Positions 1 to 32,000 of a stretch of 32,000 nucleotides of DNA are shown here, piece by piece. The stretch spans positions 540,001 through 572,000 of the forward strand of contig NC_006512.1 of the NCBI RefSeq assembly GCF_000008465.1, in the 5' to 3' direction. Numbering within the stretch: the first letter of the stretch is position 1; the number at the start of each line of letters is the position of its first letter. Both the position numbers and the translations under genes were made by a program. The notes beneath the pieces were generated by a model. It was not told the origin of the DNA, searched no databases, and saw nothing but the letters and a program-made list of their open reading frames with translations. This stretch comes from Idiomarina loihiensis L2TR (GTDB taxonomy: Bacteria > Pseudomonadota > Gammaproteobacteria > Enterobacterales > Alteromonadaceae).

Positions 1-72
1 TTTCAGGTTGCAGACTACGGGTTAGTTGCCGACTTATTCGACGTACTACCGGAATTAAACAGCAAAATCTAA
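1..72 (+). CDS. 3' end of a gene that starts upstream of the window; the C-terminal peptide resembles the electron-transfer flavoprotein alpha subunit (EtfA) C-terminus
   Basis: Frame 1 is open from position 1 and reads FQVADYGLVADLFDVLPELNSKI, with stop TAA at 70-72. The pattern IFQVADYG(L/I)VGDLF..(L/V)PEL matches the EtfA C-terminus as I recall it. Only 23 codons are visible. Confidence 0.4.
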   Translation, partial: FQVADYGLVADLFDVLPELNSKI

Positions 73-92
73 CGCCTATAGAGCTGTTAAAA

Positions 93-128
93 TCGCTACT
101 GACGTGCAGTTTTAGCCGTCAGTAGCGA
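93..128 (+). terminator. Perfect 12-bp stem hairpin downstream of the etfA-like gene
   Basis: tcgctactgacg (93-104) pairs perfectly with cgtcagtagcga (117-128) around a 12-nt loop. No clear T-run follows, so its role as an intrinsic terminator is uncertain. Confidence 0.4.
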
Positions 129-253
129 CATTTCCCCGCACTTTTTCTAACAACTTGTTATATTTTCGTGTTCATATACTTGCATATTTTTAACTCATCG
201 GACATGATTCAGACATAACCGCCAAACAAGTTAAAAAGATTAGGTGGCTCACA

Positions 254-2152
254 ATGAAAAGAAGAACAACTATGCTAAAAAAACTTCCTCTGGCTACGGC
301 CATTGCACTGAGCTTTGCAGCATCAGGCCAGGCAGCTGACTTTGAAGTCGGCGATTATGAAATTAAATTCGATTCTATTCTGTCTTACGGCGCAGCGTGG
401 CGTATGGAAGATCAGGCTAACCATCTGATTCATCCGGGTAACATGGCTGGCGGAACGGCAGGTTCTAGTGTCGGCGACGACGGTAACCTTAACTTCGATA
501 AAGGTGACTTAGTCTCATCGGTATTCAAAGGCGTACACGATTTAAGCATTGATGGCGGCAGTCATGGTGCCTTTATTCGTTTCAACTATTGGTACGATCA
601 TGTGGTTTCAGAAGAAAATATGCCGCATGGTCACGCGGGTAACAATTATTATCCTGATACCAAATTAAATGACGATATCTTTGACGATTACTCACAAGGT
701 AAAGGTATCGAGTTATTGGATGCCTTTGTTTACGCTAATTTCGACTTAGGCAGTATGCCAGCCAGCGTACGTTTGGGTCGTCAGGTATTAAGCTGGGGTG
801 AAAGTACCTTTATTTTTAACGGCATTAACGACATTAACCCGTTAGACGTTAACGCGGCACGTCGCCCTGGTGCAGAAATTAAAGAAGCTTTGCTACCCGT
901 AGGAATGTTCAGCACCAGCATTGGTTTAACCAACTCACTCAACTTAGAAGCGTTTTACCAGTACGAGTGGGATAACACCAAGCTGGACGGCTGTGGTACG
1001 TACTTCTCGAGTGTTGATATTATTGGTGGTTCAGGCTGTGGCAAAGTTACGCTTAACCCGCAATTAGTTCAGGGCGACCCTGACAGTTACCTAAGTGACT
1101 TTGAATCGGTACAGGCAGGTGCTTATATCGGCAGTAATCCAACCCTGGAAGCTTCTGACAGTGGTCAGTGGGGTGCAAACCTGCGTTATTATTCGTTAGA
1201 TCTTGGCGCTGAATTTGGCGTTTATTATCTTAACCTGCATAACAACACGCCTATTATTTCGGCTTATAACTGGATAGAAGATCCTCGAGCTAGTCAGCAA
1301 GGCGTATCGCCTCTGGATCTTGGTTTCACCTGGTCTTCTCCTAATGGCTACCCTATTGATGGCCCCCGGTTAGTACTCGAGTACCCTGAGGACACCGAAG
1401 TTTATGGCTTTAGCTTTAGTACTAACTTAGGCTTGTGGTCGGTTTCAGGTGAGTACAGCTACAGAGATGGCGTGCCTGTGCAAATTAACACCACCGAAAT
1501 TTTAACGACAGGTCTGCGTCCAAATGTGCCAAGTACTTTTTCAAACCGTTTTAATAACACCGCGTTTGGCGGTGACGGTTTAGCTCATGGTTATGACCGC
1601 TTAGATGTTAGCCAAACCCAGTTAAGCTTTGTGCGTTTCGTTGACCGTCTGTGGGGTTCTGATCGCATGACTTTCGTGGGCGAAGTGGCGATGAATAACG
1701 TTCACGACATGCCTGGGCTACAGGAACAACGTTATGGTCGTCTTCCATTGTATGGCAAGTGTTTAACTCAAGCAGATATGAGCCCGCTAATTGGAGCAGC
1801 GGAACAAGCTGGCCTTAGTGGTGTTGCTCAACAATTCCAAAGCCAGGTTGGAAACTGCGAAGGTTTTGCAACATCAACGGCTTGGGGTTACCGCACCCGT
1901 TTCCAGTTTGAATACTCAAACGTTTGGCAGGGCTGGGGTTTAAACCCAACTATTCAGTTTAACCATGACGTAAACGGCTACTCAACTAACAGTAACTTTA
2001 TTGAAGGTCGTAAGTCATTAGGTTTGAATTTGGTAGCCGACTACCTGTCAACCTACAAGGTTAGCTTAGGTTACACCATGTATTCTGATGAAGAACTCGA
2101 TCCGCTTTCTGACCGCGATTATGCGTCAGTTAGCTTCTCATACGCGTTCTAA
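254..2152 (+). CDS. Outer-membrane beta-barrel protein, DUF1302-like family
   Basis: 632-aa ORF with AGGTGG 6 nt upstream of the ATG. It has a signal peptide (..FAASGQA/ADFEV) and a C-terminal aromatic residue (..SFSYAF) typical of OMPs. The motif LGRQVLSWGESTFI matches the DUF1302 family from memory. Confidence 0.65.
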   Translation: MKRRTTMLKKLPLATAIALSFAASGQAADFEVGDYEIKFDSILSYGAAWRMEDQANHLIHPGNMAGGTAGSSVGDDGNLNFDKGDLVSSVFKGVHDLSIDGGSHGAFIRFNYWYDHVVSEENMPHGHAGNNYYPDTKLNDDIFDDYSQGKGIELLDAFVYANFDLGSMPASVRLGRQVLSWGESTFIFNGINDINPLDVNAARRPGAEIKEALLPVGMFSTSIGLTNSLNLEAFYQYEWDNTKLDGCGTYFSSVDIIGGSGCGKVTLNPQLVQGDPDSYLSDFESVQAGAYIGSNPTLEASDSGQWGANLRYYSLDLGAEFGVYYLNLHNNTPIISAYNWIEDPRASQQGVSPLDLGFTWSSPNGYPIDGPRLVLEYPEDTEVYGFSFSTNLGLWSVSGEYSYRDGVPVQINTTEILTTGLRPNVPSTFSNRFNNTAFGGDGLAHGYDRLDVSQTQLSFVRFVDRLWGSDRMTFVGEVAMNNVHDMPGLQEQRYGRLPLYGKCLTQADMSPLIGAAEQAGLSGVAQQFQSQVGNCEGFATSTAWGYRTRFQFEYSNVWQGWGLNPTIQFNHDVNGYSTNSNFIEGRKSLGLNLVADYLSTYKVSLGYTMYSDEELDPLSDRDYASVSFSYAF

Positions 2153-2180
2153 TACATTGATTCACACCGTGAATCACGAT

Positions 2181-2210
2181 AAAACCGTCTCTACTGAGGC
2201 GGTTTTTTTA
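2181..2210 (+). terminator. Rho-independent terminator of the DUF1302-like gene
   Basis: aaaaccgtctc / tact loop / gaggcggtttt forms an 11-bp stem with one G-T wobble, followed by a T-run (ggttttttta). Confidence 0.7.
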
Positions 2211-2214
2211 TTAT

Positions 2215-2270
2215 GTAGCCTGACATTTATGTCAGGAACAATATCTCACCTGACATAAATGTCAGGCTAC
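2215..2270. repeat. REPIN-like element: two inverted GTAG-type REP units (subfamily CCTGACATTTATGTCAGG)
   Basis: gtagcctgacatttatgtcagg (2215-2236) is the exact reverse complement of cctgacataaatgtcaggctac (2249-2270), separated by a 12-nt spacer aacaatatctca. Each arm is itself a palindrome. Confidence 0.85.
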
Positions 2271-2304
2271 ATCACGGCAGGTTACATTTTCCGGGAGAAC
2301 AACA

Positions 2305-4320
2305 ATGAAAAAATGGATAATAACAGCGGCGGCGCTGATGCTTTCAGGCACAGCCGCAGCCCAGGAAAAACTCCAGTTAGAAGACATCTTCACGCTGGAA
2401 TACGCATCATCACCGACTATTCACCCCAGCGGCGAATGGACAGTATTTGTTCGTCAGTCTATGGACATAAACAACGATCGCAAAGTGGGGCGTTTATGGG
2501 CCAGCCTGCCAGACGGTGATATTCGCCCGTTAACCGGCAGTCAGGGCAGTGAAAGCCAGCCGGTCTGGTCACCCAGTGGCGACCGCCTGGCGTACGTATC
2601 AACCGAAACCGGCTCTCCGCAAGTGCATATTTACTGGGTCGATTCCGGTGACAGCGCGGCAGTTACTCAGCTAACACAAGCGCCATCTGGCTTAAGCTGG
2701 TCACCCGATGGCAGCCAAATTGCGTTTTCCATGTTTACACCGAAATCACAGCCGGCTCCGGTCAGCTTACCGGGCAAACCCGAAGGTGCCGACTGGACTG
2801 CTGCGCCTAAGTATATCGATAAAGGCAACTACCGTTATGACGGCGGTGGTTATGCCAAAGACGGACACCAGCAAATCTATGTTATTCCGGCGACCGGTGG
2901 CTCTCCGCGTCAGCTAACAGACGAAGAATTCAATCACGGTGGACAACTCTCGTGGTCGCCGGACAGTAAGCATATTTTCTTTTCAGCTAACCGCCGTGAT
3001 GACGCATTCCGTCAGCCAGTTAACAGCGAAATTTATCGCCTAACGCTAAGCACCAAAGAAATTACTGCAATCACCGAGCGTGACGGCCCCGATGGTTCGC
3101 CAAAAGTCTCTCCAAACGGTGAAAAAATTGCTTTTACCGGTTATGACGACACCAAAATGAGCTTTCAGGCCTCTAATTTGTATGTAATGGACTTAGACGG
3201 TTCCGACGTCGAACTGCTGACAGGAGACTTAGACCACAGTGTTACCGGGTTTGAATGGGACCGCGACAGCGAAGGTGTTTACTTTACCTACGACAACAAT
3301 GGGGTCGGACAGCTGGCGCGCACCGACTTAGACGGAGATCATACCCAACTGACCAACAGAGTCGGCGGTCTGTCTTATGCCCGGCCATATGGCGGAGGTG
3401 ACTTCAGCGTAGCCAAAGGTGACCGCATAGCGTTCACCATCTCCAACCCAATGCGTCCAGCGGAGCTGGCACTGTGGGACGACGGCGACGTACAGCAGCT
3501 CACCCGGTTAAACGAGGACGCGCTGGCGCACAAGCAGTTAGCTAAAGTAGAAGAAATTAACTATAAATCGAGTGTTGACGGCATCGACCTGCAGGGCTGG
3601 ATAGCCTATCCGCCGGGTTTCGATAAAGACAAAGATTATCCGCTAATGCTGGAAATTCACGGTGGTCCGCACACTAACTATGGTCCTCGCTTCGCGGCTG
3701 AAATTCAGTTGTTTGCTGCGGCCGGCTACGTGGTGCTTTATACCAACCCGCGGGGCAGTACCAGTTATGGTTCGGACTTTGCCAATGAAATTCACCACAA
3801 CTACCCCAGCCACGACTACAACGACTTAATGGACGGCGTAGACGCAGTTATTAACAAAGGTTTTATCGATAAAGACGAGCTTTACGTTACCGGTGGTAGT
3901 GGCGGCGGCGTGCTAACCGCCTGGATAGTCGGACATACCGACCGCTTTAAAGCTGCGGTTGTGGCTAAGCCGGTTATTAACTGGTACAGCTTTGTGCTTA
4001 CCGCCGATATGTACAACTTTTTCTATCAGTACTGGTTCCCGGGTCTGCCGTGGGAGAATATGGAACATTACATGAAGTATTCGCCTATCAGCTATGTCGG
4101 CAATGTGACTACGCCAACCATGCTGCTGACTGGTGAAAACGACTATCGTACGCCTATGTCAGAAACCGAGCAGTACTATCAGGCACTGAAATTGAAAGGT
4201 GTGGACACCGCTATGGTTCGCATTCAGGACTCAGGCCACGGTATTTACGCGCGGCCCAGTAACCTGATGAACAAAGTAGCTTATATTCTGCATTGGTTTG
4301 AAAAATACCGGGACGAATAA
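2305..4320 (+). CDS. Secreted S9-family serine peptidase (prolyl oligopeptidase / acylaminoacyl-peptidase type) with an N-terminal beta-propeller
   Basis: Signal peptide MKKWIITAAALMLSGTAAAQE. Repeated TolB/WD40-like blades are present (WSPSGDRLAYV, WSPDGSQIAF, WSPDSKHIFF, VSPNGEKIAF). The C-terminal alpha/beta hydrolase has nucleophile elbow GGSGGG, Asp in GENDYRTP and His in DSGHG. Confidence 0.85.
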   Translation: MKKWIITAAALMLSGTAAAQEKLQLEDIFTLEYASSPTIHPSGEWTVFVRQSMDINNDRKVGRLWASLPDGDIRPLTGSQGSESQPVWSPSGDRLAYVSTETGSPQVHIYWVDSGDSAAVTQLTQAPSGLSWSPDGSQIAFSMFTPKSQPAPVSLPGKPEGADWTAAPKYIDKGNYRYDGGGYAKDGHQQIYVIPATGGSPRQLTDEEFNHGGQLSWSPDSKHIFFSANRRDDAFRQPVNSEIYRLTLSTKEITAITERDGPDGSPKVSPNGEKIAFTGYDDTKMSFQASNLYVMDLDGSDVELLTGDLDHSVTGFEWDRDSEGVYFTYDNNGVGQLARTDLDGDHTQLTNRVGGLSYARPYGGGDFSVAKGDRIAFTISNPMRPAELALWDDGDVQQLTRLNEDALAHKQLAKVEEINYKSSVDGIDLQGWIAYPPGFDKDKDYPLMLEIHGGPHTNYGPRFAAEIQLFAAAGYVVLYTNPRGSTSYGSDFANEIHHNYPSHDYNDLMDGVDAVINKGFIDKDELYVTGGSGGGVLTAWIVGHTDRFKAAVVAKPVINWYSFVLTADMYNFFYQYWFPGLPWENMEHYMKYSPISYVGNVTTPTMLLTGENDYRTPMSETEQYYQALKLKGVDTAMVRIQDSGHGIYARPSNLMNKVAYILHWFEKYRDE

Positions 4321-4393
4321 CTCAGGTAGACTAAGTCACGGTAGAACGTGATAAACTACGCGATATTTTTAAGTCGTCAGGTCAACAAAACGA

Positions 4394-5083
4394 ATGAATG
4401 TTGCATTGATAACCGCCCGCGGTGGCTCGAAAGGGCTACCCGGGAAAAATATCGCGTTACTGAACGGTAAGCCGCTTATTGTCTGGACCATACTGGCCGC
4501 ACAAAAGGCTGCGTCGGTTGACGCTGTTTATGTGTCGACAGAAGACCAGGCCATTGCCGACATCAGTCAACAGGCCGGAGCTCAGGTTATTCCGCGCCCG
4601 GCGGAGCTGGCACAGGACGACACCAGCAGCGAACCAGTTATTGCACACGCCATTAATTACTTAAAAAAGCAGTCACTTAACCTTAACAGCGTAACGCTGC
4701 TGCAACCTACGTCGCCGTTAAGGTCGGCACAGCATATTGACGAAGCCTACCGTATTTATGCAGACAGCGACGCCAGCTGCGTTTTAAGTGTTATTGAACC
4801 GGTGCATTCTGCTGCAAAAGCTTACAAATTGAATTCAGACGGGTCACTATCCGGTCTTTTGAGCCTGGACGCGCCTTATATGCGTCGTCAGGATCTTCCC
4901 CGTACCGTTCATCCCAACGGTGCCATTTATATATTTAGTACAGCAGCCTTCGAAGCTGGCGGCGGTATTCCGCGCCAAAATGTCTACCCTTACATTATGA
5001 GCGAAGAGGCGTCTGTCGACATTGACAGAGCAAGTGACCTGCAACTTGCCGAACAGATTATGGAGAAAACACAACATGGCTAA
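4394..5083 (+). CDS. neuA: N-acylneuraminate cytidylyltransferase (CMP-sialic acid synthetase), short form
   Basis: The N-terminal [15 protein letters not shown] motif and LQPTSPLR motif are typical of the CMP-NeuAc/CMP-KDO synthetase fold. It overlaps the neuB start by 8 nt (ATGGCTAA). Confidence 0.85.
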
Positions 5084-6134
5084 CACCCCGGAAAAACACC
5101 CAGTAATGAAAATTGGCTCACGCGAAATTGGCTACGACCACGACCCGGTTGTGGTAGCTGAAATAGGCATTAACCACGAAGGCAGCCTGGAAACCGCTTA
5201 TGAAATGGTCGACGCTGCAGTCTCTGCGGGCGCTGAAATTATTAAGCACCAGACTCACGTGGTTGAAGACGAAATGAGCGCCGACGCGAAGAAAGTCATT
5301 CCGGGCAATGCCGACGTGTCTATCTACGAAATTATGGAACGTTGCGCGCTGAACGAAGAAGACGAAACCAAGCTGAAAGAATACGTTGAAAGCAAAGGCG
5401 CCATATTCATCAGTACGCCGTTTTCCCGCGCCGCCGCCGAGCGTTTAGAGCGCATGGGTGTTGAAGCCTATAAAATTGGCTCTGGCGAATGTAACAACTA
5501 TCCGTTGCTGGAGCTTGTCGCTTCGTACAAAAAGCCCATTATTCTCAGCACCGGCATGAACGACATTCCGTCTATTGCTAAAGCCGTTGATATTTTCCGT
5601 AAGCACGGCGTGCAGTATGCGCTGTTGCATTGCACCAACGTGTACCCAACGCCGGATAACTTAATCCGTTTAGGTGCTATGAACCAGTTGCAGGACGCTT
5701 TTGACGACGCGGTTGTCGGTTTGTCTGACCACAGTATTGATAATCTAGCCTGCCTGGGCGCCGTAGCCGTTGGTGCCTCTATTCTGGAGCGTCACTTTAC
5801 CGACCACAAACAGCGTACCGGACCGGACATTAACTGCTCTATGGACACCGAAGAGTGCCGTTCGTTAATTCAGGAGTCCAAGCGCATGAAAGCCATGCGC
5901 GGCGGCCAGAAAGGCGCAGTAGCTGAAGAGCAGGTAACCATCGACTTTGCCTACGCCAGCGTTGTGACCATTAAGCCCATTAAAAAAGGTGAAACCTTTA
6001 GCCAGGACAATTTATGGGTTAAACGTCCGGGAACCGGTCAGTTCCTGGCAGACGACTACGAAAACTTAATGGGTAAAACCGCCGCACAAGACATTGAAAA
6101 CGATGTTCAACTGCGCTCTGAGGATGTTCAGTAA
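5076..6134 (+). CDS. neuB: N-acetylneuraminate synthase (NeuB/SpsE family)
   Basis: Contains [15 protein letters not shown] and a C-terminal SAF-like domain (WVKRPGTG). I chose the start at ATG 5076 (MANTPEKH..) over the ORF-track start at 5022, because 5022-5075 lies inside neuA. Confidence 0.9.
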
Positions 6135-7273
6135 TGAAAAAGAAGGTGCTTTTCGTAACCGGTACCCGTGCCGACTTTGGCAAACTGAAAAGTTTAATTG
6201 AAGTCACCGATAAAGCGGACGAGTTTGAAGTTCAGCTGTTTATTACCGGCATGCACATGATGTCCCGCTACGGCATGACTTCCATAGAAGTCGAGCGCCT
6301 GAAAATAGCTTCCAGCTATAAGTACATTAACCAGACCAAAAACGACACCATGGACGTGGTTCTGGCTAAAACCATTACCGGTTTGTCGGACTACATTCAC
6401 GAGAATAACCCGGATGTGATTGTGGTTCACGGCGACCGGGTAGAAGCCATGGCTGGTGCCATTGTGGGTAGCCTGAACAACATTCTAGTGGCTCATATTG
6501 AAGGCGGCGAGGTGTCGGGCACCATTGACGAGCTTATTCGTCACTCCATATCCAAAATGGCGCACACGCACTTTGTGTCTAACAGCGAAGCGCAGGAGCG
6601 ACTGGTGCAGCTGGGCGAGGCGAAGTCGTCCATTTTTACCATCGGCTCACCCGACCTCGACGTGATGAATTCACCGAATTTGCCTTCGCTGGAGACTGTA
6701 AAAGAAAAGTACGACATTGCGTTTAAAGACTACTCGGTGTTTATGTACCACCCGGTGACCACCGAGCTTGAGTCGCTGGAGTCGAATATCAAATCGACTG
6801 TTGATGCCATGCTGGAAAGTGATGAAAACTTTGTGGTGGTGTACCCCAATAACGACCACGGCACCGACACCATTCTGGCGGAGTTAAAGCGCTGCGAGAA
6901 CCATCCGCGTTTTCGCATTTACCCCAGTATTCGGTTCGAGTACTTTCTGGTGCTGCTGAAAAACGCCAATATGATCATCGGTAATTCAAGCGCTGGCGTT
7001 CGCGAAGCGCCGTTTTACGGCATACCCACTATTAACCTGGGCAGCAGACAGCAAAGCCGGGCTACAGCCGAGTCTATCTTAAACGTAGAAGAGCAGACTC
7101 CGGCTATTTTAGAAGCCATAAAAACCTTTAAAACCAAACGCTTCGAGCCTTCGTCGGAATTTGGTGATGGCAATAGCGCAGAGGGCTTTATCAGTACCTT
7201 GCGATCGGAAGCGTTCTGGGCAATATCCAAGCAAAAAGTTTTTGTAGACTGGGACAAACGTGAAAAAAGTTAA
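6134..7273 (+). CDS. neuC: UDP-N-acetylglucosamine 2-epimerase (hydrolysing)
   Basis: VTGTRADFGKL, HGDRVEA and HIEGGEVSGT motifs of NeuC-type epimerases are present. The start overlaps the neuB stop (TAATG). Confidence 0.9.
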   Translation: MKKKVLFVTGTRADFGKLKSLIEVTDKADEFEVQLFITGMHMMSRYGMTSIEVERLKIASSYKYINQTKNDTMDVVLAKTITGLSDYIHENNPDVIVVHGDRVEAMAGAIVGSLNNILVAHIEGGEVSGTIDELIRHSISKMAHTHFVSNSEAQERLVQLGEAKSSIFTIGSPDLDVMNSPNLPSLETVKEKYDIAFKDYSVFMYHPVTTELESLESNIKSTVDAMLESDENFVVVYPNNDHGTDTILAELKRCENHPRFRIYPSIRFEYFLVLLKNANMIIGNSSAGVREAPFYGIPTINLGSRQQSRATAESILNVEEQTPAILEAIKTFKTKRFEPSSEFGDGNSAEGFISTLRSEAFWAISKQKVFVDWDKREKS

Positions 7274-8321
7274 TTACTATTTTATTTCATCGCCTCTGCA
7301 CTTGCTGTTCAGTGTCACTACGGCCCTGAGTCATAAAGACGATGTTAACGTTGCGGTTATCGATTACTACCTTGAAAGCAATCGTCTGTTATTTACTCAG
7401 GCGCTGGAAAACAGCTCTATTTTTGAAACCGTTATTAGCTTTAGCGATGCGCACGTAAAAAGTAAGCTCAGTAAGCGTAAAGCACGACTAAAAAGGTTGG
7501 CCAATCTGGTTGCAGAACTGCCGCCGTCGCGGGTTTATACCGGCTCTGACCGAAGCGTTGAGTTTCAGTACACTATGCACCTGGCGAACCGCGGGAAAAA
7601 CAGTGCCGAAGGCCATTATCTGGATGAAGGAACCCAAACCTATTTGGGGCACCGGCACATGCACAGCTTTGTGCACAACTACGTCGACCCTTTATTGAAG
7701 AAGCTGGCTTACGGTATGTGGTGGAGCAGTCCGCAGATGATAGGTGCGTCTAAGTGGATATCGACCATTCACGCAACTTTCCCAGAGTTGATACACCCGG
7801 TTTTGCGGAACAAGAAAGTTGAGCCTATTTCAAAAGAGGCGTTTAAACTGCCCGAGTTCGATGAGTTTAATAAGAACCTGCTGGCGCTGGCGGATATTGA
7901 CATAGAGCCGTTAAAGAATGTCGATTACGTTATTATATTAACGGGTGATTCTTTCTATAAAGACGTGAATGAACACCTCGACAGAATGGTGGATATTTTC
8001 AGCCGCAAGACCGAGAAAAGCCGCATAGCGTTAAAAGCTCACCCGCGGTCAAACTATATTGAGCACTTTAAACAAAAGCATCCGGAGCTGGTGCATATCG
8101 ACAATCGGGTTGGGTTTGAGTTGCTGCTGCCGCAGTTTCCCGAGTCCTGTACTTATGTCGGTGACGTCAGCTCAACCTTGTTTACCATCCGCTGGTTGAG
8201 CAACAAACAGAATGTTATGGCCGTGAAGCTGGAGCAGAAAACACCCGAGCATTTTTCAGCACCATTGGCTAAATTATTAAGCGAAGTTGACGTAAAACAG
8301 TTGAGTTATCAGGAGTTGTAG
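7260..8321 (+). CDS. Putative sialyltransferase (GT38/GT52/GT80-like motif set)
   Basis: GTG start overlaps the neuC end by 14 nt. It contains HYLDEGTQTY (a D/E-D/E-G motif; nt 7623-7631 encode DEG) and, about 130 aa later, LKAHPRSN (an HP motif). This arrangement resembles E. coli NeuS (..IEEGTGTY.. / ..KPHPKE..) as recalled. Confidence 0.5.
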   Translation: MKKVNYYFISSPLHLLFSVTTALSHKDDVNVAVIDYYLESNRLLFTQALENSSIFETVISFSDAHVKSKLSKRKARLKRLANLVAELPPSRVYTGSDRSVEFQYTMHLANRGKNSAEGHYLDEGTQTYLGHRHMHSFVHNYVDPLLKKLAYGMWWSSPQMIGASKWISTIHATFPELIHPVLRNKKVEPISKEAFKLPEFDEFNKNLLALADIDIEPLKNVDYVIILTGDSFYKDVNEHLDRMVDIFSRKTEKSRIALKAHPRSNYIEHFKQKHPELVHIDNRVGFELLLPQFPESCTYVGDVSSTLFTIRWLSNKQNVMAVKLEQKTPEHFSAPLAKLLSEVDVKQLSYQEL

Positions 8322-8348
8322 CCTGACACAAAACAAAGGAATAAGACC

Positions 8349-8999
8349 ATGCCCTGGAGCACTCTTTTAGCCGAAGAAAAGCAGAAGCCTTATTTTCAGC
8401 AGCTGTGGCAGCGGGTAGAGCAGGCGCGGCAGGAAACCGTAGTGTATCCGCCCAAAGAAGACGTCTTCAACGCACTTAAGCTCACCGACCCGGAAAACAT
8501 TAAAGTGGTTATTCTGGGACAGGACCCATACCACGGCCCCGGTCAGGCGCATGGTTTGAGTTTCTCGGTACCCGAAGGCGTCAAGTTTCCGCCGTCGCTG
8601 CGTAACATGTTTAAAGCCATAGCCATAGACTACCCGGACACGGTATTGCCACAGCATGGCGATTTAACCAGTTGGGCCGAGCAGGGTGTGTTGTTGCTGA
8701 ATACGGTACTTACGGTAGAGCAGGGTAATGCGCACAGTCATGCCAGCTGGGGCTGGGAAACCTTCACCGATACCGTTATCAGCAAGGTGTCGGACGCAAC
8801 CGATCATGTGGTGTTTTTGCTCTGGGGCTCGCATGCGCAGAAGAAAATACCGCTTATTGACGGCAACAAACATTGCATACTGACCGCACCGCATCCATCG
8901 CCGCTGTCAGCACATCGCGGGTTCTTCGACGCCAACCATTTCCGCAAAACCAACGATTATTTACAGCAACACGGCCGCCAGCCCATTCGGTGGGTGTAG
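8349..8999 (+). CDS. ung: Uracil-DNA glycosylase
   Basis: [18 protein letters not shown] and HPSPLSA motifs at canonical spacing; 216 aa. Confidence 0.95.
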
Positions 9000-9010
9000 T
9001 TCACGTAACA

Positions 9011-9877
9011 TTAAACAAACCGTTGCAGCAGCTTGGCGACCATGGGGTGTTCGAATGGGCGCTTCAGGGTTATGGCGTAAAAATGCTCGAACACATTGGG
9101 CAGAGTTAAATAGCGTTTCAATTGCCCGCTGGTCAACTCGTCCCGAACCACAACGTCCGGAATCACCGCCAGCGCGCCGGTATCCCTGGCTAACAGCCGC
9201 AGCATCGCCATATCGTCGGCCTCGGCCAGCACCCGCGGTTGCCAGTTGTATTCCGCACTGAGCATATCGAACGCCGCCCGCAGCGGCATATTTTCCGGCG
9301 GTAACACCCAGTTATTATTGCGCAAAGCCACATCGGTTAACTGCTCAATGTCACGACCCGGTGGCCCAATAACAGACACCGGCTGCCTCGCCAGTAAACG
9401 GCTCTGCCACAATTGCTTGTCGCTGCCGCGCACACTGGTATTGGCCAGCGCAATATCAATTTGATGATCCGCCAGCTCATTAAATAACTGATCCGGCGTC
9501 ATAGAATGCAGCCGGTACTGAACGTCCTGCTGATGCACCAGCTCGTGAATAAAAGCTTCCACAAAGTTACGCGACATAGTCGAGGCATGACCAATGCGCA
9601 CAACCAAATCACTGCCGTCCATGCCTTGCTTTAGCTGGTTAACCAGGTTCTCACCTTCGTGAAAAATTCGGTCGGCATACTGGCGCGCAATGTATCCGGC
9701 CTGAGTCAGTACCAACTTACGCCCTGTGCGCTCAAACAGCGGCGTACCCAGCCACTCTTCCAGTTGTTTTATCTGCGCCGACAACGCCGACTGCGACACA
9801 TGAAGCTTTTGCGCGGTTTGGGTTAAATGCCCGTTTTCTGCCACGTGCCAAAAGTAATAAAGGTGCTTATAATTCAT
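9011..9877 (-). CDS. LysR-family transcriptional regulator (NhaR-like N-terminus), divergent from the dab operon
   Basis: N-terminal HTH MNYKHLYYFWHVAENGHLTQTAQKLHVSQSALSAQIKQLE followed by a LysR substrate-binding domain. I chose the ATG at 9877 (GGTGAG upstream) over the GTG at 9889. Confidence 0.88.
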   Translation of the reverse strand: MNYKHLYYFWHVAENGHLTQTAQKLHVSQSALSAQIKQLEEWLGTPLFERTGRKLVLTQAGYIARQYADRIFHEGENLVNQLKQGMDGSDLVVRIGHASTMSRNFVEAFIHELVHQQDVQYRLHSMTPDQLFNELADHQIDIALANTSVRGSDKQLWQSRLLARQPVSVIGPPGRDIEQLTDVALRNNNWVLPPENMPLRAAFDMLSAEYNWQPRVLAEADDMAMLRLLARDTGALAVIPDVVVRDELTSGQLKRYLTLPNVFEHFYAITLKRPFEHPMVAKLLQRFV

Positions 9878-9892
9878 CGGGCTCACCAACCG

Positions 9893-9911
9893 TTCACTTA
9901 AAACGAATGAA
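9893..9911. promoter_or_regulatory. Candidate LysR box (T-N11-A type) in the lysR/dabB divergent intergenic region
   Basis: TTCA-N11-TGAA dyad (ttcacttaaaacgaatgaa) 16 nt upstream of the lysR start. Supported by motif only. Confidence 0.3.
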
Positions 9912-9989
9912 TTTATAGTTTATATCTATTTTACTTAACATCAAGCCAGCACCCATAATTGCTCCAAACAAGACACACGAGGCGCATTC

Positions 9990-11315
9990 ATGGCGGAATG
10001 GTTGACACTATCGGGCATACGACCGGTTTTACTGGTGCTGGTTGCAGTATTAGCATGGGTCGTTACGCGTTACGCCTTCAGAAATTTCCGGCTGGATCCG
10101 CGCCGCCGCTCATTCGTCACCAAGCTGGTTGGCTGCCTTATAGCGGTCTTCATTCTTATTGTCAGCAATAACCTTATTGTCTTTTTCGCCGCCTGGATGG
10201 CAATAAGCCTGCAGTTGCACAGCCTGCTTATGTTCTACCCCGAACGCGACCGCGCCGTACTGGCTGCGCACAAAAAATTCATTCTGGCACGCTGCTCCGA
10301 AACCTTTCTGGGCACGGCGTTTATTATTATGTACTTAACCACCGGCAGTCTGCAGCTGGACACGGTTTTGCAGCAGTTCGGCACTGCCCCCACGCACCTT
10401 TCTCAGCACATTGCCGCGCTGTGTCTGGTTATGGCGGCTCTCATTAAATGCGCCCAGCTACCCTTGCACGGCTGGCTCATTCAGGTGGTTGAAGCACCAA
10501 CCCCGGTTTCTGCTTTACTGCATGCCGGCATTATTAACCTGGGCGGTTTTTTGCTGCTGGCAACCGTACCACTATGGAGTAACAGCGCGCCGGCCGTATG
10601 GCTGCTGTGTCTGGTGTCGGCGGCGTCGTGCTGCTTTGCCGCCCTTATTATGGCCACCCGCATTAGCATAAAAGTGCGTTTAGCCTGGTCTACCAGCGCG
10701 CAAATGGGGCTTATGCTGCTGGAAATTGGTCTGGGTTATTACGACTTAGCTTTACTGCATCTGGTGGCGCACTCGGTTTATAAAGCCTATGCGTTTTTGT
10801 CGGTAAGCGAAGTCGCAATAATAAAGCAGCCTCAGGCCCGGTCGTTGTGGCGTATTGGTGTTGTCTTTATAGCGTTTCAGGGCATTATTGCCGCCGCCTG
10901 CTGGTGGTTTCTCGGTAACCCTAAATGGCTTCCGTCGGCGTTACTCGCCATGGCGCTCACCACCTTATGGATGAATCTGCATCAGAAGCTGCTGCGAATT
11001 GCGGTGTCGGCGTTAACTGTCGTAGTTTACCTTTTGCTGGGTGCGTTGGCGCATCAGGTTATTGAGCCGCAGCCACCGTTCAGCAGTGTCTGGCTGGAAC
11101 CCGCGGTAACCCTTATGTTCAACGTCTTCGCCTTTACTTATTGGCTGGTGCATCACACGCCATCGCATCGGCTTAGCCAGCGCTGGTTTATTACCCTAAA
11201 CGCCGGGTTGTATCTAGACGAATGGTTAACGCGGCTGGTGCTGTGGCTCTGGCCCAGCCACCCCATTCATTACTATCAGCGGCAGGGTCGCATTCAGCGG
11301 GAGAAACACTCATGA
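9990..11315 (+). CDS. dabB: DabB, the proton-conducting membrane subunit (NuoL/Mrp antiporter, PF00361-like) of a DAB inorganic-carbon pump
   Basis: Polytopic membrane protein. PTPVSALLHAGIINLGGF matches the NuoL/MnhA-type motif. Its stop overlaps the dabA start (ATGA at 11312-11315). GAGG lies 7 nt upstream of the ATG. Confidence 0.8.
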   Translation: MAEWLTLSGIRPVLLVLVAVLAWVVTRYAFRNFRLDPRRRSFVTKLVGCLIAVFILIVSNNLIVFFAAWMAISLQLHSLLMFYPERDRAVLAAHKKFILARCSETFLGTAFIIMYLTTGSLQLDTVLQQFGTAPTHLSQHIAALCLVMAALIKCAQLPLHGWLIQVVEAPTPVSALLHAGIINLGGFLLLATVPLWSNSAPAVWLLCLVSAASCCFAALIMATRISIKVRLAWSTSAQMGLMLLEIGLGYYDLALLHLVAHSVYKAYAFLSVSEVAIIKQPQARSLWRIGVVFIAFQGIIAAACWWFLGNPKWLPSALLAMALTTLWMNLHQKLLRIAVSALTVVVYLLLGALAHQVIEPQPPFSSVWLEPAVTLMFNVFAFTYWLVHHTPSHRLSQRWFITLNAGLYLDEWLTRLVLWLWPSHPIHYYQRQGRIQREKHS

Positions 11316-13585
11316 GCACAGCGAATCGTTTAGCGACTATTGCCGGGCAGGTGAGTAAAGCCATTGCGCCGCAGTGGCCGTTGTCTCAGTGGATAGCGGT
11401 TAACCCCTTCTGGCATTACCGCCAACAGCCGGTAGCCGGTGTTGCTGCGCACTGGCGTTACAGTGCCGGAACACGTTTGCTCATGAGCCCGGACTTTTAC
11501 TGGCAACAATGGCAGCAAAACCGAATAGACGCAGCGCTGGTCACCAACAAAATGGTAAACGAGCTGGAGCAGCGCTCCCTGCTAAAAGCGCAACTGCCGC
11601 AGTGGCGTAACCTCAGCCGGTTGGTGGACAAATACACGCGGCGCCGCCGCAAAATGCGCTGGAACGACGAGGTGGTGCTGCAAATTAGTCAAACCTGTGG
11701 CTTATTCATGCAGTTTCCAACCCGCTTTCAGCAGGCCGGTAAAGACAGTTCGTTGTATCAGCATTGGCTGACTATTTCGCGTGCCGATCGCGGCATTGAA
11801 ACCTTAATGGACGAGGCTGAACTCACCGAATTGTTCGCACAATTGCCGGATGACCCACACAAGCTTATTCAAGTGTGCCATGACAACTTTTTAAGTGACG
11901 CGTCAGATTACGCTCTACGCTGTTACAGCCAGGCGCTTATCAGTGACTTATGGGGTTGGGCCGCGGCATTTTCCTATCAGGACGCTCGTCAGGACAGCCA
12001 GTGGGTATTCGAACTGCTGTGCATTCGGCTGGCCTGGGAATATATTCTGTGGCAGCTGGCCGAGCGCACCAATACTAAGGTTTATCAGCAGCTGCAGCAG
12101 GCGCTTAGCGCACAAGTTGAAAATTGTGAAGGGCAGGTGGCTCATATTGAGCAGCACAACAGCTTATTGTGGCAATGGCAGGCGGCTTACGAACGCTCGC
12201 AGCTAAACAGGTTGCAGTTTAAATCCGACACAGTAGAAGAGAGCAACGCGCCGGACGTGCAGGCAGTGTTTTGTATCGACGTGCGCTCAGAGCGTTATCG
12301 TCGTGCGCTTGAACAGGCCGGAAAAAGCCTGGGCAGCTACGTACAAAGCAAAGGCTTTGCCGGGTTCTTCGGTGTGCCGCTGGCCATTCAGCGCAAAGGT
12401 CGCGATGTTCCTCATGTACCGGGGTTACTGCAACCGGCGTACTACATTAAAGCACCGGCGCGTAAGCAATCGGTTGGTTCCTTATTAAGCAATATGTTCA
12501 ATGCGCCGGTCTCCATGTTTAGCGGCGTAGAGGCGCTGGGGTTAAGTAAACTGAAGTCCTTACTCACTGGTGTGCCCGGACAACTGGCTACGGCTAATAA
12601 TGCGTATATTGCCGACGGCAGCATTTGTGAGCACAACGGCGAGGCGTCAATGGAATCGCTGGTGGGCATTTGTCAGCAGGCTCTGGCCGGAATGCAGTTT
12701 ACCCGCTTCGCGAGGCATATTGTGCTGGTCGGGCATGGATCGCATCACAGCAACAATGCTCAACGAGCAGGACTTAACTGTGGCGCCTGCGGTGGTCAAA
12801 CCGGTGCGTTAAGTGCCCGGGTGTTAGTACGGCTGCTTAATAATCAGAATATTCGTGAGCATTTACGCGAGCAGGGCGTTGCTATTCCCGACGCTACTCA
12901 GTTCCATTCCGCTATGCATGAAACCGTAACCGATAAGGTTATCTGGCTGTCCAATACTGTTCCGGACAGCGTCAAACAAGTGTTCCGCGCAGCAACAGAA
13001 AAGCTAACCCAGGCCTGCGGCGAGTCAGAAAAAGACCGTAAAACACGTTCCGGCCATTGGGCTGAACTACGCCCGGAATGGGGGCTGGCTGACAACAACG
13101 TCTTATTTTTCGGACAGGCTGATCGGCTAACCTCGGCTGATACCATCGGCAGTAATTTTTTGCACGACTACAACAGTATCAATGACCCTGACGGAGAGCT
13201 GCTGGCTCAGCTCATGAGCGCTCCGGGGCTGGTCGCTAACTGGATAAACTGGCAGTACTACTGCTCAGTAACCGAGCCCAAACAACTGGGTAGCGGTAAT
13301 AAGTTGCTGCATAACCGGGTAGCTAACGACATTGGCGTTTTTGAAGGCAACGGTGGCGACTTGCGCCAGGGGCTGGCCTGGCAGTCGGTGCATAACGGTA
13401 GTGATTTTGTGCACCGGCCCATGCGCCTGCAGGTTATTGTCGAAGCCGACGAAGCCACCATTCAGCGGGCGCTGGCCAAGGCTGTCGCTTTTAACGAACT
13501 CTTTGAACAACAGTGGATCAATCTGCATCGACTGAACGCGCGAGGTGAACTATGTCCAGTGACAACACCAGTAACAGCAAAATGA
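11312..13585 (+). CDS. dabA: DabA (DUF2309), the beta-carbonic-anhydrase-like subunit of the DAB pump
   Basis: The large soluble protein contains FCIDVRSE (Cys/Asp) and GHGSHHSNN...LNCGACGG (His/Cys). This is the Zn-ligand pattern reported for DabA. The ATG at 11312 is ATGA-coupled to dabB, so I rejected the ORF-track start at 11222. Confidence 0.85.
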   Translation: MSTANRLATIAGQVSKAIAPQWPLSQWIAVNPFWHYRQQPVAGVAAHWRYSAGTRLLMSPDFYWQQWQQNRIDAALVTNKMVNELEQRSLLKAQLPQWRNLSRLVDKYTRRRRKMRWNDEVVLQISQTCGLFMQFPTRFQQAGKDSSLYQHWLTISRADRGIETLMDEAELTELFAQLPDDPHKLIQVCHDNFLSDASDYALRCYSQALISDLWGWAAAFSYQDARQDSQWVFELLCIRLAWEYILWQLAERTNTKVYQQLQQALSAQVENCEGQVAHIEQHNSLLWQWQAAYERSQLNRLQFKSDTVEESNAPDVQAVFCIDVRSERYRRALEQAGKSLGSYVQSKGFAGFFGVPLAIQRKGRDVPHVPGLLQPAYYIKAPARKQSVGSLLSNMFNAPVSMFSGVEALGLSKLKSLLTGVPGQLATANNAYIADGSICEHNGEASMESLVGICQQALAGMQFTRFARHIVLVGHGSHHSNNAQRAGLNCGACGGQTGALSARVLVRLLNNQNIREHLREQGVAIPDATQFHSAMHETVTDKVIWLSNTVPDSVKQVFRAATEKLTQACGESEKDRKTRSGHWAELRPEWGLADNNVLFFGQADRLTSADTIGSNFLHDYNSINDPDGELLAQLMSAPGLVANWINWQYYCSVTEPKQLGSGNKLLHNRVANDIGVFEGNGGDLRQGLAWQSVHNGSDFVHRPMRLQVIVEADEATIQRALAKAVAFNELFEQQWINLHRLNARGELCPVTTPVTAK

Positions 13586-13779
13586 CAGCGACAACCTGTC
13601 ATACCCTGAAAGCCTTTTATGACTGCGTGCGCTCGCGGCCGTTTAACCAGCCCTTCGCCCTGCGCTACAACGACGGCAGCATCGACCACGGACTAAACTC
13701 CGAAGAAGCAGCCAAAGAAAGCCTGCGCGCACACCACAACCCCTACCTCGAACAACCCGTTGTTGTTGAGTGGGGGTGA
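13582..13779 (+). CDS. Hypothetical 65-aa protein translationally coupled to dabA
   Basis: ATG 13582 overlaps the dabA stop TGA 13583-13585 (ATGA). Product: MTATTCHTLKAFYDCVRSRPFNQPFALRYNDGSIDHGLNSEEAAKESLRAHHNPYLEQPVVVEWG. I recognise no family. An alternative start at 13552 lies inside dabA. Confidence 0.4.
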   Translation: MTATTCHTLKAFYDCVRSRPFNQPFALRYNDGSIDHGLNSEEAAKESLRAHHNPYLEQPVVVEWG

Positions 13780-13831
13780 CCACCCGCCTTGTCGCCGGAC
13801 ATGCCCACCATGTACCTGACATGCACGCCAT

Positions 13832-13887
13832 GTAGCCTGACATTTATGTCAGGTGAGATATTGGCCCTGACATAAATGTCAGGCTAC
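13832..13887. repeat. REPIN-like element of the same subfamily as 2215-2270, in inverted orientation; marks the left edge of the accessory island
   Basis: gtagcctgacatttatgtcagg + tgagatattggc + cctgacataaatgtcaggctac. The spacer is close to the reverse complement of the 2237-2248 spacer. A degenerate extra REP head, ccatgtacctgacatg, sits at 13808-13823. Confidence 0.85.
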
Positions 13888-13918
13888 ATTCACTCGATTG
13901 CGTGAATTAGGAGCTGCT

Positions 13919-14188
13919 ATGTTGTTAGAGGCGAAAAACACAAAGGTCATTGGAAAAGTAGCGAAAGTTGTGCGGCAACAGCAAAAGCTGGATCAGACAA
14001 CAGCTGGCGCTTTTGCAGGCTGTGGTATTAATTTTGTGAGTCAATTCGAAAACGGCAAGCCAACAGTGCAACTGGAAAAGGCCCTAAATGTACTAAATGC
14101 ACTTGGCATAAAAGTTTACTTAGACATTCCTGACAGCGCTTCGGGCGACAAGCTCACTGAATTAACCGGACGCCTCAATCATGAGTAG
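13919..14188 (+). CDS. XRE/HipB-like (y4mF-type) helix-turn-helix antitoxin
   Basis: AGGAG lies 5 nt upstream of ATG 13919. ..FVSQFENGKPTVQLEKALNVLNALGIKVYLDI matches the y4mF/HipB-type HTH pattern. It overlaps the start of the hipA remnant by 8 nt. Confidence 0.7.
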   Translation: MLLEAKNTKVIGKVAKVVRQQQKLDQTTAGAFAGCGINFVSQFENGKPTVQLEKALNVLNALGIKVYLDIPDSASGDKLTELTGRLNHE

Positions 14189-14505
14189 TTCACTTGTCGA
14201 AGAACGCCGTCTTGTCGTTTATATCAACGATAATATTGTCGGCGAACTGCGGGAGCATAATGGCTTATGGGCATTTGAATACGCCCTCGACTGGCTCAGT
14301 AAGCCGAATGCCTTTCCGCTCACTCCGTCGCTTCTTTTGCGGCAAGAAGCGCATATCGATACCGGCACCAAACGTCCTGTTCATTAACGGTTCCACGTGT
14401 TGCTATCGATTACATCCCGGAACCGGTCTACATTGTTGAACGTTTTGATCGTATTGGGCAAGTCACCCGGGAGGACGTGTTAGCTTTCGCGCATAAGCGC
14501 CATGT
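14181..14505 (+). pseudogene. Decayed hipA-family kinase toxin gene (N-terminal couple_hipA fragment plus out-of-frame ERFDR fragment)
   Basis: The first 68 codons (RRLVVYINDNIVGELREHNGLWAFEY..PLTPSL) match the HipA N-terminal domain and then hit a stop at 14385-14387. A second fragment from about 14400 reads ..PVYIVERFDRIGQVTREDVLAFA, which contains the HipA ERFDR motif. Full HipA proteins are roughly 400+ aa. The remnant runs straight into the 22-bp repeat array. Confidence 0.6.
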
Positions 14506-14508
14506 AGT

Positions 14509-14596
14509 TTTCAATTGGACGATTATAAACTTTCAATTGGACGATTATAAATTTTCAATTGGACGTAGATTGACTTACAATTGGTCGAAGTTTAAT
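14509..14596 (+). repeat. Four head-to-tail 22-bp repeats, core TTTCAATTGGACG (array A)
   Basis: Units start at 14509, 14531, 14553 and 14575, exactly 22 bp apart: tttcaattggacgattataaac / tttcaattggacgattataaat / tttcaattggacgtagattgac / ttacaattggtcgaagtttaat. Confidence 0.85.
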
Positions 14597-14613
14597 TAAA
14601 GGTGGCGACGCTG

Positions 14614-15858
14614 ATGAATAAACCCTTACTTGAGCGGTATACAAAGGAGAGTCTATTAGACGCTCTAGAAGACACTCCCGTTATACTCATACATGGCTCG
14701 CGACAATGCGGAAAAACAACGCTTGCTAAATCTGTTGGTGAAGTGCTGGGTTATGCCTACATTACTTTCGATGACGAAAACCAATTGGGCGCAGCAAAAG
14801 CTGATCCTGTTGGCTTTGTAAAAAGCTTGCCTGAGAAAACTATATTAGATGAAATTCAGCGCGTTCCTGAACTTTTCCTCTCAATAAAAGAGAGCGTAGA
14901 TGCTAACAGGGTGCCTGGTCGGTTTATTTTAACGGGATCTGCCAATGTTCTACTCTTACCTCAGTTGTCCGACTCTCTTGCTGGAAGAATGGAAATTATA
15001 CACCTAAGACCGCTAGCTCAGTGCGAAATTACAGGCCAAAAACCTAACTTTCTGGCGTCTCTATTTTCCGAAAGCTTATTCTCCGCTGTCACTAATAAAA
15101 AAACTGCTTCGCTGGGAAGCTCACTGGCCGATATCCTTGTCCAAGGAGGCTACCCTGCAGCCATTCAAAGAAAAGCAGCTAAACGTCGCAATGCTTGGTA
15201 TCGAGGTTACATTACAACTATTTTACAAAGAGATATTAAGGACTTAGCGAACATTAGAAACGTCAACTTGTTGCCAAAGCTGCTCTCGTTGGCCGCTTCA
15301 CAAACAGGACGGCTGTTTAACTCCAGTGAGCTAGCATCTCCATTTTCTGTTAGTCGCCCGACGGTTCGTGAATACCTGGCCTTACTTGAACAAATATTTC
15401 TTATTGAGGAATTATCTCCCTGGCACAGCAATCGAATTAGCCGCCTTATAAAAACCCCAAAGTTGCATCTATCGGATACCGGGCTTGCTAGTTCACTACT
15501 GGGGGTAAATGCTGACGAGCTTTGGAAAGATAAAGAATTATTGGGACAATTGCTGGAAACTTTCATTTATCAGGAGCTTAGAAAACATGCGAGTTGGCAT
15601 GATGAGGATCTGAAGTTCTACCACTTCAGAAACAAGGACAAAGTGGAAGTTGATATTATCATTGAGAAAGGCCGTTTAAAGGCAGGTATAGAAGTAAAAG
15701 CGGCGGCAACTGTAAAGCAGTCAGACTTCAAAGGCCTGATTAGACTTAAAGATGCCTGTAAAGGTGACTTCGCTGGTGGGATTGTTTTTTACGACGGGGA
15801 GCAAGTCCTGCCTTTTGGTGACAAACTTTACGCTGTTCCAATATCCCACCTGACGTGA
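14614..15858 (+). CDS. AAA_14/DUF4143-type ATPase with a PD-(D/E)xK-like C-terminal motif
   Basis: Walker A HGSRQCGKTT and Walker B-like TILDEIQ are present. The C-terminus reads ..KVEVDIIIEKGRLKAGIEVKAA (D...E-x-K). I preferred ATG 14614 (AAGGTGG upstream) to GTG 14602. Confidence 0.75.
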   Translation: MNKPLLERYTKESLLDALEDTPVILIHGSRQCGKTTLAKSVGEVLGYAYITFDDENQLGAAKADPVGFVKSLPEKTILDEIQRVPELFLSIKESVDANRVPGRFILTGSANVLLLPQLSDSLAGRMEIIHLRPLAQCEITGQKPNFLASLFSESLFSAVTNKKTASLGSSLADILVQGGYPAAIQRKAAKRRNAWYRGYITTILQRDIKDLANIRNVNLLPKLLSLAASQTGRLFNSSELASPFSVSRPTVREYLALLEQIFLIEELSPWHSNRISRLIKTPKLHLSDTGLASSLLGVNADELWKDKELLGQLLETFIYQELRKHASWHDEDLKFYHFRNKDKVEVDIIIEKGRLKAGIEVKAAATVKQSDFKGLIRLKDACKGDFAGGIVFYDGEQVLPFGDKLYAVPISHLT

Positions 15859-15868
15859 ACATCAGGTG
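15847..15868. terminator. Short hairpin that contains the stop codons of both convergent genes
   Basis: cacctga-cgtgaaca-tcaggtg, a 7-bp stem. TGA of the + gene (15856-15858) and TGA of the - gene (complement of 15862-15864) both lie in the loop or stem. The CCTGA/TCAGG arms resemble the REP core. Confidence 0.4.
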
Positions 15869-17253
15869 ACACTCACCCCATACCGCTCGCGGATCTTAGC
15901 CGCCAGTGCCAGCCGTGCATCGGCTTCGCCATGAATTAACCGTATGCGCTTAACCGGTTCTTCGGTGGCGTCAATAAAGTCCAGCAGCTCCTGCTGGTCG
16001 GCGTGGGCGGAGTAGCCGCCTAAGGTATAAATGCCGGCTTTAATCCAGACCCGCTCGTGGTCAAGCTCAACATAACCGCCGTCCGGGCCATATTGCTGAA
16101 TATCCCGCCCAGGCGTACCCGCTGCCTGATACCCGACAAACAGCACATCGGTGCGAGGGTCGGGCAATAAAGCTTTTAAGTAGTTAAGCATGCGTCCGCC
16201 GGTACACATACCGCTGGCAGCAATGACTATGCAAGGGTCACCGCTACTCTGCAAAAGGTTCACAATGCGCTCGTGTTCGCTGTGCTCATCTACCGTCAGC
16301 AAGCGGTCAAAATTAAGCGGATGGCGATCATCACTTAAACGCTTGCGAGCTTCTTCGTCCCATAAATTCTTCATTGTTCGGTATTGTTTTGTGAACTGCA
16401 CAGCCAGCGGGGAATCCAGAATAACGGTCATTTTATGCCAAACTTTATTCACCTCACCGGTTTCAGCTTCCTGCTCACGCGCGGTGTGAATAATGTCTTC
16501 CAGTTCGTACAGCAGCTCCTGAGTGCGACCAATACTAAAAGCCGGAATTAAAATAACGCCTTTGTTCTCCACACAACGCTCAACTACCGCCTTTAACCGC
16601 TGAGACCGATCAATGCGGGACTCATGGTTTTTGTCGCCGTAGGTGCTTTCCAGCAACAGAAAGTCAGCACGCTCTAATGGCGTAGGGTCGGGCAGTAGTG
16701 GCGTATTTTTGCAGCCTAAGTCACCAGAGAACACCACGCGGTAGTGGGTACTCACATTCTCAATTTCAACGTAGGCCGAACCCAGAATATGCCCGGCTTG
16801 ACGAAAACGTAGCTTAAAGCGCTCAGAGGCAAACTCAGTAGGCAGTTCAATCCATTTATCGTAAGCCGTAGGCCGCAGTTGGCGATGCAAACGCGCAATA
16901 ACCGCATCAATAATCTGGGCGTTTCGGGTTAACCCAATTTTCAGGGCGTCTTCAATAACCAGCGGCAGCAACAGTGCGGTAGCTTTGGTGCAGTATATGG
17001 GACCGACAAAGCCCGCAATAAGCAACCAGGGCAAACGGCCTACGTGGTCAATGTGGCAGTGAGTCACTACCAGCGCCTGTACCTTGCTTATATCAAAGTC
17101 TATTTCCTGGGCGTTAGAATTCGCGCCGGAACCCGAGGTTTCCGCCCCCTGAAACAGCCCGCAGTCAACTAAAAGTGAGTGGTCACTGTCTAAAAAAAGC
17201 TCGTGGCAAGAGCCCGTAACCCCTTCAAACGCGCCGTGGTGTATTACGTCCAT
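15862..17253 (-). CDS. MBL-fold beta-CASP family hydrolase (RNase J/CPSF73-like nuclease)
   Basis: HCHIDHVG (HxHxDH), ESTYG and GGYSAHADQQELLDFI (beta-CASP motif C region) are present. I preferred the start at the second Met (MDVIHHG; AAAGGAA 8 nt upstream). The ORF-track start at 17271 has no RBS. Confidence 0.8.
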   Translation of the reverse strand: MDVIHHGAFEGVTGSCHELFLDSDHSLLVDCGLFQGAETSGSGANSNAQEIDFDISKVQALVVTHCHIDHVGRLPWLLIAGFVGPIYCTKATALLLPLVIEDALKIGLTRNAQIIDAVIARLHRQLRPTAYDKWIELPTEFASERFKLRFRQAGHILGSAYVEIENVSTHYRVVFSGDLGCKNTPLLPDPTPLERADFLLLESTYGDKNHESRIDRSQRLKAVVERCVENKGVILIPAFSIGRTQELLYELEDIIHTAREQEAETGEVNKVWHKMTVILDSPLAVQFTKQYRTMKNLWDEEARKRLSDDRHPLNFDRLLTVDEHSEHERIVNLLQSSGDPCIVIAASGMCTGGRMLNYLKALLPDPRTDVLFVGYQAAGTPGRDIQQYGPDGGYVELDHERVWIKAGIYTLGGYSAHADQQELLDFIDATEEPVKRIRLIHGEADARLALAAKIRERYGVSVT

Positions 17254-17285
17254 GTGTTGGTTCCTTTCCATTGCTGATTATGGGC

Positions 17286-18110
17286 CTACATCGAATTCAA
17301 CTTTTCGGTTAAAAATTTCTGATAAGCAGTTAAGTCGAACAGGCTGGCGGTAACTAAGTGGTGGACGGGGATGGTCAGTGAGTATTGATTAAGAAAATCT
17401 TTTATCTGCAACTCAGTCGCATCAGACGAAAGCTCAGCCGAATAATGTTTTTCATAATGTTCAGTCAGTTGAAGCTCTAAGGTGCTTTCGTCTTGGTAAC
17501 CACTGTGCATAGGTACTAAAACAATATTACTGCATACACCGCGTGTAATATCACATCGAATTAGGTTTCCGATATAGACTTTTCGGTTGCTCAATACTAC
17601 TCGTACCAACATTCGTTTGTCAGGAGATTCATCGCCATTATGAGGAATGAAGTCATCCATTTCTAATGCTCTCAGCAGAAACAACTCGAGCTCGTCATCG
17701 ACTAGCTTGTGTATTAAGAATTTACTGTTATTTTGTTTCCAGTTAGCATCCGCTTTACTCTGAAATTTAGTAACGCTTAAAAAGGAAATTACTAAACCTA
17801 TAGTAAAAAGCAGAAGCACTGACGATTTGTCGGGCTCAACTCCTCCAGGTGAACCAGTGAGTGTTTGCATTGCAACCCATGCTGAAGATAGCGAACCTGA
17901 TACTACTAGTGTTATGAGTCCCCATAAAAGCAAGAGTAAAAAAGTAGCGAAGACAGCACCGAAAAGAATCACTGTACCGCTAATGAACAATGTAATAGCT
18001 AGCCTCGAGGGAACTAGACGGTTAAGTTTTAGTTTGCCAAGTTCGGTGGAGTTAAGGTTTGCATAACCTAAAACAGAGACAAGTAGAACAATAAGGGGAG
18101 TAACGACCAT
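17286..18110 (-). CDS. Hypothetical multi-pass membrane protein with a ~150-aa C-terminal soluble domain
   Basis: A strong RBS (AAAGGAGG) precedes the ATG. It has 3-4 hydrophobic helices in the first ~115 aa. I recognise no family for the C-terminal part. Confidence 0.6.
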   Translation of the reverse strand: MVVTPLIVLLVSVLGYANLNSTELGKLKLNRLVPSRLAITLFISGTVILFGAVFATFLLLLLWGLITLVVSGSLSSAWVAMQTLTGSPGGVEPDKSSVLLLFTIGLVISFLSVTKFQSKADANWKQNNSKFLIHKLVDDELELFLLRALEMDDFIPHNGDESPDKRMLVRVVLSNRKVYIGNLIRCDITRGVCSNIVLVPMHSGYQDESTLELQLTEHYEKHYSAELSSDATELQIKDFLNQYSLTIPVHHLVTASLFDLTAYQKFLTEKLNSM

Positions 18111-18130
18111 CCTTGGCCTCCTTTCTAGAT

Positions 18131-18316
18131 TTAAGCGGTGAGCTCCTGCTCTTTGCGTTTCTGATTAATTTTCTTCTGTAATTCGCGCAACACAGCATCG
18201 TTATTTTCGTCGATGCGTCCAATAATCGCTTGGCGAACTTTTTCGTTGGCTAAGTTTACCGACAACATTCCATTGTTATCTATAACCACCGTTGGTTGTT
18301 TTACGGGAACTGTCAT
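18131..18316 (-). CDS. Hypothetical 61-aa protein, first gene of the minus-strand operon
   Basis: GGGAGG RBS lies 5 nt before the ATG. The C-terminus is a charged helix (LRELQKKINQKRKEQE). A TGnTATACT extended -10-like box is at 18354-18362 on the minus strand. Confidence 0.5.
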   Translation of the reverse strand: MTVPVKQPTVVIDNNGMLSVNLANEKVRQAIIGRIDENNDAVLRELQKKINQKRKEQELTA

Positions 18317-18415
18317 AGAACCTCCCTCAATGAGCTTGTTTTGGATTAAACAAAGTATAGCAGATTTTTGAAAAATGCGAGTCTAGTAGCTTTCTTTGAA
18401 AAATTCAGCGTCAAC

Positions 18416-18459
18416 TTTCAATCAGCCGAAGCTTTACTTTCAATTAGCCGCAACTAAAA
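18416..18459 (+). repeat. Two head-to-tail 22-bp repeats, cores TTTCAATCAGCCG / TTTCAATTAGCCG (array B)
   Basis: Units start at 18416 and 18438, in the same orientation and phasing as arrays A and C. Confidence 0.8.
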
Positions 18460-18547
18460 GCGCACTAAAACCTATAAATGGTAAAACATTAAAACCTAGA
18501 AAACATAACGGGGTGACTGCCGTCAGTCTACAAATTTTAGTGTTATA

Positions 18548-18615
18548 GTTATGTATTAAATGGCATTTAATGCGACAGTTATGTCAAATTATTGTTTTTG
18601 CGCTATAGTTATGTC
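18548..18615 (+). promoter_or_regulatory. Three AGTTATGT direct repeats exactly 30 bp apart, plus an 8-1-8 palindrome, upstream of the Fic gene (candidate operator/promoter)
   Basis: AGTTATGT occurs at 18548, 18578 and 18608; copies 1 and 3 extend to TATAGTTATGT. ATTAAATGgCATTTAAT is at 18556-18572. TATAGT at 18605-18610 could be a -10 box 32 nt before the ATG. Confidence 0.35.
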
Positions 18616-18641
18616 TACTACTAAAAAGCAGCGGGTGCTTT

Positions 18642-20129
18642 ATGGCTGAATTGTATTTCTCAACAACAACAGAACAAAGTCGCGAATTGACTCGCCGGGA
18701 GAAAAAGGGCGAGCTAAAGCGCCTGTATCGGGGAGTTTATACTGATGCTAGTTACGAAGAGTTAACGAGTCTGGTTCTAAGAGACTGGGCTAAGATAGTT
18801 AATTATTTGCTACCTAACGCTATAGCGGCTTATAGAACGGCTCATGAACTACGTCCAGTAGAAGGCACCGTGTTTGTCGCTGATGCCGTGGCGGCGCGCA
18901 GAACCATCGATATTGCGTCCATTTTAACTATTTATATTTGGCCGGGTTCAACCAGCGACCTTGTCGAACCGTTTTTGCCCGAAATGAAGCGCTCCGCACC
19001 AGCTCGTCAGTATTTAGAAAACTTAACGGTGAGTCGCTCTAAAGTAAAAAAGAGCCTGGGCCAAAGTTGGGTGGAGGAGCGCCTGTGTATTGAACTTAAA
19101 CGAACCAATAATGAAGATAGTTTGAATCAGATACGCGACCAAGCACGAGTGTTTGCCAATAGACAGGGGTTTGAAACTGAGTTTGAAAAATTAAATGCTA
19201 TCATAAGCGCTTTGTTGACAACCCATTCAGGTGAATCGATATTAAAAACCGAAGTGGGCATGGCTAGTGCTAAGCAAGAACCGTTTGACGTGCATCGCAT
19301 TGCACTGTTTAAAGACCTGGCCAATTACCTTAAGCGCTGTCAGTTACCCAAATTACCTTATGAATACAATAAGTCTGGTTGGAATCATCTCGCTTTTTTC
19401 GAAAGTTATTTTTCAAATTACATAGAAGGCACAGAGTTTGAGATTGACGAGGCGGAACAAATCGTCTTCCAACGCAGTGAAATTAATAATCGACATGCAG
19501 ACAGTCATGATGTTCTTTCTATCTACGACCAGGTGGTCGACTACCAAGGCATGAGCATTACACCCGAAACACCTGACGAACTAATTAAAAGTCTGCAGCG
19601 CCGTCACTTCGAATTTTTGTTTGAGCGCCCCGACAAAAACCCCGGGCGATTTAAATCGAAAGTAAACAAAGCCGGTAGCAGCACTTTTGTAAGCCCAGAT
19701 GATGTCGTAGGCACACTAACGCAGGCATTTTCCATTTATAAGTCTGTGCCTGAGGGGCTAGCCAGAGCCATATTCTTGCAATTTTTAGTGTCAGAATGTC
19801 ATCCATTTGACGACGGTAACGGCCGGCTGTCACGTATAATGATGAATGCTGAGCTGCACGCAGCAGGCGAATACAAACTGATAGTACCGACAGTGCATCG
19901 AGACAGTTACTTAAACGGCCTTAGAAAAGCCACTCGCGATAGAAACTTTAAAACCCTGGTAAAAGTGTTCTACCAACTGCAACGCTATACCGCATCTATA
20001 GACTGGGCGGACTATGGTGAAGCAAGAGATACGATCGAAGCGCATAAAGCCCATTTGTTACCTGATGAAGGCATTGCTGATTTTAACCGGCAGATTCGGC
20101 AATACCGGTTTACTCCGCCGGTCACGTAG
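18642..20129 (+). CDS. Fic-family protein (AMPylase-type) with an internal inhibitory-helix motif and a long N-terminal extension
   Basis: Canonical Fic motif HPFDDGNGRLSR. The upstream SNYIEG fits the (S/T)xxxE(G/N) autoinhibition motif. The N-terminus ..KKGELKRLYRGVYTD resembles AbiEi-type wHTH antitoxin N-termini. The stop TAG is supplied by the GTAG of the following REP. Confidence 0.88.
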   Translation: MAELYFSTTTEQSRELTRREKKGELKRLYRGVYTDASYEELTSLVLRDWAKIVNYLLPNAIAAYRTAHELRPVEGTVFVADAVAARRTIDIASILTIYIWPGSTSDLVEPFLPEMKRSAPARQYLENLTVSRSKVKKSLGQSWVEERLCIELKRTNNEDSLNQIRDQARVFANRQGFETEFEKLNAIISALLTTHSGESILKTEVGMASAKQEPFDVHRIALFKDLANYLKRCQLPKLPYEYNKSGWNHLAFFESYFSNYIEGTEFEIDEAEQIVFQRSEINNRHADSHDVLSIYDQVVDYQGMSITPETPDELIKSLQRRHFEFLFERPDKNPGRFKSKVNKAGSSTFVSPDDVVGTLTQAFSIYKSVPEGLARAIFLQFLVSECHPFDDGNGRLSRIMMNAELHAAGEYKLIVPTVHRDSYLNGLRKATRDRNFKTLVKVFYQLQRYTASIDWADYGEARDTIEAHKAHLLPDEGIADFNRQIRQYRFTPPVT

Positions 20130-20181
20130 CCTGACACTTGTGTCAGGTGAGCTCTCGTTCCTGGCACAAGAGCCAGGCTAC
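20126..20181. repeat. REPIN-like element (subfamily CCTGACACTTGTGTCAGG) with a degenerate second arm
   Basis: gtagcctgacacttgtgtcagg + spacer + cctggcacaagagccaggctac. Confidence 0.75.
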
Positions 20182-20285
20182 ACAAACAGACGGAAAGCTA
20201 TTATCGAAAGATGTTTGATATCAATCCATTTTCTTTCGAGAAAGTCGTTTTCTGACACTTAAATCTACAATTACCTGTTATTTAA

Positions 20286-20329
20286 TTTCAATTGGACGGA
20301 GCCAAACTTTCAATCAGCCGCGATGCAAG
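20286..20329 (+). repeat. Two head-to-tail 22-bp repeats, cores TTTCAATTGGACG / TTTCAATCAGCCG (array C)
   Basis: Units start at 20286 and 20308. This array combines the core variants seen in arrays A and B. Confidence 0.8.
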
Positions 20330-20466
20330 CTGTCGTAGTCACTCCATAAACTCCTTGCAATCTTTACAAAACTTTTGCACTGTCTGTTTCTCTAGAATGT
20401 TAATAAAGTCCCAATTGATGTCACGGATAGGCTTTTACCGCCTAATATTATTTAAAAGGAATTTCA

Positions 20467-22932
20467 ATGAGTTGTGCAGCAGTTGGTGAGTTTATGGCTC
20501 ACCTGATCATATCCGACGAACATATTCATGCTGACCAAATTGTTATGCTCAGAGAGTTTATTGAATTATATGGTTTGGAGAATGATCAGGAGAAAATCTT
20601 CAAAGTATTAGAAGGAAAAGGAGAGGAGAGACTCCCTCAGCTTTATAAAGAATTAGAGCAACTCAGTAAGAAAGAACAAGAAATACTGATTGAAAACTCA
20701 GCCGCAATTGTCGGTTTTAATCGACATTTTGCAAAGCAAGAAAAGCAGGTAATCGCTACTCTATGCAAAGCTGCAAACATAGAGCCGTCAGAACTAATCG
20801 CCGCTGTAAATGACATTATCGAAAACTCGACAAGAGCCTTTAATGACAGGCTCGCTTCACCTGAGATCCAGGATAAATACAGTACGGTAAGCTTAAAGGT
20901 TCGTCGATTTTTTTCGAGGGGAGCCAAGCGAGAATACTTAACGACGAAAATAAAAGAAAGTGAACTGTCAGGGCCTGAGTATGGCAACGCAATAAAGAAG
21001 ACCGGTGAAATAGCAGAGAAGGACTGTCAGCTGGTTGAAGCTGAGCTTTCCAAAATCTTCTCCGCCTTAGAAAGCACCCGCAATGAATTTCAAAGCGTTA
21101 TCAAAGAGAACTCGATAGATAGAAACAAAGCCAGCGAAGACGAAGTTAATTTCCACACCTTTCTCGTTGATTTAAATGACCGGCTTGATAAGCAAGCAAA
21201 AGAAAGCAATGAAGAGTTAAAAGACCTGGTGGATAAGAAACGCCGGGCAAAAAATGCTTTTACTATCGCTCTTATGGGCAGAACAAAGGCGGGAAAGAGC
21301 ACTCTGCACTATGTTATGACCGGCGAAGGTAAAGAGTTTATAGGCGTAGGAGCTGAGCGGACAACCCGGTTTAATCGAGTTTACGAATGGGAAAACTTGA
21401 AACTAATTGACACCCCAGGTATTGGAGCTGCCGAAGCCGGGGGCCGCTCAGATGAAGAAATTGCGTTAAGCGTTGTGGATACCGCCGATGTTATTTGCTA
21501 CGTAGTAACGAGCGACTCAGTTCAAGAAGTGGAATTCAAGTTTTTATCTCAAATCCGTAATAGTAATAAGCCCGTTTTTGTTCTTCTGAACTACAAAGAG
21601 AATATAGAGTCGCCACCGCCTCAATATAAAAAGTTTGTCAAATCTCCACTGCACTGGTTTTCTCGTGACGATGAGAAAAATATACAAGGAACTGTTAACC
21701 GCATAAAGCGAGGCATCGAATCGTACTATGATGGTAACTCCGTCACGATAGTTCCTGTTCACCTAATGGCAGCAAAAATGGCAATGGATGATCGCTGCAA
21801 AGCTGACAAGACAGCTTTCCGCAGCGGTTCGCGAGTTGATAACTTTTTTAATGAAATCCGTGAAAACGTTATTGAATTAGGTCAACTAAGAAAGTCACAG
21901 ACGCTGCTTGATAATACGGCTTGCCGCTTGTGCCGAATGTTGTCTGTGGTTAGAGAAAAGCAAGAGAGCTCAGTAAAAGTAGCGAAGGATATAGAGAACA
22001 AACAGCAAAAACTTTTAAAGTTAATTGATAAGCAAGTAAAGAAAAATAAATCTGCATTTATTAGAGAACTCAAGCTTACTATGGAAAGCGAGCATGGTTC
22101 AGCTAAAGACTTTGCATCAGAAAACTATAAAGGCAAAAAGAAGGATATTGAACGCAACTGGAAAAAAGAAGCAGAGCGAATTGACCAGCAGTTGAAGGAA
22201 AAACTGGAAGTAAAATTGAAAGACTCGGCCGCTGTAGTCCAAGAAGCCGTAAATGAAGCAATGGAGGACATCGCGATAGGTTTTGACGCCATAAGAGAAG
22301 CGGACTTCGATGAGCAAAGTACGTTTAATACAAGTCGCTTGATGTCAGCTCTGGGAGCGTTAATGTCTACAGGTGGCGGAGCTGCCCTTATTATAATTGG
22401 TTCAATGTCGACTCCCGCAGGTTGGGTCGCAGCCGGATTCGTGGTTGTAGGGATATTCGCTGGTTTTTGCTCAGGCCTGGTAAAGTCGAAAGAGCGAAAA
22501 AGAAAAGAGGCTATTGATGCAATTCTTAAGCAAGCCAATAAAAACTTAGATGACCTGGAGCAAAGTTACACCGAGCAAGTGGATAAACTTTTTGAAGAGT
22601 TTCATGAAAAAGCCTCCAGACAATTATCTAGGGTGTTGTCTCGCGTGTCGGAGCAGTACCGAAACTCTGCAAATCTGCTTACACCGTATTGTAACTCGCT
22701 AAACAACGCCATTAATGAACTGAACCAACAGTTTGCTGTTCGCATCATTGAGTTCGCACGTGACGAGCAACTTCCCGAAGAGCGTATTGGTGAGTTAAAA
22801 GTCACTCGTGACTTAGGTAAGAAAACCGAAATTGAGACTAGTTTAAGGATTTCAGAGCAGGGCATACAAAGAGCGGAAAAAGCATTAAGAGAAAAACTAA
22901 CGGTAAAAACATTGGCAAAAGGTGTGCAATGA
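20467..22932 (+). CDS. Dynamin-like large GTPase with a TerB-like N-terminal domain and a C-proximal membrane hairpin
   Basis: G1 GRTKAGKST (nt 21277-21300), G3 DTPGIG and a G4-like NYKE are present, with long coiled-coil stalk segments. A hydrophobic hairpin ALGALMSTGGGAALIIIGSMSTPAGWVAAGFVVVGIFAGFCSGLV is encoded at about 22342-22482. The N-terminal ~130 aa has two TerB-like acidic helical repeats (AHLIISDEHIHADQIVMLREFI ; AAIVGFNRHFAKQEKQVIATLCKAANI). AGGA lies 7 nt before ATG 20467. Confidence 0.75.
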   Translation: MSCAAVGEFMAHLIISDEHIHADQIVMLREFIELYGLENDQEKIFKVLEGKGEERLPQLYKELEQLSKKEQEILIENSAAIVGFNRHFAKQEKQVIATLCKAANIEPSELIAAVNDIIENSTRAFNDRLASPEIQDKYSTVSLKVRRFFSRGAKREYLTTKIKESELSGPEYGNAIKKTGEIAEKDCQLVEAELSKIFSALESTRNEFQSVIKENSIDRNKASEDEVNFHTFLVDLNDRLDKQAKESNEELKDLVDKKRRAKNAFTIALMGRTKAGKSTLHYVMTGEGKEFIGVGAERTTRFNRVYEWENLKLIDTPGIGAAEAGGRSDEEIALSVVDTADVICYVVTSDSVQEVEFKFLSQIRNSNKPVFVLLNYKENIESPPPQYKKFVKSPLHWFSRDDEKNIQGTVNRIKRGIESYYDGNSVTIVPVHLMAAKMAMDDRCKADKTAFRSGSRVDNFFNEIRENVIELGQLRKSQTLLDNTACRLCRMLSVVREKQESSVKVAKDIENKQQKLLKLIDKQVKKNKSAFIRELKLTMESEHGSAKDFASENYKGKKKDIERNWKKEAERIDQQLKEKLEVKLKDSAAVVQEAVNEAMEDIAIGFDAIREADFDEQSTFNTSRLMSALGALMSTGGGAALIIIGSMSTPAGWVAAGFVVVGIFAGFCSGLVKSKERKRKEAIDAILKQANKNLDDLEQSYTEQVDKLFEEFHEKASRQLSRVLSRVSEQYRNSANLLTPYCNSLNNAINELNQQFAVRIIEFARDEQLPEERIGELKVTRDLGKKTEIETSLRISEQGIQRAEKALREKLTVKTLAKGVQ

Positions 22933-24596
22933 ACTTCTCAGAGAAAGCAGAAAGAATTACCTCACTAAAGACTCAAGTGTTCGAGGTATTAAATGAGTAT
23001 CCGGGCTACGAAAACCTGCGGAATAAGCTAAGTTCGGAGCTAGATGAAAAAGAACAAGACTCAAAACTTCGCCTTGTTTTCGCGGGCCAGTATAGCTCAG
23101 GTAAGTCTTCTATTATCTCGGCACTAACAGATAATAAAAGCATAAAAATAGACTCCGACATTGCGACGGATAAGTCTGAGGATTACGAGTGGCGATCGGT
23201 TACGTTAACCGACACTCCCGGGATATCAGCGGGCCGACCTGATCACGATAAGGTTACTCACCAAAGAATCCAGCATGCGGACATACTTGTTTATGTGGTC
23301 ACATACTCGCTATTCGACAATGTTCTTATAGAAGACTTTAAAAGGCTGGCGATTGATTACAACTACAAGCACAAAATGGTTTTAGTCGTTAATAAAATGT
23401 ATTCGGAGGAAGGCGAGTATGACCAGCTGTGTGAGACTTACCTCAAAAATTTAGAGCAACAGATAGGAAAAGAAACGATTCAGCTTATGCCTGTGGCATT
23501 TGTGTCTTCGGGTAATGCTTTGGAGGAGGATGCCGATTTTCATCCCTATGGTCATATGGATGACTTAGTAAAGTTGCTTGATGACATGATAGAAAAGAAT
23601 CAGTCGTTAGCAGGTGTTGAGGCTGTAGCTCAAATTATCGCTACACACATAGAAGACGAGCTGGCTACTAAGGTGGAAGGCACAACGAAGGAAGAGCAAT
23701 TACTTTTACAGCGCATTGAAAGAGTGATCTCTCAAATTAAAAAGGACGCCGAATCGGCACTGAGAGAAGAAGCCTCAAGAATAAAAGCATTAGCTAAAAG
23801 CATGGGCAGCGAAAATGCTTTAAATGTTGGAACTAGCGAGACACTAGAAGAGGATGTACAAGCGTCCTCTGAACTGCTTAACACAGAAGCACATAACGCA
23901 TTTGATAATTTGACAGCACGTTTTGATGAACTGGATAAAGAGCTTGATAGTGAATTGTCGGAGCTAAATGACAGCAACTTAGCTGAACAGTTTTTCATGA
24001 GGTTTGAAGAAAATTCCTCCGAGAATTCGCTAGGCGAGACTCCCGATATTGGCGATGCCGCTGATTTTGCCGTAGCGAATCAGCTGTCAGCGTTACTAGG
24101 TCGTGGGAGCGGAGCTGTCGCCAGTAAGGCTATGGGCGCAAAAGCGGGTGCCGGCTTGCTTAAAGCGAGCGGAGCCTCAGGTAGTTCAGTTCACCAAACG
24201 GTATTGCAAGTGGGTAAAGCTTTGGGAGTTAAATTTCAGCCGTGGCAGGCAGTTAATATCGCCAAAAACATCGGTAATGTGGCTAAAGTATTAGGCCCTA
24301 TTATGGCGGCATTGCCGATTATATTTGAAGGCATCGATATTTATAATGAAGAAAAAAGAGAGAAAAAAATAGCAGAAGCTCGCAGGAATATCCGCGAACA
24401 GTTTCAAGATGCAGGTGACCAGATAACCCAGCAAATGAAAGACTCCGCAGGCGAGTTTATAACTGCAAAGTATGGTCAGCTATTAGAGGAAATTAGTAAG
24501 CTACGGCGCGCCAGAATCAATGAAGCGCAAAATTTAGAAACTTGTGGTCAGAAGCTAAAGTCACTCTCCAATAGCCTTCGTGAAGTTTTGGTTTGA
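22929..24596 (+). CDS. Second dynamin-like GTPase, translationally coupled to the first
   Basis: ATGA overlap at 22929-22932. G1 GQYSSGKSS (nt 23085-23108), G3 DTPGIS and G4 NKMY are present. It has a helical stalk and a Gly/Ala-rich hydrophobic segment (GRGSGAVASKAMGAKAGAGLLKASGASGSS ... VLGPIMAALPIIFEGI). Confidence 0.75.
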   Translation: MNFSEKAERITSLKTQVFEVLNEYPGYENLRNKLSSELDEKEQDSKLRLVFAGQYSSGKSSIISALTDNKSIKIDSDIATDKSEDYEWRSVTLTDTPGISAGRPDHDKVTHQRIQHADILVYVVTYSLFDNVLIEDFKRLAIDYNYKHKMVLVVNKMYSEEGEYDQLCETYLKNLEQQIGKETIQLMPVAFVSSGNALEEDADFHPYGHMDDLVKLLDDMIEKNQSLAGVEAVAQIIATHIEDELATKVEGTTKEEQLLLQRIERVISQIKKDAESALREEASRIKALAKSMGSENALNVGTSETLEEDVQASSELLNTEAHNAFDNLTARFDELDKELDSELSELNDSNLAEQFFMRFEENSSENSLGETPDIGDAADFAVANQLSALLGRGSGAVASKAMGAKAGAGLLKASGASGSSVHQTVLQVGKALGVKFQPWQAVNIAKNIGNVAKVLGPIMAALPIIFEGIDIYNEEKREKKIAEARRNIREQFQDAGDQITQQMKDSAGEFITAKYGQLLEEISKLRRARINEAQNLETCGQKLKSLSNSLREVLV

Positions 24597-24617
24597 GTTA
24601 GGGCTTTTCATGTCTGT

Positions 24618-24650
24618 ACGCTCCTGGACGTTATTCAGATCCAGGAGCGT
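24618..24650. terminator. Bidirectional hairpin between convergent GTPase genes
   Basis: acgctcctgga (24618-24628) pairs perfectly with tccaggagcgt (24640-24650) around an 11-nt loop. Confidence 0.6.
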
Positions 24651-24660
24651 TATTCACACT

Positions 24661-25941
24661 TTAAGCTAAATCAAGGCAGTCAGAGTCTTTTCCTAATTTT
24701 TCTGATAAAAAGTTGCGAAGAAAACCAAGCACTTCGTCTCCACCAATGGCCTTTTCCATCAATCTGGGATCTGGGTCAAAAGCGGTTTCAAAAACGGCTT
24801 TTATCAAAGAGCTTTTGCCAGAATTAAGCTCAAGGCGTTCATTAATACTATTAATCAGAGCTTCTTTATCCGCATCATTTTTCGGCGTATCTACTTTATT
24901 AATGCATAAAACAACCGGACGATTATAGCGTTTTAGCTTTTCAAAGGTTTCTAGCTCTGTACCTGTAATACCGCGTTGAATATCAACCACCCAAACAAAC
25001 ACGTCGGTGTGAATTAAGTAGTCTGCAGTGTTCTCATTCACCTCATGCTCGCTGTCATGGAAACCGGCATAGTTCATAACGGTTGCGGCTTCGTTAAGTG
25101 CATAGGCTTCAGCTTTACTCGTTGAACCGGGTACGGCACTAACATTATTTGTATCAACGCCAAACGTTTCACGAATTAACGAGTCTTTGCCGCACGAACC
25201 TTCACCCACAATGCCAATATTAACTCTTTTTTCTGCCAGTTGACGCAACATAGCTATTTGCACAACCGCGGGTATGGTTTTCCGGTAAGCCGGGCCTGCA
25301 AGGTCAAAAGCAAGCCAGAGTCCTGAAGCAAACCAGCCTACAGGGCCTAAAGCCACGCCAATTGTTCGGGTTACCAGAATATTTCCGCCGAAGGTTAAGC
25401 CTCTGTTGAGTAATGCTCTGGCAATATAGTTGGCAATAATGACCGCCATTCTATAAGTGCTGAAGCCTAGCGAACGTAGCCCCAGCTGAGTTCCCATGAC
25501 CGATAGTGCGGCTGGTATTTTCGTGGTTTCGTAACCAAACTCTAATAAAAGTTCGGACTTCTCTTCTTCACTCATTTCAGCTACTGCATCTGCGAACAGC
25601 TTGCCAATAATGAGATCTTCGTTTTCCTTAGCTAAGTTGGTTTTACTCACATCGGCTTTTAGCTTTAAACCCACGTCATACACAATTTCACTGTAGTAAG
25701 AAGGCTCCGTAAAGACAGACTTCAAACTGTTGCTACCAGCGTCTCTCAAGTCATTGATGAGTTGTTCTGCATGCTGTTCTTTTACAAAGTAATTTGCCGT
25801 ATTACCTGTTTGTTGCTGAGCCTCACGTGCTGCGATTCCAATTGAGCGCTGCAGGTCTTTATCAACTTTTAGATACTCTACTAAAGGTAAAATGTCGGCG
25901 TAATGTGTTTTACACAGTGTTTCTACTGGATGATTATTCAT
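24661..25941 (-). CDS. Fusion protein: YaaW/UPF0174-like N-terminal domain plus a C-terminal Era/MMR_HSR1-type small GTPase with atypical G motifs
   Basis: The N-terminal half (..YSEIVYDVGLKLKADVS.. ; ..GPAYRKTIPAVVQIAMLRQ) resembles E. coli YaaW as recalled (..AYRVTIPAVLQIACLRR). The C-terminal half has G1 GEGSCGKDS (Asp where Ser/Thr is expected), a G3 position NYAG (Asn for Asp) and G4 NKVD. AAGGA lies 7 nt before the ATG. Confidence 0.65.
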   Translation of the reverse strand: MNNHPVETLCKTHYADILPLVEYLKVDKDLQRSIGIAAREAQQQTGNTANYFVKEQHAEQLINDLRDAGSNSLKSVFTEPSYYSEIVYDVGLKLKADVSKTNLAKENEDLIIGKLFADAVAEMSEEEKSELLLEFGYETTKIPAALSVMGTQLGLRSLGFSTYRMAVIIANYIARALLNRGLTFGGNILVTRTIGVALGPVGWFASGLWLAFDLAGPAYRKTIPAVVQIAMLRQLAEKRVNIGIVGEGSCGKDSLIRETFGVDTNNVSAVPGSTSKAEAYALNEAATVMNYAGFHDSEHEVNENTADYLIHTDVFVWVVDIQRGITGTELETFEKLKRYNRPVVLCINKVDTPKNDADKEALINSINERLELNSGKSSLIKAVFETAFDPDPRLMEKAIGGDEVLGFLRNFLSEKLGKDSDCLDLA

Positions 25942-25998
25942 AATTTTTTCCTTGTTTGTTATTTCAGAAACAATCTAGAGATTGCTGATATACATACA

Positions 25999-26013
25999 GC
26001 AACAAAGGTGCCA
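25999..26013 (-). promoter_or_regulatory. Sigma-54 (-24/-12) promoter driving the YaaW-like/GTPase gene
   Basis: The minus strand reads T-TGGCAC-CTTTG-TTGC-T, an exact match to TGGCAC-N5-TTGCW. The -12 GC lies about 58 nt upstream of ATG 25941. An EBP-like gene is encoded divergently. Confidence 0.72.
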
Positions 26014-26155
26014 ACTTTAATTTTTTAAATTAATATATTAAATATCAACATCTTAGCTGTTAATTAGGTTTCATCAGATAAAACCGCGTGTTAATAAATA
26101 TTAATTTAAATTAAGATAATTCAAATCAACTGAAATTTTTTAATTTGAGGCTGGC

Positions 26156-27769
26156 ATGAAAAGAGATTATGAGCACTTAGAGGCGAACTTATCGTGTTTG
26201 GTTAGCCGCTATTCGGAAGATCCAGAGCAGGCTAAACAAGTATTTTCGTCACTTTTTCACGAGTTTCTAACCGGCGAAATTGGCAAACAGCTTAAGCACA
26301 GCTTAAAGGAAAGGTATGAATCGATAACTCCCCCCTCTGACGAGGCGAGCAAACTTTTTAACGTGCTGAGTAAAAAATCAGACGAGAAGCTTATTGAGCT
26401 AATGTCAGAGCTTTCAGCTGCTGAAAGAGGACGGGAATATGGAGAGCTTGGTTTAACGCATTTGTCTGCTCAGTTACGTCGCCCACTTGTGCTGCATTTA
26501 TGTGATGCACTATTTAAACCAGAAAACTCAAAGCTGTTAGATGAACTCGTTAATTACCTTATCCAGTCAGGTATGCGAAGCCTTGACTCGAATATGGCGC
26601 TGAGATGGGAGTGGACGGAAGAGCTCAATGACAGAGCAAAGGAGTTTTTAGCTAAGTTACAACTTGCTGTAGCAAAAGACGGCGTTCCCGATTTAGATAT
26701 GAATAAGGAAGGGCCCGTCATGATCTGTGGTCCAACGGGTTCAGGTAAAACGTTAATTGCAAAGCTGCTGGCCGACTCACTCTTTGAGAGCAAGCTTATC
26801 AGTCTTAATATTGCGGCAGTAACCGACAGCGTCCTGGAAAGCCGAATTCGGGGGCATACGAAAGGAGCGTTTACTGGTGCCAGCCAACAAGTAAAACCAA
26901 TATTCGCGAGTGCCCATAACGGCGTCCTGGTGTTTGACGAGCTTCAGTCTGCTTCCCGGCAATCACAGACTCAGTTATTAGACTTGTTGCACTCAATAAG
27001 CGATAAGGTTCAAGTCGCTCCTATGGGGAGCCACGAGTCGAGTTTATATCAGGTCAGGACATTGTTTCTGGTCAATGAGCCGTTAAATGAGTTATTAAAC
27101 AGTAATGAACTTCGCCTGGACTTTCTCCATCGTATGCGGCAAATCGTTACATTCCCGAGTTTGCATGAGCGTTTAAACCAAAAAACGAAAAACTTAAAAC
27201 TGCTGCCGGCACTCATTTCATTAATGAAGCTTTCGTTCATATTAAATTATTCGTCTGATGGCCACTTCTCCGATATATCGCGTGCACAGCTGTTCGACAT
27301 TATCTGGAACCTGAAGCTGGAAGATGAAGCCGAGGCACAACTTCGTCATTATTCCTGGCCTGGCAACCTACGTGAATTTGAGCGGTTATTTACCGACTTG
27401 TTTCATGAGCAACTTCTGCTTGATCGTAAAAGCAATACAATAAAATTGATTAAAAGAAGTTTCTTCCGAGATTTTGCCTTAGCCACCGAACAGCGGCAGG
27501 CTGAAGCAAAAGGGTTAGGAGATGAAAACAGACTGAGTGAAGCCGAAAGCTCTGACTTAAATGAAGTTGAGCAATTAAAAGTAAAATTAGTGTCAGATGC
27601 ATTAAGAGAAAACAACTTTGTGCTGAAGGATACCTACGAAGCATTAAAGAACTATGATGTCGGTTTGGGTCACCATAAAGCACTGAAACTGTTCCTGCTA
27701 GGTTATACAGCGCATTTTCCGGAAGGCATACGACACTGGATTAATGAGAAGCATGTTCAGAACGCGTAA
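26156..27769 (+). CDS. Sigma-54-dependent enhancer-binding-protein-like AAA+ ATPase with an unassigned N-terminal domain
   Basis: Walker A GPTGSGKT, an exact GAFTGA loop (RGHTKGAFTGAS; nt 26864-26881), Walker B VLVFDEL and SWPGNLREFE are present. The C-terminal ~60 aa is helical and could be a Fis-type HTH. The first ~185 aa is helical with no receiver/PAS/GAF/CARF signature that I can see. Confidence 0.8.
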   Translation: MKRDYEHLEANLSCLVSRYSEDPEQAKQVFSSLFHEFLTGEIGKQLKHSLKERYESITPPSDEASKLFNVLSKKSDEKLIELMSELSAAERGREYGELGLTHLSAQLRRPLVLHLCDALFKPENSKLLDELVNYLIQSGMRSLDSNMALRWEWTEELNDRAKEFLAKLQLAVAKDGVPDLDMNKEGPVMICGPTGSGKTLIAKLLADSLFESKLISLNIAAVTDSVLESRIRGHTKGAFTGASQQVKPIFASAHNGVLVFDELQSASRQSQTQLLDLLHSISDKVQVAPMGSHESSLYQVRTLFLVNEPLNELLNSNELRLDFLHRMRQIVTFPSLHERLNQKTKNLKLLPALISLMKLSFILNYSSDGHFSDISRAQLFDIIWNLKLEDEAEAQLRHYSWPGNLREFERLFTDLFHEQLLLDRKSNTIKLIKRSFFRDFALATEQRQAEAKGLGDENRLSEAESSDLNEVEQLKVKLVSDALRENNFVLKDTYEALKNYDVGLGHHKALKLFLLGYTAHFPEGIRHWINEKHVQNA

Positions 27770-27770
27770 T

Positions 27771-27826
27771 GTAGCCTGACACTTGTGTCAGGTGAGACAC
27801 CGGCCCTGACACAAGTGTCAGGCTAC
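27771..27826. repeat. REPIN-like element (subfamily CCTGACACTTGTGTCAGG); marks the right edge of the accessory island
   Basis: gtagcctgacacttgtgtcagg + tgagacaccggc + cctgacacaagtgtcaggctac, with perfect inverted arms. Confidence 0.85.
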
Positions 27827-28007
27827 GCCACCCAACGCGCCCCCCAACCAACGGAACCAACCGCTCAAAATATCGTCAAAAAGTTGCAACAAAGCCTTTG
27901 TAGGGCAAGGGCTGCATGCGGTATCATACGCGCTTGATCTAAATTTAGTAACGCGCAAAATACAAAAAAATAACAGCACCATCGGTCTATGGGAGCCGCA
28001 CCCTATG

Positions 28008-28019
28008 GGCGGTAGCGTG
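28008..28019 (+). promoter_or_regulatory. ops element (RfaH recruitment site) within a JUMPStart-like leader
   Basis: GGCGGTAGCGTG is an exact match to the ops consensus GGCGGTAGnnTG, 30 nt upstream of the ugd ATG. CTATGGG direct repeats are at 27987 and 28003. Confidence 0.75.
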
Positions 28020-28048
28020 CCCAACCGTTGTAGCCAGGGTTAAAACGA

Positions 28049-29215
28049 ATGAAAATTGCAGTAGCAGGTACAGGATACGTAGGTTTATCAAATGCGGTTC
28101 TCTTTGCACAACATAATCAGGTTACCGCAGTCGACATAGACCAAGAAAAAGTAGAAAAAATAAATAAAAAACAATCACCTATAGTCGACAAAGAAATTCA
28201 GCATTTTTTACAGGAAAAGCCCCTGAACCTCAGCGCCACCACCGACGCGCACGCGGCATACAAAAACGCCGACTTTGTGGTTATTGCCACCCCCACCGAC
28301 TACGACCCGCAAACCAATTACTTCAACACCAAAACCGTTGAAAGCGTTATAAGCCAGGTAATAGAAGCCAACCCAAATGCCGTTATGGTTATTAAGTCGA
28401 CCATTCCGGTAGGGTATACACAGTCGCTAAAAGAAAAGTTTGGTACCAACAACATTCTGTTTTCACCAGAATTTCTGCGTGAAGGCAAAGCCTTGTACGA
28501 CAACCTGCACCCGTCACGCATTATTGTCGGCGAACGTTCAGAGCGCTCTGAAACTTTCGCAAACCTGCTAAAGCAGGGCGCCGAAAAGCAAAATATAGAC
28601 ACCCTGTTTACCGATAGCACCGAAGCCGAAGCCATTAAGCTGTTTGCCAATACCTATTTAGCCATGCGTGTTGCCTACTTTAATGAGCTAGACACCTACG
28701 CAGAAGTGCACGGTTTAGACACCAAACAAATTATTGAAGGCGTCTGCTTAGACCCGCGCATAGGTTCGCATTACAACAACCCCAGCTTTGGTTACGGCGG
28801 CTATTGCCTGCCAAAAGACACCAAGCAGCTTCTCGCCAACTACGATAACGTGCCACAAACCCTAATTAAATCGATTGTGGACGCCAACCGTACCCGTAAA
28901 GACTTTATTGCCGACCAAATTATTGCCAAACAACCCAAGGTAGTGGGCGTGTACCGCCTGGTGATGAAGTCGGGCTCAGACAACTTTCGGGCGTCGGCCA
29001 TACAGGGCATTATGAAGCGCATTAAAGCTAAAGGCATAGAAGTGGTAGTGTACGAACCAGAGTTAAAAGAGGAGCGCTTCTATAACTCGCGGGTTATTAA
29101 TAACCTGACAGAATTTAAAGCCGTGTCGGAAATTATACTCAGTAACCGGCTGGCCGATGACTTAAAAGACGTGCAAGAAAAAGTGTATACGCGCGACTTG
29201 TTTAACAACGACTAA
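28049..29215 (+). CDS. ugd: UDP-glucose 6-dehydrogenase
   Basis: N-terminal Rossmann motif [16 protein letters not shown], catalytic GGYCLPKD motif, 388 aa. Confidence 0.95.
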
Positions 29216-29230
29216 CTTATAAGAAAAGCC

Positions 29231-30241
29231 ATGACACAAGAAAACCAGCAAAACCCAAATAACCAACCGCCAGCGCCATACGGGCCCGGGCAATACCCAC
29301 CCAACTATTATAATGGCCCATACCCGCAAGACGATGAAATAGACCTGCGCGAGCTGTTTGGCATTATATGGGACGGTAAATGGATTATTATTGCCATTAC
29401 CTTTGTATTCGCAGTGGGCTCGGTTATTTACTCGTTAAGTTTACCCAATATTTATAAAGCCGAAGCGACTCTAGCACCTACTGAAGAAGCTCAAGGCCAA
29501 GGGCTGGGCGGTGAACTGGGAGGTTTAGCGAACTTAGCCGGTATTAGCGTAGGTTCCGGAAAAGTCGACAAAGTGACCATGGCGATGGAAATATTACAAT
29601 CTCGTCAGTTTATTAAAAATTTTGTGCAAAAGCATAATATTCTGCCAGAAATCATGGCGGTTAAAGAGTGGAATGAATCAAGTGGTGAGTTAGTTTTTAA
29701 TGAGGAAGTCTACAACCCTAATGCAAACAAATGGGTTAGAAAGACTGAGTCATCTAAGCAACCAGCACCTACTAGCTGGGTATACGTAAATGTTTTCAAA
29801 AATGGGCTGCTAGTAGAAAAAGATGAGGAAACCCCAGGCTTAGTAAATTTATCGGTGAGTCACCGGTCGCCGATTATAGCGCATCGCTGGGCCGAATGGT
29901 TAATTCAAGACATTAACGACCATATGCGTCAGCGTGATATTAAAGAGGCGCAAAGTAGTATGGAATACCTGCAAAACGAGTTAGGCGAAACCAATTTAAG
30001 CAGTATGCAGCAGGTTTTCTATCAGCTTATTGAAAAGCAAATACAAACCATTATGTTGGCGAATGTAAGGCCGGAGTATGTATTTCAAGTATTAGATCCG
30101 GCTGTAGTACCGGAACAGAAAAGTGCGCCGTCGCGCGCCTTAATTTGTATTGTTGGTACATTCTTAGGCGGCTTCTTATCGCTATTAGTTGTATTTATTC
30201 GTCACTTAATTCGCTCAAGCAAAAGTAAAGCTGATTCTTAA
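29231..30241 (+). CDS. Wzz-family polysaccharide chain-length determinant (PCP-1 type) with a low-complexity N-terminal extension
   Basis: DDEIDLRELFGIIWDGKWIIIAITFVFAVGSVIYSL..YKAEATLAP is a typical Wzz N-terminus with TM1. The C-terminal TM2 is preceded by a Pro-containing segment (PEQKSAPSRALICIVGTFLGGFL). Confidence 0.8.
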   Translation: MTQENQQNPNNQPPAPYGPGQYPPNYYNGPYPQDDEIDLRELFGIIWDGKWIIIAITFVFAVGSVIYSLSLPNIYKAEATLAPTEEAQGQGLGGELGGLANLAGISVGSGKVDKVTMAMEILQSRQFIKNFVQKHNILPEIMAVKEWNESSGELVFNEEVYNPNANKWVRKTESSKQPAPTSWVYVNVFKNGLLVEKDEETPGLVNLSVSHRSPIIAHRWAEWLIQDINDHMRQRDIKEAQSSMEYLQNELGETNLSSMQQVFYQLIEKQIQTIMLANVRPEYVFQVLDPAVVPEQKSAPSRALICIVGTFLGGFLSLLVVFIRHLIRSSKSKADS

Positions 30242-30242
30242 A

Positions 30243-30268
30243 GTAGCCTGATGCTATCGCGTCAGGTG
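30243..30268. repeat. Single divergent GTAG-type REP unit
   Basis: gtagcctgatgctatcgcgtcaggtg sits immediately after the wzz stop. It has the GTAGCCTGA...TCAGG architecture. Confidence 0.5.
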
Positions 30269-30305
30269 CTATCCTTCTATTTAAAAAAAGCAGTTATTAA
30301 AAACC

Positions 30306-32000
30306 ATGTTCAAACGCCTAAAAGCATTATTTAAATTATTAACCCCAGAGCAACGAAAGCGCTTAATAGGCTTACAGTTTTTAGTGGTGTTAATGGCTTT
30401 TGCAGAAGTTGCAGGTGTTGCGGCAATCGGGCCGTTTATGGCTTTGGTGGGTGACATAAGTCTGTTGCAAGGCGAAGGTAAACTTGCTCAACTATATACT
30501 GTAAGCGGTTTTGAAAACCCCGAAGACTTTCTTTTCTGGCTGGGAATTGCCGTATTAATAGCACTGTCTGGCGCGGCAGCGGTTTCAATGTTCACCACTT
30601 GGCGGCTGTCCTTATACGCTGCTCAGGTAGGGGCTGAAATATCAACTCGTTTATATAAGCATTATATGCAGCAGTCTTGGCTCTTTCATGCTAGTGGCAG
30701 TAGCAGTCAATTAACAAATCGTATAGCCCAGGAAGCTGGCCGTGTAACGAATGTGGTCATTCAACCACTAATGCAAATGAACGCTAAAGGTGTTTTGGCA
30801 TTAGTTATGGCAACAGCTATTTTTATTTTTAATCCGACAGTAGCTTTAGCCGGGCTCTTAATATTCGGGTTGGCATATGTTGCACTGTATAAAACAGTAC
30901 GTAAACAATTAGGTAAGAATGGACGCGCTATATCTGAAGCAAATCAGCAACGCTTCAAACTAATGAACGAAGGTTTTGGTGGTATTAAAGACACGCTATT
31001 ATTAGGTCGGCAAGCTGAGTTTAATGAACGCTTTGAAAAATCTAGTCATAAGTTAGGTCGAGCACAAGGGGTTACAAGGGGGCTTGCACAAGTACCACGC
31101 TATGCAATGGAGCTTATAGCATTCGGTGCAGTTATATTTTTAGTACTGTATTTGTTATCCGCTTATGACGGTAACCTTGGGAATATTTTACCAGTTCTAT
31201 CGGTGTATGCCTTGGCTGGTTTTAAGCTGCTTCCAGCCTTTCAGCAAATGTACACGAGCTTGGCGCAAGTAAAAGGAAATATAGCGTCGTTTGATAGTAT
31301 TGAAGAAGATTTAACTGCAAGCCAGGAAATTGAAGATATAAAGCCAGCGTCTAGCGCTGGTAAGCTCTCTCCGAAAAAGCTGATAAAGCTTGATAACATC
31401 AGTTTCGGCTATCCGGACAAAGAAGAAAAAGCATTAGTTGAATTTACTCTAGATATTCCGGTAAACCAAGTGATTGGTTTGGTCGGTGCTTCTGGTTCTG
31501 GTAAGTCAACCGCTATAGATGTGCTTTTGGGCTTAATAGAGCCTCAGAGTGGTTCTTTAATAGTGGACGGAGAAGAAATTAAAGGCGGGAAGAAGAGAGC
31601 GTGGCAAAACAATGTGGGCTTCGTACCTCAGGCTATATTCTTAGCCGACTCTAGTATTAGAGAGAATATTGCTTTCGGAATACCTCCAGAAGAAATTGAC
31701 GAGAGCCGCGTAACTAGCGCTGTTAAAATGGCTCATTTAGATGAATTGCTTAAGCGCTTACCCGAAGGTTTGAGTACACGAGTCGGCGAACGTGGTATTC
31801 AGCTTTCGGGCGGTCAAAGACAAAGAATAGGCATTGCGCGTGCGTTATATGACGACGCAGAAGTTTTAGTTCTGGACGAGGCGACCAGCGCCCTTGACGG
31901 TATTACTGAAAAGCTGGTTATGGATGCTATTCACGACTTTTCAGGTAAGAAGACGATTATTATGATTGCGCATCGATTAACAACGGTTAAGCAGTGCGAT
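30306..32000 (+). CDS. Fused TMD-NBD ABC exporter (MsbA/PglK-like), 3'-truncated by the window end
   Basis: Not in the ORF track because there is no stop in the window. My translation from ATG 30306 stays open for 565 codons. It shows Walker A GASGSGKST, signature LSGGQRQRIGIARAL, Walker B VLVLDEATSALD and H-loop IAHRL. Confidence 0.85.
   Translation, partial: MFKRLKALFKLLTPEQRKRLIGLQFLVVLMAFAEVAGVAAIGPFMALVGDISLLQGEGKLAQLYTVSGFENPEDFLFWLGIAVLIALSGAAAVSMFTTWRLSLYAAQVGAEISTRLYKHYMQQSWLFHASGSSSQLTNRIAQEAGRVTNVVIQPLMQMNAKGVLALVMATAIFIFNPTVALAGLLIFGLAYVALYKTVRKQLGKNGRAISEANQQRFKLMNEGFGGIKDTLLLGRQAEFNERFEKSSHKLGRAQGVTRGLAQVPRYAMELIAFGAVIFLVLYLLSAYDGNLGNILPVLSVYALAGFKLLPAFQQMYTSLAQVKGNIASFDSIEEDLTASQEIEDIKPASSAGKLSPKKLIKLDNISFGYPDKEEKALVEFTLDIPVNQVIGLVGASGSGKSTAIDVLLGLIEPQSGSLIVDGEEIKGGKKRAWQNNVGFVPQAIFLADSSIRENIAFGIPPEEIDESRVTSAVKMAHLDELLKRLPEGLSTRVGERGIQLSGGQRQRIGIARALYDDAEVLVLDEATSALDGITEKLVMDAIHDFSGKKTIIMIAHRLTTVKQCD

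Follow-up and report, generated by a model that had tools for sequence, protein, structure and literature searches.

A phase-locked 22-bp repeat array in the predicted promoter of a PDC-S01 ATPase-nuclease gene of Idiomarina loihiensis: a predicted self-operator and probable relics of earlier modules

The 22-bp repeat array that precedes an ATPase-nuclease gene in Idiomarina loihiensis L2TR, here called array A, appears from comparative analysis to be a conserved, promoter-embedded, phase-locked site array that is private to a clade of the candidate defence family PDC-S01. We think it reasonably probable that array A is the cognate cis-element of the adjacent ATPase gene and its predicted self-operator, and that two smaller arrays nearby, B and C, are relics of earlier modules of the same kind. 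The window referred to below is the whole stretch of DNA analyzed, 32,000 nucleotides of contig NC_006512.1 (positions 540,001 to 572,000).

Array A (14509..14596, + strand) comprises four 22-bp units at 14509, 14531, 14553, and 14575, the first three with the core TTTCAATTGGACG and the fourth with the variant TTACAATTGGTCG. Arrays B (18416..18459, +) and C (20286..20329, +) are two-unit orphans, B having the cores TTTCAATCAGCCG at 18416 and TTTCAATTAGCCG at 18438, and C having TTTCAATTGGACG at 20286 and TTTCAATCAGCCG at 20308. The first-pass annotation of this DNA had described eight units on the + strand spaced exactly 22 bp apart within each array, a mixture of the A and B core variants in array C, and a + strand gene or operon downstream of each array (the ATPase with its ATG at 14614, Fic at 18642, and at 20467 a dynamin-like operon, which begins with LeoBC), all of which is accurate. 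A search of the window with the array pattern allowing at most one mismatch gave eight matches against 0.39 expected, and none of 100 shuffles reached eight. Seven of these matches are array units and the eighth is an unrelated site at 9116, the unit at 14575 having two mismatches to the pattern. A search of the genome and public databases with the motif, as the annotation had suggested, located the exact 13-mer at only seven places in the 2.84-Mb genome, all of them array units, and arrays in many public genomes. A weight-matrix scan of the genome added one lone one-mismatch site 5 kb outside the window and found no clustered sites on the reverse strand. The annotation had reported no inverted core in the window; there are no exact reverse-strand matches in the entire genome, and the window contains one weak, possible inverted look-alike with a 1-nt insertion at 20395-20418. 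A common dispersed repeat is excluded because the motif is confined to these sites genome-wide, and no phased core pair was found among 199 other genomes of the same family. No tRNA or Rfam RNA family was found in the window.

The region is a defence island, with a drop in GC content from 0.53 to 0.44 near position 14000. Upstream are genes for a LysR-family regulator (9011-9889, -), DabB and DabA (9990-13585, +), and a HipB-like HTH protein (13898-14188, +), followed by a hipA remnant (14194-14493, +) that lacks two internal segments present in strain G212 and stops 15 bp short of unit 1 of array A. The AAA_14 plus DUF4143 ATPase gene (14614-15858, +), assigned to PDC-S01 by PADLOC, is followed by genes for a beta-CASP nuclease (15862-17271, -), a protein of no assigned family (17286-18110, -), a PDC-S04/SoFic-like Fic protein (18642-20129, +), LeoBC and LeoA of the Eleos system (20467-24596, +), a JukA-like GTPase (24661-25941, -), and an RtcR-like activator (26156-27769, +), with polysaccharide genes from 28049 (+). 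The beta-CASP gene is 94% identical in a public match from Idiomarina rhizosphaerae. Across the 26 genomes of the genus compared at this locus, the stretch from dabA to the polysaccharide genes is hypervariable, its minimal form consisting of dabA, the beta-CASP gene, a REP element, and ugd.

The pairing of array and ATPase gene recurs far beyond Idiomarina. A scan of viral contigs for two phased cores (TTTCAATNNGNCG-N9-TTTCAATNNGNCG) recovered 10 loci, one of which (L017) has four units directly 5' of a gene for a protein 46% identical to the window ATPase. The same scan of one genome per species recovered at least 120 loci, and hosts among the matches listed include Alpha-, Beta-, Gamma-, and Deltaproteobacteria, Opitutae, Gemmatimonadota, Binatia, Acidobacteriota, Bacteroidota, and others. 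Among the matches listed there are 123 arrays, 113 of them with at least 500 bp of downstream DNA, and in 71 of these 113 an ATPase homologue, 41-71% identical to the window protein, starts on the same strand at -15 to +92 bp past the last unit. ATPase-linked arrays among these matches have three to five units, most commonly four, and those without the gene mostly have two. When the ORFs of all listed loci were clustered, the ATPase was the sole gene common across lineages. Core conservation in these public loci is inflated because the motif itself was used to find them. Starting instead from the protein, we found phased arrays at nine of ten homologues: five of six viral homologues of at least 40% identity have arrays phased at 22 or 23 bp, as do all four plasmid homologues (Marinobacter pMAQU02, Brucella anthropi, Agrobacterium vitis, and A. 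tumefaciens pAt). Cores at homologues found in this way have drifted, for example to TCCCAAT.AGC.G or TTCCCA....CACG. In a clade at 31% identity the gene is accompanied by four 23-bp units built on the core TTTGGATTATTC, or by palindromes, and a conserved palindrome, TTGCAAATCTTCC-N7-GGAATAAATGCAAGG, takes the place of the array at distant 390-aa paralogues from Rhodobacteraceae. An apparent double array in three loci (L037, L083, and L114) proved to be one array whose middle unit is degenerate and shifted by 1 nt. The array-plus-ATPase module is conserved over many bacterial phyla, plasmids, and viral contigs, and differing protein clades own differing private arrays.

Array A overlaps the predicted promoter of its own gene. 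A consensus scan places a candidate sigma-70 promoter at 14552..14581 on the + strand (9/12 matches), with a -35-like TTTTCA/TTTCAA at the start of unit 3 (TTTTCA at 14552) and a -10 hexamer, TACAAT at 14576-14581, within unit 4; transcription would be expected to begin near 14588. A Shine-Dalgarno sequence, AAAGGTGG (14598..14605, +), can be read 8 nt 5' of the ATG at 14614. In the clade 53-71% identical to the window ATPase, the last unit has the form TTAC(A/G)NT in 17 of 19 cases (counted by eye), which generates a TAnnnT -10 box through one T-to-A change in the core. The penultimate unit in that clade often reads TTGCAA, 23 bp from the -10 start to start and hence at the canonical 17-bp spacer. 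Because the scan of the window selects the same pair of units that supplies the -35 and -10 elements clade-wide, the seemingly degenerate fourth unit appears to be a conserved, functional variant. In an alpha-type clade the hexamers lie in the unit tails, with TTGAC followed by T(G/A)TAC, and the 5'UTR is made up of the last unit. In both arrangements a protein filling the array would mask the -35, the -10, and the start site. The first-pass annotation had offered a cooperative operator as one of its readings, and this reading holds up for array A, which is conserved upstream of the ATPase gene and overlaps its predicted promoter, but not for arrays B and C.

In the 414-aa ATPase, Pfam assigns AAA_14 to the N-terminal P-loop domain (2e-27) and DUF4143 to the C-terminal part (7e-49), and the PADLOC model PDLC04790 (PDC-S01) matches end to end (residues 1-413, E 1e-163). 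An AlphaFold2 model with 39 homologues in the alignment (pLDDT 92, pTM 0.92) places a winged helix-turn-helix (about residues 215-290, with its predicted recognition helix at about residues 248-260) between an AAA+ domain and a nuclease domain, residues 300-414 forming a C-terminal alpha-beta PD-(D/E)XK nuclease fold (EVDIIIE...GIEVK). E345, V346, D347, and K362 are invariant among the 39 homologues, and E360 and V361 are more than 90% conserved. The modeled domain combines the PD-(D/E)XK fold with the D...(D/E)xK motif, and we regard it as a putative catalytic nuclease. Foldseek matched the model to archaeal AAA+/winged-helix proteins (2fna and 2qen), STAND ATPases, an Orc1/Cdc6-DNA structure (2qby), and clamp loaders, and also to Can2 nucleases, the latter attributed to the C-terminal nuclease fold; a sequence search of solved structures returned P-loop noise only. 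The AAA+ plus PD-(D/E)XK architecture has been described for the family (PMC3424549; PMC12988326), DUF4143 having been listed in a survey as a PD-(D/E)XK fold of unknown function (PMC3424549). PDC-S01 is reported to be the fourth most common candidate defence gene in prokaryotes, still unvalidated and with no known mode of action (PMC12988326).

Array A is most likely a self-operator bound by the winged helix of the ATPase whose gene it precedes. Each 13-bp core would be read by one winged helix, and the unit spacing of two helical turns would align the monomers head to tail along a single face of the DNA, an arrangement that would allow the AAA+ domains to polymerise along the array. Orc1/Cdc6, DnaA, and the iteron-binding Rep proteins polymerise along arrayed sites. 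Since the filled units would be those bearing the -35, the -10, and the start site, binding would shut off the ATPase's own promoter, and such self-shutoff could keep the amount of a potentially harmful nuclease low and buffered. At its N-terminus the recognition helix varies together with the core, SRPT(I/V)REY occurring with G(A/C)CG, NHVTTQKY with GTCG, and NHKTSQRY with TCCCAAT, a covariation that spans about five clades and is confounded by shared ancestry. Additional binding sites inside the ATPase gene were considered and dropped: unit look-alikes within ATPase genes show no enrichment (154 forward vs 195 reverse), and the one at codons 244-248 is a consequence of coding F-S-V-S-R.

In layout the module is close to that of plasmid iterons. 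The iterons of theta plasmids (R6K pi, pPS10 RepA, and P1 RepA) are direct repeats of about 22 bp beside the gene of a winged-helix Rep protein. Array A likewise consists of direct repeats of about 22 bp, two helical turns each, beside the gene of its presumed winged-helix binder, and an iteron-like array that overlaps the promoter of its own gene predicts autoregulation. The resemblance extends to Orc1/Cdc6 with its ORB sites and to DnaA, in which an AAA+ domain precedes a winged helix and arrayed sites lie beside the protein's own gene, although the likeness to Orc1/Cdc6 is one of fold only (11-15% identity, TM 0.26-0.45) and the window protein has an added nuclease domain. These parallels, together with the frequency of the gene family on plasmids (173 records), might suggest that the repeats are plasmid-type iterons of an origin served by the ATPase, or else the sites of some other host protein such as the HipB-like HTH encoded at 13898, but either version seems to us very improbable. 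The locus is chromosomal and on a single contig, the plasmid copies sit among cargo and away from repC/rep genes, no AT-rich unwinding element or DnaA box was seen by eye beside the array, and the family occurs as a single gene scattered in defence islands. Unlike iterons, array A has no Rep-family protein, origin features, or replicon, its presumed binder contains an AAA+ motor and a nuclease fold, and its predicted promoter hexamers are built from the repeat cores themselves; unlike the Orc1/Cdc6 and DnaA arrays, it shows no sign of replication initiation. The iteron reading of the first-pass annotation was accordingly abandoned as an explanation, the architecture nevertheless being iteron-like: no Rep family was found, the locus is chromosomal, and its plasmid counterparts lie among cargo. 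The HipB-like protein is an unlikely array binder, since it is the ATPase gene that accompanies the arrays, hipB being absent from nearly all array loci among the matches listed.

The annotation had also raised multi-site transposase ends. The Tn7 right end consists of contiguous 22-bp TnsB sites, and array A resembles it in that a low-GC island is bordered by four directly repeated, contiguous 22-bp units, with a TGT 6 nt before unit 1 and the GC drop at about 14000. We nonetheless give almost no credence to the reading of array A as a Tn7-, Mu-, or Tn402-type transposon end or a stack of end remnants. There is no inverted copy in the genome and thus no inverted second end, no terminal TGT...ACA pair, and no rve transposase within about 500 kb of the arrays, the four rve matches lying at genome positions 53, 1305, 1733, and 1742 kb and the arrays at 554-560 kb. 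No TnsA/B/C-like genes, nor any rve plus AAA+ partner, were found in the island, and neither an inverted partner nor a nearby DDE transposase or Rep gene, for which the annotation had proposed to look, was found. Moreover, the array keeps its association with the start codon of a single gene family in more than 70 unrelated loci among the matches listed, across many phyla, and bears that gene's predicted promoter. An integrative-element att site with arm repeats was likewise rejected, there being no tRNA in the window and the nearest tyrosine recombinase (Phage_integrase) match lying about 143 kb from the arrays.

Decayed ATPase modules are the probable source of arrays B and C. We read the two arrays as the promoter-distal ends of such modules because decay intermediates exist and because Fic orthologues lack the array. 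The ATPase gene is present in five of the 26 genomes of the genus, intact in G000 and G220, as codons 55-413 in G078, as codons 299-349 in G206, and as fragments in G212; arrays within the genus occur in those five genomes and in G184, as a relic that keeps only four ATPase codons. In G078 the second of two units is fused to the ATPase gene at an internal unit look-alike, AACCAATTGGGCG (14779..14791, + in the window, ATPase codons 56-60), and codons 1-54 are gone. The left flank of array C (20252..20285, +) is the same flank that in G078 precedes the array fused to codons 55-413, and its right flank (20331..20382, +) is the sequence that follows the array relic in G184. That relic consists of three units, the 5'UTR, the ATG, and four codons, followed by the right flank of C and then an unrelated gene, and appears to represent a nearly complete deletion of the ATPase gene. 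At G206/L088, two to three units are joined to ATPase codons 299-349 and followed by a different Fic gene. L087, from a member of the Moraxellaceae whose ATPase is 71% identical to that of the window, carries an intact module that is followed, 2.2 kb downstream, by a second array oriented like the first, with UTR and 10 codons fused at about codon 287. Among the matches listed from other phyla, five more loci show a unit joined directly to the interior of the ATPase gene. In the window, ATPase coding remnants after arrays B and C were sought by tblastn, which gave matches at chance level only. Under the decay model, B and C would be the promoter-distal two units surviving from earlier ATPase modules, whose genes and promoter-proximal units would have been deleted or replaced by the defence cassettes Fic and Eleos.

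The first-pass annotation had taken the promoter-proximal position of the arrays to favor a shared regulator, and a fuller version of this idea is that all three arrays are working operators through which the ATPase would jointly control its own gene, Fic, and Eleos as a master switch of the defence island. The core variants of B and C are among those that occur mixed in the clade's cognate arrays, intact ATPase genes coexist with orphan arrays in G000 and G220, and orphan arrays elsewhere lie 5' of other genes of defence type (DUF4172-Fic, a 503-aa Fic, HsdR, and PP2C). Against this, array B does not behave as part of the Fic module. It lies 183 bp 5' of Fic and about 75 bp 5' of Fic's own 30-bp repeats, and the Fic genes of G211 (97.6% identical) and G184 (89% identical) lack an array and are accompanied solely by three 30-bp-phased repeats of their own, located behind a REP element. 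The array was also absent from all seven plasmid Fic loci found by protein, including Ruegeria PR1b, which has the same ScpB-Fic arrangement, and on these grounds we ruled out array B as a component of the Fic module. G220 has a homologue of array B (61 bp, 93% identity, with differing DNA on its left flank) where the Fic ORF is missing and two of Fic's own repeats remain. Array C lies 138 bp 5' of the Eleos operon (LeoBC at 20467); neither B nor C has promoter-bearing units, and both are about 140-180 bp 5' of the start codons. The shared-regulator claim is weakened by these comparisons, and we regard a master switch as unlikely, if still deserving some weight. Because the cores of B and C are within the range of the clade's cognate arrays, both may remain binding sites in trans for the resident ATPase.

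Orphan arrays in Rhodobacteraceae bear on the same question. In about 11 loci among the matches listed, a two-unit array follows a DUF1403-ScpB gene pair and lies 165 bp 5' of a DUF4172-Fic gene, and in related loci a four-unit array and the ATPase gene occupy the same site, making ATPase and Fic alternative cassettes between shared flanks. Homology between the two cassette forms stops at +35 to +41, just past the core of unit 2, and haplotypes upstream of the array occur in differing combinations with those downstream of it. Identity among the orphan units is 0.93-0.98, compared with 0.42-0.66 for their flanks, also at positions that the search left free. This better conservation of units than of flanks would suit working operators, but five of these genomes with an orphan array and Fic have no cognate ATPase. 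The conservation is partly an ascertainment effect and the remainder is not fully explained; plain relics would not obviously show it.

Strain comparison, as the annotation had recommended, showed that homology with relatives breaks at or inside the arrays. The window module and that of G220:C9 have only the array and the ORF in common (window 14528-15856), and array C shares its left flank with one strain (G078) and its right flank with another (G184). The claim that the arrays mark module junctions is therefore correct as a description, but not as a demonstrated recombination system, and the best explanation for the junction pattern would be decay of ATPase modules. A more active role can be envisaged, in which the arrays are sites of synapsis and cutting by the ATPase-nuclease that permit cassette insertion, exchange, and deletion without a recombinase. 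Consistent with such a role are the restriction of shared DNA to array and ORF in the G220:C9 comparison, the alternation of Rhodobacteraceae ATPase and Fic cassettes between the same flanks with a left breakpoint at +35 to +41, the reassortment of haplotypes across that array, at least seven independent junctions that join a unit to the interior of the ATPase gene, several of them immediately behind the ...CG of a core, the nuclease fold of the protein, and the truncation of hipA 15 bp before unit 1. The junction microhomologies are short (CAATTGG, GACG, and TCG), however, as in ordinary illegitimate recombination. Breakpoints within the array are expected by chance because it occupies most of a short intergenic space, and ascertainment also plays a part, since arrays had to retain at least two cores to be detected. 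Target duplications and a second end are both absent, homologous crossovers are drawn passively to a conserved island of identity, and, as noted above, pseudo-sites within ATPase genes are not enriched. We consider recombinase-free exchange of this kind distinctly improbable. The corresponding view of the protein, namely that PDC-S01 polymerises ATP-dependently on its arrays and cuts beside them, with the arrays, orphans included, acting as hot spots of cassette swapping, is in our estimation equally a long shot; it would explain the arrays at mosaic junctions in Idiomarina and Rhodobacteraceae and the conservation of orphans after gene loss.

The searchable literature on PDC-S01 treats it as an unvalidated single gene, with no mention of a cognate array, a DNA-binding role, or orphan arrays, and we found in it no published account of arrays for PDC-S01, COG1373, DUF4143, or AAA_14. 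The present analysis adds the 22-bp TTTCAAT..G.CG clade over many phyla, a predicted promoter made from mutated cores, and orphan arrays with decay intermediates. Annotators could use orphan arrays to recognize decayed copies and to trace the history of defence islands, and if the arrays were recombination hot spots this would bear on how defence islands exchange cassettes. The phase-locked site on the predicted PDC-S01 promoter offers a defined ligand for binding, structural, and ATPase/nuclease assays. The possession of a private array suggests that PDC-S01 is a sequence-specific DNA-binding machine, beyond a generic effector.

The array at locus L157 (2264–2330) of strain G212 is shorter than that at locus L152 of G220, a genome with an intact ATPase, by exactly one 22-bp unit. 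The missing unit is the one that bears the −10 box, and the ATPase copy at L157 is pseudogenised. The loss looks like slippage between units. A further relic, comprising an array and a truncated ATPase, is found in the Idiomarina rhizosphaerae-like genome G206 and is adjoined in divergent orientation by a second beta-CASP gene present as two fragments (locus L160, 4206–4743), one covering codons 3–39 at 100% identity and the other codons 132–276 at 74%. A complete beta-CASP gene lies only 2 kb from these fragments.

Some other sites resemble the 22-bp unit. An inverted look-alike with a 1-nt insertion (TCAATTGGGACTTTATTAAC, − strand, 20395–20418) lies between array C and leoBC and could be due to chance. 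A lone + strand site (TTTCAATCAGTCG) at genome position 577316, 5.3 kb past the window end, has no phased partner, is surrounded by a very AT-rich polysaccharide region and is probably a chance occurrence. Another, a near-unit within the ATPase gene (TTTCTGTTAGTCG, 15344–15356), is spelled by the F-S-V-S-R codons where the predicted recognition helix begins and recurs with 1–2 mismatches in four genes of the ATPase clade; it is most likely a coding coincidence.

The hipA remnant (14194–14493) is patchy: relative to G212, its 3′ end is missing and so are two stretches within the gene, one following 14284 and the other following 14461. The neighbouring hipB (13898–14188) is intact. REP-like palindromic elements, the arms of which (CCTGACATTTATGTCAGG) pair as hairpins, occur at gene ends in the island (13830–13889, 15838–15871 and 20126–20182), the first having dozens of copies with 85–97% identity throughout the I. 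loihiensis L2TR genome and the genus.

Immediately 5′ of Fic are three repeats in a 30-bp phase (18535–18614; core A(T/C)AGTTATGT), which are kept 5′ of the Fic orthologues in two other genomes of the genus (G211 and G184) and are still present in G220, which has lost the Fic ORF. These repeats are probably an operator for the AbiEi-like N-terminal HTH of Fic itself.

On alphaproteobacterial plasmids and chromids, the position after a DUF1403 and ScpB-like gene pair is repeatedly taken by one of two alternatives, a PDC-S01 module or a DUF4172-Fic gene, as seen at loci L178, L181 and L182 and at about 20 loci from Rhodobacteraceae. This position behaves as a cassette slot. On Rhizobium leguminosarum pR132503, the gene directly 5′ of Fic encodes an “ATP-binding protein”.

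Follow-up and report, generated by a model that had tools for sequence, protein, structure and literature searches.

An Eleos-like dynamin pair and a JukA-GTPase gene with its own putative sigma-54 activator are probably independent neighbours in a defence island of Idiomarina loihiensis

PspF/pspA-E and RtcR/rtcBA exemplify divergently encoded sigma-54 enhancer-binding proteins (EBPs) in charge of an operon for stress or repair, and sigma-54 promoters have essentially no basal activity. Among dynamin-like anti-phage systems, Eleos, a name that reportedly goes back to Cury et al. 2022, is related to LeoABC of ETEC H10407. A two-gene dynamin system protects against the jumbo phages AR9 and PBS1 and requires both P-loops (bioRxiv 10.1101/2022.05.11.491447); the tested pair came from Bacillus vietnamensis (Millman et al. 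2022, bioRxiv 10.1101/2022.05.11.491447). JukA senses ejected PhiKZ factors and in Pseudomonas its JukA/YaaW domain acts as a sensor and moves to where PhiKZ-like phages enter; JukA is paired with dedicated Xre family transcription regulators, and fusions of JukA to a Ras-like GTPase have already been listed (bioRxiv 10.1101/2022.09.17.508391).

We analysed 32,000 nucleotides of Idiomarina loihiensis L2TR (contig NC_006512.1, positions 540,001 to 572,000), hereafter the window, to which all coordinates refer. A 7.5-kb block in the window carries four genes, A to D, which a preliminary description had joined into one undescribed, sigma-54-gated multi-GTPase system. While all four genes, the sigma-54 promoter and the REPIN on the right were confirmed, the block probably holds two independent modules placed tail-to-tail: an Eleos pair (A and B) beside a sigma-54-gated Juk-type module (D and C), such that their adjacency would reflect clustering in a defence island and not a shared mechanism. 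The block lies between LPS/O-antigen genes (ugd, wzz) and additional genes of defence type, and a PADLOC scan of the neighbours supports the suggested location in a defence island; the setting is a variable defence island of Idiomarina loihiensis. An enterobacterial O-antigen locus, at which the ugd and wzz neighbours had hinted, was rejected: the 7.5-kb block had no match in 5,426 complete E. coli genomes (megablast).

Gene A (20467-22932, plus strand, 821 aa) encodes a predicted LeoBC-type dynamin-like GTPase that matches the PADLOC LeoBC profile with an E-value of 5.8e-88 (profile positions 18-570 of 601). The P-loop of the protein (GRTKAGKST) is intact, and there are also a DTPG motif and a hydrophobic hairpin of two segments (residues 625-674). 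Its N-terminus aligns with Pfam TerB below the cutoff (E 6.9e-4, 20.3 bits against 24.4; profile positions 7-116 of 118), and PF05099 (TerB) is common among its homologues, which together with the LeoBC match and the hairpin is in keeping with the original assignment as a TerB-like, dynamin-like GTPase with a membrane hairpin. Gene B (22929-24596, plus strand, 555 aa) matches PADLOC LeoA (E 3.7e-88, profile positions 38-555 of 559), has DLP_helical, MMR_HSR1 and Dynamin_N domains and carries an intact P-loop (GQYSSGKSS) and a DTPG motif. Its start overlaps the stop codon of A (ATGA), and B is therefore predicted to be translationally coupled to A, as expected for the coupled second dynamin-like GTPase that had been proposed. 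With NCBIfam LeoA/HP0731 (NF041922) gene B scores 85.8 bits, far under the cutoff of 325; hence, by the PADLOC profile we classify it as LeoA-type, though not as a member of the curated NCBIfam subfamily.

Among 80 metagenome loci with an A relative, a B-like gene was present downstream in 56 of the 67 that had room for it. Relatives of A with 51-56% identity are flanked by other defence genes and lack C and D; the defence neighbours at this locus or at A-B relatives include SNF2/Eco57I, a DUF4011 helicase, DEAD/MZB, SoFic, AbiE and PDC-S01. These similarities identify A+B as the known two-gene Eleos (LeoBC + LeoA) anti-phage system, in a common subtype with a TerB-like N-terminus. Dynamin defence loci had been correctly described as two- or three-gene units, and the A+B pair would be one of them. 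A scan of the window revealed no sigma-54 site upstream of A. A sigma-54-like site at 22913 just before B (9/11) was rejected, since it directly adjoins the start codon of B and a transcript leader would not fit between the two.

With respect to the boundaries of the block, the REPIN 3' of gene D (27771..27826) has perfect 22-nt arms. On the left, Tandem Repeats Finder detected no tandem array where a "repeat array C" had been reported; repeat comparison instead identified a second REPIN copy, an imperfect palindrome at 20126..20181, directly 3' of a Fic gene. Since the same REPIN occurs four times in the window (2215, 13832, 20126 and 27771) it is a genome-wide repeat family and not a special block boundary; the right-hand element is thus real, but it does not delimit a system. 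Where B and C converge, folding predicted a stable hairpin between their 3' ends (24620..24649; -23.3 kcal/mol, z -4.3), which is probably a bidirectional terminator or insulator. This hairpin adjoins an inter-strain cassette breakpoint at the stop codon of gene C.

Gene C (24661-25941, minus strand, 426 aa) is predicted to encode a JukA/YaaW domain fused to an Era/EngB-like small GTPase. Residues 9-237 match PADLOC JukA (YaaW) PDLC04111 (E 4e-40, profile positions 15-239 of 250), followed by an MMR_HSR1 match over residues 242-349. In structural comparisons using Foldseek the GTPase domain matched Era and EngB (best match Era 3iev, E 2.8e-7); for the YaaW half there was no structural match in the PDB, and residues 141-210 were modelled with pLDDT < 50. 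A conserved hydrophobic segment covers residues 188-215. The P-loop reads GEGSCGKD, i.e. GKD in place of GK[S/T], and G3 is NYAG and not DxxG. Among 29 sequences with 33-47% identity the invariant positions are G246, G248, G251, K252, D253, T274, N290, G293, N348, K349 and D351, and the GKD and NxxG motifs are therefore invariant alongside an intact switch-I Thr and NKxD. This pattern points to a selected, working, though unusual, nucleotide site under purifying selection. The earlier label of a probably hydrolysis-defective GTPase is accordingly right in that the motifs are non-canonical, but the defect itself is doubtful. The JukB profile matched none of the eight window proteins scanned with PADLOC (every ORF of at least 100 aa, 14.6-27.8 kb) and none of the neighbours scanned around relatives of C, and for this reason we regard the module as a JukA-fusion variant and not as canonical JukAB.

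Gene D (26156-27769, plus strand, 537 aa) encodes a sigma-54 EBP, with a Sigma54_activat (PF00158) score of 97.6 bits against a cutoff of 20.2 and the motifs KGAFTGAS (GAFTGA loop), GPTGSGKT (Walker A) and VFDELQ (Walker B). Foldseek matched NtrC1, DmpR and PspF, with the AAA+ core alone being matched. The N-terminal domain had been called an orphan sensor and this description stands: a phmmer search with residues 1-185 against 1.84 billion representative proteins retrieved only the protein itself, Pfam at E-values up to 1 gave noise only, and AlphaFold2 modelled helices at pLDDT 40-59 with no confident fold. A CARF sensor, as implied by the names of the PADLOC RtcR_PspF profiles, was rejected given that the alignments begin at residue 184. 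Residues 421-537 match no Pfam family; AlphaFold2 predicts a helical bundle at 470-533 (pLDDT ~80), consistent with a helical, putative DNA-binding C-terminus.

The sigma-54 (-24/-12) promoter of gene C, TGGCACctttgTTGC (25999..26013, minus strand; TGGCAC-N5-TTGC, read from the sequence), is positioned ~58 nt upstream of the ATG of gene C and is the only 10/11 sigma-54 site on both strands of the window (64 kb). The window itself contains no rpoN gene. Two AT-rich direct repeats 81 nt apart (26024..26130; families D6 and D10), with the palindromes TTAATATATTAA and TTAATTTAAATTAA inside them, are candidate upstream activator sites for D, in an AT-rich region where such repeats could arise by chance.

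The pairing of C and D extends well beyond Idiomarina. Gene D relatives were drawn from the loci of the C family; a direct search with D gave only 12 matches, being swamped by generic EBPs. In the clade of ~415-aa fusions a D-like EBP is encoded divergently and upstream of the C relative at all 16 assessable loci, and each of these 16 loci has a TGGCAC-N5-xxGC site between the two genes, to be compared with a background of 0.117 sites per kb per strand or ~0.035 expected per intergenic region. The dedicated EBP and the sigma-54 promoter before the YaaW-GTPase gene, as noted in the preliminary description, are hence real and strongly conserved. A divergent EBP likewise accompanies two standalone JukA genes (L027 and L045), again with a sigma-54-like site, and EBPs paired with JukA-GTPase genes were found in Pseudomonadota, Polyangiales and Lentisphaerota. 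As judged from these comparisons, C and D represent a separate conserved module composed of a JukA(YaaW)-GTPase fusion and its own predicted sigma-54 activator.

Moreover, at 15 of the 16 loci the C-D operon includes a gene for a ~115-aa glycine-zipper membrane protein, c2, with a weak match to Pfam Gly-zipper 2TM (E 0.004). An HMM built from 16 sequences (15 c2 proteins and Vibrio c16) found no c2 in the Idiomarina window; the best hit (E 0.11), on the Gly/Ala-rich paddle of B, was dismissed as low-complexity noise. Since c2 is present in nearly all of these relatives, the Idiomarina C-D module, which is without c2, may have been reduced or may be wired differently.

Could the D-C module serve a Psp-like response to envelope or membrane stress, induced by membrane damage, rather than immunity? 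The divergent EBP with its sigma-54 promoter mirrors pspF/pspA-E, the best NCBIfam matches of D include PspF and NorR, and both the glycine-zipper partner c2 and the hydrophobic segment of C would suit a membrane role. However, no protein of the block has a PspA/IM30-type match in Pfam or NCBIfam, and the N-terminal half of C aligns over its full length with JukA, a protein of experimentally shown activity against PhiKZ. The module is also patchy and resides on mobile elements and in defence islands, not in core stress regulons: the D-c2-C trio adjoins BREX genes in one relative, and elsewhere it adjoins Tn7-like genes, a type I restriction-modification system and BrxR, or is plasmid-borne, together with an integrase and a resolvase. 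In Vibrio parahaemolyticus it occupies the cargo hotspot from traN to ssb/bet/exo of an SXT/R391-like conjugative element. This site is a variable cargo hotspot; that it might be SXT hotspot 5, a known defence hotspot, was ruled out, as the traN-s063 interval corresponds to hotspot 4 (Wozniak et al. 2009). A purely Psp-like role thus appears improbable to us, and the two roles are not exclusive in that a membrane-damage cue could itself be a phage signal.

The integrated system of the preliminary description, in which the EBP responds to infection or envelope damage by inducing the YaaW-GTPase, which then licenses or recruits a constitutive dynamin pair, is still harder to uphold. The genes are adjacent and tail-to-tail, all three GTPases (A, B and C) have membrane-affine segments, both halves resemble systems active against jumbo phages, and the four-gene arrangement is kept in a more distant Idiomarina lineage (L084-L086) with A and B 89% and C 93% identical. 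Against this, a LeoA/LeoBC relative was found within 10 kb of gene C family members at 0 of 79 loci, and a C relative or D-type EBP at 0 of 79 non-Idiomarina loci of the gene A family; with no co-occurrence outside Idiomarina in either direction the integrated quartet does not hold. In the 80 metagenome loci, C was present in one Idiomarina-like contig only and a D-type EBP in none. Variation among Idiomarina assemblies also separates the halves. In L087 and L090, where C is 100% and D 98.7% identical, the A-B segment has given way to a cassette that encodes a 303-aa protein, a GIY-YIG protein and a peptidase M78, and homology ends precisely at the stop codon of gene C; L089 and L092 have intact C and D, and their B is broken into two ORFs by a frameshift. 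A+B is thus an exchangeable cassette without a sigma-54 promoter, and the relatives of C partner with c2, not with dynamins. Taken together, we consider a single four-gene system very unlikely; lineage-specific physical cooperation of C with A and B may occur within Idiomarina.

Least credible of all is that C is a decayed, non-functional GTPase and the Idiomarina C-D pair a degenerating leftover of a three-gene module, as the departures from GK[S/T] and DxxG and the missing c2 might suggest, given that these motifs are family-invariant next to an intact switch-I Thr and NKxD, that several Idiomarina assemblies share a 100% identical C, that C is better conserved than A and B in L084-L086, and that its promoter matches the consensus at 10/11 positions.

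For two independent modules, homology and neighbourhood suggest an anti-phage function of these proteins. By homology with the Bacillus vietnamensis system, both GTPases encoded by A and B would use GTP at the membrane, thereby blocking phage. D would be held inactive by its fast-evolving N-terminal region until some cue arrives, whereupon active D would spend ATP on opening the sigma-54 promoter (26013..25999) and so turn on C. Both this promoter and the EBP, as well as their conserved pairing, are seen in the genomes and suggest such regulation of C by D. By analogy with Pseudomonas JukA, the JukA/YaaW domain of C may be a sensor with the fused GTPase as a likely switch or effector, and c2 could be a membrane effector in most other lineages, Idiomarina having a minimal version without it.

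Behind a silent sigma-54 promoter, C would be available only after induction, and it would thus be a poor first-contact sensor, which suggests a different trigger logic; Juk, by contrast, responds to ejected phage proteins within minutes, with JukA that is already made. We tentatively raise the possibility, which we would not call probable, that the EBP, the sigma-54 promoter, an optional c2 and the JukA-GTPase form a distinct inducible defence system that is silent until the EBP N-terminus detects infection, with a potentially toxic c2 and a hypervariable D N-terminus. If so, this variant of Juk and its Eleos neighbour would be two modules related to anti-jumbo-phage systems, and layered protection would be possible.

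An apparently exotic four-gene multi-GTPase system hence resolves into two recognisable pieces, which removes a false lead. What remains of interest is the dedicated sigma-54 EBP conserved beside JukA-GTPase genes across bacteria. Should the module be defensive, it would cleanly illustrate how an immune effector can be placed under an ATP-gated transcriptional switch of the all-or-none kind. The -24/-12 promoter of C would also offer an experimental handle on the signal answered by a Juk-type system. The invariant GKD and NxxG nucleotide-binding site is in addition a small biochemical curiosity. As to novelty, A+B corresponds to the published Eleos, but for sigma-54/EBP control of a phage-defence module we found no description in the literature or defence catalogues searched; the EBP/sigma-54 gating and the small partner c2 appear to be undescribed, whereas JukA-GTPase fusions are already known.

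Compared with known systems, A+B shares with Eleos the consecutive coupled GTPases, near-full-length PADLOC matches, intact P-loops, a membrane hairpin/paddle, the defence-island site and the conservation of the pair in relatives. It differs in the TerB-like N-terminal domain of A, common in the family and not highlighted in the Eleos publications consulted, in the position of B well under the NCBIfam LeoA/HP0731 cutoff, and in its host, a marine gammaproteobacterium. The N-terminal 237 residues of C constitute a full-length homologue of JukA/YaaW of the Pseudomonas aeruginosa JukA/JukB system. Unlike Juk, the C module lacks JukB and has as its effector candidate the fused Era/EngB-like GTPase with GKD and NxxG, most of its relatives add a glycine-zipper membrane protein, and it has a dedicated sigma-54 EBP, the word "sigma" being absent from the main text of bioRxiv 10.1101/2022.09.17.508391. 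Finally, D-C resembles PspF and RtcR loci in its divergent EBP, -24/-12 promoter, small operon and AAA+ core with GAFTGA, the known Psp and Rtc operons being silent until damage occurs. It differs from Psp in having no PspA/IM30 partner and from RtcR in having no CARF domain in D, with the PADLOC RtcR profiles matching the AAA+ part only, and from both in its orphan N-terminus and in its predicted regulated gene, which encodes a JukA-GTPase.

Genes A (20467-22932, 821 aa) and B (22929-24596, 555 aa) on the + strand, C (24661-25941, 426 aa) on the - strand and D (26156-27769, 537 aa) on the + strand are all intact open reading frames, and the preliminary description had tentatively read them as one four-gene, sigma-54-gated multi-GTPase system bounded by repeats. 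A and B overlap by ATGA, the 3' ends of B and C face each other across a stable hairpin (24620-24649; -23.3 kcal/mol, z -4.3), and a 214-bp AT-rich spacer separates the divergent C and D genes. Domain searches gave the domain content that had been described for the four genes, and the sigma-54 promoter proposed ahead of C is present in the C-D spacer on the strand of C, approximately 58 nt upstream of its ATG (TGGCACctttgTTGC, 26013..25999); it is the sole site scoring 10/11 in the window when both strands are scanned. Two AT-rich repeats are located at 26024-26130 within the same spacer region. The right-hand REPIN is likewise present, next to D (27771-27826), while no tandem array was found where the left-hand repeat array had been placed. 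The repeat search identified four intergenic copies of this REPIN family in the window (2215-2270, 13832-13887, 20126-20181 and 27771-27826), with 22-nt arms (GTAGCCTGACAyTTrTGTCAGG) and none expected by chance. Since the same REPIN occurs at 20126-20181 and at two other sites, and the left tandem array is missing, the repeats do not delimit a unit. An annotated GTPase of Idiomarina loihiensis has the same sequence as the product of C (100% identity), and the window matches the I. loihiensis chromosome CP005964.1 with 100% identity across 17.3 kb.

The four genes do not constitute one system. An alignment of 29 YaaW-GTPase fusions was used to retrieve 79 C-family loci (one genome per species, 10-kb flanks), and A, B, C and D were subjected to BLASTP against all open reading frames in these loci, a search sensitive enough to align the A and B GTPase domains with one another at 28-30% identity; no relative of A or B was detected in any of the 79. 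Starting from A, 80 metagenome loci contained C only in one Idiomarina-like contig (A 95% identical), and none had a D-type enhancer-binding protein (EBP). Within Idiomarina, two assemblies (L087 and L090) encode C (100% identical) and D (98.7%) with neither A nor B: homology to the genome of the window ends exactly at the C stop codon and restarts in a Fic gene remnant, and the 4.5-kb A-B segment has been swapped for genes of a 303-aa protein, a GIY-YIG protein and an M78 peptidase. All four genes were found elsewhere in only one close relative (A and B 89%, C 93% identical), which is retained synteny and not independent evidence. Hence the quartet, whose conservation beyond this genome had been put forward as a check, fails to co-occur as a unit; seen from C, from A and within Idiomarina, it is an adjacency specific to this lineage, within an island whose cassettes are exchanged, and A and B are independent of C and D. 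The replacement cassette (L087:11282-14594, and its counterpart in L090) encodes a 303-aa protein without family, a 481-aa protein with a GIY-YIG nuclease domain and a CapP-like M78 peptidase (PADLOC E 1.6e-19), and may represent an uncatalogued defence module in the same slot as A and B.

The first pair can be assigned to a known system. A has an MMR_HSR1/Dynamin_N GTPase domain, a hydrophobic hairpin (residues 625-674) and a TerB-like N-terminus, for which the direct match (E 6.9e-4) is under the Pfam cutoff yet spans the whole profile; PF05099 is present in many of the more than 1,391 homologues of A. B carries DLP_helical and Dynamin_N domains. The PADLOC profiles LeoBC and LeoA match A (5.8e-88) and B (3.7e-88), respectively, nearly end to end, and on sequence grounds the two genes are a new member of the two-gene "dynamins" system reported by Millman et al. 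and later called Eleos. This system occurs in about 1% of genomes, mostly adjoining other defence systems, and the cloned Bacillus vietnamensis version gave protection solely against two jumbo phages, AR9 and PBS1, with both P-loops required (bioRxiv 10.1101/2022.05.11.491447). Relatives of A with 51-56% identity are in every case followed by a relative of B (58-63% identity) amid other defence-type genes, and a B-like gene lies 3' of the A relative in 56 of the 67 metagenome loci with room for one (80 loci scanned). Against the curated NCBIfam model LeoA/HP0731, B scores 85.8 bits, well under the cutoff of 325, which places it as LeoA-type outside that narrow subfamily. In two Idiomarina-type contigs (L089:11346-13000 and L092:3339-4993) an apparent frameshift divides B into open reading frames of 264 and 293 aa, with A, C and D intact.

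The second pair, C and D, forms a conserved arrangement of EBP, promoter and JukA-GTPase. In the clade of approximately 415-aa fusions a D-like EBP divergently adjoins the C relative in all 16 loci with upstream DNA included, covering Halopseudomonas, Pseudomonas, Rheinheimera, Pantoea, Citrobacter, Symbiopectobacterium, Paraburkholderia, Simplicispira, Vibrio metoecus, Acinetobacter, other Burkholderiaceae, an uncultured alphaproteobacterium, Polyangiales and Lentisphaerae. All 16 C-D intergenic regions have a TGGCAC-N5-xxGC site directed at C, where the background in the same loci (0.117 per kb per strand) predicts approximately 0.035 per 300-nt region. A small protein of approximately 115 aa, c2, is encoded between this promoter and the JukA-GTPase gene in 15/16 loci (e.g. 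L001:9414-9860, L005:9442-9876 and L012:9465-9842). Its N-terminal part is alpha/beta, its C-terminal half is hydrophobic and rich in Gly/Ala with a conserved AH motif at the end, and it has a weak, sub-threshold match to Pfam Glycine-zipper-2TM and no model in PADLOC 2.0; c2 is missing from the Idiomarina and Lentisphaerae loci, and an HMM search detected none in the window. In Geopseudomonas aromaticivorans (L094:8847-10001) c2 and the JukA-GTPase gene lie approximately 1.1 kb apart with no gene called in between, compared to <100 bp in other loci; the extra DNA may be an insertion or hold a gene that was not called. A 473-aa JukA-GTPase clade from Vibrio and Shewanella (L015-L018, L020 and L023) has an insertion of approximately 55 residues and no EBP; upstream lie genes for a WYL regulator and a lipoprotein of 520 aa, downstream one for a c2-like protein of 113 aa, and the island also contains RadC-like and RNase H-like genes. 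Standalone JukA genes without the GTPase (L027:3123-5653 and L045:8328-10657) share the divergent sigma-54 EBP and a -24/-12-like site, and EBP control may therefore be older than the GTPase fusion, or wider than it.

Residues 9-237 of C constitute a YaaW/JukA domain (PADLOC JukA, E 4e-40), followed by a small GTPase domain whose structural match is Era/EngB-like and not dynamin-like. The GTPase had been described as probably hydrolysis-defective, and its P-loop GKD and G3 NxxG do have a degenerate look; our data make a defect doubtful, since both motifs, the switch-I threonine and NKxD are invariant in 29 sequences at 33-47% identity, which suggests a working site. In every family member the stretch corresponding to residues 246-296 reads GxGxxGKD at the P-loop and NxxGFxD at G3. 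The change of G1 Ser/Thr to Asp together with G3 Asp to Asn looks like a paired swap in the Mg2+ site, for which we know of no precedent among known GTPase families, and we infer that the site is rearranged under selection and that the enzyme is not dead. In D, a sigma-54 interaction domain (97.6 bits) carries the GAFTGA loop, and the AAA+ core of the protein matches the structures of NtrC1, DmpR and PspF. A helical bundle is predicted for the C-terminal 65 residues of D, where Pfam recognised no HTH. The first 185 residues align poorly even inside the D family, have a low-confidence predicted fold and had no relative in a sequence search of 1.84 billion representatives; judged from these searches, the region is a true, fast-evolving orphan.

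With respect to genomic setting, relatives of the C-D module were found beside BREX genes, beside Tn7-like genes with a type I restriction-modification system and BrxR, on an Azospirillum plasmid with integrase and resolvase, and in the traN-to-ssb/bet/exo cargo hotspot of an SXT/R391-like element, i.e. hotspot 4 and not the defence hotspot 5 (Wozniak et al.). Upstream of the block, 14602-20129 in the window is also defence-island-like, encoding a PDC-S01 protein (14602-15858, PADLOC E 2.7e-164), a beta-CASP metallo-beta-lactamase-fold RNase with likeness to type VII CRISPR Cas14 (15862-17271; 311 bits, far under the 800-bit cutoff), a 274-aa protein without assignment (17286-18110) and a SoFic/PDC-S04-like Fic protein (18642-20129). 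That C and D form a Psp-like membrane-stress module is a live alternative to a role in phage defence.

The gene identities, the sigma-54 promoter, the conserved layout of EBP, promoter and JukA-GTPase and the separateness of A and B are firm; for a defence role of C and D, the following route is proposed. D would be kept inactive via its N-terminal region and, on cue, would assemble at upstream sites, for which the AT-rich repeats at 26024-26130 are candidates, and use ATP to open the sigma-54 promoter. C would then be produced, in other lineages together with c2; its JukA domain might be directed to phage entry-site components, as in Pseudomonas (bioRxiv 10.1101/2022.09.17.508391), with the GTPase domain as switch or effector.

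Full-text searches found no literature link of sigma-54 EBPs to phage defence or YaaW, and the word "sigma" is absent from the main text of the Juk preprint, where fusions of JukA with a Ras-like GTPase are already listed. C and D would accordingly represent a variant of a Juk-type system with an EBP/sigma-54 arrangement that we did not find in the literature. Juk relies on pre-made JukA and acts within minutes, while sigma-54 gating would mean that induction comes first, and the trigger logic of the two may therefore differ.

Follow-up and report, generated by a model that had tools for sequence, protein, structure and literature searches.

A predicted sigma-54-gated cassette, conserved across Proteobacteria, that pairs a JukA/YaaW-GTPase fusion with an enhancer-binding protein in Idiomarina loihiensis

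In Idiomarina loihiensis L2TR, the gene IL0536 (minus strand), whose product joins a JukA/YaaW-like domain to a small GTPase, lies divergent from IL0537 (plus strand), which codes for a sigma-54 enhancer-binding protein (bEBP), and a sigma-54 promoter is found in the spacer between them. Comparison of related loci indicates that this arrangement is a genuine sigma-54-gated cassette, conserved across Proteobacteria. The preferred reading, to which a probability of about 0.6 is assigned, is that IL0537 is a dedicated bEBP that switches on the divergent IL0536, whose product would be an inducible sensor-effector of defence or conflict. The pairing of a JukA-GTPase with an activator is apparently undescribed, as no paper connecting a bEBP or sigma-54 with YaaW/JukA was found in the literature; it is a new combination within an already known regulatory type, in which a bEBP gates an adjoining operon. 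All positions refer to the window, i.e. the whole stretch of 32,000 nucleotides that was analysed. No tRNA or Rfam features were found near the locus.

A sigma-54 promoter conserved with its target gene

The promoter, of the type TGGCAC-N5-TTGC (-24/-12), occupies positions 25999..26013 of the minus strand. A previous sequence-only reading had described it, from 26013 to 25999, as TGGCAC-CTTTG-TTGC with a T on either side and as the sole exact match in the window; both statements were confirmed, and the C of the -12 GC (25999) lies 58 nt from the A of the IL0536 ATG (25941), as had been claimed. The start site of IL0536 would then be near 25987, with a leader of about 46 nt before the ATG. Taken alone, the exact match is only suggestive: dinucleotide shuffles give 0.14 matches per window by chance, with at least one in 14 of 100 shuffled windows, and the three matches obtained in the window by allowing one mismatch are at chance level. 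The one-mismatch sites at 2709 and 22915 were discarded for this reason, the latter being also devoid of the GG. A TGGCAC at 20163, upstream of the LeoBC gene, was rejected since GC is missing at its -12 position; it belongs to an inverted repeat, CCTGGC...GCCAGG, that follows the Fic gene.

Comparative data are far more informative. The JukA-GTPase core clade comprises 39 recovered loci, which fall into 22 lineages with a GTPase identity threshold of 90% and into 13 with one of 70%, and every locus with enough upstream DNA shows the same rare activator family together with a GG-N10-GC promoter; the activator is divergent from the cassette in all of them except L015, where it is co-directional. 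In all informative loci the GG-N10-GC element is located at the equivalent position, 39-58 nt before the first ORF. The stricter pattern TGGCAC-N5-NNGC has 21 matches in 436 kb (both strands counted), 11 of which fall exactly at the expected position, which across the loci spans roughly 1.3 kb of those 436 kb. Within the genus, the relative L018 has 73 of 74 identical positions from promoter to ATG, against an identity of about 85% in the upstream spacer. The conservation of the element in position across all lineages effectively refutes its explanation as a chance match in an AT-rich spacer, and co-conservation with the target gene strongly supports the original proposal, namely that the sigma-54 promoter is real and that the divergent GAFTGA activator acts on it.

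A different possibility is that the promoter is served by another activator, and that IL0537 regulates genes elsewhere, its adjacency being incidental. bEBPs can indeed act in trans, some of them from solution, and the UAS at this locus is a candidate only; however, at all informative loci of the 22 lineages the activator is accompanied by both the promoter and the target, and neither activator nor promoter is present with two distant variants of the GTPase, one from V. cholerae and one from Lelliottia. The family of the activator, moreover, is a small one, in which no more than about 11 relatives score above generic bEBPs, and it is essentially confined to the JukA-GTPase cassette context. 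This alternative is thus very improbable.

The activator IL0537

IL0537 (26156..27769, plus strand) codes for a protein of 537 aa, whose exact sequence is deposited as WP_011233795 of Idiomarina loihiensis. Three parts can be distinguished on the plus strand: an orphan N-terminal region (aa 1-183; 26156-26704), an AAA+ sigma-54 interaction core (about aa 184-430; 26705-27445) and a family-conserved, four-helix C-terminal domain (about aa 468-537; 27557-27766). The bEBP signature noticed earlier was found in the translation in all its elements, with GPTGSGKT as Walker A at aa 192-199 (26729-26752), an exact GAFTGA at aa 237-242 (26864-26881), VLVFDEL and WPGNLREFE. Walker A, Walker B, arginine fingers (RLDFLHRMR) and sensor II are all present, and the catalytic motif columns are invariant or nearly so in the family alignment A1; the L1-loop motif of the relatives reads GAFTGA, GAYTGA, GSFTGA or GAFTDA. 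Pfam Sigma54_activat (PF00158) matches aa 184-330 with 97.6 bits, against a cut-off of 20.2 (8.3e-28), and NCBIfam gives partial matches to the cores of NorR, PspF and RtcR. The AlphaFold2 model of the core has a pLDDT of 80-95, and the best Foldseek matches of the IL0537 model are NtrC1, DmpR, FlrC, LuxO and PspF.

The N-terminal region had been proposed as a novel, all-helical sensory domain. Its orphan character was borne out: neither Pfam nor NCBIfam nor PADLOC has a family that matches residues 1-183, and in a phmmer search of 1.84 billion representative proteins the sole match was the protein itself. A profile built from 14 family members found nothing in the PDB or in a set of 5.8 billion proteins, although this profile fails to recover its own members. 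The helical fold is instead doubtful, since AlphaFold2 draws the helices of residues 1-114 with pLDDT below 50 and the relative P0009 has a confidently predicted alpha/beta domain at its N-terminus. A Foldseek search with full-length P0009, dominated by the AAA+ core, aligned receiver-plus-AAA+ structures over 395-489 columns with an rmsd of 14-17 A, a hint that the predicted domain may be receiver-like. The region measures 170-220 aa across the family and changes at about three times the rate of the ATPase core; its sensory role, for which no confident fold can be invoked, is a presumed one.

At the other end of the protein, the four-helix domain is predicted with confidence in both IL0537 and a relative. 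No Fis-type HTH (Pfam HTH_8) was matched at the C-terminus of any of the 11 family members, and a search of the PDB with a C-terminus profile returned spurious matches only. The NorR and PspF model alignments extend to aa 496-498 of IL0537.

The intergenic region

The intergenic region (25942-26155) measures 214 bp and is AT-rich, as originally described, with 21% G+C in the 142 bp from the promoter to the activator start codon. It contains an IHF-consensus site that had not been listed before, TATCAACATCTTA (WATCARNNNNTTR), on the plus strand at 26043..26055, with its centre near -62. A consensus match has a local chance of about 0.045 at this place. In no fewer than seven lineages the consensus lies in the same orientation with a constant offset of -41 to -43 from TGGCAC, and L018 retains it despite four substitutions. 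As a candidate regulatory site, it is therefore better supported than the palindromes to which attention had first been drawn.

These palindromes, three occurrences of TTAAT-N(2-4)-ATTAA, are indeed located at 26030-26041, 26091-26104 and 26101-26114. They had been considered weak evidence in view of the base composition, but they go beyond AT-richness, because three are observed versus 0.05 expected and none of 5000 local dinucleotide shuffles reaches three. As to their use as UAS, only the distal pair is retained: the overlapping TTAATAAATATTAA and TTAATTTAAATTAA (26091..26114, about -104 to -127) are a candidate UAS, partly conserved in L018, where the outer half-sites (26091-26095 and 26110-26114) are kept and the middle one is changed. 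Between the IHF site and this pair, conserved blocks are present at 26056-26086. The proximal palindrome, TTAATATATTAA (26030..26041, about -43 to -54), pairs with 26098-26110 in a perfect inverted repeat of 13 nt (P=0.004, local shuffles), but it is destroyed in L018, where 5 of its 12 bases differ within DNA that is 94% identical, and it is probably not a required site. A UAS motif common to the lineages was searched for and none was found.

The distal palindromes overlap the -35 element of a sigma-70-like promoter, TTAATA-18-GATAAT (26091..26120, plus strand), which was identified by consensus scan and could drive the activator gene. It has 9 of 12 consensus matches; the total count of such matches in the region is not above that of shuffled sequences.

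The target gene and its genomic context

IL0536 (24661..25941, minus strand; exact sequence WP_011233794) codes for 426 aa. The JukA/YaaW-like domain covers aa 9-237 (25231-25917; PADLOC JukA PDLC04111, 4e-40), and the relatives match the same JukA model at 1e-45 to 1e-47; NCBIfam PRK10236, labelled "acidic protein MsyB", is matched at 1.5e-8 and Pfam Ubiq_cyt_C_chap below threshold. The small GTPase domain follows at aa 238-426 (24664-25230; Pfam MMR_HSR1, 9.4e-12). Its motifs, a P-loop GxxxxGKD and an NxxG as G3 (family alignment A2), are unusual at both G1 and G3, and its GTP hydrolysis may be abnormal. Downstream, a hairpin with a 9-bp stem, GCTCCTGGA...TCCAGGAGC (24620..24648), read directly from the sequence, lies in the spacer of 64 nt that separates IL0536 from LeoA, the two genes being convergent. 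It was missed by the terminator scan because it has no T-run; it is likely a bidirectional terminator, in which case IL0536 would be monocistronic.

In all lineages but Idiomarina, the first gene of the cassette codes for a protein of about 120 aa that carries glycine-zipper membrane motifs; Citrobacter pasteurii (L012) and Pantoea (L005) are examples of complete cassettes with activator, glycine-zipper gene and GTPase. Since this gene is missing only there, the Idiomarina cassette may be a reduced or altered version. The numbering of the Halopseudomonas locus tags 16840 and 16860 implies a three-gene order. It can be asked whether the Idiomarina module is a decaying, non-working remnant left after loss of the glycine-zipper gene: besides lacking the small gene, this lineage has a GTPase less than 55% identical to those of all other clade members and the most divergent activator N-terminus of the family, with the family motifs gone. 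Such decay is nevertheless improbable, given that neither the IL0536 nor the IL0537 ORF is disrupted or truncated, the activator retains every catalytic motif, and L018, a second Idiomarina lineage, keeps the two-gene form, promoter and leader included, at about 94% DNA identity, with the near-perfect promoter-to-ATG match reported above.

The defence neighbours of the two genes detected by PADLOC in the window include Eleos, a Fic/SoFic-like protein and PDC-S01. The Eleos pair, on the plus strand, consists of a LeoBC-like protein of 821 aa (20467-22932; PADLOC LeoBC, 5.8e-88) and a LeoA-like protein of 555 aa (22929-24596; PADLOC LeoA, 3.7e-88). Eleos, a dynamin-like LeoA with LeoBC, adjoins IL0536 and, like it, involves membrane-associated GTPases; however, it forms a separate operon, convergent with IL0536, which matches LeoA weakly (1.6e-7) and in the G domain only and has no LeoC match. 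Eleos was ruled out as a cassette part because no LeoA/LeoBC genes are found at the twelve related loci checked (L001-L012). Other loci have GmrSD, PglZ, NERD, integrases, TraN and a STAND-like ATPase as neighbours.

Comparison with known systems

The sequence-only reading had drawn a parallel with PspF/pspA and RtcR/rtcBA, circuits that control membrane or RNA repair. The regulatory logic is indeed shared; the cargo, on the other hand, is no repair gene, its place being taken by a JukA/YaaW-GTPase fusion that lies in a defence island. This cargo, the island and the glycine-zipper gene present elsewhere make phage defence or conflict a likelier role than repair.

RtcR is a CARF-sensor sigma-54 activator that controls RNA repair, and IL0537 resembles it in its three-part layout, where N- and C-terminal regions flank a GAFTGA-bearing AAA+ core, in adjoining its presumed target, and in its best PADLOC matches, which are RtcR_PspF models. 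These models, however, cover only the AAA+ part of IL0537 (NCBIfam positions 201-362 of 530; PADLOC from about 189), and no CARF domain was found in the protein, whose N-terminus profile has no PDB or database match. Control of a defence operon by a bEBP has already been proposed, since RtcR-like CARF-bEBPs are predicted to control CoCoNuT operons (PMC11090510); here the cargo is a JukA-GTPase, with or without the glycine-zipper protein, and not RtcAB or CoCoNuT.

The layout of pspF-pspABCDE is also similar, with a divergent activator gene, a sigma-54 promoter, an IHF site between the (here candidate) UAS and the promoter, a candidate UAS that overlaps the activator's own promoter and a membrane-associated output. 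Differently from IL0537 with its 183-aa N-terminal region, PspF, the activator of the phage-shock response, lacks a regulatory domain at its N-terminus, and it is PspA that controls it; no pspA-like gene is present among the window ORFs, and IL0537 scores 105.8 bits against the PspF equivalog cut-off of 443.55.

The cargo is instead related to Juk, an anti-jumbo-phage system composed of JukA and JukB, in which JukA is proposed as a sensor with variable effector partners, its homologues have anti-phage activity, the YaaW domain is described as Cbp3/chaperone-like and fusions of JukA to Ras-like GTPases are recorded (bioRxiv 10.1101/2022.09.17.508391). IL0536 resembles JukA in its first 230 aa, which match the JukA/YaaW models; no JukB match was obtained among the window neighbours or the small proteins of related loci. 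The same preprint names no activator of this kind, having zero occurrences of "sigma" or "AAA", and is silent on GTPase fusions among the tested operons (bioRxiv 10.1101/2022.09.17.508391).

These likenesses also bear on an unlikely alternative, that the sigma-54 circuit is real and the cassette is a Psp-like envelope or membrane-stress response, with the inner membrane or the assembly of membrane proteins as the target of the glycine-zipper protein and of the membrane-associated YaaW/Cbp3-like chaperone domain. This alternative would agree with the pspF-pspA-like layout, with the chaperone-like YaaW domain (the Juk preprint and the sub-threshold Ubiq_cyt_C_chap match), with the membrane motifs of the small proteins and with loci outside defence contexts, such as L004 and L008, which are surrounded by metabolic or signalling genes. 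It is at odds with the published anti-phage activity of JukA homologues, with the fast evolution of the activator N-terminus, with the defence genes that adjoin several loci and with a patchy distribution linked to mobile elements and islands, which includes integrases, TraN, a truncated GntP permease gene next to the Citrobacter cassette and one locus on a predicted viral contig. Overall, a defence role of the cassette is plausible from its gene content and context.

Proposed mechanism

According to the preferred reading, the sole local task of IL0537 would be turning on IL0536. Sigma-54 RNA polymerase would wait as a closed complex on TGGCAC-N5-TTGC (26013-25999), with IHF bending the DNA at 26043-26055 and IL0537 binding upstream, probably around 26056-26114; as this region overlaps its own sigma-70-like promoter, IL0537 may also autoregulate. 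On perception of a signal, the fast-evolving N-terminal region would release the AAA+ core, so that IL0537 hexamerises and opens the promoter by means of ATP and the GAFTGA loop. The JukA/YaaW-GTPase fusion, made together with the small glycine-zipper membrane protein in every other lineage, would then be both the sensor and the effector in a module of phage defence or conflict that stays silent until induced. The signal, the DNA binding, the ATP-dependent activation and the anti-phage role are steps that we infer.

A narrower form of this reading, possible and more tentative, is a strictly anti-phage one, where the hypervariable activator N-terminus would be an infection sensor and a toxic effector would be kept off until infection. 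A phage product could be sensed directly or via the JukA-GTPase or glycine-zipper proteins, the absolute dependence of sigma-54 on an activator would silence the toxic membrane effector and the Juk-type GTPase, and Idiomarina would represent a natural minimal version devoid of the glycine-zipper effector.

Biological significance

Most known defence systems are constitutive or kept in check by repressors, for instance WYL or Xre proteins. Polar-flagellated gammaproteobacteria such as Idiomarina are expected to carry rpoN, a gene that lies outside the window. If the proposal is true, a private sigma-54 activator would provide essentially zero basal expression and a switch-on by ATP hydrolysis in response to a signal, which would be read by a fast-evolving domain. 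No description was found of the regulatory context of JukA/YaaW-GTPase fusions, though the fusions themselves are noted in the literature, and the cassette supplies a compact one; it also offers the glycine-zipper protein as a candidate effector, with Idiomarina as a natural effector-less variant. For sigma-54 biology, it would add a bEBP family whose N- and C-terminal domains are uncharacterised, together with a textbook UAS-IHF-promoter geometry, the UAS being a candidate, that can be traced across 22 lineages.

The sigma-54 promoter and its activator

As claimed in an earlier sequence-only reading of this DNA, the minus strand reads T-TGGCAC-CTTTG-TTGC-T at 26013 to 25999, an exact -24/-12 element and the sole exact match to TGGCAC-N5-TTGC across the 32-kb window; the C of the -12 GC lies 58 nt from the ATG (25941) of IL0536, the 426-aa JukA/YaaW-GTPase gene (24661-25941, minus strand). 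If this C is position -12, transcription would start near 25987, leaving a leader of ~46 nt. An exact match is expected by chance 0.14 times per window and occurs in 14 of 100 dinucleotide shuffles, so that the motif taken alone, apart from comparative data, is only suggestive; one-mismatch matches in the window are at chance level.

The divergent gene, IL0537 (26156-27769, plus strand), encodes a 537-aa protein with the bEBP signature reported previously, namely GPTGSGKT (192-199), GAFTGA (237-242), VLVFDEL and WPGNLREFE, together with RLDFLHRMR. Pfam Sigma54_activat matches it with 97.6 bits (threshold 20.2), the NCBIfam models for NorR, PspF, RtcR and NtrC align with the core at scores far under their equivalog cut-offs, and exact-sequence look-up returns a "sigma 54-interacting transcriptional regulator". 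In the AlphaFold2 model the AAA+ core has a pLDDT of 80-95, and the best Foldseek matches are NtrC1, DmpR, FlrC, LuxO, FleQ and PspF. The family is small, about 11 proteins standing well over generic bEBPs (133-229 bits vs 90 or less); in the relatives examined for context, the activator gene is transcribed away from a ~120-aa gene, behind which lies the gene of a ~415-aa GTPase.

A search with the GTPase alignment recovered 8 loci in representative genomes (including Pantoea, Citrobacter, Symbiopectobacterium, Vibrio metoecus, Simplicispira, Burkholderiaceae, Aquabacterium and alphaproteobacterial MAGs), 1 in viral contigs and 38 in metagenomes; the same gene arrangement was found by individual look-up on an Azospirillum plasmid. 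Grouped by GTPase identity, the 39 loci of the core clade form 22 lineages at 90% and 13 at 70%. Wherever a core-clade locus has sufficient upstream DNA, both the activator and a GG-N10-GC element, 39-58 nt ahead of the first ORF, are present. The -24 sequence is TGGCAC in most loci, TGGCAT in L020 and L025 and an ambiguous TGGCCT in the metagenome locus L015, and the -12 tetramers are TTGC, TCGC, ATGC, TGGC, CCGC, TAGC and, once, TTGA. Strict TGGCAC-N5-NNGC matches number 21 over 436 kb, counting both strands, and 11 of them fall at exactly the site before the first ORF. Distant JukA-GTPase variants used as controls, from V. cholerae (473 aa) and Lelliottia (422 aa), have neither activator nor promoter. 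Because activator, promoter and target co-occur across loci, which is the main evidence, IL0537 very probably serves this promoter. With the element recurring at this position, a chance motif, for which the shuffles alone would leave room, becomes a negligible explanation; service by an unrelated activator is highly improbable given the constant presence of this one.

Some loci depart from the common plan. Only in L015 (308-3791) is the activator gene transcribed in the same direction as those of the small protein and the GTPase, instead of away from them; the L015 activator has no WPGN sensor II motif, and the promoter candidates of this locus, TGGCCT-N5-TTGC and TGGCCT-N5-TCGC, are overlapping and non-consensus. 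In the V. cholerae variant L013 (GCA_003337295.1) a 234-aa upstream protein (2609-3313) gives a borderline WYL-domain match (21.6 bits, cut-off 21.8), which suggests that another type of regulator replaces the activator; integrase, AlpA, RadC and DUF2787 genes lie in the same island. A full Burkholderiales-type cassette, adjoining a 725-aa STAND-like ATPase, is found on the viral-classed contig IMGVR_UViG_3300025116_000059 (44.5 kb), which raises the possibility of spread by prophages or satellites.

The upstream control region

Positions 26043-26055, with their centre near -62, match the IHF consensus as WATCARNNNNTTR (local chance about 0.045); at least seven lineages have this consensus in the same orientation, 41-43 nt ahead of TGGCAC, and one-mismatch versions are seen in several further lineages. 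The DNA of L018, a second Idiomarina lineage, is about 94% identical to the window locus and usable for footprint comparison: the promoter-to-ATG segment is identical at 73 of 74 positions and the upstream spacer at about 85%, with the IHF consensus retained despite four substitutions and a block at about 26056-26086 nearly invariant.

Palindromes in this spacer had been put forward as UAS (activator-binding) or IHF sites, and discounted as weak because of AT-richness. This reservation proved unfounded: three are observed vs 0.05 expected in the 21% G+C spacer, and none of 5000 local shuffles reaches three. The proximal one (26030-26041) does not survive comparison, 5 of its 12 bases being altered in L018, whereas in the distal pair (26091-26114) the outer half-sites are retained and the middle one is lost. 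At -104 to -127, this pair is a reasonable UAS candidate; it overlaps a predicted sigma-70-like promoter for the activator gene, which would allow autoregulation. The spacer also holds a perfect 13-nt inverted repeat (P=0.004, local shuffles). Alternative UAS candidates are a TGTTAAT direct repeat, whose copies, 31 bp apart (26056-26064 and 26087-26095), are both kept in L018, and the near-palindrome between them, TTATCTGATGA, perfect in L018 as TTATCTGATAA. Cross-lineage comparison found no common UAS motif, which fits with the fast-evolving C-terminal domain of the activator.

Divergence of the activator and the small gene

The N-terminal region of IL0537 had been described as an all-helical domain of ~185 aa with no recognisable hallmark. 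The second half of this description is borne out: residues 1-183 have no match in Pfam, NCBIfam or PADLOC, and phmmer against 1.84 billion representative proteins retrieved only IL0537 itself. The first half is not, since residues 1-114 are modelled with a pLDDT below 50, the region of the relative P0009 is predicted as alpha/beta with four strands (pLDDT about 80), and the Idiomarina region, lacking the family motifs, has diverged further than that of any other member. All relatives have such a region, of 160-220 aa, none with a Pfam match; these align weakly and share an N-terminal strand, a QAxxEW helix and an RKTxxxLP strand among other elements, with no invariant residue. The top Foldseek matches of P0009 combine a receiver with an AAA+ domain and extend over long stretches, but with high rmsd, hinting at a receiver-like fold; the region may have a sensory role. 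The C-terminal domain is confidently predicted as a four-helix bundle conserved in the family, in which neither Pfam nor PDB profile search recognised a Fis-type HTH.

Mean pairwise identity among nine lineages is 17.7% for the activator N-terminus, 40.7% for its AAA+ core and 21.7% for its C-terminus, vs 52.2% for the JukA domain, 44.5% for the G domain and 29.5% for the small protein; between closely related enterobacteria, identity is 64-74% in the N-terminus, as against 86-89% in the core and 89-95% in the GTPase.

Outside Idiomarina (the window and L018), all lineages have, as the gene nearest to the promoter, one for a ~120-aa protein, whose C-terminal half is a glycine zipper (Pfam Gly-zipper families matched repeatedly, below threshold); no PADLOC family is matched, and it is not JukB. 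In the window, the 58 nt between promoter and ATG leave no room for it, and the ORF cannot be extended upstream. This absence and the divergent N-terminus could indicate a decaying remnant in Idiomarina, which is rather doubtful with the promoter segment so well kept between its two lineages.

IL0536 and the surrounding island

IL0536 combines a JukA/YaaW-like domain (aa 9-237; PADLOC JukA 4e-40, NCBIfam PRK10236 1.5e-8) with a small GTPase (MMR_HSR1 9.4e-12), and is likely monocistronic. In the G domain (24661-25230, minus strand), as in all aligned relatives, the P-loop ends in GKD instead of GK[ST] and G3 is NxxG instead of DxxG, G4 (NKxD) being normal; these two changes may compensate for each other at the Mg2+ site, or mark a GTPase that binds but poorly hydrolyses.

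A 64-nt spacer containing a hairpin with a 9-bp stem separates IL0536 from the convergent gene of IL0535, LeoA-like by exact-sequence look-up, which gives UDP-glucose dehydrogenase for IL0538. The complete Eleos (dynamin-like) defence pair (20467-24596, plus strand) consists of LeoBC-like (821 aa) and LeoA-like (555 aa) proteins (PADLOC 5.8e-88 and 3.7e-88), their stop and start codons overlapping as ATGA at 22929-22932; the former has an additional N-terminal region of ~190 aa unmatched by the LeoBC model or any Pfam family. Upstream lie a PDC-S01/DUF4143 ATPase (14602-15858, plus strand; PADLOC 2.7e-164), a beta-CASP metallo-beta-lactamase RNase-like protein (15862-17271), a 274-aa protein with no family match (17286-18110) and a 495-aa Fic protein (18642-20129, plus strand) with SoFic/PDC-S04 matches and a sub-threshold AbiEi-like N-terminal match. 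G+C drops at around 14 kb from about 52% to about 43%, the low-G+C stretch including 14602-20129; this fall and the defence-type neighbours place the locus in a defence island. At 9011-13585, two ORFs that overlap by 94 nt, encoding a multi-pass membrane protein of 441 aa and a protein of 787 aa, are transcribed divergently from a LysR-type regulator gene; the two are suggestive of the DabB/DabA (DUF2309) inorganic-carbon uptake pair.

A proposed gated defence module

The JukA family gives immunity against jumbo phages, and GTPase fusions have been recorded (bioRxiv 10.1101/2022.09.17.508391); the YaaW-GTPase fusion was listed as a domain architecture, I. loihiensis included, in 2008 (PMC2268670), and RtcR-like CARF proteins adjoining CoCoNuT systems have been suggested to act as bEBPs that control predicted defence operons (PMC11090510). 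Literature searches found no paper in which the fusion is connected with a bEBP, with a sigma-54 promoter or with a glycine-zipper partner, and in PADLOC 2.0 only the JukA domain of the cassette is covered by a model; thus, the cassette appears new in its make-up, not in its regulatory kind.

The parallel drawn with PspF/pspA and RtcR/rtcBA holds for the circuit logic, but the cassette belongs to neither family: IL0537 lacks a CARF domain, there is no PspA partner, and scores are far under the equivalog cut-offs of both. A Psp-like membrane-stress module, to which that logic and the glycine-zipper protein would be suited, is unlikely. Several cassettes are located on islands, ICEs, plasmids or a viral contig, with GmrSD, PglZ, NERD, a STAND-like ATPase or an integrase as neighbours; together with JukA homology and the fast-evolving N-terminus, these mobile and defence-gene locations argue indirectly for a defence role. 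The best explanation overall, with a probability of roughly 60% for the whole and a clearly higher one for the regulatory part, is a sigma-54-gated JukA-GTPase module, in which a signal sensed by the N-terminal region, or passed on to it, would activate the dedicated activator; with IHF, this would switch on the JukA-GTPase gene and, outside Idiomarina, the glycine-zipper membrane protein, so that a defence or conflict module would be held silent until needed.
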